Below are positions 1 through 64,000 of a stretch of 64,000 nt of DNA, one piece after another. Position numbers and translations under genes: made by a program. How positions within the stretch are numbered: the stretch's first letter is position 1; every line of letters starts with the position of its first letter. Source of the stretch: an uncultured Clostridium sp. (GTDB lineage: Bacteria > Bacillota_I > Bacilli_A > RF39 > UBA660). The DNA lies in contig CABUQZ010000007.1 in the NCBI GenBank assembly GCA_902493795.1, positions 4,401-68,400 of the forward strand, given 5' to 3'. Below the pieces are notes generated by a model. It did no database searches and was not told where the DNA came from. It saw only the letters and a program-made list of their open reading frames with translations.

Positions 1-1
1 T

Positions 2-118
2 ATTGCTAAATTCTATGAAGGAAATGTTTGTTCAAAAGAAAATAACAAATGTGAAAAAACATGTTTTGCACAAACTGTAGAAGGAAAAATATACGACTTA
101 GCAGAATATATTGGATAA
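2..118 (+). CDS. C-terminal fragment of an unidentified protein (start lies upstream of the window)
   Basis: Frame is open from the window edge to TAA 116-118 (..IAKFYEGNVCSKENNKCEKTCFAQTVEGKIYDLAEYIG*). A hairpin terminator follows. Confidence 0.3.
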   Translation: MAKFYEGNVCSKENNKCEKTCFAQTVEGKIYDLAEYIG

Positions 119-120
119 TT

Positions 121-142
121 AAAGCACTTAATAGTGCTTTTT
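121..142 (+). terminator. Rho-independent terminator
   Basis: AAAGCACT-TAAT-AGTGCTTT hairpin followed by T residues. Confidence 0.6.
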
Positions 143-276
143 ACTTTGTTTACATTTTTACTTTTTAATAATTATTGCAATTTATATATCTATCTTTTAA
201 AATACAATTAGAAAAATATAATAAATAAACATTAATAATTTTTTATTTCAATTTTCCGTAAATTTCATAATATAAA

Positions 277-696
277 ATGGGTGGTAAATTGAATTTTGAA
301 ATAATTGATTCTAATAACTTTAAAGTAAAAATTAACTCATCAAATAAAATATTAAATGAGTTATCAAAAGAAGATAAGATAAAAAGAATAATGTTAGACT
401 TAAAGAAAAAATATTCTTTTAATATATATGGATTATATGAAGTTGATATATATAACGTAAATAATTTTGTAACAATTTTTATTTTTAAAAGAAAAGATGA
501 AGATGATTACTTATACAAAACTATAGAATTAAAGATTAATGAGCATAAATATGTACCCAAAATATCAGTAGATGATTTTGCGTTGTTGAAAAAATATAAT
601 AAAAACACAGGAGAAAACAACAAAATACTAAGTGATATAGTAAAAAAAGATGATATCTATAAACTATGTGAGCATTACACGATTGAACCTTTTTAA
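277..696 (+). CDS. hypothetical protein, 139 aa
   Basis: Complete ORF with ATG start in a gene-sized gap upstream of der. I recognise no motif. Confidence 0.5.
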   Translation: MGGKLNFEIIDSNNFKVKINSSNKILNELSKEDKIKRIMLDLKKKYSFNIYGLYEVDIYNVNNFVTIFIFKRKDEDDYLYKTIELKINEHKYVPKISVDDFALLKKYNKNTGENNKILSDIVKKDDIYKLCEHYTIEPF

Positions 697-749
697 TTTA
701 CTTTATAATAAATTTATGATATAATTTAGCAATGTTGTGGGGTGATAAC

Positions 750-2054
750 ATGAAAATACCAACAGTAGCACTAGTAGGAAGACCAAATGTAGGAAAAAGT
801 ACAATTTTTAATAAATTAGTCGGTGAAAAAATATCTATTATTGAGGATACTCCAGGAGTAACAAGAGATAGAATTTATAGTGAAGCAACATATAAAGATT
901 ACAAGTTTAATGTTATAGATACAGGTGGAATAGATGCTTCATTTGATAAGTTTAACGATGTAATAAGAATGCAAGCAGAAATTGCTATAGATGAATCAGA
1001 CTTAGTTCTTTTTGTTGTAGATGGAAAAGAAGGATTAACATCTAACGATTTATTAGTTAGAGATATGTTAAGAAATAGTGGAAAAAACGTTATTGTAGTA
1101 ATTAATAAAATAGATAATAAGAAAACTGAAGAAAATATTTATGATTTTTATGAGTTAGGATTTGATTCATATATTCCAGTTAGTGGTGAACATGGAATTG
1201 GATTTTACGAATTAAGAGATGAAATTGTTAAAAACTTTGAAAAGAAAGAGTATTATGCTGAAGATAAAAGATTAAAGTTTTCTGTTATCGGAAGACCAAA
1301 TGTAGGAAAAAGTAGTCTTATAAATGCTATGTTAAATGAAGAAAGAGTAATAGTAAGCGATGTAGCAGGAACAACAAGAGATGCTATTGATACAGTAATG
1401 AGATATAACGATGAAGAGTTTGTTGTGATCGATACAGCTGGTATGCGAAAAAAAGGAAAGGTCTATGAAAACATCGAAAAATATAGCTTACTTAGAAGTA
1501 TGAAAGCAATAGATAGATCTGATATTTGCTTACTTGTTATAAATGCTGAAGAAGGAATTATAGAACATGATAAACATATTGCAGGTTATGTTCTTGAAAA
1601 GGGTAAAGGACTTATAATAGTTGTTAACAAATGGGATACAGTAGAAAATAATGATATAAAAGAATATTTAAAGAAAGTAAGAAATGAATTTCAATTCTTA
1701 TCATATGTTCCAGTTGTATTTGTAAGTGCCTTAACTAAAAAAAGAATTCATACAATTATGCCAGAAGTATTAAAAGTAAGTGAAAACATAAAAAGGGAAA
1801 TACCTACAAATGTTTTAAATGACGTAATAAATGAAGCTTATACATTAAATATACCACCATCATATAAGGGAAAACGATTAAAAATTTATTTCACTAATCA
1901 ATCAGGAACTAAACCACCAAAATTTACTTTCCATGTAAATAATAAAGGTTTAGTACATTTCTCATACGAAAGATACTTAGAAAACAAATTAAGAGAAAAC
2001 TTTGAACTAGAAGGAACACCAATAATCATTCAGTTTAAGAACAGGAGTGAATAA
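750..2054 (+). CDS. der: ribosome-associated GTPase Der/EngA
   Basis: Two tandem G domains (GRPNVGKST..DTGG..NKID and GRPNVGKSS..DTAG..NKWD) plus a KH-like C-terminus. ATG 750 has a GGGGTGA SD 5 nt upstream, so the ORF-track start at 732 is probably too early. Confidence 0.95.
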   Translation: MKIPTVALVGRPNVGKSTIFNKLVGEKISIIEDTPGVTRDRIYSEATYKDYKFNVIDTGGIDASFDKFNDVIRMQAEIAIDESDLVLFVVDGKEGLTSNDLLVRDMLRNSGKNVIVVINKIDNKKTEENIYDFYELGFDSYIPVSGEHGIGFYELRDEIVKNFEKKEYYAEDKRLKFSVIGRPNVGKSSLINAMLNEERVIVSDVAGTTRDAIDTVMRYNDEEFVVIDTAGMRKKGKVYENIEKYSLLRSMKAIDRSDICLLVINAEEGIIEHDKHIAGYVLEKGKGLIIVVNKWDTVENNDIKEYLKKVRNEFQFLSYVPVVFVSALTKKRIHTIMPEVLKVSENIKREIPTNVLNDVINEAYTLNIPPSYKGKRLKIYFTNQSGTKPPKFTFHVNNKGLVHFSYERYLENKLRENFELEGTPIIIQFKNRSE

Positions 2055-2055
2055 A

Positions 2056-2250
2056 ATGATATTTAATACTGATTTAAATGCTCAAAGAAACAATACTTAC
2101 ATCTCATCAATAAAGAATTTAGAAAAAGCTAAAGAAATACTTGAACAAAAATTTGCTAAAAAAGAAATAAGCAATGAATATTATATTCAAAAATGTAGAG
2201 AAATAGATAATCAGATAAACAAATGTAAAACAAATATTGGACAAGAATAA
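2056..2250 (+). CDS. small helical protein (64 aa) with one SHOCT-like KKEISNEYY motif
   Basis: ATG 2056 follows AGGAG (2044-2048) and abuts the der stop. The motif resembles the repeat unit of the next gene (KKISVEYYNKYL). Confidence 0.45.
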   Translation: MIFNTDLNAQRNNTYISSIKNLEKAKEILEQKFAKKEISNEYYIQKCREIDNQINKCKTNIGQE

Positions 2251-2272
2251 AACATCATTATGATGTTTTTTT
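2249..2272 (+). terminator. Rho-independent terminator
   Basis: AAAACATC-ATTAT-GATGTTTT hairpin followed by a T-run. Confidence 0.6.
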
Positions 2273-2339
2273 ACTTTGCTATTTTATAGATATAAAGGTA
2301 TAATTATCTTAGTAATAGTAGATCACTAGGAGGAATTAT

Positions 2340-4172
2340 ATGTCTAAAATAAAAGTAAATTATCAAAATGCTCAGACAACAGTTAATAGTGTAAAAACAT
2401 CAAATGATAACCTTAATGCTTTCTTTTCAAGCACTAGTGGTGATACTAAAAATATTAGTGATTTGATAAGCGGATTAAATATTACTTACTTTGATGGTAT
2501 GCACGATTATGTTGATAAAATGGTTACAAAAACTTCGGATTATTTAAAAGGAGCACAATATTATATTGATGGAATATCAGGAATGAATACTGATAAGCCT
2601 GGTGATTATGATGGTCCTACCTATGGTGGTAATTCAGATACTACGGCAACAGGAACTCAAGGTGATGGTGGGGCAGGAACTGTAGATACAGATGGTAAAA
2701 AAACTGAAATGCAAAGTGGAACTATGACTGGGGATTCACGAGATAGTGCTGTAAAGTCTTTACTTCAAGCTCAATTTGAAAATGGTAAAATGACTCAATC
2801 TACATATGATAGTGCTGTTGCAGCCGTAAATAATATTAATGGACAACTAGCAAATGGTAAGATGGGAGAAGATACATACGCAAGTGCAATTGCTACCATA
2901 AACAATATTACGAATCAACTAGCAAATGGTAAGATGGGAGAAGATACATACGCAAGTGCAATTGCTACCATAAACAACATTACAAATCAACTAGCAAATG
3001 GTAAGATGGGAGAAGACACATATGCAAGTGCAATTGCTACCATAAACAATATTACAAATCAACTAGCAAATGGTAAAATGGGAGAAGACACATATGCAAG
3101 TGTTATTGATACAATAAACAATATTACAAATCAATTAGCAAGTGGTAAAATGAGTGAAGAAACATACGGAAGTGTCATATCGCTAATAAATGACGTTACA
3201 AATCAACTCGCTAGTGGAAAAATGACTGAAGAAGCATACAAGAATGTTGTTTCATTGATAAATGAGATTACTTCACTTTTAGAAGAAGGAAAACTTACAG
3301 AAGAAGCTTATAAAAAAGTAGTAAAATTAGTAACAGATATTACTAAATTATTAGAAGCAGAAAAAATATCATTAGAAACTTATGAAAAAGTTGTTAACTT
3401 GGTAAGAAATCTATCTACATTATTAAAAGAAGGAAAAATATCATTAGAAACTTATGAAAAAGTTGTAGATTTACTTAATAACGTTACAGGGCTATTGTCT
3501 AATGGTACAATAGGTGAAATAACTTATGAAAAATTAATTTCAAGTATTAATAATGTCACAGAATTATTAAAAGCAGGATTAATTGATGAAGCAACATACA
3601 ATAGGACAATAGATATGATAAATTCTATGACGCAATTATTGCAAGAAGGAAAAATTGATGAAGCTACTTACGGAAAAATAATGGAATCTTTAAACAATGT
3701 CTCAAATGCTTTTGTAGATAAAAAAATATCTGTAGAATACTATAATAAATACCTAGATACACTTATAGAGTCAAATCAAGAATTCCTTGATGAAACTTGT
3801 ACTAAAGAAGAATTCGCTAGGAAAATGGACACTCAAAATAAAATTTATAGTCTTTTGGGTAATGAAGAGATACCTGAACAATTTACAAAAAATAATGTTT
3901 CTATAATGGATTTATCAGAAAAATTAGCTAACGAGAACAAGATAGGAAAAGAATTATCAACAAAAATAAATGAAACTTTAGGAAATGCTTCAACAGCATT
4001 ATTAAATGAAACTTTAACTGCAGAAGGATTTGGAACAATACAGGTCGAATTATATAATGGATTAACAAAAGGTGAATCATTTGATAATTTGAGAAGTTAT
4101 ATGGATTCCTTAGATAAATTATTTAAAACGGAAGGAAATAATAAATATGAAGTTGGTGAAACAAGCGAATAA
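2340..4172 (+). CDS. 610-aa modular protein with four parts: a WXG/LXG-like N-terminal helical region, a Gly/Thr/Asp-rich linker, about 14 tandem 24-aa SHOCT-like repeats, and a unique C-terminal region
   Basis: Strong SD (AGGAGG) 7 nt before the ATG. The N-terminus MSKIKVNYQNAQ resembles WXG100-type starts. The repeat unit is G-K-(M/I/L)-x-x-E-(T/A)-Y-x-x-(V/I)-(I/V)-x-x-(I/V)-N-x-(I/V)-T-x-(L)-L-x-x. Confidence 0.7.
   Translation: MSKIKVNYQNAQTTVNSVKTSNDNLNAFFSSTSGDTKNISDLISGLNITYFDGMHDYVDKMVTKTSDYLKGAQYYIDGISGMNTDKPGDYDGPTYGGNSDTTATGTQGDGGAGTVDTDGKKTEMQSGTMTGDSRDSAVKSLLQAQFENGKMTQSTYDSAVAAVNNINGQLANGKMGEDTYASAIATINNITNQLANGKMGEDTYASAIATINNITNQLANGKMGEDTYASAIATINNITNQLANGKMGEDTYASVIDTINNITNQLASGKMSEETYGSVISLINDVTNQLASGKMTEEAYKNVVSLINEITSLLEEGKLTEEAYKKVVKLVTDITKLLEAEKISLETYEKVVNLVRNLSTLLKEGKISLETYEKVVDLLNNVTGLLSNGTIGEITYEKLISSINNVTELLKAGLIDEATYNRTIDMINSMTQLLQEGKIDEATYGKIMESLNNVSNAFVDKKISVEYYNKYLDTLIESNQEFLDETCTKEEFARKMDTQNKIYSLLGNEEIPEQFTKNNVSIMDLSEKLANENKIGKELSTKINETLGNASTALLNETLTAEGFGTIQVELYNGLTKGESFDNLRSYMDSLDKLFKTEGNNKYEVGETSE
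2778..3791 (+). repeat. In-frame 72-bp (24-aa) tandem repeat array, about 14 units
   Basis: Unit starts at 2844, 2916, 2988 and 3060 are almost identical at the DNA level (CAACTAGCAAATGGTAAGATGGGAGAAGA(T/C)ACATA(C/T)GCAAGTGCAATTGCTACCATAAACAA(T/C)ATTAC(G/A)AAT). Later units keep the period but diverge. Confidence 0.9.
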
Positions 4173-4252
4173 TTATCAACATAGTAGTTATCACCACTTG
4201 TTGTCAATAGACAATAAAATCCGATAATTATTGTAAAGCGTTGTTAAGTTTG

Positions 4253-4282
4253 TTGACAATAAATGAATGTAAATAATATAAT
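4253..4282 (+). promoter_or_regulatory. sigma-A-type promoter for the small-protein operon
   Basis: TTGACA (4253-4258), 18-nt spacer, TATAAT (4277-4282), about 25 nt before the ATG at 4308. Confidence 0.5.
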
Positions 4283-4307
4283 TAAATTAAAGTAATAGGA
4301 GGATTAT

Positions 4308-4676
4308 ATGACATATAATACTAAGATAAATTATAAAGTTTTTTACAACTTCGAAGAAGTAGCAGCTGGTGGAAGTGGTGGAGAATGGGAACTTTCTATT
4401 GATCCTGATGGACTTGAGGCTGCAGCAAAAGAATACACAGACGCAGCATCAGCATATGGTTCAGCATTAAATGAGCTTAAAAAAACCTTAGACAGCGCCT
4501 TAAATATATGGGATGATAAATCGAAAGATACTTGGACACAGAAGGTAAAAGATGCTAGAGATAATTTGCAAGCAGTATGTGATGCAATGGATTTAAATAG
4601 TAAAATACTAAAAGAAATTTCTGATGCGGCTTCTGCAACAGAAAGTAGCGTTTCTACAGGAATTAGTAATATTTAA
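4308..4676 (+). CDS. WXG100-like small helical protein, type A (pair 1)
   Basis: 122 aa. AGGAGG SD. It shares KI(N/K)YK-F---EE, a (I/V)D-D-L block and a central W-D-(D/N)...(W/F)--K turn with the ORF at 5208. Confidence 0.5.
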   Translation: MTYNTKINYKVFYNFEEVAAGGSGGEWELSIDPDGLEAAAKEYTDAASAYGSALNELKKTLDSALNIWDDKSKDTWTQKVKDARDNLQAVCDAMDLNSKILKEISDAASATESSVSTGISNI

Positions 4677-4691
4677 TAGGAGGAAAAGACT

Positions 4692-5108
4692 ATGGCAATG
4701 AAAGTAAGATATACAGAACTAGGAAGATATGGAGCTAAAATAGGAGTAGATTTGGAAAATTTAACAACTGCCTTAGAGAAAGCAAAAAGTGCTGGAGAAA
4801 ATGCTATTGCAGCAGGTGGAGGAGCAGGAACTGGAGTTGGAAGTGCAATTCAAAGTTCAATTGCAAGCTTTCCTGTAGACCAACATGGTAACGCAGTAAA
4901 AGTAATAGGTGAATTGCAAGCAGCGTTAGAAGGGGTTTCTAAAACTTATGGTCAAGCAGATTCTGATTTGATTAGTCAAATTAATGCAATAAAAGCAAAA
5001 GCTGATGCTTTAGTAGCTGCTCAAAACGGTGGTGGAGGTGCTACATCAAGTGGTACTTTAGGTGGCAGTGCGTCTGTTTCTAGTAACTTTACAAAAGCAG
5101 CATATTAA
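4692..5108 (+). CDS. WXG100-like small helical protein, type B (pair 1)
   Basis: 138 aa. Start MAMKVRYTEL resembles EsxA/YukE-type starts (MA--I-V-pEEL). C-terminal YGQADSDLISQINAIKAKA is shared with the ORF at 5588 and contains YxxxD. The tail is Gly-rich. Confidence 0.5.
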   Translation: MAMKVRYTELGRYGAKIGVDLENLTTALEKAKSAGENAIAAGGGAGTGVGSAIQSSIASFPVDQHGNAVKVIGELQAALEGVSKTYGQADSDLISQINAIKAKADALVAAQNGGGGATSSGTLGGSASVSSNFTKAAY

Positions 5109-5162
5109 CAACCACTTTTTAAAATTCTAATATCAAAGCTTAATTAACAAAGTTATATCAAA

Positions 5163-5193
5163 AAAGCACATAACAGAAATATGTGTCTTTTTA
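5163..5193 (+). terminator. Intra-cluster hairpin plus T-run (possible attenuator between pair 1 and pair 2)
   Basis: AGCACATA-ACAGAAA-TATGTGTCT followed by TTTTT. It covers the ORF-track start at 5181, which argues for the ATG at 5208. Confidence 0.4.
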
Positions 5194-5207
5194 AAATAGG
5201 AGGAGTT

Positions 5208-5585
5208 ATGTTCTCTTTAAATAATAAAATTAAATATAAAGAGTTTCATCATGTTGAAGAACCTATTATGTCAGATGGAAGTTCCGATAGTAGCAGTATT
5301 TTGAATGTCGATACTGATATGCTTGCAACCTATGGAACATATCTTAAAAATCTTAAGACAACACTTGATAATTCACTTGATAGTCTAGAAACTCAAATGG
5401 CATTAATTACAGAAGGATGGTCTGATAATGATGGTGCTGCCTTTCAAACAAAATTTTCAAGTTTTGTTAAAGAATCTAAAAAAATATCTGATGAAATGAG
5501 TGGACTTGGACAATATGCAACAACAGAAGCTTCAAAATATGATACCATCTTAGAAGAAAGCGTCAGAATGATGGGTGAGGATTAA
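5208..5585 (+). CDS. WXG100-like small helical protein, type A (pair 2)
   Basis: ATG 5208 lies behind AGGAGG. It is a paralog of the ORF at 4308 (KIKYKEFHHVEE; LNVDTDML). The central EGWSDNDGAAFQTKF resembles the W-x-G..F turn. Confidence 0.5.
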   Translation: MFSLNNKIKYKEFHHVEEPIMSDGSSDSSSILNVDTDMLATYGTYLKNLKTTLDNSLDSLETQMALITEGWSDNDGAAFQTKFSSFVKESKKISDEMSGLGQYATTEASKYDTILEESVRMMGED

Positions 5586-5587
5586 AT

Positions 5588-5917
5588 ATGGCAAATATTT
5601 CAGTTAGTTCAAGTAAAGTGAAAGCAACTTTAGCAACAATAGATACAACATATCAAGCTTTAGAAACGACTCTAAAAGAAATGGAAAAATCCAAAGATAA
5701 GCTTTCACAGTTTTGGAGTGCTAAAGAGGCTACAGCTTTTTGCGTCAAACTATCTCAGTTGTCAACGCACGTACAATCTTTCAAAGATAAATATAATTCT
5801 TTTGTTGCATTTATAAACGATGTGCTTGATACATATAGTACATCTAATACAGACTTAATATCGACAATTAATTCAATTACAGCAAAAGCTAAATCTGAAG
5901 AAACTAGTACTCAATAA
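5588..5917 (+). CDS. WXG100-like small helical protein, type B (pair 2)
   Basis: 109 aa, starting 2 nt after the previous stop. Central QFWSAKEATAF at residue ~43 resembles EsxA NWEGQAFSRF. C-terminal YSTSNTDLISTINSITAKA is paralogous to the ORF at 4692. Confidence 0.55.
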   Translation: MANISVSSSKVKATLATIDTTYQALETTLKEMEKSKDKLSQFWSAKEATAFCVKLSQLSTHVQSFKDKYNSFVAFINDVLDTYSTSNTDLISTINSITAKAKSEETSTQ

Positions 5918-5927
5918 TTTGTAAATT

Positions 5928-5963
5928 ATGAATAAGAAAAATTAATTCTTATTCATTTTATTT
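5928..5963 (+). terminator. Rho-independent terminator
   Basis: Perfect 11-bp stem ATGAATAAGAA / TTCTTATTCAT followed by TTTTATTT. Confidence 0.75.
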
Positions 5964-5990
5964 GACATAAGAAATAAAAAAAGATAAAAT
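5962..5990 (+). promoter_or_regulatory. sigma-A-type promoter
   Basis: TTGACA, 17-nt spacer, TAAAAT, immediately after the terminator and upstream of the 464-aa gene. Confidence 0.5.
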
Positions 5991-6028
5991 CAACTTATAA
6001 ATAATAGAAAAAACTATTGGAGAATAAT

Positions 6029-7423
6029 ATGGCCACAGAATCTGAAATTAAAAATTATAGTACATTATTATCTGATACAAAAATACAAGGATTAAAGAAT
6101 GTTAAACAAACATATGTTAATCAAATTTCCCAAGCAAAAACAGATTTGGACAAAGCCGATTTTACAGATTGGGATGATTCAGTATCAACTAAATTTAAAA
6201 ACCATTATGATGCTTTAAAAACAAATTATTCAACAATTGCAACCGATGTAGGAGATGGATCAAATTTAGATACCCTTATTACATTAGTTAGTGGACTAAA
6301 AACGAAGTGTGATGAATATTTAAATTATCTCAATGAATACAATTCGATTTCAACAGGTGTCTATTTTTCTGATGAAAAATTGAAAAAAGAATATAATGAT
6401 TATAAAAATGGTACAAAAAAATATAAAGACTTGTCACAGAGTGTTAAAAATGCAATAAATAATAACAACAGTAAATTAAAAAGAAAAGAAACATTGGAAG
6501 GATTAATGGATTCTTGTTCTTCAACAATAGATACAACTTTATCTAATATTAAATCAATTACTTTTAATGCATCAAGTGAACAAACAGCAGGTATCCAAAC
6601 GGACTTCACTGAAGAAACAGTTCCACAAGACAATGGGCACTTAACATCTGAACAGGTAAAAGGACAATATCAAAGTAGTAAACAAAAACTTGATGACTTG
6701 CTTGCAACACTAAATTCAATAGATTTAAATTCACCAGATGCTTTTGAGAAAATAAATGCATTATATCCAGAAATTATAAATGTATTTCGTGAGTATTCTG
6801 ATGCATTATTTTTAATGTACTTAAAAGGAGAGGTATCATATAATGAGTATGTAACTTTATCTAACACAGAGAATATGACAATTGTTGAAGGTATGCAAAA
6901 TAAAAATGCTTATAGGTTACTAGAAACTTATTCAAATTCACAAAATCAAGATAGTTTGAATTCTTGGTATAATCAAAATGATGAATATAGGACTTTTGCA
7001 GAGCGATTCAACAATAAAGGTTGTTCAAGCCAAGAATTTTTGCAAAATGTTCCACCATTGAGTGCTTTGAGTCAAGAAGGAGCTATTCTTGATTATAATA
7101 GTGTGGAATCCGCTTCTCAGTATGCTGTTGCTTCTTTAGTAGAACTTCTAGAGAATGGTTATACTGGTGACGTAGATTTAATAGCAGATAATTCAACTAA
7201 CGACACCTTTTATAGTTTTAACAATAAAGCAGGAGACACATGGTTGTGGTCAGGTTTTATGGATAGCGCAAAATATATAAACAATACATATGTTGACCAC
7301 TATTACAATAATGGTGGAGCTTTTAATGGTAACAATAATACAACTACACAGGAAGGTGGATCAGGAACACATACATCACAAAGTGGCGAAGTACACGGTG
7401 GTGGAGTTGGTAGAGAATATTAA
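6029..7423 (+). CDS. 464-aa protein with a WXG/LXG-like N-terminal helical domain and a Gly-rich C-terminal tail (candidate secreted effector)
   Basis: ATG 6029 lies 7 nt after GGAG. The N-terminal region has FTDWDDSVSTKFKNHY (W-D-D..F turn, as in the type A proteins). The protein ends ..QEGGSGTHTSQSGEVHGGGVGREY. I recognise no enzymatic motif. Confidence 0.45.
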   Translation: MATESEIKNYSTLLSDTKIQGLKNVKQTYVNQISQAKTDLDKADFTDWDDSVSTKFKNHYDALKTNYSTIATDVGDGSNLDTLITLVSGLKTKCDEYLNYLNEYNSISTGVYFSDEKLKKEYNDYKNGTKKYKDLSQSVKNAINNNNSKLKRKETLEGLMDSCSSTIDTTLSNIKSITFNASSEQTAGIQTDFTEETVPQDNGHLTSEQVKGQYQSSKQKLDDLLATLNSIDLNSPDAFEKINALYPEIINVFREYSDALFLMYLKGEVSYNEYVTLSNTENMTIVEGMQNKNAYRLLETYSNSQNQDSLNSWYNQNDEYRTFAERFNNKGCSSQEFLQNVPPLSALSQEGAILDYNSVESASQYAVASLVELLENGYTGDVDLIADNSTNDTFYSFNNKAGDTWLWSGFMDSAKYINNTYVDHYYNNGGAFNGNNNTTTQEGGSGTHTSQSGEVHGGGVGREY

Positions 7424-7533
7424 CTAATATTAAAGTGAAATAAAAATTAAAGTACATAGAAAATACTATAATAATAAATTATTTACTTATACATAAATAG
7501 GAGAATAAACAAATCAAAATAGGGGGAATTAAT

Positions 7534-7830
7534 ATGGCACTACAAATAACAAATATAGAGGATTTAAAAAGTTCTCAAGCGTGTATTCTTGAAGCAAAAA
7601 CATCTTATGATGAAATATTAACAAAGTTAAGAAATGCTGTTGTAGATACAGAAAACTACTGGAATGATACAGACTCTTATCAATATAGAGAAAAACTATT
7701 AAATTTAATTGACAATGAATTATCTAATGTGTCAAATGAATTAGAATTCGAGTCATCATTTTTAAAGAAAACTTATTTAACACTTGAAGATGCTAAAACT
7801 CAAGTAAAAAACAGGTTAAATGGTGAGTAG
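7534..7830 (+). CDS. WXG100-like small helical protein, type B (pair 3)
   Basis: 98 aa. GGGGGA SD. Start is MALQITNIEDL. W (ENYWNDTDSYQY) lies near the middle of a predicted helix-turn-helix. Confidence 0.45.
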   Translation: MALQITNIEDLKSSQACILEAKTSYDEILTKLRNAVVDTENYWNDTDSYQYREKLLNLIDNELSNVSNELEFESSFLKKTYLTLEDAKTQVKNRLNGE

Positions 7831-7841
7831 GAGAAAAAAAT

Positions 7842-8219
7842 ATGAATGAAAATAAAATTGTATCAAATAATTCACTAGATGTAGATCCAGATAAATTACA
7901 AAACTTAGTTAATATAATAAATAAAAGTGTTACAGATTTAAGAAATGCTAAAAGTAAAGCAGATGAAGCATGGACAAGGTGTGAATCATCCTTAGGAGCA
8001 ACATTTACAAAAACAATCAATGAAAGAAAAATTAAAACAAATGACTCATTCAATAATGCTTTAAGTGAACTAGAAAATAGTGCAAATGTCTTGAATAGTG
8101 TAACAAGTATTTGGAAGGAAACAGAGTCTGAGATTTTAAGATCTTCTAATTCGATAGATGACTATATCTTAAATGTTAGCAATAAAATAGCATCAACATT
8201 TAATAATTTAAAAAAATAA
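7842..8219 (+). CDS. WXG100-like small helical protein, type A-like (pair 3)
   Basis: 125 aa. LDVDPDKLQNL matches the (I/V)D-D-L block of the ORFs at 4308 and 5208. A central ADEAW turn is present. Confidence 0.4.
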   Translation: MNENKIVSNNSLDVDPDKLQNLVNIINKSVTDLRNAKSKADEAWTRCESSLGATFTKTINERKIKTNDSFNNALSELENSANVLNSVTSIWKETESEILRSSNSIDDYILNVSNKIASTFNNLKK

Positions 8220-8227
8220 CAAAAATT

Positions 8228-8257
8228 AACCTCTTACATATAATTATGTAGGAGGTT
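8228..8257 (+). promoter_or_regulatory. Hairpin whose 3' arm contains the SD of the spoVIF-like gene
   Basis: AACCTCTTAC-(10 nt)-GTAGGAGGTT, a 10-bp stem with one G-U pair, followed by TTTTAAATG (start at 8262). Confidence 0.5.
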
Positions 8258-8261
8258 TTAA

Positions 8262-8501
8262 ATGTTTAAAGATTCTTTATTCAAAAAAATAGAAAGTAAG
8301 ACAAATGTAAGTAAGGAAACAATATTGTCTTTAGCAGATAAATTACAAAAATCAGATATGAAAGATGAAAAAGTTTTAGGGGAGCTAATCGATGATTTAT
8401 CAGCTTTAACAGGTAAAAATGTATCAAAAGAAAAGAAGGAAAAAATAATTAATACGATTGTAAATGATAATGTTCCAAAAAACATTGATAATATGGTCTA
8501 A
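8262..8501 (+). CDS. spoVIF: stage VI sporulation protein F-like (SpoVIF/YjcC family)
   Basis: 79 aa. The FKKIESKTNVSKETILSLADKLQKSDMKDEKVL..LIDDLSALTGKNVSKEKKEKIINTIV pattern matches the family as I remember it. Confidence 0.6.
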   Translation: MFKDSLFKKIESKTNVSKETILSLADKLQKSDMKDEKVLGELIDDLSALTGKNVSKEKKEKIINTIVNDNVPKNIDNMV

Positions 8502-8546
8502 AAATGTGATATAATACTCCTATAATAATATGATAGGAGAAAAGAT

Positions 8547-9119
8547 ATGCAAAATGATTTAAAAAATAATCAAGAACAACAAAACAAATTACAAAATAAA
8601 GAACAAAAAAGACAAAAAAAAGATTATAGAAATGTAATGATAGTTTCTCTTCTAATTGTAATGTGCTTTATGTCTGTTAGTTATGCAGTACTATCTACAA
8701 AAATAGAAAATAATAAGATAATAACATTTGTAGCTCCACAATATAACGATATTAGTATATCAACTATATCTAGTGTAACAACTAAAGGAAATGGAATGGA
8801 CGTAAAATCATTTATAAGTAATAAAAATGAAGTAACTTTATATCCAAGTATCACTTCAGAAGAAGACGAAGTTACATATACAATAAATGTAGTAAATAAT
8901 GGAAATACTGCTACTCCATTAAAAAGCATTAATGTTCGTGGAAATAATGATGAACACTTAACTTATAGCATAAATAACTTAAACGCTGGAGATTTATTAT
9001 ATGCAAAAGAATCACATATGTTTACTATCACTGTTAAATATAATGAAGAATATACTGGTGATTTAAATTATGATGAAGAAAATGTATCAGAAATCATTTT
9101 AAGTCTTAATTATAATTAA
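8547..9119 (+). CDS. membrane-anchored hypothetical protein (N-terminal Q/K-rich segment, one TM, extracellular domain)
   Basis: 190 aa. TM segment VMIVSLLIVMCFMSVSYAVL. No recognised motif. Confidence 0.45.
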   Translation: MQNDLKNNQEQQNKLQNKEQKRQKKDYRNVMIVSLLIVMCFMSVSYAVLSTKIENNKIITFVAPQYNDISISTISSVTTKGNGMDVKSFISNKNEVTLYPSITSEEDEVTYTINVVNNGNTATPLKSINVRGNNDEHLTYSINNLNAGDLLYAKESHMFTITVKYNEEYTGDLNYDEENVSEIILSLNYN

Positions 9120-9122
9120 TAA

Positions 9123-9147
9123 ATGAGCAGAAATGTTCATTTTTTTA
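9123..9147 (+). terminator. Rho-independent terminator
   Basis: ATGAGC-AGAAAT-GTTCAT followed by TTTTTTT. Confidence 0.5.
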
Positions 9148-9177
9148 ACAAAAAAATTATAATGACAAGAGGTATAT

Positions 9178-9879
9178 ATGAGAATAGGTTTATTTGATTC
9201 AGGAGTAGGTGGTTTAACTGTATTAAAGTCATTTTTAAAGTATCATCCAAACAATGAATATATTTATTATGGGGACACTTTAAATGTACCATATGGGGAT
9301 AAAACCAAAGAAGAATTATATAATTGTGTTACCAATATAATAGATTATCTAAAAGAAAAGAAAGTTGACATAATTATAATTGCTTGTGGGACAGTAAGTG
9401 CTAATTTATATGATAGATTAAAAGAAGAAATAGATATTCCAATTTATAGTATTATTAGTGAGGTAAAAGATTATATAAAGTTAAAACAATATAAAAGAAC
9501 ACTGGTTATGGCAACCAATGCTACAATTCAAAGTCACGTTTTTAAAAATGAATTAGATAATAATGTAATAGAAGTTGCATGCCCAAAGTTAGTACCAATC
9601 ATAGAAAGTGGAGATTATTCTAATTTAGATGAAGTACTAAATGAGTATTTGAAAAATGCGAATAATACTGATTCACTGATATTAGGATGTACTCATTACC
9701 CTATAATCAAAGAACAAATAAAAAATAAAATAGAAAAAAATATAGATATTATAGATTTAGGTGAACTGCTTGCTAAAAAAATTGAAGTAAAAGATTCTTT
9801 TAAAAGAGTAGATTTATATTTTAGTAAGAAGACTGAAAATCTCGATAGAAATGTAAACAATATCTTAAAAGATATGTAA
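9178..9879 (+). CDS. murI: glutamate racemase
   Basis: DSGVGGLTVL, IIACGTVSA and LGCTHYP (the two catalytic Cys motifs). At 233 aa it is slightly shorter than typical. Confidence 0.85.
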   Translation: MRIGLFDSGVGGLTVLKSFLKYHPNNEYIYYGDTLNVPYGDKTKEELYNCVTNIIDYLKEKKVDIIIIACGTVSANLYDRLKEEIDIPIYSIISEVKDYIKLKQYKRTLVMATNATIQSHVFKNELDNNVIEVACPKLVPIIESGDYSNLDEVLNEYLKNANNTDSLILGCTHYPIIKEQIKNKIEKNIDIIDLGELLAKKIEVKDSFKRVDLYFSKKTENLDRNVNNILKDM

Positions 9880-9965
9880 ATAGAATGTAATAAAAAGACA
9901 AATTTATTGAAATACTTAGATTAATTGACTATAATTTTATTAAGAATAGGGAAAGGAGAACGTTT

Positions 9966-10607
9966 ATGGAAGAAAAAGTACCTAATGAGGAAGTAAAAGA
10001 AGCTCCAAAAAAGAAAAATAATGGAATGTATCTTGTTGTAGCTGCAGTATTATTTATTTTGGTTGGTGTAGGATTAATCGTAACAGGAAATAATAAAAGC
10101 TTTTTAAATAATGATGAAAAAGAGAAAGAAAAACAAGATGTTGTTGATGAACCTAATAAAGGAAATAAACCAGCTGAATTAACTGATGAAGAAGTAGAAA
10201 AAATATTAAAAGATCAAAAAGAAAAAGAATTAAGCACTGAAACATGGAACATTGGTATGGCTAATATAGTAGCTAAAGGTGATAATAATTCATATTTGGT
10301 ATTATACGAAGAAATGTTAGAAGATGGAACAGTTACTGTTAAACAAACAGTTGTTGTAATGGAAAATGGAGAAGGAAAAGCTGAATTACCAGGATGGGTT
10401 GAAGGAGAAAAAGATTTATCTGCATATAACTTTGTTAATGTAGATGAACCAACAACTCCAACAGAACCAACAACACCAACAGAACCAACAACACCAACTG
10501 AACCAACAACACCAACTGAACCAACAACACCAACTGAGCCAGCAACACCAACTGAGCCAACAACACCAGTTGAACCAACAGCTCCAGTTGAACAACCTAC
10601 AGAATAA
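9966..10607 (+). CDS. membrane-anchored protein with a C-terminal (T)EPTTP tandem repeat
   Basis: 213 aa. One TM (MYLVVAAVLFILVGVGLIVTG). C-terminal EPTTPT x8. Confidence 0.55.
   Translation: MEEKVPNEEVKEAPKKKNNGMYLVVAAVLFILVGVGLIVTGNNKSFLNNDEKEKEKQDVVDEPNKGNKPAELTDEEVEKILKDQKEKELSTETWNIGMANIVAKGDNNSYLVLYEEMLEDGTVTVKQTVVVMENGEGKAELPGWVEGEKDLSAYNFVNVDEPTTPTEPTTPTEPTTPTEPTTPTEPTTPTEPATPTEPTTPVEPTAPVEQPTE
10446..10589 (+). repeat. 18-bp in-frame tandem repeat (GAACCAACAACACCAAC(A/T)), about 8 units
   Basis: Seen directly. It encodes EPTTPT units and generates the spurious ORFs 10214..10624(-) and 10444..10635(+). Confidence 0.9.
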
Positions 10608-10627
10608 TAGAAAAATGAAAGCAACTT

Positions 10628-10657
10628 TTAATTAAGTTGTTTTTTTGTGTATAAAAT
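10628..10657 (+). terminator. Rho-independent terminator
   Basis: AAAGCAACTT-TTAATT-AAGTTGTTTTTTT. Confidence 0.6.
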
Positions 10658-10704
10658 GATTTGTTATTCATATATTTAACTGAATAGTTAAGAAAGAGGT
10701 ATAT

Positions 10705-12180
10705 ATGGATAAACAAGAAATAATTAAGAATATTGCAACAAGAACAGGTGGAGATATTTATCTAGGAGTAGTAGGAGCAGTTAGAACTGGTAAAAGTACC
10801 TTTATAAAGAAAGTTATAGAGTCTTTAGTAGTGCCAAATATAAAAGATGAATATGAAAGAAAAAGAGCATTAGATGAAATTCCACAAAGTGCAAGTGGAA
10901 AAACAATTATGACAATTGAACCTAAATTCGTTCCAAATAATGCTGCCAAAATTAATATTGATGACTTTTCCTGTAACATTAGATTAATTGATTGTGTTGG
11001 TTACTTAATTAAAAATGTTAAGGGTTCAGAAGACGAAAATGGGCCAAGAATGGTTAAATGTCCGTGGTATGACGAAGCAATCCCTTTTGCAGAAGCAGCA
11101 GAACTAGGAACAGAAAAAGTAATTAAAGAACATTCGACAATTGGAATAGTAATTGCAACAGATGGTTCAATTGGAGATTTTGATAGAAGTGACTACTTAG
11201 AAGCTGAACAAAGAGTAGTTAATGAATTAAAAGAAATTGGAAAACCATTCATTGTAATTTTAAACTCTACTCACCCAATGCTTCCAGAAACTGAAAGATT
11301 AGCAGATAATTTAAAAGAAGAATATAAAGTACCTGTTATTCCTATGAATATTGATGCAATGAAAGAAAAAGATATCTATGATATTTTAAAAGAGGCGTTA
11401 TACGAATTCCCAATTCTTGAAATAAAAGTTAATATGCCTGAGTGGATCGCTATATTAAGTTCTAATAATCCTGTTAAGAAAAGCTATATTGACTCAATTA
11501 GAAATAGTGTAGAAGAAGTTGATAAATTAAGAGATATCGAAAAAATAACTAATGGCCTTTTAGATAACCAAAATATTTCAAAAGCCTATATTAGTGAAGT
11601 TGACCCATCAACTGGAATAGTAACCATAAATCTAGAGTCACCTAGTGAATTATATAATGATGTATTAAAGGAAATTATCAAAGTAGATGTAAAAAATAAA
11701 GCAGAGCTTTTACAATTATTTCAAGATTACAGCGAAGCAAAAACTGAGTATGACGAGATTAAATATGCTCTTAAAATGGTTAAACAAACAGGTTATGGTG
11801 TAGCGTCTCCTTCACTTAAAGATATGAAACTAGATACACCAGAAATTATAAAACAAGGAAATCGTTTTGGAGTTAAGTTAAAAGCAGTCGCCTCATCTAT
11901 TCACATGATAAGAGTAGATGTAAACTCCACATTTGAACCGATTATTGGAAGTGAACTCCAAAGTAAAGAACTAATTAATTACTTAATGAAAGATTATGAA
12001 ACAAATCCACAAAATATCTGGAAAAGCGAAATATTTGGAAGAAGTCTAGATGTGATCGTTCAAGAAGGTATTCAATCAAAACTATCTTTGATGCCAGAAA
12101 ACATAAGATATAAACTATCTCAAACACTTACAAAAATAGTAAATAAAGGTTCTAATAATTTAATTGCAATTGTTATATAA
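10705..12180 (+). CDS. spoIVA: stage IV sporulation protein A (spore coat morphogenetic ATPase)
   Basis: The N-terminus ..IATRTGGDIYLGVVGAVRTGKSTFIKK (Walker A) is near-identical to the SpoIVA consensus. Length is 491 aa, and hup lies downstream as in B. subtilis. Confidence 0.95.
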   Translation: MDKQEIIKNIATRTGGDIYLGVVGAVRTGKSTFIKKVIESLVVPNIKDEYERKRALDEIPQSASGKTIMTIEPKFVPNNAAKINIDDFSCNIRLIDCVGYLIKNVKGSEDENGPRMVKCPWYDEAIPFAEAAELGTEKVIKEHSTIGIVIATDGSIGDFDRSDYLEAEQRVVNELKEIGKPFIVILNSTHPMLPETERLADNLKEEYKVPVIPMNIDAMKEKDIYDILKEALYEFPILEIKVNMPEWIAILSSNNPVKKSYIDSIRNSVEEVDKLRDIEKITNGLLDNQNISKAYISEVDPSTGIVTINLESPSELYNDVLKEIIKVDVKNKAELLQLFQDYSEAKTEYDEIKYALKMVKQTGYGVASPSLKDMKLDTPEIIKQGNRFGVKLKAVASSIHMIRVDVNSTFEPIIGSELQSKELINYLMKDYETNPQNIWKSEIFGRSLDVIVQEGIQSKLSLMPENIRYKLSQTLTKIVNKGSNNLIAIVI

Positions 12181-12290
12181 AATGTGTAAAATTCGTTGAA
12201 AAATAAATGAAATATGTTGATTTTGTAAAGAAAGTATGGTACTTTGTATATGTAAGCATATAGTGCTTAAAAAATGGAGGTAATATTATA

Positions 12291-12563
12291 ATGAAAAAGG
12301 CTGAATTAGTTGAAGCAATTGCTAAAGAAACTGGATTAACAAAAGCTGACGCAACTCGTGCTTTAGAAGCTACTTTTGAAGTAATTACTAAAGCATTAAA
12401 GAAAGGTGAAAGAGTACCTGTTGCAGGATTCGGAACTTTCGATGTTTCTAAGAGAAAAGCAAGAGAAGGACGTAATCCACAAACTGGAGAAAAAGTTAAG
12501 ATTCCAGCAAGAAAAGCAGTTACATTCAAAGCAGGAACTGCATTAAAAGAATCAGTAAACTAA
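12291..12563 (+). CDS. hup: DNA-binding protein HU
   Basis: 90 aa. MKKAELV..., [22 protein letters not shown] (HU arm). Confidence 0.95.
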
Positions 12564-12564
12564 T

Positions 12565-12586
12565 AAAGAGCATAAAGCTCTTTTTT
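12565..12586 (+). terminator. Rho-independent terminator
   Basis: AAAGAGC-ATAAA-GCTCTTT followed by TTT. Confidence 0.7.
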
Positions 12587-12630
12587 CTTTAATTTATTTT
12601 TAAATTTGTTATAATTAATTTGGTGATAAA

Positions 12631-13725
12631 ATGTTAAAAAAAGCTCTAAGAGTATTAAATCAAATAGAAGAAAATGGTTATGTCGCTTATATAGTAGGAG
12701 GATTTGTAAGAGACTATGTTTTAGGTATAAATTCATTAGATGTCGATATAGCAACATCAGCAACACCTAAAGATATACTAGAAATATTTAAAACTTCAGT
12801 TCTTCCCAAAGAAAAGTATGGCTCAATAACTTTGTATATAAAAAATGATAGATTTGAAATAACTACATTTAGAAAAGAAATAAAGTATTTAAATAATAGA
12901 AAACCAGTAGAGTTTGAATATATAAACAGTCTTTTAGATGACTTACAAAGACGTGACTTTATAATGAACACTTTATGTATGGATAAAAATGGTAATATCA
13001 TAGATCTATTAGGTGGAAAAAGAGATATTGAAAATAAAATCATTAACACAGTGGGAGACAGCAACTACAAGTTTTCTCAAGACTCTTTAAGAATATTAAG
13101 AGCCATAAGATTTGCAACAAATTTAAATTTTAGATTAAGTGATGAAGTAAAAAGTGCTATAATAAAGAACAAATCTCTATTAAGAAGTTTGTCTTATAGT
13201 AGAAAAAAACAAGAATTAGATAAAATATTCTCAAGTACAAATTCAAAATATGGAATAAGTTTAATCCTTGAATTAGGTCTTGATAAAGAACTAGAACTAT
13301 ATAACCTAGATAAAATAAATCCTACTAATGACATAATAAGTATCTGGTCATCTCTTGAAATGAGTACTTCTTATGAACAAGAATTTACAAGTAGTGAAAA
13401 GATAATTCTAAAAGATGTCAAGAAAGTATTAAGCACAGGTATAAACAATAGAACATTATATAAATATGGGTTATATGTTAACCAAATAGCAGCCAATATA
13501 CTAGGACTAGATAAATCAAAAGTAGTAGGTATTTATGAAAATTTACCAATTAAATCAAGAAAAGAAATAGATATAACTTCTGAAGAAATAAAAAATATAT
13601 TAAACGTAAAACCAGGTCCATTATTTAAAGAATTATATAATGATTTGGAAGATAAAATAATAAATAATATAATTAATAATAGTAAGGAAGAAATAGAAAA
13701 GTACATTTTGAAAAACTATAAGTAG
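12631..13725 (+). CDS. cca: CCA-adding tRNA nucleotidyltransferase (poly(A) polymerase family)
   Basis: GGFVRDYVLG, DVDIAT and RRDFIMN head-domain motifs. 364 aa. Confidence 0.8.
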   Translation: MLKKALRVLNQIEENGYVAYIVGGFVRDYVLGINSLDVDIATSATPKDILEIFKTSVLPKEKYGSITLYIKNDRFEITTFRKEIKYLNNRKPVEFEYINSLLDDLQRRDFIMNTLCMDKNGNIIDLLGGKRDIENKIINTVGDSNYKFSQDSLRILRAIRFATNLNFRLSDEVKSAIIKNKSLLRSLSYSRKKQELDKIFSSTNSKYGISLILELGLDKELELYNLDKINPTNDIISIWSSLEMSTSYEQEFTSSEKIILKDVKKVLSTGINNRTLYKYGLYVNQIAANILGLDKSKVVGIYENLPIKSRKEIDITSEEIKNILNVKPGPLFKELYNDLEDKIINNIINNSKEEIEKYILKNYK

Positions 13726-13737
13726 GGGGAAACTTAT

Positions 13738-14418
13738 ATGAAATATGGAAAAATATCAGATATAATTAAAAGTGAAAATATAACTATACCTTTATATATT
13801 TACAAAGAATATCCTAATTTAAATATAAATTTAGAGACTTTCCTTTTCCTAATGTATTTATATTCTAAGGGAAATAAAATACCATTTGATATTCATAAGC
13901 TTAGTGAAGAGTTTTTTTGTGATGTAAAAAAGATTCTTGAATACATTGATACATTACAAAAAAATAAATTAATAGAAATTAAAGTTCTTAAAAATGATAA
14001 GAATATAATGGAAGAGTTTATTTATCTTGATTTCTTTTATGAAAAAATATTACTTAAAGTAGTAGGAGATACAGTAGAAGAAAGTAAAAAAGAAGATGAA
14101 GAAGATAATGTTTTCTCTATACTTGAAAGAGAAATAGGAAAGCAGTTATCTCCTATGGAAATAGAAATTGTTAAAGCATGGAAAGAAAGTAATTATTCTG
14201 ATGAAATGATTAAAGAAGCCATTAAGGAATCTGTTATTAATAATGCTACAAGTTTAAGATACATTGATAAGATCCTTTATGAATGGGCTAAAAGAGGAAT
14301 TACTACAAAAGAGAAAATAGAAGAAAATAGAAAAAACTTTAGACAAAGAGAAAAAGAAAAGCCTAAAAATATTAAACCTTTTGATTATGACTGGTTGGAT
14401 GATGATGACGATGACTAA
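13738..14418 (+). CDS. dnaD: DNA replication protein DnaD
   Basis: C-terminal DnaD-type domain (LSPMEIEIVKAWKE..ATSLRYIDKILYEWAKRGITT). dnaD-nth adjacency as in B. subtilis. Acidic tail. Confidence 0.75.
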   Translation: MKYGKISDIIKSENITIPLYIYKEYPNLNINLETFLFLMYLYSKGNKIPFDIHKLSEEFFCDVKKILEYIDTLQKNKLIEIKVLKNDKNIMEEFIYLDFFYEKILLKVVGDTVEESKKEDEEDNVFSILEREIGKQLSPMEIEIVKAWKESNYSDEMIKEAIKESVINNATSLRYIDKILYEWAKRGITTKEKIEENRKNFRQREKEKPKNIKPFDYDWLDDDDDD

Positions 14419-15025
14419 TATAATAGAAAGTTACCTAGATGAATTGTACCCTAATCCTCGCTGTGAGCTAAATTATACAAAAGACTATGAATTACTCATT
14501 GCAGTCGTTTTAAGTGCCCAAACGACCGATAAAAGGGTAAATGAAGTGACAAAAGTATTGTTTGATAAATATGATACTTTAGAAAAACTATCTGAAGCTA
14601 ATATAGAAGATATAAAAGAGATCATAAAACCTATTGGAACATTTAATAAAAAAAGTATATTTGTAAAAGAAATAGCCAAATACTTATTAGAAAATTGTAA
14701 TGGTAAAGTACCAAATGATGAGAAAGTATTAACAAGTATCCCTGGAGTTGGAAGGAAAACAAGTAACGTAGTAAGAAGTAACTTATTTGATTACCCCGCA
14801 ATAGCAGTAGATACTCATGTAACAAGAGTATCCAAAAGATTAAAGCTTGCTAAAGAAAATGATGACGTATTAACAATTGAAAAGAAACTTATGAAAAAAT
14901 TTCCTAAATCTTCATGGTCTAAACTACATCATCAGTTAGTATTATTTGGAAGATATCACTGTACAGCAAGAAATCCTAAATGCCTTGATTGCAAATTAAA
15001 AGAAGAATGTAAAAACAATAAATAA
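14411..15025 (+). CDS. nth: endonuclease III
   Basis: HhH-GPD (LTSIPGVGRKTSNVV) and a C-terminal 4Fe-4S motif Cx6Cx2Cx5C (CTARNPKCLDCKLKEEC). ATG 14411 overlaps the dnaD stop. Confidence 0.9.
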   Translation: MTNIIESYLDELYPNPRCELNYTKDYELLIAVVLSAQTTDKRVNEVTKVLFDKYDTLEKLSEANIEDIKEIIKPIGTFNKKSIFVKEIAKYLLENCNGKVPNDEKVLTSIPGVGRKTSNVVRSNLFDYPAIAVDTHVTRVSKRLKLAKENDDVLTIEKKLMKKFPKSSWSKLHHQLVLFGRYHCTARNPKCLDCKLKEECKNNK

Positions 15026-15061
15026 AATACTCATATAATTTTAGTAATGAGTATTTTTTTC
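15024..15061 (+). terminator. Rho-independent terminator
   Basis: AAAATACTCAT-(12 nt)-ATGAGTATTTT followed by a T-run. Confidence 0.75.
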
Positions 15062-15093
15062 TTTTCACATACTGTGTATAAATATAATATTAT

Positions 15094-16032
15094 TTATAAG
15101 TCCTTTTCTGTTTCTTTTACTATGTAAATAGGTCTTTTTTTTGTTTCTAAATACATCTTGGCTAAATATTGTCCTATTATTCCCATACATAGTAATTGCA
15201 CACCACTTGTAAATAATAAGATACACACCATACTAGGCCAACCACCTACAGGATCACCGTATAAAAGAGTTTTTGAAACTACTACAATAATTCCAATAAA
15301 AGATATCAAGCATACAATTACTCCTAATATTGCAGATAATGAAAGTGGAAAAACAGTAAATGATACAATTCCTTCGATAGCATATTTGAATAATTTCCAA
15401 AATGACCATTTTGTTTCTCCAACTACTCTTTCGATATTTTCGTATTCTAACCATTTTGTTCTAAATCCGACAAAACTAAATAGTCCTTTTGAATAACGAT
15501 TATATTCTTCTAAAGAAACAATTGAATCTACAACTTGTCTTGTCATAAGCCTATAGTCACGTGCCCCATCAACCATTTCGATATCTGACATTTTATTTAT
15601 AATTTTATAAAACATTCTTGCGAAAAAACTTCTTATAGGTGGTTCACCTTTTCTATTAACTCTTCTTGTACCAACAGAATCATAATTCTCTTCTTTTATA
15701 AGTCTATACATTTCTGGTAATAAAGATGGTGGATCTTGTAAATCAGCATCCATTAAAGTTACATAATCTCCTTTTGAATACTTTAATCCAGCATACATAG
15801 CAGCTTCTTTACCAAAATTTCTAGAAAAAGATATAAAACGAACTCTTTTATCTTTTCTTGCAAAATCTTTAATTATATCAAGTGTTCTATCTTTTGAACC
15901 ATCATTAACAAAGATATATTCAAACTCTAATTCTTTCATTTTATTGGCAACTTTATTCATTTCTACATAAAATAATTGCAATGCTTCTTCTTCATTGTAA
16001 CAAGAGACAATTACGGATAACTTCTTTTTCAT
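15094..16032 (-). CDS. GT2 polyprenyl-phosphate glycosyltransferase (GtrB/CsbB-like)
   Basis: SVIVSCYNEE, DGSKD and DADLQDPP motifs, with two C-terminal TM helices. ATG at 16032 forms an ATGA overlap with the upstream gene's stop. Confidence 0.8.
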   Translation of the reverse strand: MKKKLSVIVSCYNEEEALQLFYVEMNKVANKMKELEFEYIFVNDGSKDRTLDIIKDFARKDKRVRFISFSRNFGKEAAMYAGLKYSKGDYVTLMDADLQDPPSLLPEMYRLIKEENYDSVGTRRVNRKGEPPIRSFFARMFYKIINKMSDIEMVDGARDYRLMTRQVVDSIVSLEEYNRYSKGLFSFVGFRTKWLEYENIERVVGETKWSFWKLFKYAIEGIVSFTVFPLSLSAILGVIVCLISFIGIIVVVSKTLLYGDPVGGWPSMVCILLFTSGVQLLCMGIIGQYLAKMYLETKKRPIYIVKETEKDL

Positions 16033-17549
16033 AAAACCTCCCTGAAAAAAATAATATTGTATTTCCATTTTGTATTTTTAAAGACTAATTTAATATCTTC
16101 ATCGATTTTGTAGTATTTTTTATATGTTTGTATATGGTAATCATCTTCTGGAATAAGACCCCAAGTGATTTTTTTAGGCAAAGTGTATATCACAATCTCG
16201 TTATTTACTTTATTTTCTAATTGTTCTCTAATGCTGTTTTCTTGAAAAATATTAAATCTATAAACGTTGTAATACAAAGTTAAATAAACAAAACATATAA
16301 CTGGTATTACAAGAAATAATCCTTTATTTAATTTGCTTTTAATCTTTTCTGGTACTAAATCATCAAAAATATATAAATAAGCTAAGGTTAAAAATATAGT
16401 TGTAAATAGAGTTGTCCTACCACCCCAAATTGGAACAACAATCATAACTAAATTAGCAGATAATCCAACTGTAATAAATAATAAATATTTTATCAATTTT
16501 TCATTTTTCATATATTTTTTTATTAACAAGTAAACACATAAAACAAAATATAGTGACCAAAAAATTATAACAAATACATTTTTATGATTTATTAAGATAG
16601 ACAAAACATTAATATCGAAATTATTTAACATATAAATAATTGCTAAAAATATTGATATATAATTTATAACTCTAAATATTAAATTTTCTCTATTTCTTTT
16701 ACCAATAATTAATAAATTTACAATAGAAATAATTAATACTAGATAATAATTCCTAATAAAAGTGTAATTAATAAATCTTACATATCCAATGATCATTTTA
16801 AATAAAAAAGAACCACTAGAATAAACATCTTTATCAGTCTGTGCTCTTTGAGCACTACCAGGACTTACAAGCATCAATAAAAGTCCTAAAGAAGATAGTA
16901 TTAAATTACAAAGTAATAATTTATTAATTTTTTTGGTTTTAACATATTCAAATATATTTAATAACAAATTTAAAAAGACAAATGCAATAGCTATATTTTC
17001 AACAAACATAGTCATAGCTAATGAAAATAATCCTAATATCAAATAGATATACCATTTATAATTAGTATTTTTGGTTATGTATTTGAAATAAATATATAGG
17101 TATATAAATGTTAACAATGTTGGAAACATATAAGTAATACTACCAGCAACCCAAAGAATAGATTGTGTAAAAATTGTATTTTCCAGTAATAAAAAGGTAA
17201 GAAACATCATTAGGTATATTAACCTTTTATTTTTAACTTTAATTAAATTACCGCTAATATATATTGATAATGTAATCAATAATGATAAAATGATATTAAA
17301 TAAAAACTTATGACAAGTTAAATTATATATAAGAATTCGACTTACTAATCTTCCTTCCCAAGAAAAGTACATATCAATTGACTGAACTATCCTATGATAA
17401 AAATCATTGTTTTTCCCAATCAAATAATTTCCCCAGTCATCACCTGTTAATGGCATAAGAAATGATATGGTACAAAAAAATATAAATATAAGTGTAAAAA
17501 AAATTATTTTTCTTTTGTTTTTCATTAAATTACGTCTAATCAATCTCAT
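16029..17549 (-). CDS. polytopic GT-C-like membrane protein (candidate extracytoplasmic glycosyltransferase)
   Basis: 506 aa with at least 12 hydrophobic segments. N-terminal PLTGDDWGNY motif. Paralog of 42117..43586. Translationally coupled to the GT2 gene. Confidence 0.55.
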   Translation of the reverse strand: MRLIRRNLMKNKRKIIFFTLIFIFFCTISFLMPLTGDDWGNYLIGKNNDFYHRIVQSIDMYFSWEGRLVSRILIYNLTCHKFLFNIILSLLITLSIYISGNLIKVKNKRLIYLMMFLTFLLLENTIFTQSILWVAGSITYMFPTLLTFIYLYIYFKYITKNTNYKWYIYLILGLFSLAMTMFVENIAIAFVFLNLLLNIFEYVKTKKINKLLLCNLILSSLGLLLMLVSPGSAQRAQTDKDVYSSGSFLFKMIIGYVRFINYTFIRNYYLVLIISIVNLLIIGKRNRENLIFRVINYISIFLAIIYMLNNFDINVLSILINHKNVFVIIFWSLYFVLCVYLLIKKYMKNEKLIKYLLFITVGLSANLVMIVVPIWGGRTTLFTTIFLTLAYLYIFDDLVPEKIKSKLNKGLFLVIPVICFVYLTLYYNVYRFNIFQENSIREQLENKVNNEIVIYTLPKKITWGLIPEDDYHIQTYKKYYKIDEDIKLVFKNTKWKYNIIFFREVL

Positions 17550-17780
17550 ATTTGATTGTTCTCTTTCTACGGCATTATATTGATAATAAAAACAATAAAG
17601 GATGTTATAATATTACCCATTAATTAAAAAAATGACGTCTTTTTCATTACATATTAATTATAAGAACATTATACACTATTTGATTATTAAAGTCATTATG
17701 TAAATAGTTAAGAACTCTAAGTATATTTTTTAATATATTAAAGAAGAATAAATGATTGCTTAAAATAAATATATTTTTTT

Positions 17781-17812
17781 GGAACTTTTTTGCAAGTTTT
17801 AAGGATTATTAT
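17781..17812 (+). promoter_or_regulatory. possible ECF-type autoregulated promoter
   Basis: GGAAC at 17781-17785, about 45 nt upstream of the sigma-factor start. The -10 element is not confidently identified. Confidence 0.25.
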
Positions 17813-17828
17813 ATTGTAGGTGATAATT

Positions 17829-18371
17829 ATGACTAGTCGACTAGACCTATATAAGTTTAATGATATATATGATGAAACACATTTAGATTTATTTAAATAT
17901 GTTATTATTAAGTGTCATAATATTAATGATGCAAAGGATATTATTCAAGAAACCTATTTAGAGTTATGGAACATAATAAACAAAAAGGAATTAAGAGATA
18001 TTAATATTAAAAGTTATCTTATAGGTATTGCCAATAATAAAATAAAAAAACACTATACTTTACTTCAAAAAATAAAAACAGTTTCTTTGTTTGAAACTAC
18101 CGATAAAGATATAGAATTAATTGACACAATAGAAGATAAGATAGATATTGATGATATTATTATTAAACAAGACAATTGGAATACAATATGGAAATATATC
18201 AAGAGCAAGAAAAACCAAGATATTCCCAAAGTATTTTATCTATATTATAAATTAGAATTAAGTATTAAAGAAATTTCTAAAGAATTAAAATCAAGCGAAT
18301 CATACGTAAAACATTTAATTTATAGAACCTTGAAAGAATTACAAGATAATTTTGAAAATGGGGGAAAATAA
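17829..18371 (+). CDS. ECF-type RNA polymerase sigma-70 family factor
   Basis: Region 2 (DIIQETYLELW) and region 4 HTH (LSIKEISKELKSSESYVKHLIYRTLKEL). ATG 17829 follows AGGTGA. Confidence 0.75.
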   Translation: MTSRLDLYKFNDIYDETHLDLFKYVIIKCHNINDAKDIIQETYLELWNIINKKELRDINIKSYLIGIANNKIKKHYTLLQKIKTVSLFETTDKDIELIDTIEDKIDIDDIIIKQDNWNTIWKYIKSKKNQDIPKVFYLYYKLELSIKEISKELKSSESYVKHLIYRTLKELQDNFENGGK

Positions 18372-19065
18372 AGTGACTAATAAAGAAAAGTTAAAAAGTG
18401 TAATTGAAGAAGATATTGATGAAAAAAAATATTACAATGAAATAATTAAAAAGATAGAACAAAAAGAAAAAATAAAAAGGAATAATATATGGAAATACTC
18501 TTTGGTATCAATTTGTTTAGTAGCAATAATTAGTGGAATAATTTTTATAAACTTAAAAAATGATAATATTGTATTAAATGAAAATTCTAATGTCGAAATA
18601 AAACTTAATATAAATAATTTAGATAAAGTAGGTGCTTCAATGTTAGATATCGATGTTAAAGAAATACAAACTAAAGGATCAAATGCTTCATGGTTAGATG
18701 TTTTGAAAAATGACATTATAATTCCTAAAGATTTAACTAAATTTAATAGCTATAGTATTTATGTAAGAAAAGATAAAATGAGTGAATATAACATTTTAAA
18801 TTCTTATGTTTATAATTATTCTAATGAAAATAAAGATAAAAGTATTCGTATAGCTTTTTCAAGTATCAATAAACCTATTAGAGATTATTATTTTTCTGAT
18901 AAAGAAAGTAATATAACAAACATAAATGGTACAGAGTTAAAAATTTTTAAATACAATACTCTATATTTTACAGAATTTAGTTATAAAGGTTACAATTTTG
19001 ATATTGAAACAAATAATATAAGTGAAAAAGAATTATATAAGTTATTACTTTCGATTATAAAGTAA
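18358..19065 (+). CDS. putative anti-sigma factor (single-pass membrane protein)
   Basis: It overlaps the sigma gene stop. Architecture is a short cytoplasmic N-terminus, a TM (IWKYSLVSICLVAIISGIIFI) and an extracytoplasmic domain. The start is ambiguous (ATG 18358 or GTG 18373). Confidence 0.5.
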   Translation: MGENKVTNKEKLKSVIEEDIDEKKYYNEIIKKIEQKEKIKRNNIWKYSLVSICLVAIISGIIFINLKNDNIVLNENSNVEIKLNINNLDKVGASMLDIDVKEIQTKGSNASWLDVLKNDIIIPKDLTKFNSYSIYVRKDKMSEYNILNSYVYNYSNENKDKSIRIAFSSINKPIRDYYFSDKESNITNINGTELKIFKYNTLYFTEFSYKGYNFDIETNNISEKELYKLLLSIIK

Positions 19066-19152
19066 TGTATAATATATATATAATTAAGTAATACAAAAAA
19101 TAGACAAATATTACTTTAAAGCCAGTATAATAATAGGGAAAGGTGATGCGTA

Positions 19153-20379
19153 ATGAAAAGACTAATATTAAGTATAATCTGTTTTCTTTTACTTATAACT
19201 CGAGTAAATGCCTTAGAGCTTAGTAGTAAACATATCGTTTTATACAATTTAAATGATAATGAGATAGTATATGAAGAGGGGAAGGATGAAAAAACAAGTA
19301 TTGCAAGTCTAACTAAGATTATGACAACTTTAGTAGCTATTGAAAATATTCCTGATTTTAATGAAACAGTAACAATAAAAAGTAGTATGTTTTATGGACT
19401 GGAAGAAGCAAATGCCTCTGTTGCAGGACTAAGACACAACCAAAAAGTAACCTATAATGATTTACTATATGGATTGTTTTTACCTAGTGGAGCAGATGCT
19501 GCTAGAGCTCTTGCAATCACGTTAGCAGGAAGTGAAGAGAAATTTGTTGACTTGATGAATCAAAAAGCAATAGAATTAGGCTTAAAAAACACTCATTTTG
19601 TAAACTCAACAGGATTAGATGCTGAAAATCATTATTCCACTGTAAATGAAGTAGCAATCATATTGAAATATGCATATCAAAACAAAAAATTTAAAGAAAT
19701 ATTTGAAGCTGAAACCTATACCTTTTCAGATAAAACCTTAACAGTAAGAAGTACCTTTCGTAAAACTGCAAAAAACTCTGGAATTGATACATCATATATA
19801 AAAGGAGCCAAAACCGGATATACTTATGAAGCAGGAAGATGCTTAGCATCTATTGCTTACGATGAAAAAAATCAAATCACTTATTTATTGGTAACCACAA
19901 ATGCCGAAGGAACACCTAATCATATTAAAGATGCCAAGAATGTTTATGACTACTATTTTGATAATTATAAATATCATAATTTAGTTGATAAAAATGATTT
20001 ATTAGTAACAATTCCTACAAAATACTCAAAAACAAAAAAAGTAAATTTTTATGCAAAAGAAGATATTAGCAAGTATTTGAGTAATGATTTTAAAAAGGAA
20101 GACGTTACCGTTAAGTATGTTGGAGAAAAAATAATAACTCCTAAAATGAAAACTGGAACAAATCTAGGTACAATTGACGTAATTTATAAAGGAGAAGTAG
20201 TTGAAACGATTAACATTTCTCTAGAATCTAAGATACAATTTTCACTTACTGAATTTTTACTAGCTCATAAGATAACAGTAGTATTAGTTGTTTTGGTGAT
20301 TTTTGCAATTTTAATGATAAGAATAAAGTTAAATAAAAATAAAAAGAAATCATTAAAACAATGTAAGAGAAATAAATAA
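19153..20379 (+). CDS. D-alanyl-D-alanine carboxypeptidase (S11, PBP5/DacB-like) with a C-terminal membrane anchor
   Basis: Signal peptide, SxxK (SIASLTK) and KTG (AKTGYT). The SxN position reads LPSGADAA (Ala where Asn is usual). Confidence 0.8.
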   Translation: MKRLILSIICFLLLITRVNALELSSKHIVLYNLNDNEIVYEEGKDEKTSIASLTKIMTTLVAIENIPDFNETVTIKSSMFYGLEEANASVAGLRHNQKVTYNDLLYGLFLPSGADAARALAITLAGSEEKFVDLMNQKAIELGLKNTHFVNSTGLDAENHYSTVNEVAIILKYAYQNKKFKEIFEAETYTFSDKTLTVRSTFRKTAKNSGIDTSYIKGAKTGYTYEAGRCLASIAYDEKNQITYLLVTTNAEGTPNHIKDAKNVYDYYFDNYKYHNLVDKNDLLVTIPTKYSKTKKVNFYAKEDISKYLSNDFKKEDVTVKYVGEKIITPKMKTGTNLGTIDVIYKGEVVETINISLESKIQFSLTEFLLAHKITVVLVVLVIFAILMIRIKLNKNKKKSLKQCKRNK

Positions 20380-20415
20380 TAAATAAAATTACTCATATAA
20401 TTTAATGGTGATTAT

Positions 20416-21153
20416 ATGAGTAATTTTTTATTAAGCTTTATTATTACAATGTTATCTGGTTTTGCTACACTTTTAGGCTCATTAATAATTTTTGTAAAAA
20501 CAAAGCATCATAGTAAAATAATAGGAATAAGTCTTGTCTTTTCTGCTAGTATTATGCTATTTGTTTCATTTTTTGACTTAATTCCGTCATCTTTTAAATT
20601 GATAAATAAGTTTTATGAACTTCTTCCCACATTAATGCTACTTTTTATATATTTAATATTTGGGGGAGTTTTAGTAAATATTATAAGTAGTAAAACACCA
20701 AAAAATAATAATTTATATAAAATAGGGATAATATCTATGCTTGCTTTGATGCTTCATAATATACCAGAGGGAATAATAACGTTTACATCTTCAACTAAGG
20801 ATTTTAACCTAGGAGTATCTATTGCTATTTCAATAGCACTTCACAATATACCAGAAGGAATAGCAATAGCAGTACCAATTTATTATGCTAAAAACTCTAA
20901 GAAAACAGCTTTTATTTATACTTTGATTGCTGCAATATCAGAGCCATTTGGAGCATTTATAACCTATTTATTTATATCTCAAATTAATGATTATTTATTT
21001 GCTTTAATTCTTTCTCTTACAGCAGGAATAATGATATATTTATCAGTTTGTGAACTTTTAAAAGAGTATTTTAATAACTATAAAGATTGTAAAGTATTTA
21101 AATATTTTTTTCTAGGAGTTCTAATAATGATTTTAAGTAAAATTATTTTTTGA
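20416..21153 (+). CDS. zupT: ZIP-family zinc transporter ZupT
   Basis: Two HNIPEG motifs and about 8 TM segments. 245 aa. Confidence 0.8.
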   Translation: MSNFLLSFIITMLSGFATLLGSLIIFVKTKHHSKIIGISLVFSASIMLFVSFFDLIPSSFKLINKFYELLPTLMLLFIYLIFGGVLVNIISSKTPKNNNLYKIGIISMLALMLHNIPEGIITFTSSTKDFNLGVSIAISIALHNIPEGIAIAVPIYYAKNSKKTAFIYTLIAAISEPFGAFITYLFISQINDYLFALILSLTAGIMIYLSVCELLKEYFNNYKDCKVFKYFFLGVLIMILSKIIF

Positions 21154-21180
21154 TATAATTTTGGTGTTAGGAGTAAAAAT

Positions 21181-22494
21181 ATGAAAGAAATAATAAAATA
21201 CTTTATAAAGATGTTATTATCTACATTTGGAGTATTATTGCTTATCGATTTAGCGATACTTAGTTTTGGAATAACTTTATTTAACTTTAAATATGGAACA
21301 GAAGCAATTCTAGAAACAATAATGCTTGCAATTATTTTGATAGTACTTAAAAAGTCAAATAATCTAAATATACTTGTAAAAAAGAAAGAAAAAACACTTC
21401 CTTCACTAAAATATGGTGGAATTCTATTATTAATTATTGCAATACTATTTTTATCAAATGTTGAGGGTGCAGTTGGTGCAAGACCAGGAAATATACTTAA
21501 TTTAATATTATATTGTATATTAATTGGTATCTCAGAAGAATTATTATGTAGAGGATGGATTCAAAATAGTTTTCTAAAACGTTTTGGTAAATCAGAAAAA
21601 GGAGCTTTTTTATCTATATTATTTGCTTCTTTAGTATTTGGGTTTATTCATATTACTAATGTTTTTGCAGGTAATACTATTCTAGAAACAGTAGCTCAGA
21701 TCTTGCAAACAACAAGTTTGGGTTTCCTACTAGGTATGATTTACTATAAATCAGGTAATATTTGGACACCAATAATTTTGCATGCAACATATGACTTTGC
21801 CATAATGACAGCAGAAGTGGGAGCTTTTAAAGATTGTGTAATACTAGATGATCCAACATTTTCATCCACACTAGCAACATTTTATTCAACTTTAATTTTA
21901 ATTTTATTGTATATAGTACAAGGACTAAAAGTATTTAAATGGGATGAAGAAAACAAAGTAAGAAATAGAAAATATAACATTGCATTAGTTGTTTTATTTA
22001 TGGCTACATACATTCCAATAGGTGATAGCAAGAGTGTAAGAGTATGCTATAACTATGAAAGTAAGAAAATAAATGAAGACTATGAAATATCATACATATA
22101 TAAAGATAAATATTCGTTTACTGATGAAAATAATAATACTATAACTTTAAATGTTGATGATGAAAATAAACTAACGATAAAAAATGAAACGACAAATGAA
22201 AGTACAACAATAGAATATATATCAAGTTATAAAGTAATAAAAAAAGATAACAATTATAAAATATTAATGGAGCAAAACGATGGTACTTCAACAAAGCTAT
22301 TATATCTAGAATCAAATTTAAATGAAATAAACAATTTAAATGAAAACATAAAAAAACTAGATGCCCCATACGCAGTGGAGTTAGGATATATTGAAACATT
22401 AGAAAGTAATGAACAATATTTTATAATAAGAACAGATTTAAATGATATATTTATTATTGAGGATGATAAAAATATTTATTTACTAAAAAGATAG
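21181..22494 (+). CDS. CPBP (CAAX) family intramembrane metalloprotease with an extra C-terminal soluble domain
   Basis: SEELLCRGW (EExxxR), FGFIH and HATYDF motifs. The C-terminal ~170 aa is non-membrane. Confidence 0.7.
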   Translation: MKEIIKYFIKMLLSTFGVLLLIDLAILSFGITLFNFKYGTEAILETIMLAIILIVLKKSNNLNILVKKKEKTLPSLKYGGILLLIIAILFLSNVEGAVGARPGNILNLILYCILIGISEELLCRGWIQNSFLKRFGKSEKGAFLSILFASLVFGFIHITNVFAGNTILETVAQILQTTSLGFLLGMIYYKSGNIWTPIILHATYDFAIMTAEVGAFKDCVILDDPTFSSTLATFYSTLILILLYIVQGLKVFKWDEENKVRNRKYNIALVVLFMATYIPIGDSKSVRVCYNYESKKINEDYEISYIYKDKYSFTDENNNTITLNVDDENKLTIKNETTNESTTIEYISSYKVIKKDNNYKILMEQNDGTSTKLLYLESNLNEINNLNENIKKLDAPYAVELGYIETLESNEQYFIIRTDLNDIFIIEDDKNIYLLKR

Positions 22495-22506
22495 TAAGAC
22501 AAAATA

Positions 22507-22545
22507 AAAATGCTTAAATTAAATTAAATTAAGCATTTTTTATTT
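22507..22545. terminator. Bidirectional terminator between convergent genes
   Basis: AAAATGCTTAA-(11 nt)-TTAAGCATTTT flanked by A- and T-runs. Confidence 0.75.
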
Positions 22546-22548
22546 TTA

Positions 22549-25413
22549 TTATGGAGTTTCTGGCTCAACTGGTTCTTGAACAGGAGGTGGAGAATTATCT
22601 ACAATTGTTACCTTCCTTGTTAAAGTTCTATCGTAACTAGTTCCATATGTTAATCGATAAGTAATTGTATATTCATTAGCTGAATCAGTACTTATATTTG
22701 CTATATTATTACCATTATTATCTTTTATCGTTACTGTAACATTAGGAGTAACAGCAACTCCATCTTTAGTTAATGATACATCTTTTGCGCTAGGATTTAA
22801 ATCAACAGCGTTAAGACTATCACCAACATTATATGTTGTAGTGCTATTTGCATTTAAATAAGCTTCATATTTTGAATTATCTTTATATTCTATTTTATCA
22901 GTAGCACCTAAGCTATCAACAGTAGATACATTTTGGTATCCAGCTGATACTCTATAAACACCATTAGGATCAGCAACATTTTTAATTGTAAATTTATTAT
23001 CAGTAGTAAATCCTAAATAAACGCTTCCTTTGAATATCTTATATCCTAAAGCTCCATAAGAACCTGATAAATCTTCTTCAGGATTAGGTATACGATTCCA
23101 TGTTAATGTAACTACTTTAGTGTTTTCATCATAACTTGCTTTAAAGTTAGTAACATCTGGAAGTTTTTGGTAAGCAGCAGATACTTCTTTTGGTTCAGTT
23201 CCTTTAGCAAACCATTCATATACTATTTTATTTGATGGAGTGTATTGACTAGGTAGTTTTAATGGTTTATTTACATCATCAGAAATTTCAACTCCAACTT
23301 TTATAACTGAATTAGGAACTGCAAAGTCTTGACCATTCTTTTTGAAAATCTTGCTTCCTAAAGCATTGAATAAGTTCTTTCTGTTTCTAAGAGCAGCAGA
23401 TGTATTAGACCAATATTTTGAACTTATTGGTTCATATCCATACCATAATGATATAACTGTTTCAGGGTCATAACCAATAATCCATGCATCGTTTATTGCA
23501 TCATCACCTAAGTGATATTTATATTTTGTAGCAGCAGTATAGTTTGTTGTACCAGTTTTAGCAGCAACGTTAACACCTTGAACTTTACCAGCACCACTTA
23601 ATCCGTTAGTTACAGCAGTTTTTAAGCAATCTGTAATCATAAAAGCAGTTGATGTTTTCATAACCCTAGTTCTAGTTGCGTCGGCAACAACAATTTCACC
23701 AGTATCTCTAAATTCAATTTTAGAAATTGTGTATGGTTCAATATATTCTCCGCCATTAGCAAACGCTGCATAAGCACCAGCCATTTCTAGTGGATTAGAT
23801 CCATTAAATGATCCAATAGAGTAGGCTTCATGTAAATATTTTGATTCTTCAGAATCCTTTTCAAGAGTAATTCCAAGGGACTTAACAAAGTTATAAATAA
23901 ACTTATTATCTACTTGTTGGAAAGCTTTCAAGGCAGGAACATTTCTTGACTGAGCAAGAGCAGTTCTAAGAGTAATTATTCCCATATGACCTCTATCTGA
24001 GTTTCTTATTTCCTGTCCTGTACTATAGTAGTACCTTGAGTCATCAAATAGTTTAGCAGTTGACCATCCTAGTGACTCCATACCAGGAGCGTAATCAAAT
24101 ATTGGCTTAGCAGTAGATCCTATCTGACGTTTTGTCTGTGTTGCATAGTTAAACTTCATATTACCTGTTTGGTTACGTCCTGCTCCAATTGCAGTAATTT
24201 TTCCTGTTTTAGCTTCAACTACAGCAATACCAGCTTGAACTTCAGGATTATCCCACTTGTATGTCTTACCACTCATAATATCATCTACTACAGTTTGATA
24301 AGCTGGATTCATATTAGTGTATATCTTCATTGATGTAGTATGTGGGTTTGCACCATACTTCTTTTGAGCCTCTTCAACTACTGTGTTTAAATAAGACCAA
24401 TATTTTTGAGTCTCTTTTTGTGGATGAAGTAAAGAAGTAACTGGAACTCTTTTTACAATTTCAAGTTCTTCTTTAGTAATATATCCATGTTTATACATTA
24501 AATTAAGTACTGTTGCACGTCTTTCTTCGGCAGCTTCAGGATGCTTAAATGGATCGTATGTATTAGGAGCTTGGAACATTCCAATAAGTGTTGCTGATTC
24601 TGCAATATTTAATTGATATGCATGTTTATTAAAATATTCCATACTAGCTTGCTCAATTCCATAAGCATTATTTCCTAAAAAGTGGTTGTTTAAATAAAAT
24701 TCAATAATTTCTTGCTTAGAGTATTTATTCTCTATTTTAAATACAGCCATATAAATATCAGTAAATTTACGACTAATTCCTGCAAACCCTTCAGTTACAT
24801 CAGCTTTATCAGCGTTGTAACTGTTTTTTGCAACCTGCATTGTTAGTGTTGAAGCACCACCGGCATCTCTTTTACCTAAAGCCTGTTTAAGTGAGGCAAC
24901 TAAAAATCTAGGAGCATCAAAACCATTATGTTGGAAAAATCTTGAGTCCTCAGTTGCAATTAACGCATCAACAAGAGACTCATTTAATTGCTCATATTTA
25001 ATAATCTCACGTTTTTGAGTACCAAGTTCTGCAATTTCAGCTCCAGTACTATCGTAAATAATAGTTGTCTGTGTCATTGTAAGTATATCTTCATTAAATT
25101 CAGGAGCATTTTTAACTATGTAATTTAAAAACCAAGCAACACCACCAACTCCTGCAATAGCACAAAGTAAAATAAAAATTGCAATACAGTTAAGAGTTAT
25201 TCTAACCCATTTCTTTTTTTTCTTATTCTCAAGTACTTTAGAAATCCAAATGATAAATAAAATTCCTAAAATTAGAATCAAAGTGAATAAAAAATTCATA
25301 AATATTAAACCCAAAACTAAAGTAATAACTAAAAATATTCCAAGTAGTTTAACATTAGGTTTTAAATGAATTTTTGTATTAATCGTATTTTTCTTTTTCT
25401 TAGTCTTTGCCAT
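22549..25413 (-). CDS. ponA: class A penicillin-binding protein 1A (glycosyltransferase/transpeptidase)
   Basis: N-terminal TM, GT51 motif EDSRFFQHNGFD, and transpeptidase motifs STAKP, SRN and KTGTT. The C-terminal extension ends in a Pro-rich tail. Confidence 0.95.
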   Translation of the reverse strand: MAKTKKKKNTINTKIHLKPNVKLLGIFLVITLVLGLIFMNFLFTLILILGILFIIWISKVLENKKKKKWVRITLNCIAIFILLCAIAGVGGVAWFLNYIVKNAPEFNEDILTMTQTTIIYDSTGAEIAELGTQKREIIKYEQLNESLVDALIATEDSRFFQHNGFDAPRFLVASLKQALGKRDAGGASTLTMQVAKNSYNADKADVTEGFAGISRKFTDIYMAVFKIENKYSKQEIIEFYLNNHFLGNNAYGIEQASMEYFNKHAYQLNIAESATLIGMFQAPNTYDPFKHPEAAEERRATVLNLMYKHGYITKEELEIVKRVPVTSLLHPQKETQKYWSYLNTVVEEAQKKYGANPHTTSMKIYTNMNPAYQTVVDDIMSGKTYKWDNPEVQAGIAVVEAKTGKITAIGAGRNQTGNMKFNYATQTKRQIGSTAKPIFDYAPGMESLGWSTAKLFDDSRYYYSTGQEIRNSDRGHMGIITLRTALAQSRNVPALKAFQQVDNKFIYNFVKSLGITLEKDSEESKYLHEAYSIGSFNGSNPLEMAGAYAAFANGGEYIEPYTISKIEFRDTGEIVVADATRTRVMKTSTAFMITDCLKTAVTNGLSGAGKVQGVNVAAKTGTTNYTAATKYKYHLGDDAINDAWIIGYDPETVISLWYGYEPISSKYWSNTSAALRNRKNLFNALGSKIFKKNGQDFAVPNSVIKVGVEISDDVNKPLKLPSQYTPSNKIVYEWFAKGTEPKEVSAAYQKLPDVTNFKASYDENTKVVTLTWNRIPNPEEDLSGSYGALGYKIFKGSVYLGFTTDNKFTIKNVADPNGVYRVSAGYQNVSTVDSLGATDKIEYKDNSKYEAYLNANSTTTYNVGDSLNAVDLNPSAKDVSLTKDGVAVTPNVTVTIKDNNGNNIANISTDSANEYTITYRLTYGTSYDRTLTRKVTIVDNSPPPVQEPVEPETP

Positions 25414-25987
25414 TTTTTCCTCCTAAGATATTATCAATAATTTTTAAATAGTCCAGTCTAGGATTATATGATATATCTACCAAATATCCTTTTTTTTCAA
25501 AATATTCATATGGAATAGATTTTCTATCATTTTCTTTTAAAAAACTTATTAAATCTTCTCCCATTAATATGTAATTCTTATCAAGATGAACAAATCTAAC
25601 AATTAAAAATCCTATTCCACCATTTTCTACTACATGTTTGATATGAAGTATTTGATGTTTATGTATATTAGCAAGTGGAAAAGATGTTTTATTAGTCGTT
25701 TCTTTTGCTTCAAAATCAATATATAAGCCCCTATAAAGCCCATTATAATCAGTAGTAGATGGCTCTTTAAAAAAAGCTTCTTTAATCGTCATACTATTAT
25801 TTTTATAATCAACTTTAGTAACCTGTATAGGAGTAGGTTTTTTATAAATATATGCAATACCTTTATCAATATAATATTGATTAGTTATATTTATATCTTC
25901 CTCTAAACCCATACCTCTATTATCGAATCTTATATAGTTATCACTGTTGTATCTTTTAATCCCTTTTGGGTAGTTCACTAAAATCAC
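25400..25987 (-). CDS. recU: Holliday junction resolvase RecU
   Basis: 195 aa. It overlaps the ponA start by 14 nt (recU-ponA operon as in B. subtilis). FDNRGMGLEEDIN and YIDFEAKET blocks are present. Confidence 0.85.
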   Translation of the reverse strand: MILVNYPKGIKRYNSDNYIRFDNRGMGLEEDINITNQYYIDKGIAYIYKKPTPIQVTKVDYKNNSMTIKEAFFKEPSTTDYNGLYRGLYIDFEAKETTNKTSFPLANIHKHQILHIKHVVENGGIGFLIVRFVHLDKNYILMGEDLISFLKENDRKSIPYEYFEKKGYLVDISYNPRLDYLKIIDNILGGKNGKD

Positions 25988-26141
25988 CTAGATATTTCTA
26001 CATATCTTTAATAATTATACTATACATATTTATATTTTTCTATAATATTTAATCATATTTCATATTATTTTTCATATTGTTATATTTGACAAACAAGCGA
26101 TTTTATATGATAATATAAAGAGTAAGGGATTGGTGATATAG

Positions 26142-26486
26142 ATGTATCAAGAACAATTCAATTTATCTCCTAAAGATATTTTAGAAAAAGAATTTAAAAT
26201 AGACACAAGAGGGTATAGATTAAAAGAAGTAGATCAATATCTAGACCTTATAATTAGTGATTATGAACAATTCTTTAAAATATTGAAAGATAAGGATAAA
26301 GAAAAAGAGGAGTTACTTAATGAGATAATGTCTTTAAAGCAAGAAAACAGAAATTTGAAGACTAGTCTAGAGATTGCTAAATCAGCAGATGATGATGGTA
26401 ATGATTCAGGAAAGACAGTATCAAATGTTGATATTATGAAAAGATTATCTCAACTTGAAAAAATAGTTTACGGAAAAGATGAATAA
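26142..26486 (+). CDS. gpsB: cell-cycle protein GpsB (DivIVA-domain)
   Basis: FKIDTRGYRLKEVDQYLD DivIVA-like N-terminal domain followed by a coiled coil. rnpB follows, as in B. subtilis. Confidence 0.85.
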   Translation: MYQEQFNLSPKDILEKEFKIDTRGYRLKEVDQYLDLIISDYEQFFKILKDKDKEKEELLNEIMSLKQENRNLKTSLEIAKSADDDGNDSGKTVSNVDIMKRLSQLEKIVYGKDE

Positions 26487-26842
26487 TACTTAGGGCAAAC
26501 GCTATATATGAGTATATAGAGGAAAGTCCATGCTCACAGAGTCTGAAATGACTCTAGTGTTCGTGCTAAGGGAGAAAGTAACCTTAGGTAGCAAATTAGC
26601 TTTTGCTAACGGCGACGAATTAATCTAAGTCTTTGATATGATTATAGTAGTCATAAAGTGTCAAAGTGACGAATAAACTGGAAACAGTGGAAGTGGAACG
26701 CGATAAACCCCGCGAGTGAGAAACTCAAATATTGGTAGAGGAGCTCTAACAAAGGAATTTTAACAGAGTTAGGGACTAGGTAACTAGTAGATAAATGTTT
26801 GCCACCTAGTAATAGGTACAGAACATGGCTTATTAAGTATTA
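26487..26842 (+). ncRNA. rnpB: RNase P RNA, type B (Firmicutes)
   Basis: Universal blocks GAGGAAAGTCCATGCTC (5') and ACAGAACATGGCTTA (3'), plus AGTGGAACGCGATAAACCCCGCGAGTGAGAAACTCAAAT. P1 pairs TACTTA (26487-) with TAAGTA (-26839). Confidence 0.95.
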
Positions 26843-26869
26843 TTTTTATTTATTTTAATAGAGGTGTTT

Positions 26870-27376
26870 ATGAAAGAGCTTGGTGAATATTTAAAAGAAA
26901 CAAGAATAAACAACGGTGTAAGTATTGACGAAGCTGCACAAGACTTAAATATAGATGATTTTTTATTAGAAAGTATTGAAGATGGAAACACAAGAACATT
27001 TAAAGATGTTTTATCGATGAAAGAAAAAATTAAAAGTTATGCTAAATATTTAGGGTTAAAGCCTGAAGAAGTAATAGATGAATTTAATGATTATTTATTT
27101 GAAAAGACATCAAAAATTTCTTTGCAGGACATACTTGATGCAGAAAAAAATGCTAATAAGAATAATGGTACAGAAAGAAAAAAGATATCATCACCATATA
27201 CTATTATAAAACCTAGTAAAAAAGACAGAAAAAGCATATTGATTTTAATTGGTATGATTCTACTTTTGATGTTATTTGTTATATTAGTCTTTAATATAAT
27301 AAGACCAAAGAAAAATACAATTACTAAAGAATTAAAATATAAGTTAGAAGGTGAAAAATATGAACTTACCGAATAA
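26870..27376 (+). CDS. RodZ-like HTH membrane protein
   Basis: XRE-type HTH (ETRINNGVSIDEAAQDLNI) and one TM (ILILIGMILLLMLFVILVFNII). Its position before pgsA-recA matches B. subtilis ymfM/rodZ. Confidence 0.6.
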   Translation: MKELGEYLKETRINNGVSIDEAAQDLNIDDFLLESIEDGNTRTFKDVLSMKEKIKSYAKYLGLKPEEVIDEFNDYLFEKTSKISLQDILDAEKNANKNNGTERKKISSPYTIIKPSKKDRKSILILIGMILLLMLFVILVFNIIRPKKNTITKELKYKLEGEKYELTE

Positions 27377-27962
27377 ATTAACAATCGCAAGATTGATTTT
27401 GTCGCTAATCATAATAGTTATATTATGTCTTCCATTTCATCGTTTTGGAATAGATATTCCAGAAGGACCTGTAATCGAAGGTATAGCATTAAAATGGGAA
27501 TTTATTGTTTCTGGTGCTATTTTTATAATTGCTAGCCTAACAGATTTCCTTGACGGACATATTGCAAGATCAAGAGGACTTGTTACAAACACAGGTAAAA
27601 TGTTAGATGCAATTGCAGATAAAGTGCTTGTTAATTCTGTACTAATCATTTTAGCAGCAAAAGGAGAAATAAACGCTGTAATACCGGTAGTAATCGTAGT
27701 ACGTGATATCATTGTTAACGCTATAAAGATGGAAGCAGCTAGCAAAGGAAAAGTAGTAGCAGCAATTGGAAGTGGAAAAATTAAAACAGCTACTTTAATG
27801 ATTGGAACTATTTTAGTATTCTTTGGTAATATGCCATTTGAAATGTGGGGATTTAATGTAGCAGAGTTCTTCTTATGGTTCGCTACAATAATGTCAATTA
27901 TATCAATGATTCAATATTATAATATAAATAAAAAATTAATAATTGATGAAAATAGTAAGTAG
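27360..27962 (+). CDS. pgsA: CDP-diacylglycerol--glycerol-3-phosphate 3-phosphatidyltransferase
   Basis: CDP-alcohol phosphatidyltransferase motif DGHIARSRGLVTNTGKMLDAIADK. Polytopic. Confidence 0.9.
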   Translation: MNLPNKLTIARLILSLIIIVILCLPFHRFGIDIPEGPVIEGIALKWEFIVSGAIFIIASLTDFLDGHIARSRGLVTNTGKMLDAIADKVLVNSVLIILAAKGEINAVIPVVIVVRDIIVNAIKMEAASKGKVVAAIGSGKIKTATLMIGTILVFFGNMPFEMWGFNVAEFFLWFATIMSIISMIQYYNINKKLIIDENSK

Positions 27963-27970
27963 TAAAAAAT

Positions 27971-27998
27971 GAATTTCTGTATAGAAGTTCTTTTTTTT
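27971..27998 (+). terminator. Rho-independent terminator
   Basis: GAATTTCT-GTAT-AGAAGTTC followed by T8. Confidence 0.7.
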
Positions 27999-28027
27999 AG
28001 CATAAAAATACGTAAAAAACACATAAT

Positions 28028-28041
28028 CAAACAAATGTTCT
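28028..28041 (+). promoter_or_regulatory. candidate LexA (Cheo/DinR) box upstream of recA
   Basis: CAAACAAATGTTCT matches the Firmicute consensus CGAACRNRYGTTYC at 12 of 14 positions. It lies just upstream of the -35. Confidence 0.4.
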
Positions 28042-28049
28042 AAAAAGTA

Positions 28050-28078
28050 TTGATTTTTTGATTTTTATAGTGTATCAT
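28050..28078 (+). promoter_or_regulatory. recA promoter
   Basis: TTGATT, 17-nt spacer, TATCAT. Confidence 0.45.
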
Positions 28079-28113
28079 TAATTCATAAGTAAATATGTGG
28101 AGGAAATATTAAT

Positions 28114-29130
28114 ATGGCAAATATAGATAAGGACAAGGCTTTAGAACAAGTATTGAGTGAAATAGAAAAACAATTCGGAAAAGGTTCTATAATGCGTCTT
28201 GGTGAAAGTAAGCACATGGAAGTAGATACTTGCTCAAGTGGATCTTTATCACTTGATATAGCATTAGGTGTTGGAGGATATCCAAAAGGAAGAATTATAG
28301 AAATATATGGACCAGAATCAAGTGGTAAAACTACTTTTGCATTGCATGCTATTGCTGAAGTTCAAAAAACTGGAGGAAGAGCAGCATTTATTGATGCAGA
28401 ACACGCTCTTGACCCTTCTTATGCTAAAAATTTAGGTGTTAATATAAATGAATTATTGCTTTCTCAACCTGATACTGGAGAACAGGCATTAGAAATATGT
28501 GAAGCATTAGTAAAAAGTGAAGCAGTTAGTATAATAGTTATAGACTCAGTTGCAGCTTTAGTACCACAAGCAGAAATAGATGGAGAAATGGGAGATGCTC
28601 ATGTAGGACTTCAAGCAAGATTAATGAGCCAAGCTCTAAGAAAACTATCAGGTGCTATAAGTAAAACAAAGACAATATGTATTTTTATAAATCAATTAAG
28701 AGAAAAAGTAGGGGTAATGTTTGGAAACCCAGAAACAACTCCAGGTGGACGTGCCCTAAAGTTTTATTCAACAATAAGACTTGAAGTAAGAAGAAGTGAA
28801 CAAATTAAAGTTGGTGATTCTATTACAGGAAGCAAAACTAATATTAAAGTAGTAAAAAACAAAGTAGCACCACCATTTAAAACAGCAGTAGTAGATATAA
28901 TGTATGGAGAAGGTGTATCTAAAGAAGGAGAACTAATAGAACTTGCTGCAAATGCAGGAATAATCGAAAAGAGTGGTGCTTGGTTTTCTTATAATGGTGA
29001 AAAAATAGGTCAAGGAAAAGAAAATGTTAAACTTCTTTTGAAAGAAAACAAAGATCTATGTAAAGAACTTGAAGAAAAGACAAGAGATTACTATGGAATA
29101 GGTAATACTAAAAAGACTAAAGAAAAATAA
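28114..29130 (+). CDS. recA: recombinase RecA
   Basis: GPESSGKTT Walker A plus [20 protein letters not shown] and FINQLREK blocks. 338 aa. Confidence 0.98.
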
Positions 29131-29135
29131 TATAT

Positions 29136-29166
29136 AAGATATAGCGAAAGTTATATCTTTTTGTTT
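29136..29166 (+). terminator. Rho-independent terminator
   Basis: AAGATATA-GCGAAAGT-TATATCTT followed by TTTTGTTTT. Confidence 0.7.
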
Positions 29167-29309
29167 TATAAAAATATTTATATATAAGAAAATTACTAAG
29201 TAATAATTTAGGTAAAATAAATAGCTGTAACTATTAAGAAAAAACAAACTGATGGTATCAAAAACGATAAAAAAAACTTAATTTTTAATCTTTAGTTTTA
29301 TAAAAAAAA

Positions 29310-29338
29310 TTGACATTGTTTATTAAAGCACCTAAAAT
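29310..29338 (+). promoter_or_regulatory. rny promoter
   Basis: TTGACA, 17-nt spacer, TAAAAT. Confidence 0.5.
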
Positions 29339-29407
29339 AGAATTAGTGATATTAATTATATTTATATAATAAATTTAATAATGTGACTAAGAAAATGGAG
29401 GAAGAAT

Positions 29408-30958
29408 ATGGAAATTATTTACTCTATTTTGCTAGTTGTGGTTGGAATATCAGTTGGTTTTATAATTACTCATTTAGTTAACAATTCAAAAATTAATAAT
29501 TCTAACAAAAAAGCTGAAGAAATTATAGAAAAAGCAAAAAAAGAAGCTGAAAAAGCTAAAAGAGACTCATTATTTGAAGCAAAAGAAGAAATTCATAAAC
29601 TAAAATTAGAAAACGAAAAAGAAGCAAAAGAGAAAAAAGAAGAGTTAAAAGTATCTGAAGATAGACTTATCCAAAGAGAAAATAATATGGATAAACGTGA
29701 TGAGTTATTTCAAAAAAGAGAATTAGCTCTTGATGAAAAAGAAAAAAGTATCATAGAGTCTCAAAAAGATATCCAAGCTGAATATGCAAAAATAGAAGAA
29801 CTAAAACAACAAGAATTAGAGCAATTAACAAAAATAGCTAAGTTACCAAAAGAAGAAGCAAAAAAATTGGTAATGAAAAAAATTGAAGAAAGCATGTCAA
29901 AAGAAATATCTGAGTATATTAAAGAAAGAGAAGATGAAGCTAAACTTGAAGCTGATAAAAAGGCCAAAAATTTAATAGCTATTTCTATGCAAAGATATGC
30001 TGCAGATATTGCAAATGAACAAACTGTAACAGTCGTTAATCTTCCAGATGATGAAATGAAAGGAAGAATAATAGGAAGAGAAGGAAGAAACATAAGAACT
30101 ATTGAAGCAATAACTGGTGTAGACTTAATTATTGATGATACACCTGAAGCTGTAGTACTATCAAGTTTCGACCCACTAAGAAGAGAAATTGCAAGAGTAA
30201 CTCTTGAAACTTTAATAAAAGATGGAAGAATACATCCAACTAGAATAGAAGAATTATACGATAAAGTATGCAAAGAAATGAAACAAAAAATCATTGAATA
30301 TGGAAATGATGCTTTGTTTGAATTAGGACTTACAAAAGTTGATCCTGAATTAATTGAAATAATAGGAAAATTACATTTTAGAACAAGTTATGGACAAAAT
30401 GCTTTACAGCATTCAATTGAAGTAGCACATTTATCTGGATTACTTGCTAGTGAATTTGGAGAAAATGTTCAACTTGCTAAAAGAGCAGGTCTATTACACG
30501 ATATAGGAAAAGCAATTGATCATGAAATTGAAGGAAGCCATGTAGAAATAGGAATTGATATTGCTAAAAGATATCATGAAAATGATGTAATTATTAATTC
30601 AATTGCATCTCATCATGGAGATACAGAAGCAAAATCAACAATAGCAGTTATTGTAGCAATAGCTGATGCCTTATCTGCATCTCGTCCAGGAGCAAGAAAT
30701 GATTCATTAGAAAATTATATTAAAAGACTTGAACAACTTGAAAATGTTGCCAATGATTTACCTGGAATAGATAAGACATTCGCAGTTCAAGCTGGAAGAG
30801 AATTAAGAGTTATTGTTAAACCTGAAGAGGTTGACGATTTAGGTGCTCATAAGATTGCAAGAGATGTAAAAGATAAGATTGAATCTACAATGCAATACCC
30901 AGGAACAATAAAAGTAACAGTAGTTCGTGAGACAAGAGCACAAGAAGAAGCAAAATAG
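29408..30958 (+). CDS. rny: ribonuclease Y
   Basis: N-terminal TM, K/E coiled coil, KH ([12 protein letters not shown]) and HD (LLHDIGKA). 516 aa. Confidence 0.95.
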
Positions 30959-30986
30959 TAAATAAAGAATAATTAGAGGTGGAAGT

Positions 30987-31601
30987 ATGAAAAAAATTAG
31001 AAATTTGTTATTAATTATATTATTTATTTGTCCGTTTATTGTAAAAGCTGATGAGATTGATTTAGATTATTCGTACGATAGATTTGCCAAATTAGGAGGA
31101 GAGGCTCAATATTCTTTCTCAGTAGGAACAGGTGAATATGAATATTATATAGAGTATGATCCACAATATCTCAAGTTTGAAAAATACGAAGGTTTTTCTT
31201 ATTCTCATATATGTGGCGGTAGACAAGATAATATAACAGCAAAAGACAATAATGGAAAGATAACAATAAAGGGAGAAGAAGATGGTTGTAATTCTGGAAT
31301 AACATTATTCTTTACACCATTAAAAGAAGGAACAACTAAATTGGAAGTTTCAGAAGGAAATATAAAATTTTCTGGAAAGCGAATTGATATATCTACTGAG
31401 ATAATTGATGGAAACAAAAAGTGTGAAACATGTCCAGACGTAAAAGAATGTGAGAAATGTACAGCTGTAAACGAAAGTTCAAATAGTTCTAGTAATAACA
31501 TAGTTTTGTATGTTGTATTAGGAGTGCTAGTTATACTAAACATTGTTACGTTAATCTTTACTTTAAAATCAAATAAATTAAACAAAAAGAGCACTGAATA
31601 A
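30987..31601 (+). CDS. secreted protein with a C-terminal TM anchor, possibly containing a cohesin-like module
   Basis: Signal peptide, YSFSVGTGEYEYYIEYDPQYLKFEKYEG..ITLFFTPLKEGTTKLEV, a Cys cluster (CETCPDVKECEKC) and a C-terminal TM. No terminator separates it from rny. Confidence 0.4.
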   Translation: MKKIRNLLLIILFICPFIVKADEIDLDYSYDRFAKLGGEAQYSFSVGTGEYEYYIEYDPQYLKFEKYEGFSYSHICGGRQDNITAKDNNGKITIKGEEDGCNSGITLFFTPLKEGTTKLEVSEGNIKFSGKRIDISTEIIDGNKKCETCPDVKECEKCTAVNESSNSSSNNIVLYVVLGVLVILNIVTLIFTLKSNKLNKKSTE

Positions 31602-31615
31602 TTAGTGCTTTTTTA
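31587..31615 (+). terminator. Rho-independent terminator
   Basis: AGCACT-GAATAATT-AGTGCT followed by T6, overlapping the stop codon. Confidence 0.65.
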
Positions 31616-31620
31616 GTTTT

Positions 31621-31660
31621 AAAAAAGGAAGTCATTTTAGGCTTCCTTAATTTTTTTTTA
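31621..31660 (-). terminator. Terminator for rnj
   Basis: GGAAG-(10 nt)-CTTCC hairpin flanked by A/T runs. On the minus strand it is followed by T6. Confidence 0.55.
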
Positions 31661-31661
31661 A

Positions 31662-33335
31662 CTACTTTTTAATATCCAAGATTACTGGTAAAATTATTGG
31701 TTTTCTTCCCGTTAGTTCATAAATAAATGGGAATAAATCAGCAGTAATTTGGCTTTTTATATCGTTAAAGTTAACATTTCCTTCTTTTAATTTATTTACA
31801 ATTATTTTTTCTGCTTCACTTTCAATTTGTTTTAGTAAAGCTTCGTTTTCATTTACAAGAACGAACCCTCTTGTTGTAATATTTGGGTGTATTAATAATG
31901 CTCTGTTTTTCATATCGATGTTTGCAATAACAACAAGTATTCCATCGCTTGCCATAATCTTTCTATCTCTTAAAACTGCACTATTAATTTCTTCTAATCT
32001 GTTGCTATCTATAAAGACATCGCTAGCAATAACAGGAACATCTTTTGTTATTACATGATTATCTAAACTTAACACATCACCATTTTGAAGTACAAATGTA
32101 TTTTCTTTTGGAATATCACAATCAATAGCAAGATTTGCATGATTCTTAAGCATTCTATAATCTCCATGGAAAGGCATAAAGTACTTTGGCTTAATAAGTC
32201 TTATCATCAACTTTAATTCTTCCATATTAGCATGTCCTGATGAGTGAATATCTGATAAAGATTGAGTAGTGTATACTTTAACACCTTGAAGGTATAACTT
32301 GTTAATAGTATGCCCTATAGACATAGCATTACCAGGAATAGGAGATGAAGAAAATACAACAACATCATCAGGTCTTAACTTAATTTGCTTATGTGTTCCA
32401 TTTGCAATACGAGAAAGTGCTGCAAGTGGTTCTCCTTGAGATCCTGTACAAAGTATAGTAACTTCTCCAGGTTTTAAGTTGTTGGCTTCATCAGCATTGA
32501 TTAAAATATCAGGGTGATCAATATAACCACCTTCTATAGATATTTTTATATTGTTTTCCATACTTCTTCCAAATACACATAATTTTCTACCATGATTGTA
32601 ACAAGTTTCAACAATATGTTTTAATCTATAAATATTAGATGCAAATGTTGCAATAATCATTCTTTGAGTAGTATGTCTATCAAAAATATCATTTAAGGCA
32701 TTATCAACTTTCGCCTCACTCATACTTATTCCTTCGTTTAAAGCGTTTGTTGAATCGCTTATTAAAAGGTCGACTCCATTTTCTCCAATTCTTGCCATCT
32801 TGTGTAAGTCTGCCATTGGTCCAATAGGAGTAAAGTCAAACTTAAAGTCTCCTGTTGTTACAATATTTCCATCTGGTGTTTTAACAAGTATTCCATGAGA
32901 ATCTGGAATAGAGTGGGTAGTTCTAAAGAATTCAACCTGAATATGATTAAACTTAACAACTGTAGTATCATCATATGCAAATAAATTATCGTATCTTATA
33001 TTTTTATCTTGTAATTTTAAACTAATTAATTCTTTGGCTTGTTTCGGTGCATAAATAGCTGGTAAATCAATTGATTGAACCAAAAATGGTATAGCACCTA
33101 TGTGGTCTTCATGACCATGTGTAATAAATAGTGCTTTAACTTTATCTTGATTATTTTTTAAAAAAGTAAAATCAGGTAAAACATAATCTATACCTAATAA
33201 CCCAGCATCTGGGAAACTAATACCAGCGTCAATAATAATAATCTCGTCACCATGCATTACACAATACATGTTTTTTCCGACTTCTCCCAAACCACCTAAA
33301 ATAATTATTTTAGTATCGTTTGTTTTTTTGATCAT
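31662..33335 (-). CDS. rnj: ribonuclease J
   Basis: Metallo-beta-lactamase HGHEDHIG, beta-CASP architecture and a C-terminal domain. 557 aa. Confidence 0.9.
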   Translation of the reverse strand: MIKKTNDTKIIILGGLGEVGKNMYCVMHGDEIIIIDAGISFPDAGLLGIDYVLPDFTFLKNNQDKVKALFITHGHEDHIGAIPFLVQSIDLPAIYAPKQAKELISLKLQDKNIRYDNLFAYDDTTVVKFNHIQVEFFRTTHSIPDSHGILVKTPDGNIVTTGDFKFDFTPIGPMADLHKMARIGENGVDLLISDSTNALNEGISMSEAKVDNALNDIFDRHTTQRMIIATFASNIYRLKHIVETCYNHGRKLCVFGRSMENNIKISIEGGYIDHPDILINADEANNLKPGEVTILCTGSQGEPLAALSRIANGTHKQIKLRPDDVVVFSSSPIPGNAMSIGHTINKLYLQGVKVYTTQSLSDIHSSGHANMEELKLMIRLIKPKYFMPFHGDYRMLKNHANLAIDCDIPKENTFVLQNGDVLSLDNHVITKDVPVIASDVFIDSNRLEEINSAVLRDRKIMASDGILVVIANIDMKNRALLIHPNITTRGFVLVNENEALLKQIESEAEKIIVNKLKEGNVNFNDIKSQITADLFPFIYELTGRKPIILPVILDIKK

Positions 33336-33422
33336 AAAATTTTATAAACTCCTTTCATAATATTAAAGAACTAACTAACAAATTATACTATGAAAAGTAA
33401 TGTTTGTCTACATTTTTCACGC

Positions 33423-33463
33423 AAAAAAAAGATAGAGTAGTTTACTATGTAAACCATCTATCT
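33423..33463 (-). terminator. Rho-independent terminator of the surface operon
   Basis: Minus strand: AGATAGATGGTTTAC-ATAG-TAAACTACTCTATCT followed by T8. Confidence 0.75.
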
Positions 33464-33470
33464 AATAATG

Positions 33471-35798
33471 TTATGGATTTAAACTAGGTTCATTTCTATC
33501 TTGTGAAGGTGCTTGAATTTCTGTTGATTCTTCGTTGCCACTAGAACCACTAGAACCACCAGAACCTTCCTCTGTGCTACCACTAGATTCACCAGTATTA
33601 CCAGTATTTCCACTAGGATTATCTCCAGAGCTACTACCTGTATTACCACTAGACTCACCAGTGTTTCCACCGGTATTACCAGCTTCTTCTCCGCCACCTT
33701 CAGAAGAATTTTTTTCTTTAGCAATTGTAAATGACATCGATAAGCTCTTATCAAGCATTTCTTTTACTGTAGTTCCTTGAGGAACTGTCTGTTCCATAAT
33801 AGTTCCTTCTTTTTCTGTTGAGCTTTCTACATAAGTGGATTTACCAGTACTTATCATATTAGAAAATCCATTTGCCCAAGCAAGATACTCATCATAAGTT
33901 TTACCAACAAAATTAGGAACAATGCAAGCCTTGTTTAATTCTTCTTTAGTACAATCTACTTTAGTAGGGGCACTAGCTTCATTTTTAACAACTTTTAAAG
34001 TTATTGTCCTGTCAGCTATTAAATCGATTCTTTTGCTTTCTGGATAGTTTTGACTAATAATAGTACCATTTGATTTGCTTTTGTCTACAACATATTCTGG
34101 ATTTAATTTAACTCCATTTTGATTTGCCCAAATTTGAGCTTCAGAATACTTCATACCAACTAAATCTTTAACAAGTTTATATTTAACAGTACCATAATAT
34201 CCTTTTCCTATTACAGATGTTTCATAATTTTCTCCTAATTTATATGAGAAAGATTTAATTAGTTGAGGCTCAACTCCACTTAAATTATCTTTCATAGCTT
34301 TTTTAACAGCATTAAGACTCTTTGTATTTAAAATATAATCCCAAAGAACTAATCCACTTCTTTCATCATAAATCATTTGACCAGTTCCATCTAAATATAG
34401 TTTTTGAATAGATAAAACTTTATCACTTGAAGAAGATATTAATACATCTTTCGCTATATTGTAGAAAGATAAAATTGTATCTTCACTCATATTAGTATCA
34501 AAGTTTTTAGATATAACATCTAATAATTTCTCTAAATCATCAATAGAGGAGAAGTTTTTCATTTTATCAAGTATAGCTTGAATAACTTCTTGTTGATGTT
34601 CAGATCTTACAAAGTCACTTCTTTCTCCATAAGTCCATCTTTTTGCACAGTATTGTGAATTACTTTTTCTATTTCTTGCAAATGCTAAAGCTTTTTCACC
34701 ATCTAATCTTTGTCTTCCTTTTGTAATGTATATTGTGTGCTCATCAAATCTTCTATGACTATCTTGTTCACACATATCATAAGGAACATCTACTACTATT
34801 CCATCAAGAGCATTAACTAAATCAACAACTCCTGTGAAGTTTATCTTCATATAATAGTCAATTTTAATATCTAAAAAGTTTTGAATAGTGTTTATAACAC
34901 ATTTAGTTCCATTAGCTGCAGAGTGAGTTATTTTATTATCTACATTTTTCATACAAGAAATAGGTACATAACTATCTCTTGGAATACTTAACATAGTAGC
35001 ACTCATTGTAGAAGGATTAAATGTTACAACAATTAATGAATCTCCATTAAATGAATCAGCATGTTGTAATCCACTAACAGTTGAATCAATACCAATTAAT
35101 AAAACAGTAAATGGTTCTGATACATCTTTAGAACTACCACTTAAATGAACTTCTTCTTTAGTAACTTCCTTTTTCGTTGTATCTACAATTACAAGTTTAC
35201 TACCAATATCTTCAAATTCTTCTCTTGTGCTATAGACATCAACGAAATTAGTTGGTAAGAAAGCGTAATCAATTTCCTTGTTATAAAGATCAAGAATCAT
35301 CTTTGAATCACTTTCGTAATCTACCATTTTATTATTTTTATCTAAAGAATACTTTTTAATAATATCTTCAGATAGATTTTCTATATCTCCATCAGCACTT
35401 ATTCCAATTTTTTTATCTTTCAATGTTGATAGATTAACATCTTTATTTTCTTTTAAGGATACCAAACTAGTAGAGTAGACTACTTTTTTGTTTAAACCTG
35501 AAAAATAAGAATATATTTTATTTAGATTGTAACCTAGAAATATAAATAAAATTGAGAATACAATCAACACACCTGAATAAGCATACCTTTTTTTCTTTTT
35601 CTTCTTCTTATTGTTTGTACTTAAAAACATTTTAGCAAGAATCAAAATATCGATTAATACTATAACACCAATTATTATATATCTTATAAGTGTTTCAATC
35701 TTATTAAACAATAATATAGACTGAATTAGATATATAGATGTAATGATAAATATCACTGCAAATATACTACTGTAATGTATTTTTACTTTTTTCTTCAT
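33471..35798 (-). CDS. LytR-CpsA-Psr (LCP) family phosphotransferase with PASTA-like modules and a Gly/Ser/Asn/Thr-rich tail
   Basis: N-terminal TM helices. LCP core (FTVLLIGIDS, DSLIVVTFNP, SIPRDSYVP). PASTA-like modules VKDLVGMKYSEAQIWANQNGVKLN and VPNFVGKTYDEYLAWANG. 775 aa. Confidence 0.75.
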   Translation of the reverse strand: MKKKVKIHYSSIFAVIFIITSIYLIQSILLFNKIETLIRYIIIGVIVLIDILILAKMFLSTNNKKKKKKKRYAYSGVLIVFSILFIFLGYNLNKIYSYFSGLNKKVVYSTSLVSLKENKDVNLSTLKDKKIGISADGDIENLSEDIIKKYSLDKNNKMVDYESDSKMILDLYNKEIDYAFLPTNFVDVYSTREEFEDIGSKLVIVDTTKKEVTKEEVHLSGSSKDVSEPFTVLLIGIDSTVSGLQHADSFNGDSLIVVTFNPSTMSATMLSIPRDSYVPISCMKNVDNKITHSAANGTKCVINTIQNFLDIKIDYYMKINFTGVVDLVNALDGIVVDVPYDMCEQDSHRRFDEHTIYITKGRQRLDGEKALAFARNRKSNSQYCAKRWTYGERSDFVRSEHQQEVIQAILDKMKNFSSIDDLEKLLDVISKNFDTNMSEDTILSFYNIAKDVLISSSSDKVLSIQKLYLDGTGQMIYDERSGLVLWDYILNTKSLNAVKKAMKDNLSGVEPQLIKSFSYKLGENYETSVIGKGYYGTVKYKLVKDLVGMKYSEAQIWANQNGVKLNPEYVVDKSKSNGTIISQNYPESKRIDLIADRTITLKVVKNEASAPTKVDCTKEELNKACIVPNFVGKTYDEYLAWANGFSNMISTGKSTYVESSTEKEGTIMEQTVPQGTTVKEMLDKSLSMSFTIAKEKNSSEGGGEEAGNTGGNTGESSGNTGSSSGDNPSGNTGNTGESSGSTEEGSGGSSGSSGNEESTEIQAPSQDRNEPSLNP

Positions 35799-35822
35799 AT
35801 GTCCTCCATCAAAAAAAGAAGA

Positions 35823-37424
35823 TTATTTGTTTTTTCTTTTTTGAATTTTCGAAATATCTCTTTTGATTTTACCATCTTTTTTCTTTTTTTTATCACTTTC
35901 TTTATTATTTATTTCATTTTCTTCGATATTTAAATCATTTTCGATATTTTCTTTTTCATCTAGTAGTTCTATTTTTTCATTATTTTCTTCATCTTCTTTT
36001 TCACTTTCAACTAAATCTTCATTTTCTTCTTCTTTTAGTTTACCACTTAAATCGTCAAGATCTTTAGTTTCTTCTACATCGTATATTTTATTTTTTTTAG
36101 CTAATTCTTCATCACATCTATTTGGAAATGCGATACATTTATTTTTCTTTCTTTTTTTATTTCTAATTGTTGATACTAATAAAACCAAATAAGTAATTAT
36201 TAATAGCCCTCCAAGACCAATTATAACGTAAAGAGATTTATTGTTTTTTATATTTAATTCATTAATCTTATCGATTGGTTTGGTATTAAATCTCTGTATA
36301 GTTCTTTCTTTCTCATCATATTGATATAAATGTTCTTCACCAGTTGATATATTAACTGCATTTATAAGGTAAAACCCATCATTTATTCCTTGTGCTTTAT
36401 AAGCAGTTACTTCTTCTTCATCAATTTTTATTTTAGTTTCTTGATATCCTGTTGGAATATCATTTGTATTAGTTATTGTTACTATAAGTGAATCAAAGTT
36501 AAAGTCTTTATATGGTGAATAATTACCATTATCATATGAATAAAGAGCGATATTTCCAGATGCATCTTTTAAACCAACGAGTGTAGTGTTTGTTTTTTCA
36601 TTAACAAATGCAGGAACATCTTCTTGATCTATTTTTATTGTTGATTCTACAAAGTTGCTGTTTGGATTTTTTATTAATTCTTTTTTTCTTACAACATTGA
36701 ATGTTTGTCCCTCTTTTTCTACAACGATAGGTTTTAATTCTTTTACTGTTACATTTAATGTATAAGTTTTAGAACTTCCATTTTGAGCAGTTACTTTAAT
36801 GTTTATTTTGTTAACTCCTTCAACTAAAGAGTGCTTTCCAAGGCCTGACACAGAAGATTTAGAATCTTCAACTGCTCCAGTAACATTGATTGATCTAATA
36901 TTATTTTCAAGTTCTAATGAATAGTTAACAGTATTTTTATTAAAAGCAGGGGATATCTTATATCCATCAACTCCCAATTTGGATAAGTTATTATTTTTAC
37001 TATAAGATCCTTCAAGTTGAGCTTGCGTTATTATATTTAATGTTTTAGTTTTATTAGAAAAACTTAATGGTTTTAGATTTGTATCATATGCTTCATTTAC
37101 CTTAAAGGTTATGTTTGCATTTCCTTTAGCTTTGGCTCTAAATTTAAAAGTCAAAGTATATGAAGTCTTTCCATAATAATTATCTGTAATATCATTAAGA
37201 GTTCCACTTACATGGGTAAGTTTACTAGAATCGTATGTTACCGAGTAATTAACTGCCCCAATTGGTGTAGAACTAGATAACTTAACAGAAAATGTAACTG
37301 TATTTCCTACAACTGCTTGGCTAGTACTTAAATATGCCGTAACGTTAAGCGTTGCTGCATAACAGATAATGCTTCCTGTAAAAAACATTACAAGTGATAA
37401 TATTAATAGTTTAATTTTTTTCAT
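35823..37424 (-). CDS. membrane-anchored cohesin-domain protein with a cadherin-like beta-sandwich module and a K/E-rich cytoplasmic tail
   Basis: Signal peptide. Cohesin-like LNVTAYLSTSQAVVGNTVTFSVKLSSSTPIGAVNYSVTYDSSKLTHVSG..GNANITFKV. Cadherin-like NNLSKLGVDGYKISPAFNKNTVNYSL..KTYTLNVTV. C-terminal TM followed by a charged tail. Confidence 0.6.
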   Translation of the reverse strand: MKKIKLLILSLVMFFTGSIICYAATLNVTAYLSTSQAVVGNTVTFSVKLSSSTPIGAVNYSVTYDSSKLTHVSGTLNDITDNYYGKTSYTLTFKFRAKAKGNANITFKVNEAYDTNLKPLSFSNKTKTLNIITQAQLEGSYSKNNNLSKLGVDGYKISPAFNKNTVNYSLELENNIRSINVTGAVEDSKSSVSGLGKHSLVEGVNKINIKVTAQNGSSKTYTLNVTVKELKPIVVEKEGQTFNVVRKKELIKNPNSNFVESTIKIDQEDVPAFVNEKTNTTLVGLKDASGNIALYSYDNGNYSPYKDFNFDSLIVTITNTNDIPTGYQETKIKIDEEEVTAYKAQGINDGFYLINAVNISTGEEHLYQYDEKERTIQRFNTKPIDKINELNIKNNKSLYVIIGLGGLLIITYLVLLVSTIRNKKRKKNKCIAFPNRCDEELAKKNKIYDVEETKDLDDLSGKLKEEENEDLVESEKEDEENNEKIELLDEKENIENDLNIEENEINNKESDKKKKKDGKIKRDISKIQKRKNK

Positions 37425-37435
37425 TTGTTAACCTC

Positions 37436-39553
37436 CTAACCCTGACTGATATTAGTTTGTTTTAAAATATGTTTTTTAACATATAGTAAATCAAGAGTAT
37501 TAATAGTTCCATCTTTGTTAACATCAGCAGCTTGCTTATATGCTCCAGTTAAATTAAATTGTTTTAATATACTTTTTTTAACGTTTAGTAAATCAAGTGT
37601 ATTTATAACACCATCACCATTTATATCTCCATATATAACTATTTCGACTACTTTGGTATTTCCATTACTTGAAACAGTTACTTTATCACCAGTTACTACA
37701 ATTCCAGTAGTTTTAGGTTTATTATTTCTATCTGTAATATTTACTGTAACAGTAGGAGAGTTTTTAAGTATATTATTAATTACTGTATTAACACTTGTTC
37801 CTAAAGTTATTTTTGAAATGTATTGTCCTTTATAGTTATATCCAGATTTTTTAATTACATCATCTAAATTTACTACAATAGGTTCATCTGGTGTAATTGG
37901 TGTATCAGGAGTGTCAACATTTTCTCCTGGTTCTTCATCTTCGATAGGTGGAGTAACAACTTCATCTGGTTTCTTTCCTCTAATAATAGTTAATGAATAT
38001 GTTCTAACACTTTTATTTTGTGCTGTAACAACAACGTTAGCAATAGTTTTCTCATCAGTTAATGGAATACTTCCAACACCAGATATAGTAGCTTTTGAAT
38101 TAATACTTGTTGCACTTATCTGAACAGATTCAGCATAAGGAATATTAATTGTATAATTTGACACTTCGTTATTAAAGTTTGTTACAAGCGAATTATTTAC
38201 TTTTAAATCTTTTAAATAGTTATTTGGATTTCCTAAATTTGGTAATTTAGTACTTTCAGGCATTCCTTCAAAAACTGGAATAACAAATACGAAATCTTTT
38301 TCTATTAACCCAAATTTATTATATGAGTTATATGCAGAAACAGCAGGGGATGTTAAGGCATCTACATTAGTTGTGTACTGATGCCAATTTGGTTTTGTGG
38401 CATTTATTGATACATTAAATTTTTGAAAATAAGAAGTTTGCTGTCCACAGTTTACGTAACGTTCTGATACAAATGTTGATCCTTCAACGATTGCTTTTTG
38501 AGGTGTGTTCCAATTACTACTTTTAGCATATTTAAGTGACATTAACTTAGGGTTAGTTGATGAAGAAGCACCAATATTAAAGAAGTTATAATATCCAGTG
38601 TAATTAACTCCATCAGATAACACTCCAGCTTTTCCATTACTACATATATTATTAGTAGAAGTTCCAACTTCTTGTTTAACTAGTGAAGCAAGAAATATTG
38701 GAGAAACTTTGCTTCTTTCAGCTGCTTCCATAAAATAACTAGTATATTGTTTTAAGAAATCAGAAGAAAGAGTGTTTCTAGTAACATCACTTGTTTGATA
38801 TGTAGGATGATAAAATAATTCTTCAAACATAAAGATGCTTTTTTCTGTTAAAAAGTTTCTAGGATCAAGAAAATATGAAACAGTTTCGCTATTTGCTTGA
38901 TACCAATAATCACCATCATGTCTAATAAAAGTATCTGTATCATGATTGTAATCTGGCTCTAGTGTAGATAAATAACCTTCATACCCATTAGCAGCATCTG
39001 TTGGTGAAACATGATATAAATTATTCCCTGACGAATTTTGATACTCTAAAGTCTTTGACCAAGACTCTTTTGTTTTAATACCTTTAAATATCCAAGTAGG
39101 ATGCTTTTTGTGTAATTCTTTTAATTTTACTTTATAGCTTTCTGGAAATCCTTGAGAATTTAGATAAGCATCAAACTCTTCATCTGTCATTGCTGCCATC
39201 TGTTCTCCAGTTTCGCTAATTTCTGGAGATGGATTTTCTACTTCGGGCACATCAACTGTCTTAATATCGACAATAAAAGTTGAACATACATAACCCTGTA
39301 TATTATCAGCAGATTTAATTTTAACCCATTTATCATCACAACCATTACCACTTTCCGCATATTCAAGTATTGTAACAATTGAGTCGTGCTCTGCATTACC
39401 GATTTTTTCATAGTTAGTTCCAGGATTACTCCTAATTCTTAAACTAGGTACAGCGTCAACTCTTCCTACAGTAACTTGCACTGCGTAACTGTGTCTTGGA
39501 AGAAGTGCTAATGAAAACACGATAATAAACAAAATTGTTTTACATTTTTGCAT
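37436..39553 (-). CDS. secreted SH3b + GH73-like N-acetylglucosaminidase + cadherin-like module + C-terminal dockerin
   Basis: Signal peptide. SH3b-like (LRIRSNPGTNYEKIG..VKI..GYV). GH73-like block (SPIFLASLVKQEVG..GYYNFFNIGA). Dockerin duplicated Ca-binding loops DINGDGVINTLDLLNVKKSIL and DVNKDGTINTLDLLYVKKHIL. Confidence 0.7.
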   Translation of the reverse strand: MQKCKTILFIIVFSLALLPRHSYAVQVTVGRVDAVPSLRIRSNPGTNYEKIGNAEHDSIVTILEYAESGNGCDDKWVKIKSADNIQGYVCSTFIVDIKTVDVPEVENPSPEISETGEQMAAMTDEEFDAYLNSQGFPESYKVKLKELHKKHPTWIFKGIKTKESWSKTLEYQNSSGNNLYHVSPTDAANGYEGYLSTLEPDYNHDTDTFIRHDGDYWYQANSETVSYFLDPRNFLTEKSIFMFEELFYHPTYQTSDVTRNTLSSDFLKQYTSYFMEAAERSKVSPIFLASLVKQEVGTSTNNICSNGKAGVLSDGVNYTGYYNFFNIGASSSTNPKLMSLKYAKSSNWNTPQKAIVEGSTFVSERYVNCGQQTSYFQKFNVSINATKPNWHQYTTNVDALTSPAVSAYNSYNKFGLIEKDFVFVIPVFEGMPESTKLPNLGNPNNYLKDLKVNNSLVTNFNNEVSNYTINIPYAESVQISATSINSKATISGVGSIPLTDEKTIANVVVTAQNKSVRTYSLTIIRGKKPDEVVTPPIEDEEPGENVDTPDTPITPDEPIVVNLDDVIKKSGYNYKGQYISKITLGTSVNTVINNILKNSPTVTVNITDRNNKPKTTGIVVTGDKVTVSSNGNTKVVEIVIYGDINGDGVINTLDLLNVKKSILKQFNLTGAYKQAADVNKDGTINTLDLLYVKKHILKQTNISQG

Positions 39554-39837
39554 ATTTCACCTCCATAATTTTCCAACATAATTATATAATATTAGACATT
39601 ATCTAGTCCATAATATCAATAGAATATGGGAAGACTACCATAATTATTAGACATTAATTGACAAAAAATGGTATACACAAAAAAATAAATGCTACTTAAA
39701 AGCATTGAATAAGAAAAAATAATAAGATATAATCATATTAGAATAAAAAATAATAGAGTTAGTGAAACATGCATTTTACAAGTAAATTAAATAAATAAAT
39801 AAACTATAATTTTTTATAAGTTGGATGGAAAGTGAAT

Positions 39838-41028
39838 ATGGAAAATAGTAAGAAAAACAAAAAGACACCAAGCAAAATACAAAACAAGAAAAAAATAACT
39901 ATACAACCAAAAGATGTTAAACAAGAAAAAGAAGAAACAAAAACACCTAAAGTAAAACGCGTTGTAAAAAGAAAAAATATTGATCCAAAAAATCTAATTA
40001 TATTACTAGGAGTAATAGTTTTACTAATAATCTTCTTAATCGTGCTTTTTAATTCTAGAAATAAAGATAATGCTCTTGATGTTTTAGAGGAAAAAGGAGA
40101 CCAGATTGATTTAACAGAAAAAGAAGATTTTGCACCAGAAAAATTTCTTAGAGACTACATAAAATGTCATAACGTAGAGCAAAAAAATATAGTCTATTAT
40201 GATATCCCAGAAAAACTAGCATATGCTGTACAGGATTCTGAGTTTAACAAACAGTATTTTGAAAAGGGTAAAAATGTAAACTACTCTATAGTAGCAAATG
40301 TTTTCTACAATATATCTGCTGACGATTTAATTGATAAATATCAAGAAATAACAAGTGAAAATGAGTACATTAAAAGTTCGTATTCAATTTTAAAAAGCAA
40401 AGAAAATAATGTAAAGATATTGAAGTTTGATTATGTAAATAATGTAAAGAATGAACCCGAATTGTTATACACTGGTCAAGAAATATATTTTGTCTTAGAA
40501 ATAGATGGAGGAGATACTTTCTCTCTAGAATATAAATTGATTGATCAAAAAATGTCTGATAGATTATTAAATGAAATAGCAAATGGAATTGAAGTAGATA
40601 ATAATAAAGGAAATTATTTGGTATTAACAAAGAATAATAGTGTTTTAACGGGTTCATTGAAATCTATCGATAGATATTACTATGAGTTATATAATTTTAA
40701 TATCAAAATAGATGCTGATAAATATGTTGAAGTAGAAGATTCAAATAATTCATACAATCAAACAACATTAAAAAACAAAGAAAATAATGAAATAGTAACA
40801 ATAAAAACTTCTTACAACAACTTAAGTACAATAAAAAAATCCATAAGTAATGTTATAGAAACAAAAGTAACAATTAATAATAAAGAATTTACAAAACTAT
40901 ACAATAATGAAAAAACACATTATATATACATAACAGATAATAAAAATACATATGAAGTTATTTTGAATACAAATGGAAAATCTAAAATTGAGGATTTTAC
41001 TAATTTTACAGTAGAAAAAGTAGATTAA
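39838..41028 (+). CDS. membrane-anchored hypothetical protein (K-rich N-terminus, one TM, large external domain)
   Basis: About 396 aa. TM LIILLGVIVLLIIFLIVLF. No recognised motif. Confidence 0.45.
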   Translation: MENSKKNKKTPSKIQNKKKITIQPKDVKQEKEETKTPKVKRVVKRKNIDPKNLIILLGVIVLLIIFLIVLFNSRNKDNALDVLEEKGDQIDLTEKEDFAPEKFLRDYIKCHNVEQKNIVYYDIPEKLAYAVQDSEFNKQYFEKGKNVNYSIVANVFYNISADDLIDKYQEITSENEYIKSSYSILKSKENNVKILKFDYVNNVKNEPELLYTGQEIYFVLEIDGGDTFSLEYKLIDQKMSDRLLNEIANGIEVDNNKGNYLVLTKNNSVLTGSLKSIDRYYYELYNFNIKIDADKYVEVEDSNNSYNQTTLKNKENNEIVTIKTSYNNLSTIKKSISNVIETKVTINNKEFTKLYNNEKTHYIYITDNKNTYEVILNTNGKSKIEDFTNFTVEKVD

Positions 41029-41034
41029 CGAAAT

Positions 41035-41062
41035 GATAGTCTTTTATGGCTATCTTTTATTT
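41035..41062 (+). terminator. Rho-independent terminator
   Basis: GATAGTC-TTTTAT-GGCTATC followed by TTTTATTTT. Confidence 0.55.
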
Positions 41063-41149
41063 TATTTAAAAATTTGGTAAAATATTTATATATATCTTTA
41101 TTGATAACAACTTAAAGTATATAATAATTATTTAAAAAGAGGTGTTACC

Positions 41150-41629
41150 ATGGAGAAGAAGAAAAAAGTATTATTTATTTCTTCAACTGGAGGGCATTTA
41201 TCAGAATTAATGAGACTTTCTCCTATGTTTGATAAATATGATTATTTCATTATAACGGAAAAAACAAAATCTAATTTAGGACTTAAGGATATATATCCTA
41301 ATAGAGTCGGTTATTTGGTATATGGCACTAAAAGAAGAATATTAACTTATCCATTTAAACTTTTGTATAATTCGTTTAAAAGCTTGTTTTACTTTATTAA
41401 AATAAGACCACAAGTAGTTATAACAACAGGAACACATACTGCTGGGCCTATGTGTTGTATTGCTAAACTTTTTAGAAAAAAAGTAATATATATAGAAACA
41501 CTTGCAAATAGTAAGACAAAAACAGCAACAGGAAGATTAATTTATCATATTGCAGATTTATTCATTGTACAGTGGGAAGATATGTTAAAACTCTATCCTA
41601 AAGCTAAATATGGAGGGTGGATTTACTAA
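41150..41629 (+). CDS. Alg14-like glycosyltransferase subunit (PssD/Cps14F family)
   Basis: 159 aa. VLFISSTGGHLSELMRL N-terminal motif. Paired with an Alg13-like gene through a TAATG overlap. Confidence 0.65.
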   Translation: MEKKKKVLFISSTGGHLSELMRLSPMFDKYDYFIITEKTKSNLGLKDIYPNRVGYLVYGTKRRILTYPFKLLYNSFKSLFYFIKIRPQVVITTGTHTAGPMCCIAKLFRKKVIYIETLANSKTKTATGRLIYHIADLFIVQWEDMLKLYPKAKYGGWIY

Positions 41630-42108
41630 TGATATTTGTAACACTAGGAACTAATGATGAAAGTTTTGGAAGATTATTAAAAGCAATAGATAAAGAAATA
41701 GAGAAGAAAACGATAAAAGAGCGAGTAGTTGTACAAGCTGGATGCACAAAATACGAAAGCAAAAATATGGAGATATTCGATCTTATTCCAAGAGATGAGT
41801 TCGATAAATTAATAAGTGAATGTGATTTATTAATAACGCATGGAGGAGTAGGAAGTATCTTAACAGGTATTACTAAGGGTAAAAAAGTAATTGCAGTACC
41901 ACGTCTTGCTAAATATAAAGAACATGGTAATGACCACCAACTACAAATTGTGGAAAACTTTAGTAAAAAGAAGTATATCTTAGCAGTTAAAGATATGAAT
42001 AAATTAGGAAAAATAATAGAAAAATCTAAAACGTTTAAACCACAAAAATTTGTAAGCAATACAAATAATATAATAAATATGATAGAAGACTATATCGATA
42101 ATCTTTAG
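41629..42108 (+). CDS. Alg13-like glycosyltransferase catalytic subunit (GT28 C-terminal domain, PssE/Cps14G family)
   Basis: MIFVTLGT start and ITHGGVGSI motif. ATG 41629 overlaps the upstream stop. Confidence 0.65.
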   Translation: MIFVTLGTNDESFGRLLKAIDKEIEKKTIKERVVVQAGCTKYESKNMEIFDLIPRDEFDKLISECDLLITHGGVGSILTGITKGKKVIAVPRLAKYKEHGNDHQLQIVENFSKKKYILAVKDMNKLGKIIEKSKTFKPQKFVSNTNNIINMIEDYIDNL

Positions 42109-42116
42109 GAGATTTT

Positions 42117-43586
42117 ATGAAAGAAAAACTAGAAACAATAACATTTAAACATAATGTAACCTTGTTTACTTTTTTCCTTTTCTTTTTTCTATGTCTATTA
42201 TCACCAATAAGTGGAGATGACTGGAAAAGCTACATAATTGGAAAAGAAGGGTTAATGGAATGCTTTTCTAACATTGACTTCCAAGATGGGAGAGTATTAA
42301 GTGGCTTCTTAATAAATTTCTTGTCTTATAACAAGATTTTATTTAATTTTATATTTGCTTATTTAATGGGGCAATTTGTTAGAATATGTAACGATTTAAT
42401 GGGAAATGTTAAAACGAAATACTTGTATTTATATCCAGTAATTGGAGTTTTACTAGTAAGTACATTTATGTTTTCTTATAACTATATGTCTGTAACTAGT
42501 GCTATAGCATACACATTCCCAGTAATACTATTCTTTATGTATTTTTATCAATTGCTAAAAGATGAAGAAATAAATAAATTATCAATGTTAAAACTTTTGT
42601 TAATGGCAACATATATTTCTTTATCTTCCATTCATATAGCAATAACATTTTTTATAGCAAATTTAATATATTTTATAGCAGATGTAAATAAAAAAATTAA
42701 TGTTAAAACATTTATAATTCTTACAGTAGAATTTTTGCTAATATTAGTAAGTATGAGTTTTATCGATTACACTATTGTTTATACAAACTACAATGATATT
42801 TTAGGAAATATAAGTTATTTAATAGATAGAGTATTTTCAAATAACATAATACTAATTATTATAGGAGCAATTCCAATAAACTTTTATTTAAATGAAAAAT
42901 TAAAAGAAAATACTTATAAAAGGGTAGTAATAACATTATTTGATATGATTTTAGTATTCTCTTTAGGATACAATTTCTTCTATTATTCCCCAGTTAACTT
43001 AAATTTAGTTCTTAGTAAGTATAGTGGAATATTTGCAACTGAAAACTGGTATTATATTTTATATTTCTTAACATATATGGTACTATTTGTCTTAAGTATG
43101 AACTATTATATAAAGAATAGGAAGTTACATAAGACACTAAACATATTTACAACATCTAGTTTAATTCTTATGATATTTCTTATAATCTCACCAATATTTG
43201 ATAAAGGAAACATAATCTTCATCATATTTACAATAATACTTATCTCATGCATACTAGCAAAAGAAATGAATACAAAAGTTTATATTAAAATAGTAAAACT
43301 AACAGTTATTTTGTTAACTATATATTATGTATCAATGTTTGGAATAATAAAGTATATAGATAAAACAATAACTGATTACATAGAAGAACAGCTTAATACA
43401 ACTGAAACAAACATAGAAGTAAAGGCAAATCCATTATATTTAGTATGGAGATATAACCCAGTTGATTACTTCCAAATAAAAGATTTTAAGAAATTTTATG
43501 AAATACCAGAAACATATACAATAGAAGTAAAATATTTTGGAATATTTGAAAAAATAGAAAAGAAAGTAAAGGATAATGATTTTTAA
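42117..43586 (+). CDS. polytopic GT-C-like membrane protein, paralog of 16029..17549
   Basis: 489 aa with many TM segments. It carries the same N-terminal motif (PISGDDWKSY versus PLTGDDWGNY) and a similar C-terminal soluble tail (..FKKFYEIPE.. versus ..YKKYYKIDED..). Confidence 0.55.
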   Translation: MKEKLETITFKHNVTLFTFFLFFFLCLLSPISGDDWKSYIIGKEGLMECFSNIDFQDGRVLSGFLINFLSYNKILFNFIFAYLMGQFVRICNDLMGNVKTKYLYLYPVIGVLLVSTFMFSYNYMSVTSAIAYTFPVILFFMYFYQLLKDEEINKLSMLKLLLMATYISLSSIHIAITFFIANLIYFIADVNKKINVKTFIILTVEFLLILVSMSFIDYTIVYTNYNDILGNISYLIDRVFSNNIILIIIGAIPINFYLNEKLKENTYKRVVITLFDMILVFSLGYNFFYYSPVNLNLVLSKYSGIFATENWYYILYFLTYMVLFVLSMNYYIKNRKLHKTLNIFTTSSLILMIFLIISPIFDKGNIIFIIFTIILISCILAKEMNTKVYIKIVKLTVILLTIYYVSMFGIIKYIDKTITDYIEEQLNTTETNIEVKANPLYLVWRYNPVDYFQIKDFKKFYEIPETYTIEVKYFGIFEKIEKKVKDNDF

Positions 43587-43714
43587 GTCACTATTCTTTT
43601 TTTTTACTTCATCTATATTTCATAAAATATTGAAACTTTTCATAAGTTTCTTTTTTCTTTGTTAAAAATGTTATATAATAATATTACAACAATAAGAAAG
43701 GATGATATTTATTT

Positions 43715-46700
43715 ATGTATAAAATAATGGATGGAAATGAAGCCTGTAGTTATGTAGCTTATAATTTCTCAGAACTTGCAGGAATATATCCTATAACACC
43801 AGCATCTCCAATGGCAGAATATACTGATAAATGGGCAGGAACTGGTAAGAAAAACTTTTGGAACGATGAAGTTAAAGTAGTAGAGATGGAAAGTGAAGCA
43901 GGAGCTATTGCAACAGTTCATGGAGCTTTACAAAATGGAATACTTGCAACAACTTTTACTGCCTCTCAAGGACTTTTATTGATGATTCCAAACATGTATA
44001 AAATAGCAGGAGAATTACTTCCATGTGTTGTAAATGTAGCAGCACGAAGCCTAGCAACTCATGCTTTATCAATACTTGGAGATCATCAAGATATATATGC
44101 AACTCGTGCAACTGGATTTGCCTTTTTAGCATCAAGTTCAGTTCAACAAGTAATGGATTTAACAAGTGTAAGTTATCTTTCAACTTTAAAAGGAAGAGTG
44201 CCTTTTGTTAATTTCTTCGATGGATTTAGAACAAGTCATGAACTTCAAAAAATAGAATTACTTAACCTAGATAAAATAAAACCATTAATCGATAAAAAAG
44301 CTTTAAGTGAATTTAGAAAAAGAGCTTTATCAATTAATAATGTAACTCGTGGAACTAATGAAAATGATGATATTTATTTCCAAATTACAGAAGCTCATAA
44401 CAAGTATTATGATGCTTTACCTGATATCGTAAATGATTATATGGAAGAAATATCCAAAATAACAGGAAGAGATTACAAACCATTTAATTATTATGGAGCA
44501 GAAGATGCTACAAAAGTAATAGTAGCTATGGGATCTGGTTGTGAAGTAATTAAAGATACTATCGATAAAGTAGGAGATAAAGAAAAAATTGGATTAATAG
44601 AAGTACATCTATATAGACCATTTAGTAGCAAATACTTATTAAATGTTTTACCAAAGACAGTAAAAAGTATTGCAGTTTTAGATAGAACTAAAGAAAATGG
44701 AGCTCATGAACCACTATACCTAGATGTAGTAAGTGTTATTAAAGAAGCAAATCTTGATATTAAAGTAATTGGAGGACGTTTTGGATTATCTAGTAAAGAT
44801 ACTACTCCAGAACAAATTTATGCTGTATATAAATTCTTAGATAACAAAGATAATTTCAATGGATTTACAATTGGTATTACAGATGACGTTACAAACTTAT
44901 CACTTGAGCCAGTTGACTTTGGTTACAAATCAAGTACTCATGAAATTTTAATTTGGGGATTTGGATCAGATGGAATGGTAAGTGTATCTAAAGACTTATT
45001 AAAAATCGTTGGAAATAACACTAATGCCTATGCTCAAGGATATTTTGAATACGATTCTAAAAAATCAGGTGGAGTAACAAGATGTCATTTAAGATTAGGA
45101 CAAAACGAAATAAGAGAAGCTTTCTATGTTAAAACACCAGCTTTAGTAGTATGTACAAAGGACACATACCTAAAAAAATATGAAATGCTTGATACTATAG
45201 AGGAAAATGGAACATTCATTTTAAATACTTCAAAAAGTAAAGAAGAAGTACTTCTTTATATGACTAATCATGATAAGAAGATTTTAAAAGACAAGAATAT
45301 CAAATTCTATATAATAAATGCTAATGATTTAGCTCGTTCTGTAGGACTAGGTAACAAAATAAATACAATTATGGCAACAGTAATCTTTAAAATTGGTAAA
45401 TTAATTGATTTTAACTTTGCTATAAATGAAATTAAAAAATCACTAGAAACATTATTTACTAACAAAGGAAAAGAAGTTATTGAAAAAAATATTAAAGCAA
45501 TAGATAAAGCTTTAGAAACTCTTGAACTTGTTAATAAAGATGATATTAAAGTAACTGATGAAATTGAAAATAATGAAGAAAAGAGTGTTTTTGATCTTAT
45601 CATTGGAAGAAAGGGTAATGAATTAAAAGTTAGCCAGTTAGAAGAGTATGTAGATGGTACATTCCCAGGTGGAAAGAGTAAATATGAAAAACGTGATATG
45701 ACAGATATTCTTCCTTGCTATGACCCTAGTAAATGTATTATGTGTAACCAGTGTGCTTTTGTCTGTCCTCATGGAGTAATAAGACCATATTTACTTGATG
45801 AAGATGAAGAAAAGAAAGCACCACAGGAAGTAAAAGATAAACTTCAAGATGCTTTAATAAAAGATCAAAAATTAAAATTCACAATAAGCGTTAATATGGA
45901 TCAATGTACTGGTTGTGGTTTATGTAGTAATGTCTGCCCAGGTAAAAAAGGTGAAAAAGCAATCACTATGAAACCTACAGGAGAAGTTAAAAACGATGCT
46001 ACAGTAAAAGCTTCAGAATACTTATATAATGAAGTTAAAGAAAAGAAACCAATGAACGTAAACACAGTAAAAGGAAGCCAATTTGCTAAACCAAAAATAG
46101 AATTCCCAGGAGCGTGTGCTGGTTGTGGAGAAACACCATACTTAAAACTATTAACTCAATTATTTGGTGGAGAATTAGTAATATCTAATGCCACTGGATG
46201 TTCATCAATTTATGGAGGAAGTATTCCAGCAACATCATATAATATTCCATGGGCTAACTCATTATTTGAAGATAATGCAGAATTTGGTTATGGTATAGCA
46301 CTAGCTGATAAACTTCATAAAGAAAGAATCAAAAAAGTAATTTACAATAACTTAAAAGCAATTCCAGATGAATATAAAGAAATAGTATCTTCTTACTATA
46401 AACATTGTGATTATGAATCAAGTTGTCTATTATATGAATCAGTTAAAAATATTAAATTAAGAGAATTAACTGAATTAAAAGAATTCATTAAAACTAAATC
46501 ATTCTGGATAGTAGGTGGAGATGGATGGGCATATGATATTGGATACAATGGACTAGACCACGTTCTTTCTAACAAAGAAAATGTTAATATTCTAGTACTT
46601 GATACAGAAGTATATTCTAATACAGGTGGACAATCATCTAAATCTAGTAAAGTAGGAAGTGTTGCTAAGTTTACTTCAACAGGAAAAACAGTTGCTAAAA

Positions 46701-47137
46701 AAGATTTAGCTAAAATGGCTTTATCTTATCCACATGTATATGTTGCAACAATATCTTTAGGAGCAAACCCAGTTCAAGCAATTAAAGCCTTCACAGAAGC
46801 TAAAAACTATAATGGACCATCTATTATAATTGCCTATGCTCCTTGTATAGCTCAAGGATTAAAAGTAGGTATGGGAGACTCAATTGGAGAAGAAAAACGT
46901 GCTACAGAAGCAGGATACTTCCCAATATTTAGATATAATCCAGAAACAAAAGTATTCTCATTAGATTCTAAAGCAGATTTCTCTAAATACACAGAGTTCC
47001 TTGAAGGAGAAACAAGATATGCATCTTTAGGAAAAGTAAATAAAGATGAAAAATTAAACTTATACGAACAAAATAAAGCTAATGCTGAGGGTAGATATAA
47101 ATACTATGAATCCCTTGCAAATAAAGAAAAAGAGTAG
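43715..47137 (+). CDS. nifJ: pyruvate:ferredoxin (flavodoxin) oxidoreductase
   Basis: 1140 aa single-chain PFOR. Two 4Fe-4S motifs (CIMCNQCAFVCP, CTGCGLCSNVCP) and a TPP site (GGDGWAYDIGYNGLDH). Confidence 0.95.
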   Translation: MYKIMDGNEACSYVAYNFSELAGIYPITPASPMAEYTDKWAGTGKKNFWNDEVKVVEMESEAGAIATVHGALQNGILATTFTASQGLLLMIPNMYKIAGELLPCVVNVAARSLATHALSILGDHQDIYATRATGFAFLASSSVQQVMDLTSVSYLSTLKGRVPFVNFFDGFRTSHELQKIELLNLDKIKPLIDKKALSEFRKRALSINNVTRGTNENDDIYFQITEAHNKYYDALPDIVNDYMEEISKITGRDYKPFNYYGAEDATKVIVAMGSGCEVIKDTIDKVGDKEKIGLIEVHLYRPFSSKYLLNVLPKTVKSIAVLDRTKENGAHEPLYLDVVSVIKEANLDIKVIGGRFGLSSKDTTPEQIYAVYKFLDNKDNFNGFTIGITDDVTNLSLEPVDFGYKSSTHEILIWGFGSDGMVSVSKDLLKIVGNNTNAYAQGYFEYDSKKSGGVTRCHLRLGQNEIREAFYVKTPALVVCTKDTYLKKYEMLDTIEENGTFILNTSKSKEEVLLYMTNHDKKILKDKNIKFYIINANDLARSVGLGNKINTIMATVIFKIGKLIDFNFAINEIKKSLETLFTNKGKEVIEKNIKAIDKALETLELVNKDDIKVTDEIENNEEKSVFDLIIGRKGNELKVSQLEEYVDGTFPGGKSKYEKRDMTDILPCYDPSKCIMCNQCAFVCPHGVIRPYLLDEDEEKKAPQEVKDKLQDALIKDQKLKFTISVNMDQCTGCGLCSNVCPGKKGEKAITMKPTGEVKNDATVKASEYLYNEVKEKKPMNVNTVKGSQFAKPKIEFPGACAGCGETPYLKLLTQLFGGELVISNATGCSSIYGGSIPATSYNIPWANSLFEDNAEFGYGIALADKLHKERIKKVIYNNLKAIPDEYKEIVSSYYKHCDYESSCLLYESVKNIKLRELTELKEFIKTKSFWIVGGDGWAYDIGYNGLDHVLSNKENVNILVLDTEVYSNTGGQSSKSSKVGSVAKFTSTGKTVAKKDLAKMALSYPHVYVATISLGANPVQAIKAFTEAKNYNGPSIIIAYAPCIAQGLKVGMGDSIGEEKRATEAGYFPIFRYNPETKVFSLDSKADFSKYTEFLEGETRYASLGKVNKDEKLNLYEQNKANAEGRYKYYESLANKEKE

Positions 47138-47151
47138 AAATACTCTTTTTT
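47127..47151 (+). terminator. Rho-independent terminator
   Basis: AAAAGAGTA-GAAA-TACTCTTTTT overlapping the nifJ stop. Confidence 0.65.
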
Positions 47152-47168
47152 GATGCACAAAATCTCCA

Positions 47169-47206
47169 TTTTGTCAAATTGACAAAAAATTAAACTTTGC
47201 TAGAAT
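47169..47206 (+). promoter_or_regulatory. Promoter with an overlapping perfect 19-nt palindrome
   Basis: TTTTGTCAA-A-TTGACAAAA (47169-47187) contains the -35 TTGACA (47179-47184). A 16-nt spacer precedes an extended -10, TGcTAGAAT. Confidence 0.5.
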
Positions 47207-47222
47207 ATTTCTACATAGGGAG

Positions 47223-48218
47223 ATGATGTCATTGCAAGACATAAAAAATTTAAAAGTAAACCTGGAAAACAAGATATTAGAAAGTGATCAAGTTATGATA
47301 ATGCCTCATAAAAGTGCAGATTTTGATGCTATTGCATCATCTATAGGTATGTCACTAATATCACAAGAACTAAAAAAAGATAATCACATAGTGATAGGTG
47401 ATGCAATATATGATCTTGATCATGGAGTTCAAAATATAATAGAAGATATAAAAAATAGTCATTCTATAATATGTGTTGATGATTATGAAGGAAAGAAAAC
47501 AAAAGATACGCTTAATATACTATGTGATGTTAATAAACCAAAATTGACATATGTTCAAAACTTTGACAAAGATCATCTAGCAATAATAGATCATCATGAC
47601 AAAGATAGTGAAACATTTGATGCAGCAATTGAGCACATCGATACAACAGTATCAAGTACTTCAGAGATGCTAGTGTGCCTTTTAGGAGCATATAAAATAC
47701 ATATACCAGCTAATATTGCTAATATTCTATTAACTGGAATATTGTTAGATACTAATAGATTATCTAAAAATGTATCAAGAGATACAATGAAAGCAGTTAC
47801 TAAGTTGCTTGAAAAAGGTGCTTCTATGGATAAAGCTGGAGAGTTTTTTACTGAAGACTTCAATAGCGATAGAAGAGTTCAAGAACTAGTAAGTAGTACT
47901 AAGTTTTTAAATTATACAACTGCAGTAATAAAAGCAGGAGAAGATAAAGAATACACAAAAGAAGAACTAGCTAAAGCTGCTGATTATTTACTTCGCTACA
48001 AAGTGGACGCTGCATACGCAATAGGAAATATTGGAAATGGAATAATATCAATAAGTGCAAGAAGTAAAGAGTCAGTTAATGTTGGTGACGTTATGAGAGA
48101 ATTAGGTGGAGGAGGAAATCAGTTTTCTGGAGCTACAAAACTAGAAGGAACAACAATAGAAGAAACTGAAAAAAAACTACAAAAAATAATTCTTCCATAT
48201 TATAGTGTTAAAAAATAA
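47223..48218 (+). CDS. DHH/DHHA1 family phosphoesterase (NrnA/GdpP-like catalytic core)
   Basis: DFDAIAS, IIDHHD (DHH) and GGGGN (DHHA1) motifs. 331 aa. Confidence 0.7.
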   Translation: MMSLQDIKNLKVNLENKILESDQVMIMPHKSADFDAIASSIGMSLISQELKKDNHIVIGDAIYDLDHGVQNIIEDIKNSHSIICVDDYEGKKTKDTLNILCDVNKPKLTYVQNFDKDHLAIIDHHDKDSETFDAAIEHIDTTVSSTSEMLVCLLGAYKIHIPANIANILLTGILLDTNRLSKNVSRDTMKAVTKLLEKGASMDKAGEFFTEDFNSDRRVQELVSSTKFLNYTTAVIKAGEDKEYTKEELAKAADYLLRYKVDAAYAIGNIGNGIISISARSKESVNVGDVMRELGGGGNQFSGATKLEGTTIEETEKKLQKIILPYYSVKK

Positions 48219-48246
48219 AAAAACTGTTCCAACGCGAACAGTTTTA
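48219..48246 (+). terminator. Rho-independent terminator
   Basis: AAAACTGTTC-CAACGC-GAACAGTTTT. Confidence 0.75.
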
Positions 48247-48252
48247 AAATGC

Positions 48253-48356
48253 AAAAAAATAGAAGTGCCTCCCCCTGAGAAGGCACCTCATAAAAAGAAT
48301 AAAAAGGGGTTGGCTAGTGTGATACTAGCGACCAATTCGCCAATTACGAATTGGTG
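48253..48356 (-). ncRNA. candidate small RNA (~100 nt), family not recognised
   Basis: On the minus strand it has its own promoter and three hairpins: ACCAATTCG-TAATTGG-CGAATTGGT, GCTAGT-ATCAC-ACTAGC followed by CCCCTTTTTT, and a terminator GTGCCT-(10 nt)-AGGCAC followed by TTCTATTTTTTT. No credible ORF. Confidence 0.45.
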
Positions 48357-48362
48357 ATTTCT

Positions 48363-48391
48363 ATCTTAATCTAAAGGTCAATTTTTGTCAA
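48363..48391 (-). promoter_or_regulatory. promoter of the candidate sRNA
   Basis: Minus strand: TTGACA (48391-48386), 17-nt spacer, TAAGAT (48368-48363). Confidence 0.5.
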
Positions 48392-48484
48392 GTAAAAAAA
48401 ATATTTTTTTAATTAAATTTACTTTTTAAAAAAATAAATATATATTATAAGTACAAAGAAAAAGAAAAGGAGGATAGTTTTTAA

Positions 48485-48919
48485 GTGAGAAGTAATAGTT
48501 TGTTTATTGGAATTATCGGGACTGTTGCTGCTTTTATTACTGCAGCTAATGTCAAAAGTTTAGGAACAAACATCAGTATTACTAATCAAAAAGATGATAG
48601 CATAATAGCTACAGAAACAAGTATACCTAAAAAAGATCAACTATTAGGAACATACGTGGCAAAAAACGATAAGAATACTAAATTAATTTTAAAGAATGAT
48701 GGAACATATTCTTTAACAATTGATGTTTGTGAGGACTATTTATTATTAACGGGAAAGTATGAACTAAGAGATTCTAATTTAAAACTTCATAATAATTCTA
48801 AATATCACGAAGATTTAGATGGAAATGAAGAGTTATCATTCACTATATTAGATGAGAACACAATCATATCTAATGAAAGACTAGTTTGTACAACACAGGA
48901 AACATTGTTTGAAAAATAA
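48485..48919 (+). CDS. hypothetical exported or membrane-anchored protein
   Basis: 144 aa, GTG start after AAGGAGG, N-terminal hydrophobic segment. Confidence 0.45.
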   Translation: MRSNSLFIGIIGTVAAFITAANVKSLGTNISITNQKDDSIIATETSIPKKDQLLGTYVAKNDKNTKLILKNDGTYSLTIDVCEDYLLLTGKYELRDSNLKLHNNSKYHEDLDGNEELSFTILDENTIISNERLVCTTQETLFEK

Positions 48920-48980
48920 CAATGTTTTTTTCTTTAAAAAAAAGCAAAAGTGTGGTATAATACACTGCAGAAAGTGAGTG

Positions 48981-50984
48981 ATGTCGATGGATAAATTATC
49001 TAAAGTAAAAGGGGTAGGGCCAAAGACGGAATTACTTCTTAATAAGCTAGATATTTATAATATCGATGATTTAGTTACTCATTATCCTTTTAGATATGAT
49101 GTTCTAAGAAGAACAGATTTAAAAAGCATAACTAGCCCTGATCAAAAAATAGTAGTAGATGGAAAAGTAGAAAGTATTCCTCTAGTTATAAGATTTAGAG
49201 GTGGTACTAATAAATTAAACTTTAGGTTAAGTACATCATCAGGTATGGTAGGAGTATCTATATTTGGAAGAGCCTTTTTAAAGCAAAATTTACCAATTGG
49301 AGAAAAAATAATAGTAATAGGAAAATATGATTCCTCTAAAAATATAATAACAGCATCTGATATAAAGTTTGGTGTCTTAACAAATCAAGATAAGATTGAA
49401 TCTGTCTATCACTCAACTAGTGGCCTAACTCAAAAAAGCTTAACAACGATAATTAATAATGCCTTAATGACTTATGGAAACGTAATAAATGATAGCATTC
49501 CTAAATACTTATTAGATAAATATAACTTTTTAAACAAAAAGACAGCTTTAAATATTGTACATAATCCACCAAATTATGAGAAACTTAAAGAAGCAAGTCT
49601 TAGATTAAAATATGAAGAATTATTTGAATTTATGTTTAAAATAAACTATTTAAGAGAAACTAATAAGAAAGACAATGCTGGTATTGAAAGAAGAACAGAT
49701 AAAGATATAAATGATTTTATAAAAAATTTACCATTTGATTTAACAAATGACCAAAAAAATGCTCTAGATGAAATTATAAAAGATTTATCAAGTAACCAAA
49801 GAATGAATAGATTATTACAAGGAGACGTTGGAAGTGGTAAGACAATAGTAGCTATACTTGCAATGTATTATAACTATCTTTGTGGATATCAAAGTGCCTT
49901 GATGGCTCCTACAGAAATACTTGCTGTACAACATTACAATAATATTAAAGAGTTATTTAAAGACACAGGAATAGTAGTAGAACTTCTAACAGGAGCAATC
50001 TCTAAAAAAGATAAACAACCAATATATGAAGATTTAAAAAATGGAAGTATTAATATAATTATAGGTACTCATGCTCTAATACAGGAAGAAGTAGAATATA
50101 AAAATCTAGGTTTAGTAGTAACTGATGAGCAACATAGATTTGGAGTTAATCAACGATTAAATTTAAAAAATAAAGGAACAAAGCCAGATGTCCTTTATAT
50201 GAGTGCAACTCCAATACCTAGAACATATGCATTAACAATATATGGAGATATGGATGTTTCAATTATTAAGGAAATGCCAAAAGGAAGAATTCCTGTAGAA
50301 ACAAAAGTATTTAATAATAAAGAAACTAAAGAAGTATATCATTTGATGGAAGAAGAGTTAAAAAACAATCATCAAATATATGTTATTGCGCCATTAATAG
50401 AAGAAAATGAAGAACTTGATCTAACTAATGTTTATACTTTAAGAGATAAAATGAACTTAATATTTGGAAACAAATACAAGATAGATATAGTTCATGGAAA
50501 AATGAAACCTAAAGAAAAAGATCTTATTATGGAAGAGTATAAGCAGAATGTAGTTAACATACTAATAAGTACTACTGTAATTGAAGTAGGAGTAGATGTA
50601 CCAAATGCTACTATGATTGTAATATTTGATGCCAATAGATTTGGTCTTTCTACACTACATCAGTTAAGAGGAAGAGTAGGAAGAAGTTCTATAAAATCTA
50701 AATGTTTATTAATAAGTGATAAAGAAGATGAAAAACGTTTAGAAATAATGGAAAAAGTAACAGATGGTTTTGTAATAAGTGAAGAGGATTTTAAATTGCG
50801 TGGATCTGGTGATTTGTTTGGAACAAAGCAAAGTGGTGATATGACATTTAAAATGGCTAATTTAAAAAATGATTATAAAATACTTGTTCAAGCCAAAAAT
50901 GATTCTAAAGAGTATTTAGAAAGCAAAGAATACGATAATGATGAATTAAAACTAAGACTTATTAATTCAATAGGAACAGATTAA
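48981..50984 (+). CDS. recG: ATP-dependent DNA helicase RecG
   Basis: Wedge/OB N-terminus plus GDVGSGKT, DEQHRFG and QLRGRVGR helicase motifs. The start is ambiguous (48978, 48981 or 48987). Confidence 0.95.
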   Translation: MSMDKLSKVKGVGPKTELLLNKLDIYNIDDLVTHYPFRYDVLRRTDLKSITSPDQKIVVDGKVESIPLVIRFRGGTNKLNFRLSTSSGMVGVSIFGRAFLKQNLPIGEKIIVIGKYDSSKNIITASDIKFGVLTNQDKIESVYHSTSGLTQKSLTTIINNALMTYGNVINDSIPKYLLDKYNFLNKKTALNIVHNPPNYEKLKEASLRLKYEELFEFMFKINYLRETNKKDNAGIERRTDKDINDFIKNLPFDLTNDQKNALDEIIKDLSSNQRMNRLLQGDVGSGKTIVAILAMYYNYLCGYQSALMAPTEILAVQHYNNIKELFKDTGIVVELLTGAISKKDKQPIYEDLKNGSINIIIGTHALIQEEVEYKNLGLVVTDEQHRFGVNQRLNLKNKGTKPDVLYMSATPIPRTYALTIYGDMDVSIIKEMPKGRIPVETKVFNNKETKEVYHLMEEELKNNHQIYVIAPLIEENEELDLTNVYTLRDKMNLIFGNKYKIDIVHGKMKPKEKDLIMEEYKQNVVNILISTTVIEVGVDVPNATMIVIFDANRFGLSTLHQLRGRVGRSSIKSKCLLISDKEDEKRLEIMEKVTDGFVISEEDFKLRGSGDLFGTKQSGDMTFKMANLKNDYKILVQAKNDSKEYLESKEYDNDELKLRLINSIGTD

Positions 50985-51016
50985 AAAAAGAACTAGTTAT
51001 TTAGTTCTATTTTTTT
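50983..51016. terminator. Bidirectional terminator between convergent genes
   Basis: AGAACTA-GTTATT-TAGTTCT flanked by A7 and T-rich runs. Confidence 0.65.
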
Positions 51017-51816
51017 AATGTAAACGTTTTAAATATTTTAAAATATTCACTATTATCATCAGGACCTTCAATACCAATGTAATGAGTATTGCCATCTTCT
51101 GCTTCAAAGCACCAAACATATAGCCATATTTTATCTTTCTCATAATATCCTGATACTTGATATGCATTATAATTTGATATTTGAATTCTTGCTCCTTGAA
51201 GATCTTTTACTCCTTCTTTACTTAGCTGCGCTGCAACTGCTTTAGCGTAAGTTTCAGCACCTACCTCACTAGTTGCCATAGCATCTAGAGTAATAATATA
51301 TTTAGCATCTTCACTAGAATATTGCAATCCACGAACAGCATTAACATCTTGAAATTTAACCCATTCTTCAGGTATTTCAACATAACCTAAAGTGTTGTTT
51401 CCAACCGTTTTAGTTGTTTTTTCTTCAACAGGTGGATTTTCTTTAACGTCATTATTATCTTTTCCATCACTATCGCTTGTATTAATAATAATTATAGTAA
51501 CAATAATTACTATAACAAATACAATAAAAGCAGCAATACCAATTAAAGCAGTTTTGCTAAGGTTAAATGGCGTCTTTTTCTTTTTATTGTTGTTTTGATA
51601 ATTATATCCATAATTTTGATTATACTGTGGATATTGATTATTATAGTATCCATTTTGGTTATAATACTGACCATTTTGATTGTAGTATTGGCCATTATTG
51701 TAGTATTGTCCGTTGTAATAACCATTTTGGTTGCTATACTGTCCATTATAGTATTGACCGTTTTGATAAGGATAATTATTTTGATTATTCTTGTTACGTC
51801 TTCCCACACACACCAC
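51007..51816 (-). CDS. single-pass membrane protein with a Q/N/Y-rich low-complexity cytoplasmic N-terminus
   Basis: (NGQYYN)-type repeats, TM (LIGIAAFIVFVIVIIVTIIII) and an external domain of about 150 aa. The GTG start overlaps its SD, so the true start may lie a few codons downstream. Confidence 0.55.
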   Translation of the reverse strand: MVCVGRRNKNNQNNYPYQNGQYYNGQYSNQNGYYNGQYYNNGQYYNQNGQYYNQNGYYNNQYPQYNQNYGYNYQNNNKKKKTPFNLSKTALIGIAAFIVFVIVIIVTIIIINTSDSDGKDNNDVKENPPVEEKTTKTVGNNTLGYVEIPEEWVKFQDVNAVRGLQYSSEDAKYIITLDAMATSEVGAETYAKAVAAQLSKEGVKDLQGARIQISNYNAYQVSGYYEKDKIWLYVWCFEAEDGNTHYIGIEGPDDNSEYFKIFKTFTLKK

Positions 51817-51910
51817 TCCTATATTAAAAATATTACCACAATTATTAATAAGTTTCCATAAATATATAAAAAATATTTAAATATTTTACAAAGAAAAAAG
51901 AGCAGAGCTC

Positions 51911-52162
51911 TTATTTATTCTTAACTTTATTAAAAATTTGTTTAACTTGAGAAGCTTTTACATTGCTTACTTCATACCAACCATGCATAGTCATAGTATC
52001 ATAAGTATCAGCCTGATGAGTTAAAGTGTTAGATAATCCAGCATTTAAAAGTTCTCTAACATCTTGATTTGAACTTTCTAAAGTTCCATGAACATATACT
52101 TCTACAGTACTTTTTAGAATTAGTAAATAGTTATCCATTAATTGTTGATCATTCATTTGCAT
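51911..52162 (-). CDS. spore coat protein, CotF-like
   Basis: 83 aa. MNDQQLMDNYLLILKSTVEVYVHGTLESSNQDVRELL..THQADTYD..HGWY matches the Coat F pattern. Confidence 0.65.
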   Translation of the reverse strand: MQMNDQQLMDNYLLILKSTVEVYVHGTLESSNQDVRELLNAGLSNTLTHQADTYDTMTMHGWYEVSNVKASQVKQIFNKVKNK

Positions 52163-52340
52163 AGTCCTCCAATAAATTAATAAGCTCTACTTTGAAAGCA
52201 ATATGTTCATTAAGTTCTTCTTTCATAAATTCTTTTAATTCTTCATCTTGTAAATTATTTATTGTATCAGTTACTATTGCAATAATATTAGTTTCATGCC
52301 CAACGGCATCTTCTACATATAACAATTCTTTTTGTGTCAT
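52149..52340 (-). CDS. small spore-coat-associated protein (CotF-operon partner)
   Basis: ATG 52340 follows GGAGGA. MTQKELLYVEDAVGHE is typical of N-terminal Coat F-like partners. It overlaps the downstream gene by 14 nt. Confidence 0.5.
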   Translation of the reverse strand: MTQKELLYVEDAVGHETNIIAIVTDTINNLQDEELKEFMKEELNEHIAFKVELINLLEDYANE

Positions 52341-52413
52341 ATTTTCCTCCTCACAAGTATTATTTACAAGAAAAAAATTTTTAAACATAAAAAAAGAAAT
52401 ATTTTAAATATTT

Positions 52414-53076
52414 CTAATTGTTATAGTATTTTTTAACATCCTCATATATTCTTTCGATTTCATTAGTTGCATATCCAAATTCTTCTAACAATCCTAAAAG
52501 ATAATCTTCATTGTAATGCTTTACAATGTAGTTGACATACAAAAGCCATCCATCAAAACAGTTAGATCCGTATAAAATATCTTCTAATGAATAGTCAAAT
52601 TTAAGGGTAGAAATATCTTTCTGTTCACTATAATATTGGGCAATACCTTCAAGAATACATTTACAAGGTATTGGAAATTCCCTCAAATAACAATATTCAA
52701 AAGTTACAAAATGAATATATTCATGAAATAATGCTTTCAAATAATATGACATTACATTTAAAGAATCTTGTAATATATTTTTATGAGTTGTATTTTTGTA
52801 ATCACGAAGAGATAAATAATAAATATTTCCTTTATATGAAGTAGTTCCAACATTCCATTCTGGAATAGGGGAATCATTATTTCTTATCTTTTGTAATGTT
52901 TCGTCATATTCTTTTTTTGTAGGGATGATAAAGATATTTGCCTTTTTTTGAGGAACAAATCCAAATAATTTAAATATTGTTTTAGCATTATTATTAAGAT
53001 AGTTTTCAATAGATTTTACAAGTTCGAAGTCAGCTTCATCATATGAATAAATAGCGTAATTACCAATTAATTGCAT
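52414..53076 (-). CDS. hypothetical protein with an HExxH motif (possible zinc metallopeptidase)
   Basis: 220 aa. LFHEYIHFVT. Confidence 0.4.
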   Translation of the reverse strand: MQLIGNYAIYSYDEADFELVKSIENYLNNNAKTIFKLFGFVPQKKANIFIIPTKKEYDETLQKIRNNDSPIPEWNVGTTSYKGNIYYLSLRDYKNTTHKNILQDSLNVMSYYLKALFHEYIHFVTFEYCYLREFPIPCKCILEGIAQYYSEQKDISTLKFDYSLEDILYGSNCFDGWLLYVNYIVKHYNEDYLLGLLEEFGYATNEIERIYEDVKKYYNN

Positions 53077-53163
53077 ATTAAACCTCCGTTATTATATAAA
53101 GATTATATCATTATTAATAAAAAAATACTATTTAAATTATTGATAAACTTTTTGTTTAAATCA

Positions 53164-53192
53164 ATTGACATTTAGTTAATTCCATATTATGA
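53164..53192 (+). promoter_or_regulatory. sigma-A-type promoter
   Basis: TTGACA (53164-53169), 17-nt spacer, TATGAT. Confidence 0.5.
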
Positions 53193-53198
53193 TTAATG

Positions 53199-53303
53199 TG
53201 CATGATGATAAAACATTATGCGTTTCACTCTTACGGACTTAATGTGAGAGTGTATTCAACCAAAACCCCCTGAGCCGGTCCTTAATTGGGCCGGTATTTT
53301 TTT
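53199..53303 (+). ncRNA. candidate small RNA or leader (~105 nt) ending in a GC-rich intrinsic terminator
   Basis: Internal hairpin CACTCT-(15 nt)-AGAGTG. Terminator CCGGTCC-TTAATT-GGGCCGG followed by TATTTTTTT. No ORF. The locally GC-rich sequence stands out from its AT-rich surroundings. Confidence 0.4.
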
Positions 53304-53350
53304 GCCCCAATTTATAAGGGTTTGTAGGGGATAGAATCCGTGATTTTTAT

Positions 53351-53372
53351 TTTAGGTACGATTTAGGTACGA
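53351..53372 (+). repeat. Perfect tandem 11-mer TTTAGGTACGA x2
   Basis: Seen directly at the left edge of the island. Confidence 0.9.
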
Positions 53373-53453
53373 ATTTTCAATGTTTTTAAAGTCAAAACAA
53401 GGGTACTTTAATAAAAAATAGTATAATTATGATATAATTGTTGTGGTGATATA

Positions 53454-54230
53454 ATGCAAACTGAAAGAACTAAGGTTGATTGGTGCTTTAATAAAAAAGC
53501 TAAAGAGGTTGGATATTGGTATTATGTTAATGATTTGGTAACAAATATTTCTAAAAATGGAAACATTTATTCTTGCGATATAGATAAATATAATACTAGG
53601 GTTGAATTTTCCACTAACAGAAAAGAAGAAATTGATGACTTAGAGTGTAATTGTTCATTTTATGAAAATGAAGATAATTTTTGCCCACATGTTTATGCTT
53701 TAGTTTGCTATGCTTTTAAAGTACTTAAAAAATCAAGTGGATATAGTGTTAAATTATTAGAAAAGTATAAAAATATAAATATAAATAAAATCAAAAAAGA
53801 ATTTGATAATGGCAATATTGATTTAATGGATTTAGATATTTTAGGGTATAAATATGAAAGTTTGTTTCCTGATAGAAATAATGAACCGTTATTTGATAGA
53901 TTGGATGAATATATAGAGAGTATGCCAATGGAAGTGCTAGAAAAAGCTAAAAATCAAACTATTTTAGAAGGTGAAGATACAAGCATTTTAGACAAAGCTA
54001 TTAAAAATAAATTAGCGCAGCAAAAAAAATTAGAAGAACAAGAAAGACTAGAAAGAAAAAGAATGAGAAGAGCTATCTTTGCGGGATTTATAGATGGATT
54101 ATTTAATAGTAGTAAAGGTAGTAAACAAGAACAAATAAATATATATGAAAAAGATTATGAACCATATCAATTTGAAGAAGAAGAATTAGAAGAAGATGAT
54201 TATTATTATGAAGATGATAATGAAAAATAA
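53454..54230 (+). CDS. SWIM zinc-finger protein with a coiled-coil and acidic tail
   Basis: CNCSFYENEDNFCPH gives CxCx9CxH (nt 53646-53690). A K/E/R coiled-coil segment follows, and the protein ends EEEELEEDDYYYEDDNEK. Confidence 0.55.
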   Translation: MQTERTKVDWCFNKKAKEVGYWYYVNDLVTNISKNGNIYSCDIDKYNTRVEFSTNRKEEIDDLECNCSFYENEDNFCPHVYALVCYAFKVLKKSSGYSVKLLEKYKNININKIKKEFDNGNIDLMDLDILGYKYESLFPDRNNEPLFDRLDEYIESMPMEVLEKAKNQTILEGEDTSILDKAIKNKLAQQKKLEEQERLERKRMRRAIFAGFIDGLFNSSKGSKQEQINIYEKDYEPYQFEEEELEEDDYYYEDDNEK

Positions 54231-54284
54231 AATATGGTATAATTTTATTTTTTGTAGCATTATATAAAGAAATAAGGTGATTGT

Positions 54285-55226
54285 TTGAAGTCAAGTTGTA
54301 GATCATTAAAATTATCTATAGTATTAGGGGTATTTTTTATAATATCAACAATTATATTATCTATATTAAGTTTAAAATGTAGTAATGAAGTAATAGATAT
54401 TATATTAAATATTTCAATTGGGTTACTTGGAAGTACAATGGTGGCTTTATTGTTAAATATACCTGCGTATGATGTTTCAAAAAGGCAACTTTTAGAAAGA
54501 TTTTGGCACGAGAGTAGAAGGTTGATTTCAAGATTCAGCAAGATTGATTATTTATTTAATGAATATAATGAAGAAAATATAGTTAAATATATTAATGCAT
54601 TAAATAATAAAAAATGGACTGAGGTCTATAATCAATTAACCCCTGAAAATAAAATTGATTGTAAAGAAAAACAATACAAAAAACTTTTGGTAGATGAATA
54701 TATTTTAAATAATCCAGATTTAGAAAGTAAAATTTCAAAATCAGGATTAAAAACATTTGCTAATGAACAAGTGGATAAATATATAGAAAAATTCAGAAAA
54801 AAGGCTGAAATAGTCTTTAAACAATATATTAATTTAGCTAAAGAAAGCACAAAAGAAATGAATTTTATGTTGGGTGATATGCAATTTCTTTCTGGAAATA
54901 AACCTTATGAAAAAATTCATAAAAAAATGTATCAACCATTATTCGATATGCTTGATAAAATAAAAGAACAAAGTTATCATTTTAATTTATATTTAGAGGG
55001 TCATGGAAATGAAGCTGTATGTATAGAAAAAATTTTTGAATTACAAAAGCAATTGTTTAAATTAAAAATAGAAGAAAATGAAACTGTAAAAAATTATACT
55101 GTAATGGGAACTTTTAATGATAATATGTTGATAAATTTAGAAGAATTTAGAGCTGATATGTATAATATAGAACCTGAAAAACAAAATATACATCCTATAT
55201 TATTTAAAAGTCATAAAAAAAGATAA
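54285..55226 (+). CDS. 2-TM membrane protein with a ~240-aa helical cytoplasmic domain (candidate effector)
   Basis: TTG start after AAGGTGA. TMs are LSIVLGVFFIISTIILSILSL and ISIGLLGSTMVALLLNIPAY. Its stop abuts the integrase stop. Confidence 0.45.
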   Translation: MKSSCRSLKLSIVLGVFFIISTIILSILSLKCSNEVIDIILNISIGLLGSTMVALLLNIPAYDVSKRQLLERFWHESRRLISRFSKIDYLFNEYNEENIVKYINALNNKKWTEVYNQLTPENKIDCKEKQYKKLLVDEYILNNPDLESKISKSGLKTFANEQVDKYIEKFRKKAEIVFKQYINLAKESTKEMNFMLGDMQFLSGNKPYEKIHKKMYQPLFDMLDKIKEQSYHFNLYLEGHGNEAVCIEKIFELQKQLFKLKIEENETVKNYTVMGTFNDNMLINLEEFRADMYNIEPEKQNIHPILFKSHKKR

Positions 55227-56330
55227 CTATTCCAAGTTATCTATAATACTCACAACATTATCGAGGGCAGTACTGAACATATGAGAATATGTATTTAGTG
55301 TTTCCTCGATTTTTGTATGTCCTAAAAATTTGGCAACTAATGTAACATTAGCTCCATTGTTAATTAATAATGAAGCACATGAATGTCTAAAGTCATGTAA
55401 TCTTATTGATTTCAATCCAGCTTTGTTTGCTATCAAAGTTCTTCTATCATATATAGTGGTATCACTAATAGGTCTTGCGTCAGATACAACAAAGAAATCA
55501 TCGTTAAAGTTACAATATTCCTTTTTAGACTGCTCGTAGAGCATTTTAAGGTCGTTTAGAAGGACTTTTGTGATAGGAACAATGCGATAACTATCTTTTG
55601 TCTTTGTATCCGAAAATTCGAACTTCGTGCGGTTATTTAACTGGGTAATTTGTTTGTTAACAGATAATACCTTTTTATCAAAATAAATATCTTTCCAAGT
55701 TAAACCTTTTAATTCACCTTTACGTAGTCCACAATAATAAAATATTTCAAATACACATTTCCATCTAAGATCATCTTCACAAGAAATAAACTTCTTAAAC
55801 TCTTCGTAGTTATAGTAAGACATTTCTTTTCTTCTTTCGTTAGGATCTTGGAACTTTGTCATTTTATTATAAAAATTGTTAAAATTAAATCCATGCCATT
55901 TAACTCCAAAGTTAAGAATAGATCTAAGAAATTTATAAATATCATTTTTATATCGTAAAGATAAACCAGCTTTATTTATGTCTCTTTTCCATTGCTCAAA
56001 TTGCATAATGTTAAAATCTTTAATTTTTACGGGAAAGAAGCATTCAATATACTTTTCTTTATGATTATAACCACATAATGTAGTAGCTTTCATTATTTCA
56101 TCATTATGCATTCTAAATTCATCATATAGATCTTTAAACGTCATATTATTATCTTCAACCTTATCAGTAGAAGTAACCATAAACATTCTTTCAGCATCAA
56201 CAGCTTCTTTTTTAGTTGCAAACTTTTTTGATTTATATTGATCCGGTTTACCAAAAGAATCAGTATAATTTACTTTAAAATACCAACATCTACCATCTTT
56301 GGTAGCCTTTTTATCTTTATATATTGGCAC
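55227..56330 (-). CDS. int: tyrosine-type site-specific integrase
   Basis: C-terminal catalytic signature ..GLRKGE..(R), IRLHDFRHSCASLL (HxxR), LGHTKIEETLNTYSHM (H..Y). GTG start. 367 aa. Confidence 0.9.
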   Translation of the reverse strand: MPIYKDKKATKDGRCWYFKVNYTDSFGKPDQYKSKKFATKKEAVDAERMFMVTSTDKVEDNNMTFKDLYDEFRMHNDEIMKATTLCGYNHKEKYIECFFPVKIKDFNIMQFEQWKRDINKAGLSLRYKNDIYKFLRSILNFGVKWHGFNFNNFYNKMTKFQDPNERRKEMSYYNYEEFKKFISCEDDLRWKCVFEIFYYCGLRKGELKGLTWKDIYFDKKVLSVNKQITQLNNRTKFEFSDTKTKDSYRIVPITKVLLNDLKMLYEQSKKEYCNFNDDFFVVSDARPISDTTIYDRRTLIANKAGLKSIRLHDFRHSCASLLINNGANVTLVAKFLGHTKIEETLNTYSHMFSTALDNVVSIIDNLE

Positions 56331-56347
56331 AATTTACACGTCCTTTC

Positions 56348-56376
56348 TTGTGTAAATCCCCAATTAATGATATAAT
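56348..56376 (+). promoter_or_regulatory. extended -10 promoter facing away from int
   Basis: TTGTGT, 17-nt spacer, TGaTATAAT (56368-56376). Confidence 0.5.
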
Positions 56377-56382
56377 TATATA

Positions 56383-56486
56383 CGAGAAATCTCCAAAATT
56401 ATATTTATTATAATTATTAAAGTTTACCAGACTTTTTAATTAGGGATTTTTCATTTTGATCACTGTTCCAGCAGTGGTCTTTTTTT
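56383..56486 (+). ncRNA. candidate antisense sRNA (~100 nt) in the int-repressor intergenic region
   Basis: No ORF. It starts after the extended -10 promoter and ends at GATCACTG-TTCCAG-CAGTGGTC followed by T7. It is antisense to the int leader and carries the 20-mer TTATTAAAGTTTACCAGACT. Confidence 0.5.
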
Positions 56487-57138
56487 ATATATATTTTCTT
56501 TTAACTTGTACTACAATACCAATAATTCTTAAGGACTCAAGTTCTAGAGTTCCTTTTAAATAAGTTTTAGGTTGAATGTTATCACTCATATTAAGTGGCA
56601 TTACCATTATTCCATCATTAATATGTATTAACTTTCTTATTTTTGCATAATCACTATCTTTTTCTAAAACACAATAGAAACCATCTTTATCCATTTTTTT
56701 GCATTCTCTAATAATTAAGCAATCATCTTTATGAAATTCAGGATCCATAGAATTATCATTCATTATTAATCCAAAATAACTTTGATGATTCTTTATCCAT
56801 TCTGGAGGTATTAATTCTTCATCTATTTTAAATGCTTCGTTTTTTAAACACCAAACAGAATCTAAAAATAATTTTGAAAAAACATCAACTTTAACTACAT
56901 CATCATATAAAGCATCATCATCTTCATCAGTTATTTCTTCAATTAAATCAGATTTTTTAATATTAAAATAATCAGCAATTAAATTAATTTTTTCAACACG
57001 TGGGAATATTCTACCTGTGCACCAATCTGTTAGGGTAGTGTATGGAATATTTAAACCTTCAGCAAGTTGTCTTCTTGAAACTTTTCTTTCTTTCATAATA
57101 GCTTTAAGGTTATTTATAAATATATCTCTACTATTCAT
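56485..57138 (-). CDS. CI/LexA-like repressor (XRE HTH + S24 peptidase domain)
   Basis: HTH VSRRQLAEGLNIPYTTLTDWCTG. The S24-like C-terminal domain has DNSMDPEF (Ser) and a downstream Lys (AKIRKL). Confidence 0.8.
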   Translation of the reverse strand: MNSRDIFINNLKAIMKERKVSRRQLAEGLNIPYTTLTDWCTGRIFPRVEKINLIADYFNIKKSDLIEEITDEDDDALYDDVVKVDVFSKLFLDSVWCLKNEAFKIDEELIPPEWIKNHQSYFGLIMNDNSMDPEFHKDDCLIIRECKKMDKDGFYCVLEKDSDYAKIRKLIHINDGIMVMPLNMSDNIQPKTYLKGTLELESLRIIGIVVQVKRKYI

Positions 57139-57171
57139 ATTGTACCTCCTCTAATATAAGTATAACTTAAT

Positions 57172-57210
57172 TTACGAAAAGTTACAAGCAAAATTATGAA
57201 ACTTTCGTAA
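57172..57210. promoter_or_regulatory. operator-like inverted repeat in the repressor/cro divergent region
   Basis: TTACGAAAAGT-(18 nt)-ACTTTCGTAA. Confidence 0.5.
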
Positions 57211-57269
57211 TTTCTATTTACAATTAAAAATTTTTGTAATATTATTAAAATAGGAAGGAGGTTAAAATA

Positions 57270-57548
57270 GTGCAGGCTACGTTAAGAGCAATTCGTGTGC
57301 ACTTAAATATGAGTATTGATGATGCTGCTAAGAAAATAGGTATACCAACAAGTAGATTAAGAGCAATAGAACAACACAAGACAATGCCTAGAATTCCTTT
57401 AGTAAAAAAGATGATGGAAGTATATGATGTAGATATTGATAGTATCTTATTTAATAATAAGGAAGATATAATAAAATTGCATCAATCAAGAACACGAAGA
57501 AAATTTAGATGTAGTAGTAAAGAAGTAAATGAAGTATGTAGTAAATAG
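57270..57548 (+). CDS. Cro-like HTH protein
   Basis: GTG start 8 nt after AGGAGG. XRE-type HTH (LNMSIDDAAKKIGIPTSRLRAIE). Divergent from the repressor. An upstream promoter reads TTTACA-17-TATTAT (57217-57245). Confidence 0.65.
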   Translation: MQATLRAIRVHLNMSIDDAAKKIGIPTSRLRAIEQHKTMPRIPLVKKMMEVYDVDIDSILFNNKEDIIKLHQSRTRRKFRCSSKEVNEVCSK

Positions 57549-57593
57549 AATTTTATATCATGCAGTATCGATATATTTTTTTATAATTCTAAG

Positions 57594-57610
57594 TTACGAA
57601 AATATCGTAA
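57594..57610. promoter_or_regulatory. second operator-like palindrome
   Basis: TTACGA-AAATA-TCGTAA, with the same half-site as 57172-57210. Confidence 0.5.
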
Positions 57611-57658
57611 TTGAAGAGTCTGGTAAACTTTAATAAGAAAATAGAAGGAGATTTAAAA

Positions 57659-57922
57659 ATGAAAAGCAAAACAATAATTCAAGCTGATGAGATGCTGGAG
57701 ATACTAAATAAGCAGTGGGCTACAATACAAGATATAATGAAAATAGGTGCGTTAGGTAGAAATAAAGCTAGAAACATAAAAAATGAAATAGAAAGAAATA
57801 TAATAGATCAAGGATTAAAACTTCCTAATAATTTAGTTCCAATGGAAAAGGTAATTGAATACTTTAAAATTAATCTGGATTTTTTAGTAACAATTAATAA
57901 ATCAAAAAATGGCGAAATATAA
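57659..57922 (+). CDS. 87-aa protein, possible excisionase or DNA-binding accessory protein
   Basis: ATG 57659 follows AAGGAG. Its position (after cro, before the replication genes) and small basic helical sequence are consistent with Xis-like proteins. No motif was recognised. Confidence 0.35.
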   Translation: MKSKTIIQADEMLEILNKQWATIQDIMKIGALGRNKARNIKNEIERNIIDQGLKLPNNLVPMEKVIEYFKINLDFLVTINKSKNGEI

Positions 57923-58721
57923 TAAAGAAAAATATTATTATTTTATGTTAAAATCTAATTTCTTTGATAGTGATGTAATAAGATATCTACAACAAAAACA
58001 AAATGGATATGAAATGATAATCTTATATTTTAAATTAATATTTAAAGCTATAAATAAAGAAGGCAAATTAATTAAAAAAATAGGTAAGAAAAATATACCA
58101 TATACAATAGAAGAATTATCAATTGAAACAGGACATTCTAAAGAACTAATAGAAGATAGTATTAATTACTTTTTAGACACAGAAATGATTGAGAAAAAAG
58201 GTAATACATATTACATAGAAGATGCATTAGTATTAACGAATCAAACTACTGTAGGTGCAATGGAAATGAGAGAATATCGAGCTAAAAATAGTAGGGATAA
58301 ATGTAAGAAAAATTGTAAGCAAAAAGGTAAGACAAATATAGATATAAATAATAATAAATTAGAACTTATAACTAATAAAAAAGAATTAATAAAAAAAGAT
58401 GATAGTAAATATCAAGAAATAATAGATTATTTTAATTTTAAAACAAACTCAAAATATGTATTAATAGATGAATATAAAAAATTAATAGATAATATTTTAA
58501 ATAAATATACAACAGATGATATAAAAATAGTAATAGATAAAAAAACTTCAGAATGGATTAATAATCATAAAATGAGATCATTCCTTAGACCAGAAACATT
58601 ATTAGGTCCTAAATTTGAAAGATATTTACATCAAAAAATTGAACCAAAAACATTAAAAGATATTACAATGGCAGATATTCAAAAAGCAAAAGCTATAAGG
58701 GATGGTAAAGCAAATGGATAA
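57909..58721 (+). CDS. phage replisome organizer / DnaD-like replication protein
   Basis: N-terminal YYYFMLKSNFFDSDVIRYL..GYEMIILYFKL matches the replisome organizer N-domain. C-terminal YQEIIDYFNFKTNSKY..IKIVIDKKTSEW..FLRPETLLGPKFERYL matches the conserved phage C-terminal domain. Confidence 0.7.
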   Translation: MAKYNKEKYYYFMLKSNFFDSDVIRYLQQKQNGYEMIILYFKLIFKAINKEGKLIKKIGKKNIPYTIEELSIETGHSKELIEDSINYFLDTEMIEKKGNTYYIEDALVLTNQTTVGAMEMREYRAKNSRDKCKKNCKQKGKTNIDINNNKLELITNKKELIKKDDSKYQEIIDYFNFKTNSKYVLIDEYKKLIDNILNKYTTDDIKIVIDKKTSEWINNHKMRSFLRPETLLGPKFERYLHQKIEPKTLKDITMADIQKAKAIRDGKANG

Positions 58722-59145
58722 ATTGGATTTTGCAGAGGGAATGAAAATGCTTTCTTCTTGTTATCATAAAGATTTAAATAATGATGATTTTGTTATATGG
58801 TATGAAATGTTAAAAGATATCAATCCAGATGTATTTAAAAAGACAATAATAGAAATATGTAAAGAAAAATCATTTATGCCTACAGTACACGATATATTAG
58901 ATAAATCAAAGAATGTTAATAATAGTTATTATTTATCTATAATTGATAAAATGTATGATGATGGTTATTTTAAAAAGGGATATCAGGAATTAACAGATGA
59001 ACATGCAAATAGAAATTATGATAAAGCAATAAGATGGATAGAAAAGGGAATAATACCACAATTCTTATCAGATGACATGAATGAGTATATAAAATCTAAA
59101 ACTCAAATTAATAATAAAGAAACTTTAAGGATAGAATCATGTTAA
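58702..59145 (+). CDS. hypothetical replication-module protein (possibly a helicase-loader-like protein)
   Basis: It overlaps the upstream stop (alternative start ATG 58714). KEKSFMPTVHDIL is reminiscent of G39P-type loaders. This is a weak call. Confidence 0.3.
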   Translation: MVKQMDKLDFAEGMKMLSSCYHKDLNNDDFVIWYEMLKDINPDVFKKTIIEICKEKSFMPTVHDILDKSKNVNNSYYLSIIDKMYDDGYFKKGYQELTDEHANRNYDKAIRWIEKGIIPQFLSDDMNEYIKSKTQINNKETLRIESC

Positions 59146-59498
59146 GAACTTGTAACGTATGTGGTGGAATCCATCAAGAAGATAAGATGTGTAAAAGAAA
59201 ATATATAAGTAAAAAGAATAGTAAAGCTAATTCATTTAGAAATACTAATGCTTGGATAACAAAAAGAGAACAAATAAAAAGAAGAGATAAGTATCTCTGT
59301 CAAGTTTGTTTAAAGAACAAACTATATACATATAACAATTTACAAGTTCATCATATAATTCCAATAAATATTGACTACTCAAAAAGATTAGATAGTGATA
59401 ATTTAATAACATTATGCACATATCATCATAATCAAGCTGAAAAAGGATTAATAACTAGAGAACAATTATTAGAAACAATAGATCCCCCCGGGGAGTAA
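59139..59498 (+). CDS. HNH endonuclease
   Basis: CQVCLKN..LQVHHIIPI..DNLITLCTYHHNQAE, preceded by an N-terminal Cys pair (CNVCGG). Confidence 0.85.
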   Translation: MLRTCNVCGGIHQEDKMCKRKYISKKNSKANSFRNTNAWITKREQIKRRDKYLCQVCLKNKLYTYNNLQVHHIIPINIDYSKRLDSDNLITLCTYHHNQAEKGLITREQLLETIDPPGE

Positions 59499-59614
59499 AC
59501 AATTAAAAATAATATTTTTTTCTACACCCACAGCCCACCTAAATTCACACAATTATAAATTTTCCGTGAGTTTTTTGGAAAATAAAACAAATAAAAGAGT
59601 ATTAGTACAAACAC

Positions 59615-59938
59615 CTAATACTCAATTTTTTTAATTTCTAAAGAATTTTCATTAGTGATAATTAAAGCATATTTAACTCTTAATAATTTAAAAACCTCAG
59701 CTTTTACTTTTTCTTCATTTTCACCAAACATATTAATTAAATCTTTAGCAGAATTATAATGTTGTAAAAAAGAACCTTCATACATAGCATTTCTATAATA
59801 TGAATTTGCAATATAATAAGCAATGACTTCAGGCATAATATAGCTTTCAATATACTCATCATAATTATCTAAAAAGGGTTTTAATATAGCATTAAATTCT
59901 TCATCACTAATATCAGCATTAGTAGTCTTTCTAATCAT
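59615..59938 (-). CDS. hypothetical protein, 107 aa
   Basis: ATG 59938 follows GGAGGTG. It is the only minus-strand gene between hnh and hsdM. No motif was recognised. Confidence 0.45.
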   Translation of the reverse strand: MIRKTTNADISDEEFNAILKPFLDNYDEYIESYIMPEVIAYYIANSYYRNAMYEGSFLQHYNSAKDLINMFGENEEKVKAEVFKLLRVKYALIITNENSLEIKKIEY

Positions 59939-60105
59939 AGACACCTCCAATTTGTTGTATTAATCACTTAAATATTAAAAAATTACAAGTTATATTTAAC
60001 AAATTTTAAATTTTATTGGCTTAATTAGGCGTCAAAAGTCAATTTTTGTCAATTTTTATGTTATAATTATAAATGGAGAAAACTTTGTAATATGGAGGTA
60101 AAAAT

Positions 60106-61602
60106 ATGAATGAAACTGAATTAAAGAAGTTAGAAGATAGATTATGGTCTGCAGCAGATAAAATGAGAGGTGCAGTGTCAGTATCAGATTATAAATTTAT
60201 AGTATTAGGATTAATATTTTTAAAATATATTTCTGATTCATTTGAAGAAAGATATAAAGAGTTAGTAGAAGAAGGATATGGATTAGAAGAAGAAAAAGAT
60301 AGTTATACAGAAAAGAATATTTTTTATGTTCCTAAAAACGCTAGATGGAGTTATTTAGAGGAACATTCTAAGGATGATAATATTGGAGAAATAATTGATG
60401 ATGCGTTGACTTTAATCGAAAAAGATAATACTTCATTAAAAAATGTATTACCGAAAGATTATAATAGCCCAACAATGAGAAATGTTAACCTTGGAGAATT
60501 AATAGATTTATTTACAAATATTAAAGTTGGAACAAAAGATGCAATTGAAAAAGATATATTAGGAAGAATATATGAGTATTTCTTAGGACAATTTGCTAAG
60601 AATGAATTACAAAAGGGTGGAGAATTCTATACACCAGCATGTTTAGTTAGAACAATGGTTGAATGTATTGAACCATATCAAGGAAGAGTTTATGATCCTG
60701 CATGTGGTTCTGGTGGAATGTTTATTCAATCATTGAAATTTGTTCAAGAACATCAAGGAAATATTAATAATATCAGTATTTATGGGCAAGAAAAAAACCC
60801 AACAACTTGGAGATTGGCAAAAATGAATTTAGCTATTCGTTCTTTAAATGGAGATTTAGGAAAATATGCTGCAGATACATTTACTGAAGACTTACATAAA
60901 GATTTGAAAGCGGATTATATATTGGCTAATCCGCCATTCAATTTGGAATGGGATAGAGATAAAGTTGAAAAAGATCCAAGATGGAGATATGGTCTTGCTC
61001 CAAAAAATAATGCAAATTATGCGTGGCTTCAACACATGATATCCAAATTATCTCAAAATGGTAAAATGGCTTGTATACTTGCGAATGGTTCTTTGGCTGC
61101 TGGTTATGATGAAGCTAAAATAAGAGAGAGATTAATAGAAAATGATTTAATAGATTGTGTTATTGCAATGCCTACAAATTTATTTTATACAGTCACAGTG
61201 CCATGCTCTATATGGATAATTAATAGAAATAAAAAGCAAAAAGGGAAAACTCTATTTATAAATGCGCATAGTCTTGGCGAAATGGTTACAAGAAGACTAA
61301 GAGAATTAACTGATGAAGACATAAAGAAAATCTCAACTACATATCATAATTATGAGAATAATAATAACTATGAAAATATAAAAGGTTTTTGTTCATCTGC
61401 GACTATAGAAGAAATTAAAGGGAAAGGTTTTGCTTTAACACCAGGAAGGTATGTTGGAGTTGATGATACCGGGACAGATGATGTACCTTTTGAAGAAAAA
61501 ATGCAAAGAATTACAAGTGAACTATCTGAACAGTTCGAATTGTCTCATAAACTTGAAAATGAAATTAAAAATAATTTAAAAGCTATCGGTTATGATATAT
61601 AA
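60106..61602 (+). CDS. hsdM: type I restriction-modification system, methyltransferase subunit
   Basis: HsdM N-terminal domain (LWSAADKMRG..YKFIVLGLIFLKYISD). SAM motif I (VYDPACGSGGMF) and motif IV (LANPPFN). Confidence 0.95.
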   Translation: MNETELKKLEDRLWSAADKMRGAVSVSDYKFIVLGLIFLKYISDSFEERYKELVEEGYGLEEEKDSYTEKNIFYVPKNARWSYLEEHSKDDNIGEIIDDALTLIEKDNTSLKNVLPKDYNSPTMRNVNLGELIDLFTNIKVGTKDAIEKDILGRIYEYFLGQFAKNELQKGGEFYTPACLVRTMVECIEPYQGRVYDPACGSGGMFIQSLKFVQEHQGNINNISIYGQEKNPTTWRLAKMNLAIRSLNGDLGKYAADTFTEDLHKDLKADYILANPPFNLEWDRDKVEKDPRWRYGLAPKNNANYAWLQHMISKLSQNGKMACILANGSLAAGYDEAKIRERLIENDLIDCVIAMPTNLFYTVTVPCSIWIINRNKKQKGKTLFINAHSLGEMVTRRLRELTDEDIKKISTTYHNYENNNNYENIKGFCSSATIEEIKGKGFALTPGRYVGVDDTGTDDVPFEEKMQRITSELSEQFELSHKLENEIKNNLKAIGYDI

Positions 61603-61627
61603 ATTTTTGAATAATGATAGGAGTGAT

Positions 61628-62791
61628 ATGATGGAATATACAACATATAAAATATCTGAAATTGGAAATGTAATTACAGGAAAAACACCGCCAACAAAGA
61701 TTAAGGAGTTTTTTTCTGAAACACCAGATAAATATTTATTCATTACTCCAAGAGATATGAATATTGAATCAAAATATATATATTGTACAGAAAGATATTT
61801 AACTGATTATGTCACTGATAAATTTAAAAACATTATTATTGACGAAAAAAGCATATGCGTTAGTTGTATAGGAACTGTTGGGAAAGTATTTATTCCTTCA
61901 CAGTTGTCAATTACTAATCAACAGATTAACTCAATTACAAATATTAAGAGTTTTTGTGATTACAATTATCTATATTATTATTTGAAATGCAATTATAAAA
62001 AGATACAAGCAGTTGCAGGCGGAACTACTATGCCTATTGTAAATAAATCAAGTTTTGAAGATATAGAGGTTGAATTGCCAGATGTTATATATCAAAAAAA
62101 GGTTAGTAAAATTTTAGGAACAATTGATAGTAAAATAAAAATTAACAATGATTTAAATGCTAATATATATAATATGATGATAAATTTATTTAATAATTAT
62201 ATAGATAATTTGGAAACATATGATGAATCAACATTATCAGAAATAGCAAGTTATAAAAATGGATTGGCTATGCAAAAATTTAGACCTATTAATGAAGAAG
62301 GATTACCTGTAATAAAAATAAAGGAAATGAATTCAGGCATTTCATCTGATACAGAAAGATGTAGAACTGATATACCAAGTGACGTAACAATAAATGATGG
62401 TGATGTATTATTTGCGTGGTCAGGAACATTGTGTATGAACATTTGGTGTGGTGGTAAAGCCGGACTTAATCAACATATATTTAAGGTTACATCTGAAAAA
62501 TATCCTAAGTGGTTTTATTATTTTTGGACTTTAAAATATTTAAATAGTTTTATTGAAATTGCAGCAGGGAAAGCTACCACAATGGGCCATATAAAAAGAG
62601 AAGAATTAGATAAAGCAATCGTAAAAATTCCATCAAATGAGAGTATTAAAAAAATGGGAAATATATTTGAGCCATTATTTAAAGAATACATTAATAATAA
62701 TATTGAAAATAGACAGTTAACTGAATTAAGGGATAGTTTGTTACCGAAACTTATTAATGGTGAAATTGACTTAGATAATATTGAGGTATAA
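61628..62791 (+). CDS. hsdS: type I restriction-modification system, specificity subunit
   Basis: Two target-recognition domains separated by conserved helical spacers (..KKVSKILGTIDSKIKINNDLN.. and ..QLTELRDSLLPKLINGEIDL). ATG 61628 follows AGGAG. Confidence 0.9.
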   Translation: MMEYTTYKISEIGNVITGKTPPTKIKEFFSETPDKYLFITPRDMNIESKYIYCTERYLTDYVTDKFKNIIIDEKSICVSCIGTVGKVFIPSQLSITNQQINSITNIKSFCDYNYLYYYLKCNYKKIQAVAGGTTMPIVNKSSFEDIEVELPDVIYQKKVSKILGTIDSKIKINNDLNANIYNMMINLFNNYIDNLETYDESTLSEIASYKNGLAMQKFRPINEEGLPVIKIKEMNSGISSDTERCRTDIPSDVTINDGDVLFAWSGTLCMNIWCGGKAGLNQHIFKVTSEKYPKWFYYFWTLKYLNSFIEIAAGKATTMGHIKREELDKAIVKIPSNESIKKMGNIFEPLFKEYINNNIENRQLTELRDSLLPKLINGEIDLDNIEV

Positions 62792-62793
62792 AG

Positions 62794-63027
62794 ATGGATA
62801 AAAAAATATTACATATTGATTTTAATGAAAAACTACAAGAACAAGATACGGAATATCAAACATATGGATGTAGGCAAAAGAATCCCGATATCTGCTCCAG
62901 TAATGGAATGGAAAATATTTGCGCATTTGCTAGTAAAGATTGTATATGCAAGAAACCATCACGAGCATGGAAAAAACAATTTTTAAAACTTAAAGAAATT
63001 GGTTCTAAAAAAATAGGAAGTGATTAA
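62794..63027 (+). CDS. 77-aa Cys-rich protein nested between hsdS and hsdR
   Basis: It starts 2 nt after the hsdS stop and ends 1 nt before the hsdR ATG. It has six Cys (C-x9-C-x9-C-x6-C-x-C pattern) and a basic tail. Confidence 0.5.
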   Translation: MDKKILHIDFNEKLQEQDTEYQTYGCRQKNPDICSSNGMENICAFASKDCICKKPSRAWKKQFLKLKEIGSKKIGSD

Positions 63028-63028
63028 T

Positions 63029-64000
63029 ATGTTTACAGAAGAACAATTAGAAGATATGACAATGTCGTTGTTAGATAAGTTAAATTATGAATGTAAAAAT
63101 GGTTATAATATTGAAAGAGACTATCATAGTGTTTTTTATGATGATACATTATTTGATGATATAGCTAATATCAATAGAGATTTTACTGATGAACAAATTA
63201 ATGAAGCTATAAAAACTATTAAAAATTTAACTTATAATAACGTTGTAGAAGATAATAAAGAATTTACTAAATATTTATTACAAGGGGTACCGGTAGAAGT
63301 TAAAACTAATACTGGATATCAATATAAAAATGTTAAATTGATTGATTTTGATAATGTAGAAAACAATCACTTCCAAGCTATTAATCAATTTACTATTATT
63401 GAGTTTGAACAAAAAAGACCAGATATAATTATATTTATTAATAGTATTCCTTTAGTAGTAATAGAATTAAAAACTGCTACTAATGAAGATGTTAAGTTAG
63501 AAGATGCGTATCTTCAATTACATAAATATAGAGAAATATCTATACCATCGTTATTTAGATATAATCAATTTTTGGTTATAAGTGATGGTGTAACTGCTAA
63601 AGCAGGAACTATTACAAGTGCATATAGTAGATTTAGTGATTGGAAAAAAGTTGAAGATACAGATGTAGTAACAGAAAATATGCCAACACATGAAACATTA
63701 TTTAATGGAATGCTTAGAAAAGATAGATTGTTAGATTTAATTGGTAATTACATTTTATATAGTAATGATTCTAAAATTTTAGCACAATACCATCAATATT
63801 TTGGTGTTAAGAAAGCAATTAAATCTACTGTGACAACAGGTGCAAAAACAGGTAAAGCAGGAATCGTTTGGCATACTCAAGGTTCTGGTAAATCATTTAG
63901 TATGGTGTTCTATGCTGGTAATATGATTAAAATGTTATTAAATCCTACAATTTTAGTTGTAACAGATAGAAATGATTTAGATAATCAATTATATGAAACT
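63029..64000 (+). CDS. hsdR: type I restriction enzyme, R subunit (N-terminal 324 codons; continues beyond the window)
   Basis: My own translation gives MFTEEQLEDM..RPDIIIFINSIPLVVIELK (nuclease/PD-(D/E)xK region) ..GIVWHTQGSGKSFSMVF (helicase motif I) ..VVTDRNDLDNQ. The frame is open to the window end. Confidence 0.9.
   Translation, partial: MFTEEQLEDMTMSLLDKLNYECKNGYNIERDYHSVFYDDTLFDDIANINRDFTDEQINEAIKTIKNLTYNNVVEDNKEFTKYLLQGVPVEVKTNTGYQYKNVKLIDFDNVENNHFQAINQFTIIEFEQKRPDIIIFINSIPLVVIELKTATNEDVKLEDAYLQLHKYREISIPSLFRYNQFLVISDGVTAKAGTITSAYSRFSDWKKVEDTDVVTENMPTHETLFNGMLRKDRLLDLIGNYILYSNDSKILAQYHQYFGVKKAIKSTVTTGAKTGKAGIVWHTQGSGKSFSMVFYAGNMIKMLLNPTILVVTDRNDLDNQLYET

Follow-up and report, generated by a model that had tools for sequence, protein, structure and literature searches.

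Why should a run of small paired genes, some of them of the WXG100 family, lie between der and the sporulation genes spoVIF and spoIVA, with no secretion machinery in view? The window, by which we mean the whole 64-kb stretch of DNA that was analysed, carries at positions 2340-8219 eight genes in one orientation, encoding three pairs of small proteins (~100-140 aa) and two large proteins of 610 aa (L610) and 464 aa (L464). All genes and regulatory features given below lie on the + strand. The original prediction had proposed that these genes encode either substrates of a distant type VII secretion system (T7SS) or a helical-hairpin family with another role; its observations were partly confirmed and its interpretation was partly supported. 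All ORFs lie at the positions given; those at 4692, 5588 and 7534 begin with MAMKVRYTEL, MANISVSS and MALQITNIEDL as described, QFWSAKEATAF is found in 5588 and NYWNDTDSYQY in 7534, and the block ascribed to the A-type proteins is present as SIDPDGL, NVDTDML and DVDPDKL, as are KINYKVFYNFEE and KIKYKEFHHVEE. The pattern W(D/S)D..F, reported for two A-type proteins, occurs in 5208, but 4308 has W at the F position. Sequence scanning revealed no Sec signal in any of the eight proteins, that is, no signal peptide, transmembrane or hydrophobic segment. The comparison set comprised 98 related loci, 80 of them anchored on SpoIVA; labels from L005 to L094 denote related loci.

Three of the small proteins are recognised by the Pfam WXG100 model (PF06013, cut-off 27.3 bits) in near full-length alignments: A1 (122 aa, 4308..4676; 33.0 bits, E 7e-8), A2 (125 aa, 5208..5585; 30.2 bits, E 5e-7) and B2 (109 aa, 5588..5917; 29.5 bits, E 9e-7). 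All three stay under the stricter TIGR03930 cut-off of 44.85, A1 matching this model with an E value of 3.5e-8. B2 further matches NCBIfam ESAT6_2 (E 4.6e-9, under its cut-off) and, weakly but along its full length, DUF5344 of the Lap3 family (E 0.016). Because B1 (138 aa, 4692..5108), B3 (98 aa, 7534..7830) and A3 (125 aa, 7842..8219) give no Pfam or NCBIfam WXG100 match individually and reach no curated family threshold, WXG100 membership is shown for only three of the six small proteins that had been called WXG100-like.

The remaining three, together with the head of L610, appear to be tied to WXG100 proteins through profile cross-matches only. The top PDB sequences for the combined A-type profile are B. 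anthracis EsxB, the S. agalactiae WXG100 proteins SAG1039 and gbs1074, and ESAT-6. The EsxA-like B3 matches the A-type profile with an hhalign probability of 88% (E 3e-6) and the A-type HMM with E values of 3.5e-7 to 2e-9. B1, the partner of A1, aligns with B2 as its paralog, as A1 does with A2. A3, helical and paired with B3, has two Trp residues that do not vary (W44 and W91); its link to the superfamily is weak, the A3 profile matching B1-type proteins at E 7e-7 and 4e-4 (B1 orthologs 7e-7). The proposed division into three A/B pairs thus holds for the adjacency, which is conserved, but the classes of the third pair are ambiguous, as 7534 matches the A-type profile and 7842 matches B1-type proteins.

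A Trp occupies the aligned turn position in A1 (W-D-D), A2 (W-S-D), B2 (W-S-A, preceded by F), B3 (W-N-D) and A3 (W-T-R). The Gly of the WxG turn is replaced in every window copy, and B1 also lacks the Trp, having a Gly-rich loop in its place and a Gly/Ser-rich tail. In the B3 orthologs of L009, L012, L016, L017 and L092 the turn is the canonical W-x-G. A1 has a 28-aa N-terminal extension (KINYK...EE), and the extensions of A1 and A2 (28-30 aa) are missing from orthologs in other genera. At the C-terminus, B1 carries YGQAD...LISQINAI, and the motif that it has in common with B2 reads YGQADSDLISQINAIKAKA in 4692 and YSTSNTDLISTINSITAKA in 5588. A Y-x-x-x-D/E-like motif is found at the C-terminus of B1 and of several B-type orthologs.

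It is conceivable that these are simply helical, low-complexity proteins of an AT-rich genome, unrelated to WXG100, whose weak matches are compositional. Every scan returns many low-scoring matches to unrelated coiled-coil families, Foldseek yields generic bundles only, and B1, B3 and A3 fall short of all curated thresholds. We nevertheless hold chance resemblance to be very improbable, as A1, A2 and B2 pass the Pfam cut-off independently of one another, the A-type profile finds nothing but Esx proteins at the top of its PDB matches, and the canonical WxG returns at the aligned Trp in B3 orthologs. Two members of the L464 family also match WXG100 weakly around an invariant Trp, and pairing and pair order are kept across genera.

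The genes of each pair are closely spaced (A1/B1 15 nt, A2/B2 2 nt, B3/A3 11 nt), and the order of all eight genes is kept in other species. B3/A3 is the most conserved and most widespread of the pairs, and B3 is the most conserved cluster member (85-93% identity where L464 has 51-67%). In S. aureus, Esx proteins form the pairs EsxA/EsxC and EsxB/EsxD; B. subtilis YukE is described as an ESX substrate (PMC4010439). The small proteins resemble these in their size of ~100-130 aa, in the combination of a WXG100 member with a more divergent helical partner, in the occurrence of several pairs per locus and in the Y-x-x-x-D/E-like motif. They differ in the loss of the WxG Gly and in the extensions of A1 and A2, and in location: the S. 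aureus and B. subtilis genes lie within the ess/yuk machinery operon or next to it, and no such operon is visible here.

The first large protein, L610 (2340..4172), consists of a helical head (residues 1-85), a linker rich in G/D/T (residues 86-135), about 16 SHOCT-like repeats of 24 aa (residues 136-470; a 72-bp DNA repeat at 2801-3467) and a helical tail. The head is related to the B-type proteins (hhalign probability 47%); its profile matches B2 orthologs with E values of 8e-6 to 3e-4, and it is conserved in the large proteins of L009, L092 and L094. The repeat number depends on the strain, with protein lengths of 586 and 610 aa in different strains. The repeat unit (G-K-M-x-E-E-T-Y...) fits SHOCT-type models, and the 756-aa ortholog in L094 scores 52.8 bits against Pfam SHOCT (PF09851, cut-off 27), while the matches of L610 itself are below threshold (SHOCT_2 E 0.0098, SHOCT E 0.84). 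SHOCT modules are short and as a rule occur once, at the C-terminus, in contrast to the tandem copies behind a WXG100-like head in L610.

L464 (6029..7423) founds a rare, unannotated protein family, with 26 representatives among 1.84 billion proteins in an exhaustive HMMER search. Its N-domain (residues 1-182, nt 6029-6574) is conserved over ~175 aa with invariant W48, D50 and F179, and the AF2 model of this domain has six helices (pLDDT 93.7). Between strains, the segment of residues 201-325 (nt 6629-7003) is hypervariable: strains of one species share just 24-60% identity there, against 97-98% in the flanks. Residues 326-435 form a conserved orphan C-domain with an invariant C332. The original prediction had given the two large proteins related N-termini, and this was not borne out (hhalign probability 0.15%).

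The 25 remote relatives of L464 match the profile only from position 1 to ~215 and have unrelated C-termini; homology to the L009 protein, for example, is confined to residues 1-214. The L009 and L092 members have a common C-terminus and homologous downstream genes for GNAT-like proteins of 159-163 aa, whereas the C-terminus of the L094 member is a different one and the next gene encodes a zinc-ribbon protein whose hydrophobic runs suggest a polytopic membrane domain. These downstream genes are candidate cognate genes of the C-termini, and the C-terminus co-varies with the downstream gene as in effector-immunity pairs. The pattern of a fixed N-domain with swapped C-termini supports an LXG-type polymorphic effector modularity for the L464 family. 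The original prediction saw no obvious immunity gene in the window, and no immunity-like gene adjoins the window L464: the 110 bp that separate it from B3 contain no ORF.

An LXG effector depends on two cognate Lap proteins, small and helical, whose genes directly precede its own, and such modules lie dispersed at a distance from the essC cluster (PMC10801868); examples are the toxins of S. intermedius with their cognate factors, TelA-LapA3-LapA4 and TelC-LapC1-LapC2 (Klein et al. 2024, PMC10801868). The likeness to the L464 module extends to a large protein without a signal peptide, a helical N-domain of ~175-200 aa with an interchangeable C-terminus, two genes for small alpha-helical proteins directly upstream (A2-B2, likewise in L009 and L094), a cognate gene downstream of some members of the family, a position away from any essC cluster and the weak Lap3 match of B2. 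The calling of the large proteins WXG/LXG-like stands for the helical N-domains and the modularity of the L464 family, but Pfam LXG (PF04740) is matched by none of the 26 family members at E <= 0.01, and the likeness to LXG and PPE structures already solved is no more than generic. The L464 profile matched no LXG chain and no type VII secretion protein among the PDB sequences, its weak matches (best E 0.025) being unrelated coiled-coil proteins. The partners are moreover WXG100-type and not DUF3130, DUF3958 or DUF5082, nor Lap1 or Lap2, the C-domain of the window L464 is a conserved orphan, and this protein varies most in its central segment and not at the C-terminus. Foldseek with the N-domain model gave no match at E < 0.1 and best returned generic long helical bundles. 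The mycobacterial PE25-PPE41 complex (PDB 4w4k) may share the shape of an elongated multi-helix bundle, with PPE41 at TM 0.44-0.46 to the model; this match is non-significant (E 0.4), ranks below BAR domains, lacks sequence similarity and comes from another phylum and T7SS subtype.

As originally stated for the 64-kb window, no EssC-, EsaA- or EssB-like gene, or other T7SS core gene, is found there, nor is one found in the 10 kb upstream (~74 kb in all). An EssC-like ATPase is likewise missing within 10 kb in every other related locus, and none of the 6,156 ORFs of the 98 related loci has at least two Walker A motifs. EsxA-like genes usually adjoin secretion machinery. The proteins might then constitute a helical-hairpin system independent of a T7SS and of any EssC-type machinery, in which the WXG100-like pairs act as intracellular chaperones, adaptors or scaffolds for L610 and L464, or in which the proteins leave the cell otherwise, by lysis, including that of the mother cell, or through an exporter that has escaped recognition. 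This would agree with the lack of a machinery gene near the cluster in all 24 member-carrying loci, and with L012, L014, L015 and L016, where B3/A3 stands solitary among housekeeping genes. Among PDB sequences, the B3 profile best matches HP0062, at a non-significant E value of 0.054; this is an ESAT-6-like helical hairpin from H. pylori, an organism not known to have a T7SS. The complete chromosome of a related organism, whose genome lacks the cluster, measures merely 1.31 Mb, so there is little room for accessory machinery in the lineage. On the other hand, genomes that encode WXG100 members generally also encode FtsK/SpoIIIE-type ATPases, and effector modules often lie far from the core; ~74 kb of a genome of ~1.3 Mb, by the size of the relative, gives little weight to the absence. 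Polymorphic C-termini with cognate downstream genes and strain diversification typify exported, interaction-facing proteins. We thus regard a T7SS-independent system as unlikely, though it deserves more credence than the other alternatives.

The position of the cluster suggests instead that the proteins might be made in sporulation and help the assembly or surface of the spore. The insertion into the der...spoIVA block had been correctly recognised, but its proper reference is the close relatives and not B. subtilis. B3/A3 lies directly upstream of spoVIF in the window and in eight loci (L005, L008, L009, L012 and L014-L017), and a structural role of L610 is conceivable, since it is a long repeat protein without an enzymatic domain. 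In B. cereus, both esxA genes (EsxA1/EsxA2) are needed for efficient sporulation, which their double deletion delays and reduces (PMC11406982). Those proteins, too, are WXG100 proteins of a spore-former, but they are EssC-dependent and encoded in a T7SSb cluster (PMC11406982), whereas here the link to sporulation is the adjacency to spoVIF/spoIVA. Cluster members are present in 24 of the 98 related loci; the other 74, including most of the 80 SpoIVA-anchored relatives, have none, and many of these relatives still keep der, spoVIF and spoIVA together. In L092, L094 and L089, family members are found away from spoVIF or in a wholly different context. As der, spoVIF and spoIVA are directly adjacent in most relatives, the cluster is an accessory island restricted to the lineage, at der...spoVIF, and not a core sporulation module.

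The regulatory signals point in the same direction. A hairpin terminator (2249-2269) closes der and a 67-aa gene and precedes a sigmaA-type promoter-like site (TTGCTA-17-TATAAT, 2276..2304) upstream of L610. A stable terminator-like hairpin follows L610 (4181..4234, z-score -5.65), and a perfect sigmaA-type promoter (TTGACA-18-TATAAT, 4253..4282), both hexamers of which are unchanged in three species, precedes A1. Upstream of L464, a terminator hairpin with a U-rich tail (5928-5956) is followed by a further sigmaA-type promoter (TTGACA-17-TAAAAT, 5962-5990), an arrangement kept in L008 and not in L005. Between A3 and spoVIF, a 13-bp perfect hairpin (8228..8257; -18.4 kcal/mol, z-score -5.8) includes the spoVIF ribosome-binding site, is followed by UUUU and marks the boundary of the cluster. 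The intergenic regions yielded no sigmaE-, sigmaK-, sigmaF- or sigmaG-like site, and the promoters and terminators delimit three vegetative-looking units. A spore-surface role, as originally suggested, is disfavoured because most relatives with these sporulation genes lack the cluster, the promoters are of the sigmaA type and the hairpin parts A3 from spoVIF; we consider it improbable.

The reading that we favour, with slightly more confidence than doubt, is that the cluster represents an accessory locus of this lineage, encoding cargoes and targeting factors for a type VIIb-like secretion pathway, whose machinery, if present, would lie elsewhere in the genome. We counted against it the lack of a nearby T7SS core and of Pfam LXG matches, the generic Foldseek bundles, the 1.31-Mb related chromosome, the sub-threshold scores of B1, B3 and A3, and the want of an immunity-like gene beside the window L464. 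The exported cargoes would be the repeat-rich, fibre-like L610 and the modular effector L464, in which the middle diversifies and the C-terminus can be exchanged; both would bear a helical targeting domain at the N-terminus. The WXG100-type pairs A1/B1, A2/B2 and B3/A3 would be translationally coupled and may bind one another and the N-domains of the cargoes. The resulting elongated helical bundles might make up a composite secretion signal of the kind that LXG toxins receive from their Lap pairs, and B3/A3 might be a general EsxA-like substrate. The locus is best read as a set of effector and targeting-factor modules in the T7SSb style, with N-domains of new families, and the organism may export these proteins for an antagonistic or surface function.

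The cluster (window 2340-8219) consists of eight genes, all in the same forward orientation. L610, which encodes a large protein of 610 aa (2340-4172), is followed by the small-protein pairs A1/B1 (4308-4676 and 4692-5108) and A2/B2 (5208-5585 and 5588-5917), by L464, which encodes a large protein of 464 aa (6029-7423; gene callers place its start at the ATG at 6029 and not the TTG at 6017), and by the pair B3/A3 (7534-7830 and 7842-8219). The intra-pair gaps are 15 nt, 2 nt and 11 nt, respectively. All motifs quoted in the original prediction are found in these ORFs. None of the eight proteins contains a signal peptide or a hydrophobic stretch capable of spanning a membrane, as the maximal 19-residue Kyte-Doolittle mean is at most 0.84, compared with 2.5-2.9 in the neighbouring membrane proteins.

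On the 5' side lie der and a 67-aa gene (2047-2250, +) that overlaps the der stop codon. This gene is kept 3' of der in cluster-less relatives as well, with 43-65% identity, and encodes a SHOCT-like K-K-E-I-S-N-E-Y-Y-I-Q-K motif similar to the repeat unit of the adjacent L610. The 3' flank is ordered spoVIF, a 190-aa membrane protein, a racemase, a 213-aa membrane protein, spoIVA and hup. The 213-aa membrane-anchored protein (9966-10607, +), directly 5' of spoIVA, ends in a (TPTEPT)n tract encoded by 7.6 copies of an 18-bp tandem repeat (10445-10580), and its length differs among strains (207 vs 213 aa). Elsewhere in the window, a run of surface-type proteins (33471-39553, -) contains a LytR-CpsA-Psr protein of 775 aa that has PASTA domains, a cadherin-like protein of 533 aa and an SH3 protein of 705 aa. 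The last of these ends in a type I dockerin, which is unexpected for a small-genome lineage of gut Bacilli.

Three of the small proteins exceed the Pfam WXG100 gathering score of 27.3 bits in near full-length alignments (A1, 33.0; A2, 30.2; B2, 29.5), and all three score under the stricter NCBIfam cut-off. When A1/A2 were combined with their orthologs in one profile, the best-matching PDB sequences were EsxB of B. anthracis, gbs1074 and SAG1039 of S. agalactiae, and ESAT-6 (E 0.0025-0.04). No curated family could be assigned to B1, B3 or A3, on their own or via their orthologs; PDB sequence searches with the B3 and A3 profiles gave nothing significant, and a word-indexed homologue search with B3 gave four matches, all in close relatives. 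B1 and B2 can be aligned and have in common the C-terminal motif Y-x-x-x-(D/N)-x-(D/N)-L-I-x-x-I-N. B3 is similar to the A-type profile across the Trp core (hhalign probability 88%, E 3e-6), and A-type HMMs find it with E-values of 3.5e-7 to 2e-9 in a database of 6,156 ORFs, while the A3 profile matches B1 orthologs (E 7e-7 and 4e-4). The division into A and B types proposed earlier agrees with the N-terminal motifs of the B3/A3 pair but not with the similarity of its core. B3 orthologs from other genera possess a canonical W-x-G where the window protein has W-N-D. Because of this motif and the profile cross-matches, the six small proteins are best treated as one putative, divergent WXG100 superfamily set. 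That they resemble WXG100 by chance appears extremely improbable.

The first 85 residues of L610 form a WXG100-like head, which the large proteins from three related loci (L009, L092 and L094) have conserved. It is related to the B-type proteins (hhalign probability 47%), and its profile matches B2 orthologs (E 8e-6 to 3e-4) and nothing significant among PDB sequences. After the head come a Gly/Asp/Thr-rich linker and approximately 16 copies of a 24-residue unit, encoded by a 72-bp tandem DNA repeat (2801-3467). The unit is SHOCT-like; the window protein stays below the Pfam SHOCT threshold, and the L094 ortholog reaches 52.8 bits. The large protein of L092 has the same head followed by different repeats. 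Among strains of one species L610 is 586 or 610 aa long, a difference of one repeat unit. In three look-ups, every contig beginning within this large repeat gene came from a Logan assembly (L003-L008), and long ENA scaffolds cross the gene.

The N-termini of L610 and L464 had been thought to be related, which a direct profile comparison did not support (hhalign probability 0.15%). A word-indexed database search with L464 returned only seven close homologues, and one with the profile of its N-terminal domain (residues 1-182, N-domain) returned one. Searched exhaustively with HMMER, 1.84 billion representative proteins yielded 26 L464-family proteins, of which the remote members all match profile positions 1 to ~215 only and have unrelated C-termini. 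W48, D50 and F179 of the N-domain are invariant, and its motif is DFSGWxDxVS...GNL..LI...LK.KC.EY...I..I..I.F. The family was not found in a scan of GTDB representative genomes, nor was its N-domain in a scan of JGI metagenomes. AlphaFold models the N-domain as six helices (pLDDT 93.7); the full-length AF2 model is mediocre (pLDDT 66) and gave no Foldseek matches. With the N-domain model, Foldseek found only generic long bundles, BAR domains ranking first, and PPE41 at TM 0.44-0.46 (E 0.4). The L464 profile found nothing significant among PDB sequences, and two family members match WXG100 weakly near the Trp (E 0.0012 and 0.006). The 464-aa protein had been described as WXG/LXG-like; as Pfam LXG matches none of the 26 members, the proposed system would work like LXG systems rather than belong to them.

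Beyond the N-domain the family is polymorphic. Homology between the window L464 and the L009 protein is confined to residues 1-214, whereas the L009 and L092 members are homologous over their whole length, C-terminus included. Both are followed by homologous genes of 159-163 aa (38% identity, E 2e-38), and the L092 copy passes the Pfam GNAT threshold. The L094 member has a different C-terminus and precedes a gene for a zinc-ribbon protein with about four hydrophobic segments that are probably membrane-spanning. In the window, the C-domain of L464 is a conserved orphan that contains an invariant Cys. The L464 gene is followed by B3 with no ORF in between and has no adjacent immunity-like gene. 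Residues 201-325 of L464 (6629-7003) show 24-60% protein identity among strains of one species, in DNA whose flanks are 97-98% identical between the window and the related contig L002. Judging from these identities, the segment is probably a hot spot of recombination or diversifying selection. Together with the repeat-number variation of L610, it points to selection at an interaction surface.

The lineage, which may fall in the order RFN20, comprises uncultured Bacilli from gut and rumen metagenomes, whose related records carry the labels uncultured Bacilli, Erysipelotrichaceae, Tenericutes or Clostridium sp. CAG:710; the complete chromosome of one relative is 1.31 Mb. A genome scan anchored on SpoIVA gave 80 related loci (98 loci in all), and in most of the 80 der, spoVIF and spoIVA are adjacent with no cluster between them, confirming that the cluster is an insertion at this site. 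L009 has the full set, L017 has A1/B1 and B3/A3, four loci (L012, L014, L015 and L016) have B3/A3 only, and L010 and L013 have no cluster genes. L009 lies on contig CANRDN010000015.1; ENA ERZ28657878 scaffold_70 also carries the cluster, and OZ006981.1 lacks it. The L464 family led to further members, in L092, L094 and L089. In L092, der is followed by a B3-like gene, a 121-aa gene, two WXG100 genes, a gene for a 741-aa protein, two L464-family genes, the GNAT-like gene and spoVIF. Right after spoVIF lies a gene (L092 9406-11502) for a 698-aa protein, absent from the window and with no Pfam match on record, that consists of ~17 tandem copies of a ~33-aa helical repeat (...I.E..C.E..I...G.IF.R...EI.EI...). 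The order in L094 is a 756-aa protein, four small genes, the effector and the zinc-ribbon protein. In L089, a 504-aa L464-family gene sits beside recX with no small partner genes nearby, and the N-domain profile has a further match there in a 776-aa ORF ~1.2 kb upstream; rpoZ occurs in duplicate there, flanking recX and the 504-aa gene (L089 8910-11923), which suggests insertion via duplication or recombination. In L015 (4474-7125) and L014 (89-2590), the 67-aa gene and B3/A3 are separated by a gene for a Cys-rich protein, so the same island site takes unrelated cargo. This protein has 883 aa and a prepilin-type N-terminus (GFTLIE...) in L015, and the L014 copy is incomplete at the contig start.

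Since HMM searches found no cluster member in 74 of the 98 loci, the cluster is an accessory, mosaic island and is not needed for sporulation in the clade. A sporulation-linked role, consistent with the adjoining spoVIF and with the sporulation phenotype of B. cereus EsxA (PMC11406982), is highly unlikely given this distribution, the promoters and a hairpin boundary. Forward sigmaA-type promoters lie upstream of L610 (2276-2304, consensus), A1 (4253-4282, a 12/12 match invariant in three species) and L464 (5962-5990, consensus), and hairpin terminators are located after the 67-aa gene, L610 and B2. A regex search of the intergenic regions, a weak test in AT-rich DNA, found no sporulation-sigma promoter pattern. 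The gap between A3 and spoVIF contains a 13-bp perfect hairpin (8228-8257, +; -18.4 kcal/mol, z-score -5.8) within which lies the GGAGG ribosome-binding site of spoVIF and whose UUUU end falls just before the spoVIF ATG. This hairpin may terminate transcription of the upstream genes, control translation of spoVIF, or do both.

The best-supported reading, which we consider moderately probable, is that the cluster is a T7SSb-style effector locus. L610 and L464 would be two cargo proteins, each with a distinct helical N-terminal carrier domain, and the three WXG100-type partner pairs would form the composite secretion signal. LXG-Lap tripartite complexes are the nearest analogue. As predicted, the entire 64-kb window is free of T7SS machinery: neither it nor the 10 kb upstream encodes EssC, EsaA, EssA, EssB or YukD-like proteins, and no ORF in the 98 loci has two or more Walker A motifs. 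B3 is notable in that, though EsxA-like, it too has no machinery nearby. LXG modules are typically scattered and remote from the essC cluster (PMC10801868), so the lack of nearby machinery is weak evidence against a T7SS. We regard a helical-hairpin system independent of T7SS as unlikely. It is quite doubtful that genomes with the cluster are devoid of any EssC-type machinery and that their full WXG100 and LXG-like effector toolkit works without a canonical T7SS. If so, the polymorphic effector family, the repeat-fibre protein and the three helper pairs would leave the cell along an unknown route, or would act as an assembly inside the cell or mother cell. A phage origin was rejected (only sub-threshold repeat matches in PHROGs and an empty viral-contig scan), as was a defence system (zero PADLOC matches).

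Most of what is known about type VIIb effectors comes from cultured staphylococci, streptococci, bacilli and listeriae. The kind of system proposed here is already known; what is new is the host lineage, the complete lack of nearby machinery, the architecture of a WXG100 head with SHOCT repeats, and the two carrier-domain families. These add two N-terminal carrier domains outside all curated families: one of 175 aa with the DFSGWxDxVS motif, which only 26 representative clusters contain, and a WXG100-like head joined to arrays of SHOCT-like repeats. The locus provides a natural test case for the existence of WXG100/LXG-like modules in the absence of EssC. It also suggests that a diversified effector set is retained in an uncultured gut lineage with reduced genomes, and selection at an interaction surface would bear on competition among gut strains.

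Follow-up and report, generated by a model that had tools for sequence, protein, structure and literature searches.

The right-hand part of a 64,000-nt stretch of DNA from an uncultured Clostridium sp. (GCA_902493795.1 CABUQZ010000007.1:4401-68400; hereafter the window) carries phage-like integration, regulation and replication genes next to restriction genes, which raises the question whether the locus is a phage satellite, a complete prophage that continues past the window or the residue of one. The original prediction, made from the window alone, favoured a PICI-type satellite or a degraded prophage with defence cargo. Our analysis suggests, with a probability of about 0.65, that a 15.2-kb element, integrated site-specifically, occupies the region and acts as a cos-type phage satellite, similar to SaPIbov5 but lacking several of the features by which PICIs are defined. 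Genes were called with Pfam and PHROG profiles, and all 16 ORFs of the island were scanned (Table 1).

Table 1. Features of the island and its insertion site, in window coordinates.
Feature	Position	Strand	Description
Target locus (attB side)	53165-53303	+	small unit, promoter TTGACA-17-TATGAT to terminator
attL core	53257-53273	+	CAACCAAAACCCCCTGA; identical copy is attR
Arm-type integrase sites	53351-53372	+	TTTAGGTACGA x2; 77 nt inside attL
Cargo gene 1	53454-54230	+	258 aa; CxC...CxH motif; weak SWIM match, E 0.15
Cargo gene 2	54285-55226	+	313 aa; hydrophobic N-terminus
Tyrosine integrase (int)	55227-56330	-	PF00589, E 1e-27; Arm-DNA-bind_4 (PF14657); phrog_1
CI-like repressor	56485-57138	-	HTH + Peptidase_S24 (LexA-type self-cleaving domain)
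Operator-like palindromes	57173-57210 and 57594-57610		TTACGAAA..TCGTAA
Cro-like regulator	57270-57548	+	HTH_3; divergent from cI
orf103	57611-57922	+	small early gene, conserved in islands and related phages
DnaD-like replisome organiser	57909-58721	+	Phage_rep_org_N + Phg_2220_C
Candidate iterons	58073-58340		AAAAAGGTAAGAnAAATATA x3, within replisome organiser gene
orf147	58702-59145	+	147 aa; weak helicase-loader PHROG match; conserved in islands and phages
HNH endonuclease, packaging-type	59139-59498	+	in cos phages, the homologous gene is the final one ahead of the cos end
cos-like packaging element	59484-59590	+	~105 nt, non-coding; 3' of HNH gene
Predicted cleavage region	about 59521-59535		within cos-like element
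Conserved hairpin	59596-59632		GAGTATTAG..CTAATACTC, then T-run; between cos and reverse-strand gene
orf111	59615-59950	-	probably 107 aa, start 59938; island-exclusive hallmark gene
Variable cargo hotspot	60075-64000, on past window	+	here type I restriction-modification system, then ATPase
hsdM	60106-61602	+	HsdM_N + N6_Mtase
hsdS	61592-62791	+	Methylase_S x2 (two target-recognition domains)
77-aa ORF	62794-63027	+	Cys-rich
hsdR	from 63029, off window end	+	HSDR_N + ResIII/SWI2_SNF2 + T1R_D3 + T1RH_C; 1007 aa whole
OLD/AriA/PtuA-like ABC ATPase	beyond window, after hsdR		572 aa
117-aa ORF	beyond window, between ATPase and attR		membrane protein
attR core	about 68472-68489 (window-equivalent)		L001 about 15679-15696; ~4.5 kb past window end

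The island measures 15,216 bp between its 17-nt direct repeats. Its left boundary is the att core and not position 53304, where it had been placed at first, and the right boundary, rightly expected outside the window, was read from a metagenome contig of 104 kb with identical sequence; the additional 4.5 kb hold the rest of hsdR, the ATPase, the 117-aa ORF and attR. An arm-binding tyrosine integrase has inserted the element into a small RNA-like gene, at its C-rich 3′ end. This end forms the integration core, the terminator of the unit (53274-53295) is supplied by the island, and an Rfam search of the target locus matched no family. The tandem 11-nt arm sites recur as a second identical pair ~96 nt inside attR (L001 15563-15584), giving four copies against 0.16 expected by chance, and sister elements have tandem pairs of their own at this offset. 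A comparison with genomes that lack the island, as had been proposed, revealed conspecific contigs in which the site is vacant and others in which it is filled by other mobile elements. In the vacant sites (L012 and L013), left flank, core and right flank are joined exactly, and the flanks of L013 are 100% identical to those of the occupied contig. A second copy of the island, from a different sample, shows 100% identity across 10.3 kb.

Within these boundaries, every gene of the predicted order was confirmed at its place. The 'Xis-like' label given to orf103 was not backed by any profile, as the Pfam/PHROG search returned no family match for this ORF, which is at most a putative excisionase gene. 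None of the 16 island ORFs matched head, tail, portal, terminase, holin or lysin families, and the scan of these ORFs likewise revealed no small terminase or capsid-morphogenesis gene, no match to a major head protein (Ccm, a homologue of the HK97 capsid protein), no primase or helicase domain (Pri-Rep module), no recognisable capsid-size or helper-interference gene and no relaxase or oriT-type gene. Reading the whole attL-attR interval gave the same picture, with no terminase, portal, capsid, tail or lysis module; the expected lack of capsid, tail and lysis genes thus extends to terminase. The stretch downstream of hsdR, singled out for a search for attR and morphogenesis genes, contains only the ATPase and the 117-aa ORF before attR. 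A complete prophage was rejected, because the capsid, tail, terminase and lysis genes are absent between attL and attR. The Peptidase_S24 domain of the repressor suggests induction by SOS-dependent self-cleavage, in contrast to the helper-specific derepression typical of PICIs.

The backbone of the island is homologous to the early region of complete phages. The genes int, cI, cro, orf103, the replisome organiser, orf147 and the HNH gene all have phage homologues in the same order, and the int-to-HNH region spans 2.8 kb in the island versus about 7.6 kb in the phages. Everything from ParB-MTase onwards, including terminase, portal, head, tail and lysis genes, is missing from the island. Counterparts with a similar architecture are temperate HK97-like cos siphophages with the order HNH-cos-ParB-TerS-TerL (c5, Ld3 and the IMG/VR contigs L014-L043), which share the cos element and att architecture, whereas orf111 and the defence cargo are additions of the island. 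The genome that contains the island yielded no helper phage.

The element that follows the HNH gene is composed of a C-run, an AT spacer, TACACCCACAGCCCACCT, CACACAATT and CGTGAGTTTTTTGGAAAA. Over a 61-nt core, it shares 87-90% identity with the spacer between the HNH and packaging genes of complete HK97-like phages, compared with 66-71% for the adjacent HNH DNA, identity figures that are inflated because the cos motif search pattern was a 21-nt sequence from the island element itself. All related phage loci that integrase similarity brought up have kept the element, and it occurs also in 16 IMG/VR contigs. In the phages, it is followed by genes for ParB-MTase, phrog_1569, a 120-aa protein, TerL, portal, protease and major head protein. 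The spacer that contains it may also house a late promoter or another regulatory site. The gene order of these phages is shared by the Lactobacillus cos phages c5 and Ld3, whose genomes physically end between HNH and ParB; in the c5 record, bases 1-11 are annotated as 'cos site', and the island element can be aligned with the c5 junction sequence, the terminal bases of the genome included. Judging from this homology to one annotated phage end and from its position, the element is predicted to be the cos site of HNH-dependent HK97-like temperate phages. The hairpin behind it is terminator-like, although a consensus scan did not flag it.

Alternatively, the sequence could have a regulatory role common to islands and phages, for instance as a late promoter or operator, in an island that moves without particles, by excision and natural transformation or another route. 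In its favour, natural competence has been reported as a means of transfer for satellites of S. thermophilus (PMC13376191). The phage late operon is preceded by a single spacer of appreciable size, which contains the element and in which one would also expect a late promoter, and the island encodes an SOS-type repressor and replication genes of its own. We nevertheless consider this explanation unlikely, given that the alignment with the annotated cohesive-end region of c5 extends to the genome-end bases, and that a promoter at this place in the islands would have nothing obvious to drive, with a hairpin and a convergent gene coming next. The missing relaxase or oriT-type gene also speaks against it. 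The putative small and large terminase subunits of the related phages share 87-100% identity within the group, in keeping with strong conservation of the site they recognise. Since the island keeps the packaging signal of this group of gut phages, it probably spreads inside their particles, with packaging by a helper predicted from sequence.

The cos-like element is part of a compact layout consisting of int, cI, cro, orf103, replisome organiser, orf147, an optional HNH gene, cos, the reverse-strand 107-aa gene and variable defence cargo. Islands with cos and orf111 but without ParB-MTase or TerL account for 18 of the 26 species-representative gut MAG loci that contain the cos motif. The family is thus conserved across species and is not a single case. 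Its proteins are only 27-93% identical to those of the window, which indicates that the layout is old. Sizes were measured for two members, at 15.2 kb for the present island and 15.9 kb for its fully bounded sister L073, which has the same att system. The orf111 family comprises 356 clusters and is represented neither in 50,697 phage records nor in the phage loci fetched; orf111 yielded no usable structure and no PDB match.

These family data bear on the second half of the original alternative, a defective prophage that has lost its late genes by deletion, gained defence genes and is now immobile or decaying. That every backbone gene and the integrase/att system have counterparts in complete phages would fit such a history, as would a decayed integrase relic adjoining attR and the state of two relatives (L070 and L071), which have lost the int-rep core while keeping cos, orf111 and cargo, so that part of the family is evidently decaying. 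However, 18 species-representative genomes show this compact layout, with protein identities as low as 27-60%, and recurrence at such low identity argues for long-term maintenance rather than independent deletions. Every ORF of the island is intact, orf111 is specific to islands, the non-coding cos element is retained in islands even after loss of HNH, and filled and empty sites coexist on 100%-identical flanks. A prophage remnant is therefore retained as an alternative, but a quite improbable one, while the cos-like site shared with phages and the multi-species family strengthen the satellite interpretation.

The att site raises a further possibility, namely that the island is mobilised in cis by a neighbouring prophage through a shared attB, tandem stacking and in-situ packaging from the prophage cos into the island, with no need for excision or replication of its own. 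Two complete phages (L014 and L015) have the identical att core adjoining their int, tandem arrays of elements occur at this site, and IMG/VR contig 3300009779_000003 contains an island-like segment beside a prophage. Yet integrase, repressor switch and replication module are all intact in the island, though mobilisation in cis would require none of them, and in the window no prophage adjoins it, attR being followed directly by the right flank of the empty site. We regard mobilisation in cis as very improbable.

The predicted defence cargo proved to be a type I restriction-modification system, with HsdM, HsdS and HsdR all intact, joined by an OLD/AriA-like ABC ATPase. Both lie in an exchangeable slot 3′ of the 107-aa gene, and the same pairing recurs in L073. 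The ATPase matches the AriA and AriAB models and, about equally, those of NsnB, OLD, PtuA and GajA. It thus resembles the PARIS/OLD/Septu-class ATPases found after type I restriction-modification systems, but an AriB/DUF4435 or Toprim partner gave no match even at E <= 1, and an HNH partner was likewise not detected. Cargo genes 1 and 2, to which Pfam/PHROG assigned no family, form a small second slot between attL and int. Defence genes are common in phage satellites, also in the interval between att and int (PMC10085698; PMC9122126).

How far the island conforms to known satellites was assessed against the PICI criteria of Fillol-Salom 2018 (PMC6092414) and the core components of de Sousa 2023 (PMC10085698). 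It has an integrase with att repeats, falls in the size class of about 12-15 kb, contains no structural or lysis genes and has an island-exclusive gene (orf111). On the other hand, it lacks the Pri-Rep module and a small terminase or capsid-morphogenesis gene, and its att site is shared with phages, while those of PICIs are never occupied by prophages. PICIs are further defined by a Stl-, AlpA- or MerR-type master regulator and by induction that depends on the helper phage; the island has a divergent cI/cro pair, in which the S24 domain of the repressor suggests SOS self-cleavage. The PICI-type label thus stands as a functional analogy and not as a match in gene content. Close parallels exist with cos-type SaPIs and PICIs (SaPIbov5, SaPIbov4 and EcCICFT073), which are also ~15 kb long, bounded by an integrase, equipped with regulation and replication modules and accessory cargo near the ends, and devoid of terS and virion genes (PMC5052747, PMC6092414). 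Cos-type SaPIs contain the cos site of the helper phage and no terS (PMC5052747); the island, too, has cos in place of a terS or capsid gene, and in both cases the cos copy is that of HNH-dependent or lambda-like cos helper phages, its function in the island being predicted from sequence. Unlike these elements, the island has a DnaD-like replisome organiser instead of Pri-Rep, a repressor with a LexA-type S24 domain, no Ccm or other capsid-remodelling homologue, its own HNH gene, the hallmark orf111, an att site common to related phages and a host from an uncultured low-GC lineage of gut Bacilli. P4-like satellites also have a cos recognised by the helper terminase, as predicted for the island, and an exchangeable defence hotspot, in which PARIS and restriction systems have been reported (PMC9122126); they differ in that the island has no sequence homology to them, no primase, Sid, Psu or Delta, and a backbone of Gram-positive phage type.

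For a cos-type satellite, the following life cycle can be proposed. DNA damage or a helper-encoded signal would inactivate CI, and the island would excise and form concatemers by replication from an origin of its own. A helper phage, either resident in the same cell or infecting it, would then supply the terminase that cuts the island cos together with a phage- or island-encoded HNH protein, and would pack island DNA into phage heads. As the island is about half as long as a helper genome of roughly 30 kb, two copies per head are plausible. The cargo would shield the host, and hence the island, from other phages.

Combining these elements, we tentatively propose, at somewhat less than even odds, that with this island an undescribed family of satellites in uncultured low-GC gut Bacilli is recognised for the first time, one that arose from the early region of HNH-dependent cos phages. 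Its members would be induced directly by the SOS response through their own S24 repressor and packaged by the helper terminase as cos-bounded multimers, being about half as long as the helper genome and having no capsid-remodelling gene. The 107-aa protein encoded beside cos would be a new helper-interference or packaging-redirection factor, and the family would also define a slot for the exchange of defence genes and, as its att site, a new C-rich small RNA gene.

The island has exact boundaries and is polymorphic within its species, because matching core sequences delimit it, two contigs carry the empty site and a different sample holds the same island. A look-up of the 77-aa protein retrieved a 104-kb metagenome contig (L001), which is identical to the window across 11,207 shared bases and reaches 6.1 kb beyond its end. 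The 17-nt core CAACCAAAACCCCCTGA occurs at both ends of the island, with the two copies spaced by 15,216 bp. Among same-species contigs, retrieved by look-up of the left-flank 220-aa protein, L012 and L013 join left flank, single core and right flank directly, and the flanks of L013 are 100% identical to those of L001 over 480 and 1637 nt. The island copy in L004, which stems from another sample, shows 100% identity across 10.3 kb. The right boundary, which the original prediction had placed outside the window, was found on L001, where past hsdR only an ATPase gene and a 117-aa ORF precede non-island DNA; there are no morphogenesis genes downstream, attR is present, and the region is not conserved in all relatives. 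Inside the island lies an exact 23-nt repeat (TTTAGGTACGA twice), whose two copies are set in from attL by 77 nt and from attR by about 96 nt. As a candidate att core, this repeat (TTTTAGGTACGATTTAGGTACGA) was ruled out, since the empty-site contigs place the crossover at the outer 17-nt core. Given the arm-binding domain of the integrase, the 23-mers fit arm-type sites flanking the core in attP, and sister elements have their own tandem repeat pairs at an offset matching the island's.

The core forms the 3' end of a small unannotated unit, which has an intrinsic terminator and a promoter close to consensus (TTGACA-17-TATGAT). In two other species, homologous units retain two upstream hairpins via compensatory changes, and the C-rich tail, CAACCAAAACCCCCUGA, which is the attachment core, is invariant; the terminator hairpin directly after the core is supplied by each element found at the site. 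From these features, the unit looks like an unannotated small RNA. It matched no Rfam family, and tRNA or tmRNA as target was ruled out, as ARAGORN finds none in the window. The site is an integration hotspot, since other elements occupy it and a decayed integrase relic flanks it. In other samples of the species (L005-L011), the same 17-nt site is taken by a mobilisable Mob_Pre/integrase element that carries methyltransferases and GmrSD, and by two further islands, each with its own terminator hairpin and tandem arm repeats. The right flank of the "empty" site already contains the relic of an older element, with tandem AGATACCAA arm-like repeats and a 42-codon fragment resembling a tyrosine recombinase C-terminus. 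Two phages with a core identical to that of the island (L014, L015) bring to mind mobilisation in cis, alongside a neighbouring prophage; for an element with an intact integrase, repressor switch and replication module we consider this highly improbable. Farther right, a 177-aa gene consists of an internal tandem duplication of about 285 nt, whose copies are 74-92% identical.

ORF listing and Pfam/PHROG scans bore out the gene list, order and orientation that had been read from the sequence, except that no profile backs the label "Xis-like" for the small ORF (orf103). The island combines a phage-type switch and a replication module with a complete type I restriction system. The window has a G+C content of about 25% and belongs to a genome of Firmicutes type; its class B RNase P RNA supports a Firmicutes/Bacilli origin, and a CoatF gene is also present. 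To the left of the island, a 269-aa protein matched no Pfam family; in it, a long N-terminal stretch of low complexity, rich in Asn, Gln and Tyr (NGQYYN repeats), precedes a membrane helix.

Table. Features of the island and its surroundings (eq., window-equivalent position beyond the window end).
Feature	Window	L001	Strand	Remarks
Class B bacterial RNase P RNA	26486-26837			276.6 bits
269-aa protein gene	51007-51816		minus	
Putative small-RNA unit	53165-53303			promoter to terminator
attL core	53257-53273			
Two ORFs between attL and int				258 aa, 313 aa; no family match
Tyrosine integrase (int)			minus	Arm-DNA-bind_4
Repressor (cI)			minus	HTH + Peptidase_S24
Cro-like gene (cro)				HTH_3; divergent from repressor
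orf103				103 aa
Replisome organiser				Phage_rep_org_N + Phg_2220_C
orf147				147 aa; weak helicase-loader match
HNH endonuclease				119 aa
Shared element (most likely cos)	~59484-59590			starts in final 15 nt of HNH frame
Predicted cleavage region	~59521-59535			by homology to c5 and position
orf111			reverse	111 aa
Start of cargo slot	~60075			
hsdM, hsdS				
77-aa Cys-rich ORF	62794-63027			between hsdS and hsdR
hsdR				1007 aa; first 324 codons in window
ABC-type ATPase		13374-15092		572 aa
Membrane ORF				117 aa
attR core	68473-68489 (eq.)	15680-15696		
Relic of older element	68490-68900 (eq.)	15700-16100		
177-aa gene		16412-16954		

Relatives of the integrase in IMG/VR (38-52% identity) lie on 30-35 kb contigs, which are complete HK97-like temperate siphophages. 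Homologues of cI, cro, orf103, the replisome organiser, orf147 and HNH follow one another on these contigs as in the island, with an int-to-HNH span of about 7.6 kb compared with 2.8 kb in the island; a search of IMG/VR for relatives of the replisome organiser gave none. After HNH, the phages continue with a ParB-domain methyltransferase (ParB-MTase), phrog_1569, a 120-aa protein that is probably the small terminase, TerL, portal, protease, major head protein and major tail protein, and the island contains no virion genes. Some related phages (L017-L022, integrases 41-46% identical) are inserted not at the small-RNA site but at the 3' end of a gene ending ...CPCGSGKKYKNCCGK, with a SecA-like C-terminus, and retain the AAATAAAGG box and TTAGATAC arm repeats.

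The island and the complete phages share a conserved non-coding stretch after HNH, which consists of a C-run, an AT-rich spacer, TACACCCACAGCCCACCT, CACACAATT and CGTGAGTTTTTTGGAAAA. It is present in all six distinct phage loci that include HNH among those found via integrase similarity. A 21-nt pattern derived from it retrieved 16 IMG/VR contigs, in every one of which the ParB-MTase start follows. Over a 61-nt core, island and phages are 87-90% identical, a figure inflated by the pattern-based selection (roughly 80% without the 21 pattern positions), compared with 66-71% in the adjacent HNH DNA, and the homology stops exactly at the ribosome-binding site of the next phage gene. The island HNH has its closest cultured-phage homologues in the right-terminal gene of the Lactobacillus delbrueckii cos phages Ld3, c5 and LL-Ku, with further matches in S. 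aureus and Paenibacillus phages. In Ld3 and c5, the order is endolysin, HNH, physical genome ends, ParB nuclease, further genes, a 121-aa protein, TerL and portal, and bases 1-11 of the c5 record (AAACACCCGAA) are annotated "cos site". When the right and left ends of c5 are joined, they read CTCCCCCCCATG, 36 nt, AAACACCCGAACC...ACACAATTTATTTTTTCGCATGGTTTTTTGGAAAAAGG, with which the island counterpart, ATCCCCCCGGGG, 30 nt, TACACCCACAGCCCACC...CACACAATTATAAATTTTCCGTGAGTTTTTTGGAAAAT, aligns block for block. The HNH-to-ParB spacer is the sole sizeable non-coding gap near the packaging genes of the related phages. Within this group, the 120-aa protein and TerL show 87-100% identity, consistent with strong conservation of the site that they would recognise. 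Homology and position indicate that the shared element is most likely cos; the cohesive ends of the related phages should then lie in the TACACCC...ACAGCCCACC block. IMG/VR locus ends were dropped as candidate cos ends, because the loci are stored pieces whose ends differ from contig ends. An RNA hairpin within the element (TTTTCC...GGAAAA) was likewise dropped, because the phage copies do not keep the pairing, and a consensus scan flagged no terminator after cos, where a hairpin is poor in G-C pairs and has a loop of 9 nt. An island with its own integrase and replication module might also move independently of phages, with the cos-like element serving as a regulatory site, which the match to the c5 genome ends makes unlikely.

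In bacterial genomes sampled at one per species, the same 21-nt pattern identified 26 loci, nearly all in "Bacilli bacterium" or Clostridia MAGs from goat, sheep, deer, rabbit and human guts, and one on a closed 1.31-Mb chromosome. Five are prophages, with ParB-MTase, TerL and portal after the element, and three are of unclear type. The remaining 18 share the arrangement of the island: int, cI, cro, orf103, replisome organiser, orf147, optional HNH and cos, after which come a conserved hairpin, orf111 in the opposite orientation, and variable genes, often unrelated type I systems. Across these 18, identity to the window proteins is 38-82% for Int, 27-68% for the replisome organiser (77% for a 30-aa remnant in L058) and 58-94% for orf111. 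HNH is absent but the cos element is kept in seven family members. In a complete member from another species (L073), the gene order is unchanged and the type I system is a different one; repeats of CCCCCTGAAGAGAGC, spaced by 15,901 bp, delimit this member, which shares the box and arm architecture. The island therefore belongs to a multi-species family and is not a one-off. At 90% identity, the orf111 protein falls into 356 clusters, none of which is named. Neither 50,697 phage records nor any phage locus retrieved contains a match to it, no credible match came from PDB profile, Pfam, PHROG or PADLOC searches, and its AlphaFold2 model (mean pLDDT 50) is too poor for a fold search. Decay also occurs in the family, as some members (L070, L071) have lost the int-rep core and retain orf111, defence genes and cos, the last reduced to its 3' end in L070. 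That the island itself is an immobile phage remnant nevertheless seems quite unlikely for an intact element with empty sites in its own species.

In the close relatives L045 and L068, similarity to the window ends just past the orf111 5' end, which marks the start of an exchangeable cargo slot. Two loci (L071, L072) share hsdR (94.7% nucleotide identity) and hsdM (84%) with the window; their hsdS is swapped, and an unrelated 200-aa ORF replaces the 77-aa ORF, which is otherwise conserved with the cassette. Profile searches assign the 572-aa protein to ABC ATPases of the OLD/AriA/PtuA/GajA/retron class. No effector domain or partner was recognised for it, and it was therefore not assigned to PARIS or any named system. 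A type I system directly followed by an AAA_15/AAA_21 ABC ATPase recurs in L073 (2084-3778), so that two islands combine it with different restriction subfamilies, which suggests a functional pairing, with the ATPase possibly a second line of defence. In PICIs, defence cargo is known from the position between attL and int (PMC10085698); of the two island genes located there, one has a weak zinc motif resembling SWIM.

Taken together, these results support the satellite interpretation that had been based on the lack of capsid, tail and lysis genes, and refine it to a family of cos-type satellites with candidate helper phages; we assign this mechanism a probability of roughly 0.65. Inactivation of CI, whose S24 domain suggests RecA-stimulated self-cleavage, would be followed by excision and by replication, with the origin probably within the organiser gene, where three candidate iterons lie. 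Helper terminase and HNH would then cut at cos, and the island DNA would be encapsidated in helper particles. With related phage contigs of 30-35 kb (c5 and Ld3, 30-32 kb), the island has about half the length of a helper genome; two copies per head would be a plausible packing solution, and no capsid-remodelling gene is present in the island. In its working, the island is closest to cos-type SaPIs/PICIs, which carry the helper's cos site without terS (PMC5052747, PMC6092414). Like PICIs, it has an integrase and att repeats, a size of about 15 kb, no structural genes and island-exclusive genes. It contains neither a Pri-Rep replication module nor a TerS or capsid-morphogenesis gene, and its att core is shared with L014 and L015, whereas PICI att sites are by definition never used by prophages. 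For these reasons and because its repressor is of the SOS type, we file it as a phage satellite and not as a PICI.

Surveys predict many undiscovered satellite families (PMC10085698). The literature searched contained no description of this one, which is not proof of novelty. What is new is that a whole family has been delimited from sequence alone in never-cultured gut bacteria, with its candidate helper phages, putative packaging signal, attachment site and cargo slot. Satellites have been studied chiefly in staphylococci, enterobacteria and vibrios. Both the conserved protein orf111 and the putative small RNA are worth attention. The family represents a concrete and now testable route by which restriction and abortive-infection-type defences may pass between gut Bacilli.

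Follow-up and report, generated by a model that had tools for sequence, protein, structure and literature searches.

The window, the whole analysed stretch of 64,000 nucleotides, contains two adjacent genes between the edge of an integrative island and its integrase. The first, here gene A, encodes a protein with a SWIM zinc finger, and the second, gene B, a protein with two transmembrane (TM) helices. A preliminary description of the locus read them as a functional pair in which a sensor acts together with a membrane effector. The question raised by this locus is whether the two genes constitute such a system or are independent neighbours. We consider it fairly probable that they represent two separate single-gene cassettes, of which B would act by itself at the membrane, in defence or exclusion, and A might be an accessory or regulatory protein.

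The island and its cargo slot

Both open reading frames are real and lie on the plus strand (Table 1), and their position as cargo between an island edge and an integrase gene was corroborated. The left edge lies at about position 53257: the recG genes of the window and of the related locus L017 are 70% identical, and identity rises to 97.7% from 53257 on. The integrase follows directly after B. The small-RNA-like unit at the edge consists of a sigma-70-like promoter (TTGACA-17-TATGAT), two hairpins and an intrinsic terminator, includes the invariant single-stranded AACCAAAACCCCCTGA at 53258-53273, and is likewise found 3' of recG in L004, L017 and L028. RNAalifold predicts 23 pairs in it; for 14, one or more of the four sequences compared show a compensatory change. 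A search of Rfam returned no family. There is no tRNA or tmRNA in the window that could serve as the integration target. We interpret the locus as a phage-derived integrative island that probably inserted at the 3' end of the small-RNA-like gene downstream of recG. Its left attachment end and its integrase enclose a variable slot for cargo, which A and B occupy. The 16-nt boundary motif, whose recurrence might have marked attR, occurs only once in the window; the right end of the island must be beyond position 64000. The tandem TTTAGGTAC repeats next to the left edge are possibly arm-type integrase binding sites; two or more copies also arise in 10 of 100 shuffled sequences, and the support for them is their conservation across loci.

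The integrase is about 33% identical to integrases of Bacillus and Clostridium phages, and together with the cI-like HTH/S24 protein, the Cro-like HTH protein and the replisome organiser it provides the integration, lysogeny-switch and replication functions of a temperate prophage. Up to the end of the window there are no genes for packaging, structure or lysis, and the HNH gene is followed by a Type I restriction-modification (R-M) system, of which positions 63015-63999 share 95% DNA identity with the beginning of HsdR in L007. The related loci have decayed and likewise lack such phage genes. The island may thus be satellite-like or decayed rather than a prophage.

Table 1. Coordinates of the features of the island within the window
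Feature	Position	Strand	Remarks
Small-RNA-like unit	53165-53305	+	3' part forms the island left edge; promoter/terminator scan
Tandem TTTAGGTAC repeat	53351-53370	+	2 copies; conserved in four islands
Gene A	53454-54230	+	258 aa, ATG start
SWIM motif of A	53646-53690	+	within the N-terminal beta-sheet and SWIM finger region
C-terminal acidic Tyr-rich peptide of A	54156-54227	+	invariant in the family
Promoter-like site with extended -10 box	54214-54243	+	precedes B; ribosome-binding site of B also in the A-B spacer
A-B spacer with cassette seam	54231-54284	+	54 bp; seam about 11 bp
Gene B	54285-55226	+	313 aa, TTG start, AAGGTGA upstream
2-TM hairpin of B	~54297-54458	+	N-terminal, predicted N-in
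Tyrosine integrase	55227-56330	-	Phage_integrase (1.1e-27) and Arm-DNA-bind_4; convergent with B
Phage-type regulation and replication module	56485-59498		
cI-like HTH and S24 peptidase	56485-57138	-	
Cro-like HTH	57270-57548		followed by a 103-aa ORF
Replisome organiser	57909-58721		followed by a 147-aa ORF
HNH endonuclease	59139-59498		
Type I R-M system	60106-64000	+	Pfam
HsdM	60106-61602	+	
HsdS	61592-62791	+	followed by a 77-aa ORF
HsdR	from ~63030	+	runs off the window end

Gene A: an optional finger and an invariant tail

The CxCx9CxH signature noted in the preliminary description corresponds to C65-x-C67-x9-C77-x-H79 (CNCSFYENEDNFCPH), and all four residues are kept in at least 90% of 32 aligned family members. 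This assignment is supported by structure: residues 14-87 of the AlphaFold model (pLDDT >90) align with the SWIM region of ZSWIM8 (chain 9rwz_N) over 78 columns with an rmsd of 1.9 A, and Foldseek gives the match a probability of 1.00, although the E-value is only 0.09. PF04434 is precomputed on five distant homologues; A itself scores 12.1 bits (E 0.15) with this model, below the Pfam gathering cut-off of 19.6, and PADLOC-DB v2 adds a weak SWIM_XIII match (E 0.011) confined to the finger. Nothing in Pfam, PADLOC, PHROGs or NCBIfam matched A above threshold. The helical middle domain carries the motif LFDxLDxYIESMPxEVLEKA...GEDTxIxDKAI. A weak JetD_C match to this motif (E 0.12) was taken as noise, and a resemblance of its LDEYIESMP part to the 111-aa gene at 59615-59950 was rejected, as the two share only 9 of 15 residues and the profile of the family lends no support. 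The coiled coil and very acidic tail described previously are recovered as a long charged helix (residues 177-217) and a terminal segment (residues 218-258) that is predicted to be disordered, has a pI of 4.05 and contains 16 Asp or Glu among its 41 residues.

Conservation in the A family is highest in the tail. The hallmark of the family is the invariant C-terminal peptide YEPYxFEEEELEEDDYYYEDD, placed after a short hydrophobic patch (IFAGFIDGLF in A), and we found no mention of this motif in the literature. The C-terminal module occurs in 372 clusters, mostly of proteins of 60-150 aa, some of them TM-anchored, and the sampled small members have no SWIM finger. The family has several N-terminal additions, all optional, and the finger, as one of them, is not its hallmark. 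Invariance of this degree implies that the peptide binds a conserved partner. A might be pictured, tentatively, as an accessory or regulatory protein in which the SWIM finger would bind nucleic acid or protein and the tail would dock on that partner.

The family is restricted to uncultured low-GC Bacilli and Clostridia, where its members flank modules for Type I R-M, BREX, phosphorothioation and conjugation in a sample of defence contexts that is small and partly non-independent. In particular, members are the last gene of a BREX operon, follow the gene of a T4SS coupling protein in conjugative elements, precede Dnd/Ssp-like genes, or adjoin either Type I R-M plus AIPR or SLFN/AlbA_2 genes; the member in L019 comes after an SNF2/DUF3670 helicase.

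Gene B: a predicted membrane protein of an unannotated family

The preliminary reading of B as two N-terminal TM helices followed by a helical domain with no catalytic motif agrees with the structure model (mean pLDDT 90). Helices 2-32 and 35-85 hold two hydrophobic segments, which start at residues 5 and 35, and the remainder is helical with a small C-terminal sheet. B is thus predicted to reside in the inner membrane, anchored by a 2-TM hairpin of N-in/C-in topology; its helical domain of about 250 aa would face the cytoplasm and, as the model suggests, have a new fold. Its TTG start is common to its homologues. Foldseek found no match at E<0.04 in PDB and BFVD, only designed helical bundles and the TM domains of ABC exporters; the structural comparison proposed for both proteins gave a match for the SWIM region of A and none for B.

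B belongs to none of the families of Pfam, PADLOC, PHROG or NCBIfam. Its own family, which is unannotated, comprises 462 clusters at 50% identity. One member is fused to a DUF2971/PDC-S31 domain, and strong PADLOC matches among 130 relatives come from fusion partners only. Profile searches of PDB sequences with the alignments of A and of B returned coiled-coil noise only. By tblastn, neither protein has a match among INPHARED phages or PLSDB plasmids, and alignment-based scans of IMG/VR viral contigs gave no relatives of either family; two distant relatives of B, one searched against plasmids and the other against phages, likewise had no match. Neither protein has a known homologue from which a function could be read.

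Two genes that travel separately

Profile searches of all loci detected joint occurrence of the two families in the window and in L015/L016 only; in the latter, B comes first and is followed by a GmrSD-like gene and an A-like gene of 325 aa. The partner is absent from about 15 of some 17 A-family contexts (14 loci and three small-module loci) and from 6 of 8 B contexts. These include the closest relatives on either side, namely L017 (97% amino acid identity) and L032 (81%) for A, and L034, L008 and L028 for B. In L017 a homologue of window positions 58630-60014 follows directly 3' of A, and both B and the integrase are missing. This locus looks like a deletion derivative, in which A without B reflects secondary loss and not independent assembly. 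In L032, L001, L004 and L007 the genes 3' of A encode lipoproteins, a NERD and Zn-ribbon protein and a small TM protein, and the downstream neighbours of A in other loci show no similarity to the B superfamily.

Each gene is also maintained on its own. The dN/dS ratios are 0.22-0.29 for A compared with B-less loci and 0.15-0.29 for B compared with A-less loci, and each gene is therefore under purifying selection without the other. The junction between them is equally informative. Identity to the A-only locus L017 ends at the stop codon of A (54230) and identity to the B-only loci L008 and L034 begins at 54242, so that a recombination seam of about 11 bp joins the modules, with a promoter-like site of the extended -10 type ahead of B.

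These observations bear directly on the proposal that the SWIM finger of A senses infection and B is its dedicated 2-TM membrane effector in a new two-gene abortive-infection system. The genes share a strand, are separated by 54 bp with no predicted terminator between them, and are both cargo of a defence-rich island; the second, distant joint locus L015/L016 represents a co-occurrence that exceeds the genome-wide chance for two rare families. The distribution of the two families otherwise largely refutes the pair. A further point against it is that the A family is defined by its C-terminal tail and consists mostly of small proteins, of which those sampled have no SWIM finger. The earlier statement that no system of this composition has been described stands, as neither PADLOC nor the literature yielded a defence pair of a SWIM and a 2-TM protein.

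Neighbourhoods of gene B

The enrichment in defence genes anticipated for the surroundings of the pair was found around B. Known defence genes occur in seven of the eight informative B contexts, several of which (window, L012, L028 and L029) descend from one island type, leaving about four independent context classes. Type I R-M genes lie near B in the window, L008, L012 and L028, AbiE in L008 and L034, a Type II restriction endonuclease and a methyltransferase in L034 and L029, and a pAgo-associated-like gene with PDC-M33A in L028 and L029. The context in L015 holds a GmrSD-like gene, SRA-McrA and SLFN helicases, and that in L010 has no defence gene recognised by library search.

In most loci B closes a co-directional array, preceded by a small Zn-binding or NTase gene, and may for this reason need an upstream partner after all. 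Its homologues in L034 (87% identity) and L008 (69%) come after AbiEii with a gap of 19 bp; in L028 and L029 it follows DUF7695, whose stop codon overlaps the start codon of B. In these two loci and in L012, an AlbA_2/HATPase-type gene (cl7) is also present upstream of B. We found no mention of DUF7695 in the literature.

The one truly conserved neighbour of B is the integrase. Their stop codons abut in five loci (the window, L028, L029, L012 and L034), and at four of these five junctions what is left of the integrase amounts to roughly 100 codons at most. A 96-aa ORF in L012 is a fusion of a gene of the 111-aa family to the integrase C-terminus, which shows that the module from the integrase to the HNH gene was deleted, with B and the Type I R-M system kept. 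B is the cargo linked to the integrase, and it survives unimpaired where the island has lost the genes for integration, repression and replication; its retention after loss of the mobility genes argues for a benefit to the host. The locus illustrates the domestication of a phage-derived island, in which the genes for integration, repression and replication decay and B and Type I R-M are retained.

Possible roles of the two genes

By guilt by association, a defence role is the most likely one for B. In its genomic context B appears as a self-contained membrane-acting phage-defence or exclusion protein, which could work either in the manner of abortive infection, by perturbing the membrane upon infection, or in the manner of superinfection exclusion.

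An unlikely alternative, to which we nevertheless give some weight, is that B acts as a portable membrane effector with interchangeable upstream partners: A, DUF7695 together with the AlbA_2/HATPase protein, AbiEi/AbiEii, or a Zn-ribbon HNH protein. A would then be one of several alternative sensors and not a fixed partner. The position of B at the end of tight arrays fits this, with spacings of 54 bp in the window, 19 bp in L008 and L034, an overlap in L028 and L029 and about 100 bp in L010, as does the observation that three of the upstream genes encode small Zn-binding proteins (SWIM, the CxxC ribbon of DUF7695 and the Zn-ribbon HNH), and modular combinations of a sensor with a 2-TM protein are known from CBASS and retron systems. 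However, tight packing is ordinary in islands and the common feature of the upstream genes was recognised by eye only. AbiEi/AbiEii by itself already forms a full toxin-antitoxin system, B opens its array in L015, where a divergent helicase lies upstream, and the integrase is the sole truly conserved neighbour of B.

It is quite improbable, in our judgement, that neither gene is a host defence gene and both serve the mobile element. A could, for example, counteract restriction or help the element to establish itself, its acidic tail mimicking DNA or docking on the methyltransferases of R-M and BREX systems, and B could be a membrane protein for maintenance of the element or exclusion of related ones. 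The extreme acidity of the tail, the position of A-family genes beside Type I R-M, BREX and phosphorothioation loci and behind T4SS coupling-protein genes, and the tie of B to an integrase and not to any host gene are in line with such roles. Against such roles speak the absence of both families from the phage, viral and plasmid collections searched and the retention of B after mobility-gene loss, which points to host benefit; moreover, the DNA mimics Ocr and ArdA are far longer than a tail of 20 residues.

A bolder combination, in which B would be a portable effector of new fold behind interchangeable sensors and the A tail a hitherto unrecognised docking signal that links variable N-terminal sensors to R-M, BREX and phosphorothioation defences or to the membrane, seems to us decidedly doubtful. 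The dedicated pair of A and B is the least credible reading and has only a slim chance of being correct.

Two separate cassettes thus remain our preferred reading, with consequences for further work. Not upholding the two-gene system saves cloning aimed at the pair. The B family recommends itself for single-gene defence screens in low-GC Firmicutes, as it combines a confidently predicted fold that lacks a match among solved or viral structures with an occurrence almost only in defence islands and a physical tie to an integrase. The A family deserves attention for a different reason: a 20-residue acidic, Tyr-rich C-terminal peptide is carried on very different N-termini, by proteins whose genes flank modules for R-M, BREX, phosphorothioation and conjugation.

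Comparison with known systems

The preliminary description had likened B to SLATT-type effectors. With these and other 2-TM effectors of CBASS and retron systems, B shares the N-terminal 2-TM hairpin, a helical cytoplasmic region, the lack of a catalytic motif and a site in a defence island. A relationship to SLATT was nevertheless rejected for want of profile support: no SLATT Pfam model is among the 25 families most often matched in 130 relatives of B (E<=0.1), B itself matches no SLATT family at E<=1, and a single family member has a weak PADLOC match to RTasSLATT (6.8e-4). The eight B contexts contain no SMODS/CD-NTase, SLOG or reverse transcriptase gene, and the cytoplasmic domain of B, at about 250 aa, looks larger than a SLATT domain.

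A has the CxCxnCxH finger after a small beta-sheet in common with ZSWIM8 and with bacterial SWIM proteins such as the partner of SNF2/DUF3670 helicases and the SWIM accessory protein of type XIII retrons. In contrast to the bacterial proteins, A has no helicase or reverse-transcriptase partner, and its middle motif, hydrophobic patch and acidic Tyr-rich tail are unrelated and set it apart as a different family. Short acidic C-termini serve as docking tails in SSB (the C-terminal tip) and in T7 gp2.5 and gp4, and Ocr and ArdA are acidic DNA mimics. By analogy, the tail of A, a short, invariant acidic and aromatic C-terminus on a variable and partly disordered protein from a family associated with R-M and BREX loci, could have a comparable docking function. 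Its motif differs, however, with no sequence relationship to these tails, and it is much shorter than true DNA mimics.

The arrangement of the island itself can be compared with the "moron" genes found beside the integrases of temperate phages and satellites, for which lactococcal Sie2009, Ltp of S. thermophilus, the prophage defences of mycobacteriophages and the immune systems carried by PICIs are examples. The window differs from a temperate phage in its lack of structural and lysis genes, and B has neither sequence nor fold similarity to phage proteins in INPHARED, IMG/VR or BFVD. What the island of A and B shares with these elements is the presence of small accessory genes in the att-int region, presumably transcribed independently of the lysogeny module, and of a second defence system, here Type I R-M; and Sie-type morons are membrane-associated, as B is predicted to be.

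The island and its left edge

The DNA of the window is low in GC (about 25-30%) and carries typical Firmicute housekeeping genes, and its class B RNase P RNA is consistent with a Firmicute or Mollicute-related host. The preliminary description had placed two genes, one for a SWIM-finger protein (gene A) and one for a protein with two transmembrane helices (gene B), between the edge of an island and its integrase. This placement is correct: the left edge of the island, which is phage-derived, lies at about 53257 and the integrase gene comes directly after B, with the two stop codons abutting. Downstream of the integrase follow a cI-like HTH with S24 peptidase, a Cro-like HTH, a phage replisome organiser and an HNH endonuclease, then a 111-aa minus-strand gene and a Type I R-M system (HsdM, HsdS and HsdR, the last extending past the window end). 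No structural or lysis genes were found before position 64000 of the window. The 111-aa gene (59615-59950, -) belongs to no known family and is kept beside Type I R-M or the island at six loci (cluster cl5); at one of them, L032, it is a 52-aa remnant immediately before A.

Between recG and a small-RNA-like unit the window has a four-gene minus-strand block (51007-53076), which is missing there in L004. A 269-aa ORF (51007-51816, -) has a long N-terminal N/Q/Y/G-rich low-complexity region (NGQYYN repeats) and a single TM helix, is globular in its C-terminal part, and is followed by a CotF-domain gene (51911-52162).

The stretch 53077-53453 holds a promoter-like site, two hairpins, the invariant AACCAAAACCCCCTGA and a terminator. 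The unit is kept downstream of recG in three other genomes (L004, L017 and L028), displays compensatory changes in 14 of its 23 predicted pairs (four sequences only), and corresponds to no family in Rfam. Its invariant motif is single-stranded and C-rich (AACCAAAACCCCCUGA). In comparison with L017, a MAG of a Bacilli bacterium, recG reaches no more than about 70% identity, and identity rises to 97.7% from 53257 through the stop codon of A; we interpret this jump as the start of the mobile DNA at the C-rich motif. The candidate small RNA gene is apparently the site at which the island integrated. A tandem TTTAGGTAC repeat at 53351-53370 is conserved in each of the four islands and is possibly an arm site for the integrase.

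Coordinates of features in the window and in comparison loci of other genomes (L numbers); P numbers are protein sequences of relatives
Feature	Location	Strand	Details
Bacterial RNase P RNA, class B	window 26486-26837	+	276.6 bits
Candidate small RNA gene downstream of recG	window 53165-53305	+	sigma-70-like promoter, two hairpins, terminator
Gene A	window 53454-54230	+	258 aa; ORF listing
Tail of gene A, C-terminal peptide YEPYxFEEEELEEDDYYYEDD	window 54156-54227	+	relatives P0223-P0339
Gene B	window 54285-55226	+	313 aa, TTG start behind AAGGTGA; ORF listing
Tyrosine integrase	window 55227-56330	-	Phage_integrase 1e-27, Arm-DNA-bind_4
Integrase or integrase remnant abutting B	window 55227-55330; L028 8942-9283; L029 8959-9264; L012 6776-7066; L034 about 1830-1960		
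DUF7695	L028 7783-8001; L029 7783-8001; L012 3857-4060; L001 11876-12340		

Co-occurrence of the two genes

The proposal that A and B act as a functional pair, a sensor with a membrane effector, is not borne out. Every ORF of about 17 non-redundant A-family contexts and eight informative B contexts was searched with profiles of both families, and apart from the window L015/L016 is the sole place that has both; there B is followed by a 521-aa DUF262/HNH (GmrSD-like) gene and a divergent 325-aa A-like gene. With its DUF262-type DGxHR motif and an HNH motif at the C-terminus, the 521-aa protein (L015 7047-8612) is, by inspection, a GmrSD-like type IV restriction enzyme; its library matches are weak (NsnA 3e-4, IscB HNH region 2e-3).

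The closest relatives likewise speak against a pair. In L017 (A 97% identical) a homologue of window 58630-60014 begins 65 bp after the A stop codon, and B, the integrase, cI and cro are lacking; in L032 (A 81%) two lipoprotein genes lie downstream of A. B is found 19 bp after AbiEii in L034 (B 87%) and L008 (B 69%), and after DUF7695, with overlapping stop and start codons, in L028 and L029; in these last two and in L012 a pAgo-associated-like AlbA_2/HATPase gene is located upstream of B. DUF7695 itself is a small CxxC...CxC zinc-ribbon protein recurrent in these islands. The match to the A-only locus breaks off at 54230 and that to the B-only loci sets in at 54242, which indicates that two cassettes join at a seam of about 11 bp. 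Both genes are under purifying selection in comparison with copies that have no partner (dN/dS 0.22-0.29 for A, 0.15-0.29 for B). The clusters at 90% identity or more (124 sequences for A, 33 for B) weakly suggest that A is the more widespread.

Gene B, its integrase and its neighbours

The junction between the stop codons of B and the integrase is kept in the window, L028, L029, L012 and L034; of the integrase, the four other loci have only a remnant left, at most about 100 codons long. In L012 a 96-aa ORF joins the 111-aa-family gene in frame to the integrase C-terminus (LGHTKIEETLNTYSH), the result of a deletion from the integrase through HNH in which B and Type I R-M were kept. The conserved junction and this deletion together indicate that B is ancestral cargo of the element of this integrase. 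The upstream side of B is a swap site. The best of the alternatives to two independent cassettes, B as a shared effector behind interchangeable upstream sensors of which A would be one, we regard as unlikely.

Recognised defence genes occur in seven of the eight B contexts. Four have Type I R-M, two have AbiE and two a Type II REase and/or MTase; pAgo-associated-like, PDC-M33A, GmrSD-like, SRA-McrA and SLFN helicase genes are represented as well. In the remaining context, L010, the gene upstream of B encodes what is, by inspection alone, a Zn-ribbon HNH protein. Since several B loci descend from one island type, the independent context classes number about four.

All B homologues have a TTG start and the N-terminus MK[AS]xC[KR]xLK. 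The structural model of B is confident (pLDDT 90, pTM 0.78) and consists of two long N-terminal helices, with hydrophobic segments starting at residues 5 and 35, followed by an all-helical domain whose C-terminus carries a small three-stranded sheet. Positive charges precede TM1 (MKSSCRSLK) and follow TM2 (SKRQLLERFWHESRRLISRFSK), so that under the positive-inside rule both ends and the 250-aa domain are predicted to be cytoplasmic. B matches no Pfam, PADLOC, PHROG or NCBIfam family, and its fold finds no PDB or BFVD match better than E 0.04. An exhaustive profile search recovered 462 clusters at 50% identity, nearly all of them stand-alone proteins of about 300 aa; among 130 diverse members Y62 is the sole invariant residue and no catalytic motif emerges. 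Two fusions occur in the superfamily. In P0119 a DUF2971/PADLOC PDC-S31 domain is attached to a complete B-like region, and P0209, an HsdR helicase fragment joined to a B-like region beginning at TM2, may be an assembly or recombination chimera.

Gene A as member of a tail-defined family

The SWIM signature reported for A is confirmed (C65-x-C67-x9-C77-x-H79), and among 32 aligned relatives at least 90% retain it; the Pfam SWIM score of A itself is below threshold. In the AlphaFold model, whose pLDDT averages 80 and exceeds 90 for residues 10-90, a small beta-sheet with the finger is followed by a helical middle domain (99-171), a long charged helix (177-217) and a disordered tail, and the finger region superposes on the SWIM domain of ZSWIM8 over 78 columns (rmsd 1.9 A, probability 1.00). 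Unexpectedly, conservation in the family alignment does not peak at the finger: all invariant columns fall in the C-terminal peptide Y-E-P-[YW]-[QN]-F-E-E-E-E-L-E-E-D-D-Y-Y-Y-E-D-D, even in relatives only 25-30% identical elsewhere.

A profile of the last 118 residues of A matched 372 clusters, mostly proteins of 60-150 aa. Three elements make up the sampled sequences: a short hydrophobic patch (GLFDDLFG, IFAGFIDGLF), a linker rich in S/N/K and the C-terminal module LxxW[EQ]xDLVxxGxYEPWNFEEEELEEDDYYYEDD; the GLF patch, the LxxWQKDLVxxG stretch and the peptide that it precedes define the family, and some members have N-terminal TM helices in place of SWIM. The conservation of the tail and its presence as a module in these small proteins indicate that A is a SWIM-bearing member of a tail-defined family.

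Named sources of the family are MAGs of uncultured Bacilli, Erysipelotrichaceae and Clostridia. Members lie after HsdR and AIPR (L007), after a giant SLFN/AlbA_2 gene (L032), after an SNF2/DUF3670 helicase beside a Mob relaxase (L019), three small genes after (L018) or directly after (L035) a T4SS coupling-protein gene, before a PLD-SNF2 gene and Dnd-like genes (L042), as last gene of a BREX-1 operon with a start overlapping the BrxL stop (L020-L022), and in plain chromosomal settings (L024, L039). The BREX-associated protein (7722-8804 in L020-L022; operon PglX, PglZ, BrxL) has 360 aa with TM, SWIM and acidic tail. P0299 (L035-L038), a minimal tail-module protein of 77 aa directly after the coupling-protein gene (TraG/VirD4), has downstream of it an 800-aa gene and phosphorothioation genes of the Ssp-like type (PAPS_reduct, DUF4007, BrxC-like). 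No constant partner was found across the A-family contexts compared, and the theme that recurs in them is a place at the borders of modules for restriction-type defence and for conjugation. Roles that serve the element rather than defence, such as anti-restriction for A, are a slightly poorer explanation than a shared effector and seem improbable to us.

Proposed roles and comparison with known systems

Most likely, A and B are cassettes of one gene each, independent of one another, that occupy the cargo slot between attL and int of an island derived from a phage; the island may be decaying or satellite-like. The roles of the two genes we infer from genomic context. For B, the most plausible one is that of a membrane-acting defence or exclusion protein that stands alone; A would be an accessory protein whose SWIM finger serves nucleic-acid or protein binding and whose invariant tail putatively docks on a conserved partner. 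The cargo slot and the defence-rich context of the preliminary description stand, while its functional pair fails on co-occurrence and is very improbable. What is new here is two uncharacterised families, rather than a two-gene system.

In its way of working B would be like the SLATT-type 2-TM effectors, but its membership of that class is not supported: it does not match the SLATT profile, and a signal-generating enzyme is absent nearby. With the SWIM proteins of SNF2 or retron XIII systems A has only the finger in common. No sequence or fold likeness to any phage protein was found. In its arrangement the locus resembles the defence "morons" and Sie genes that occur beside the integrases of Gram-positive prophages and PICI-type satellites.
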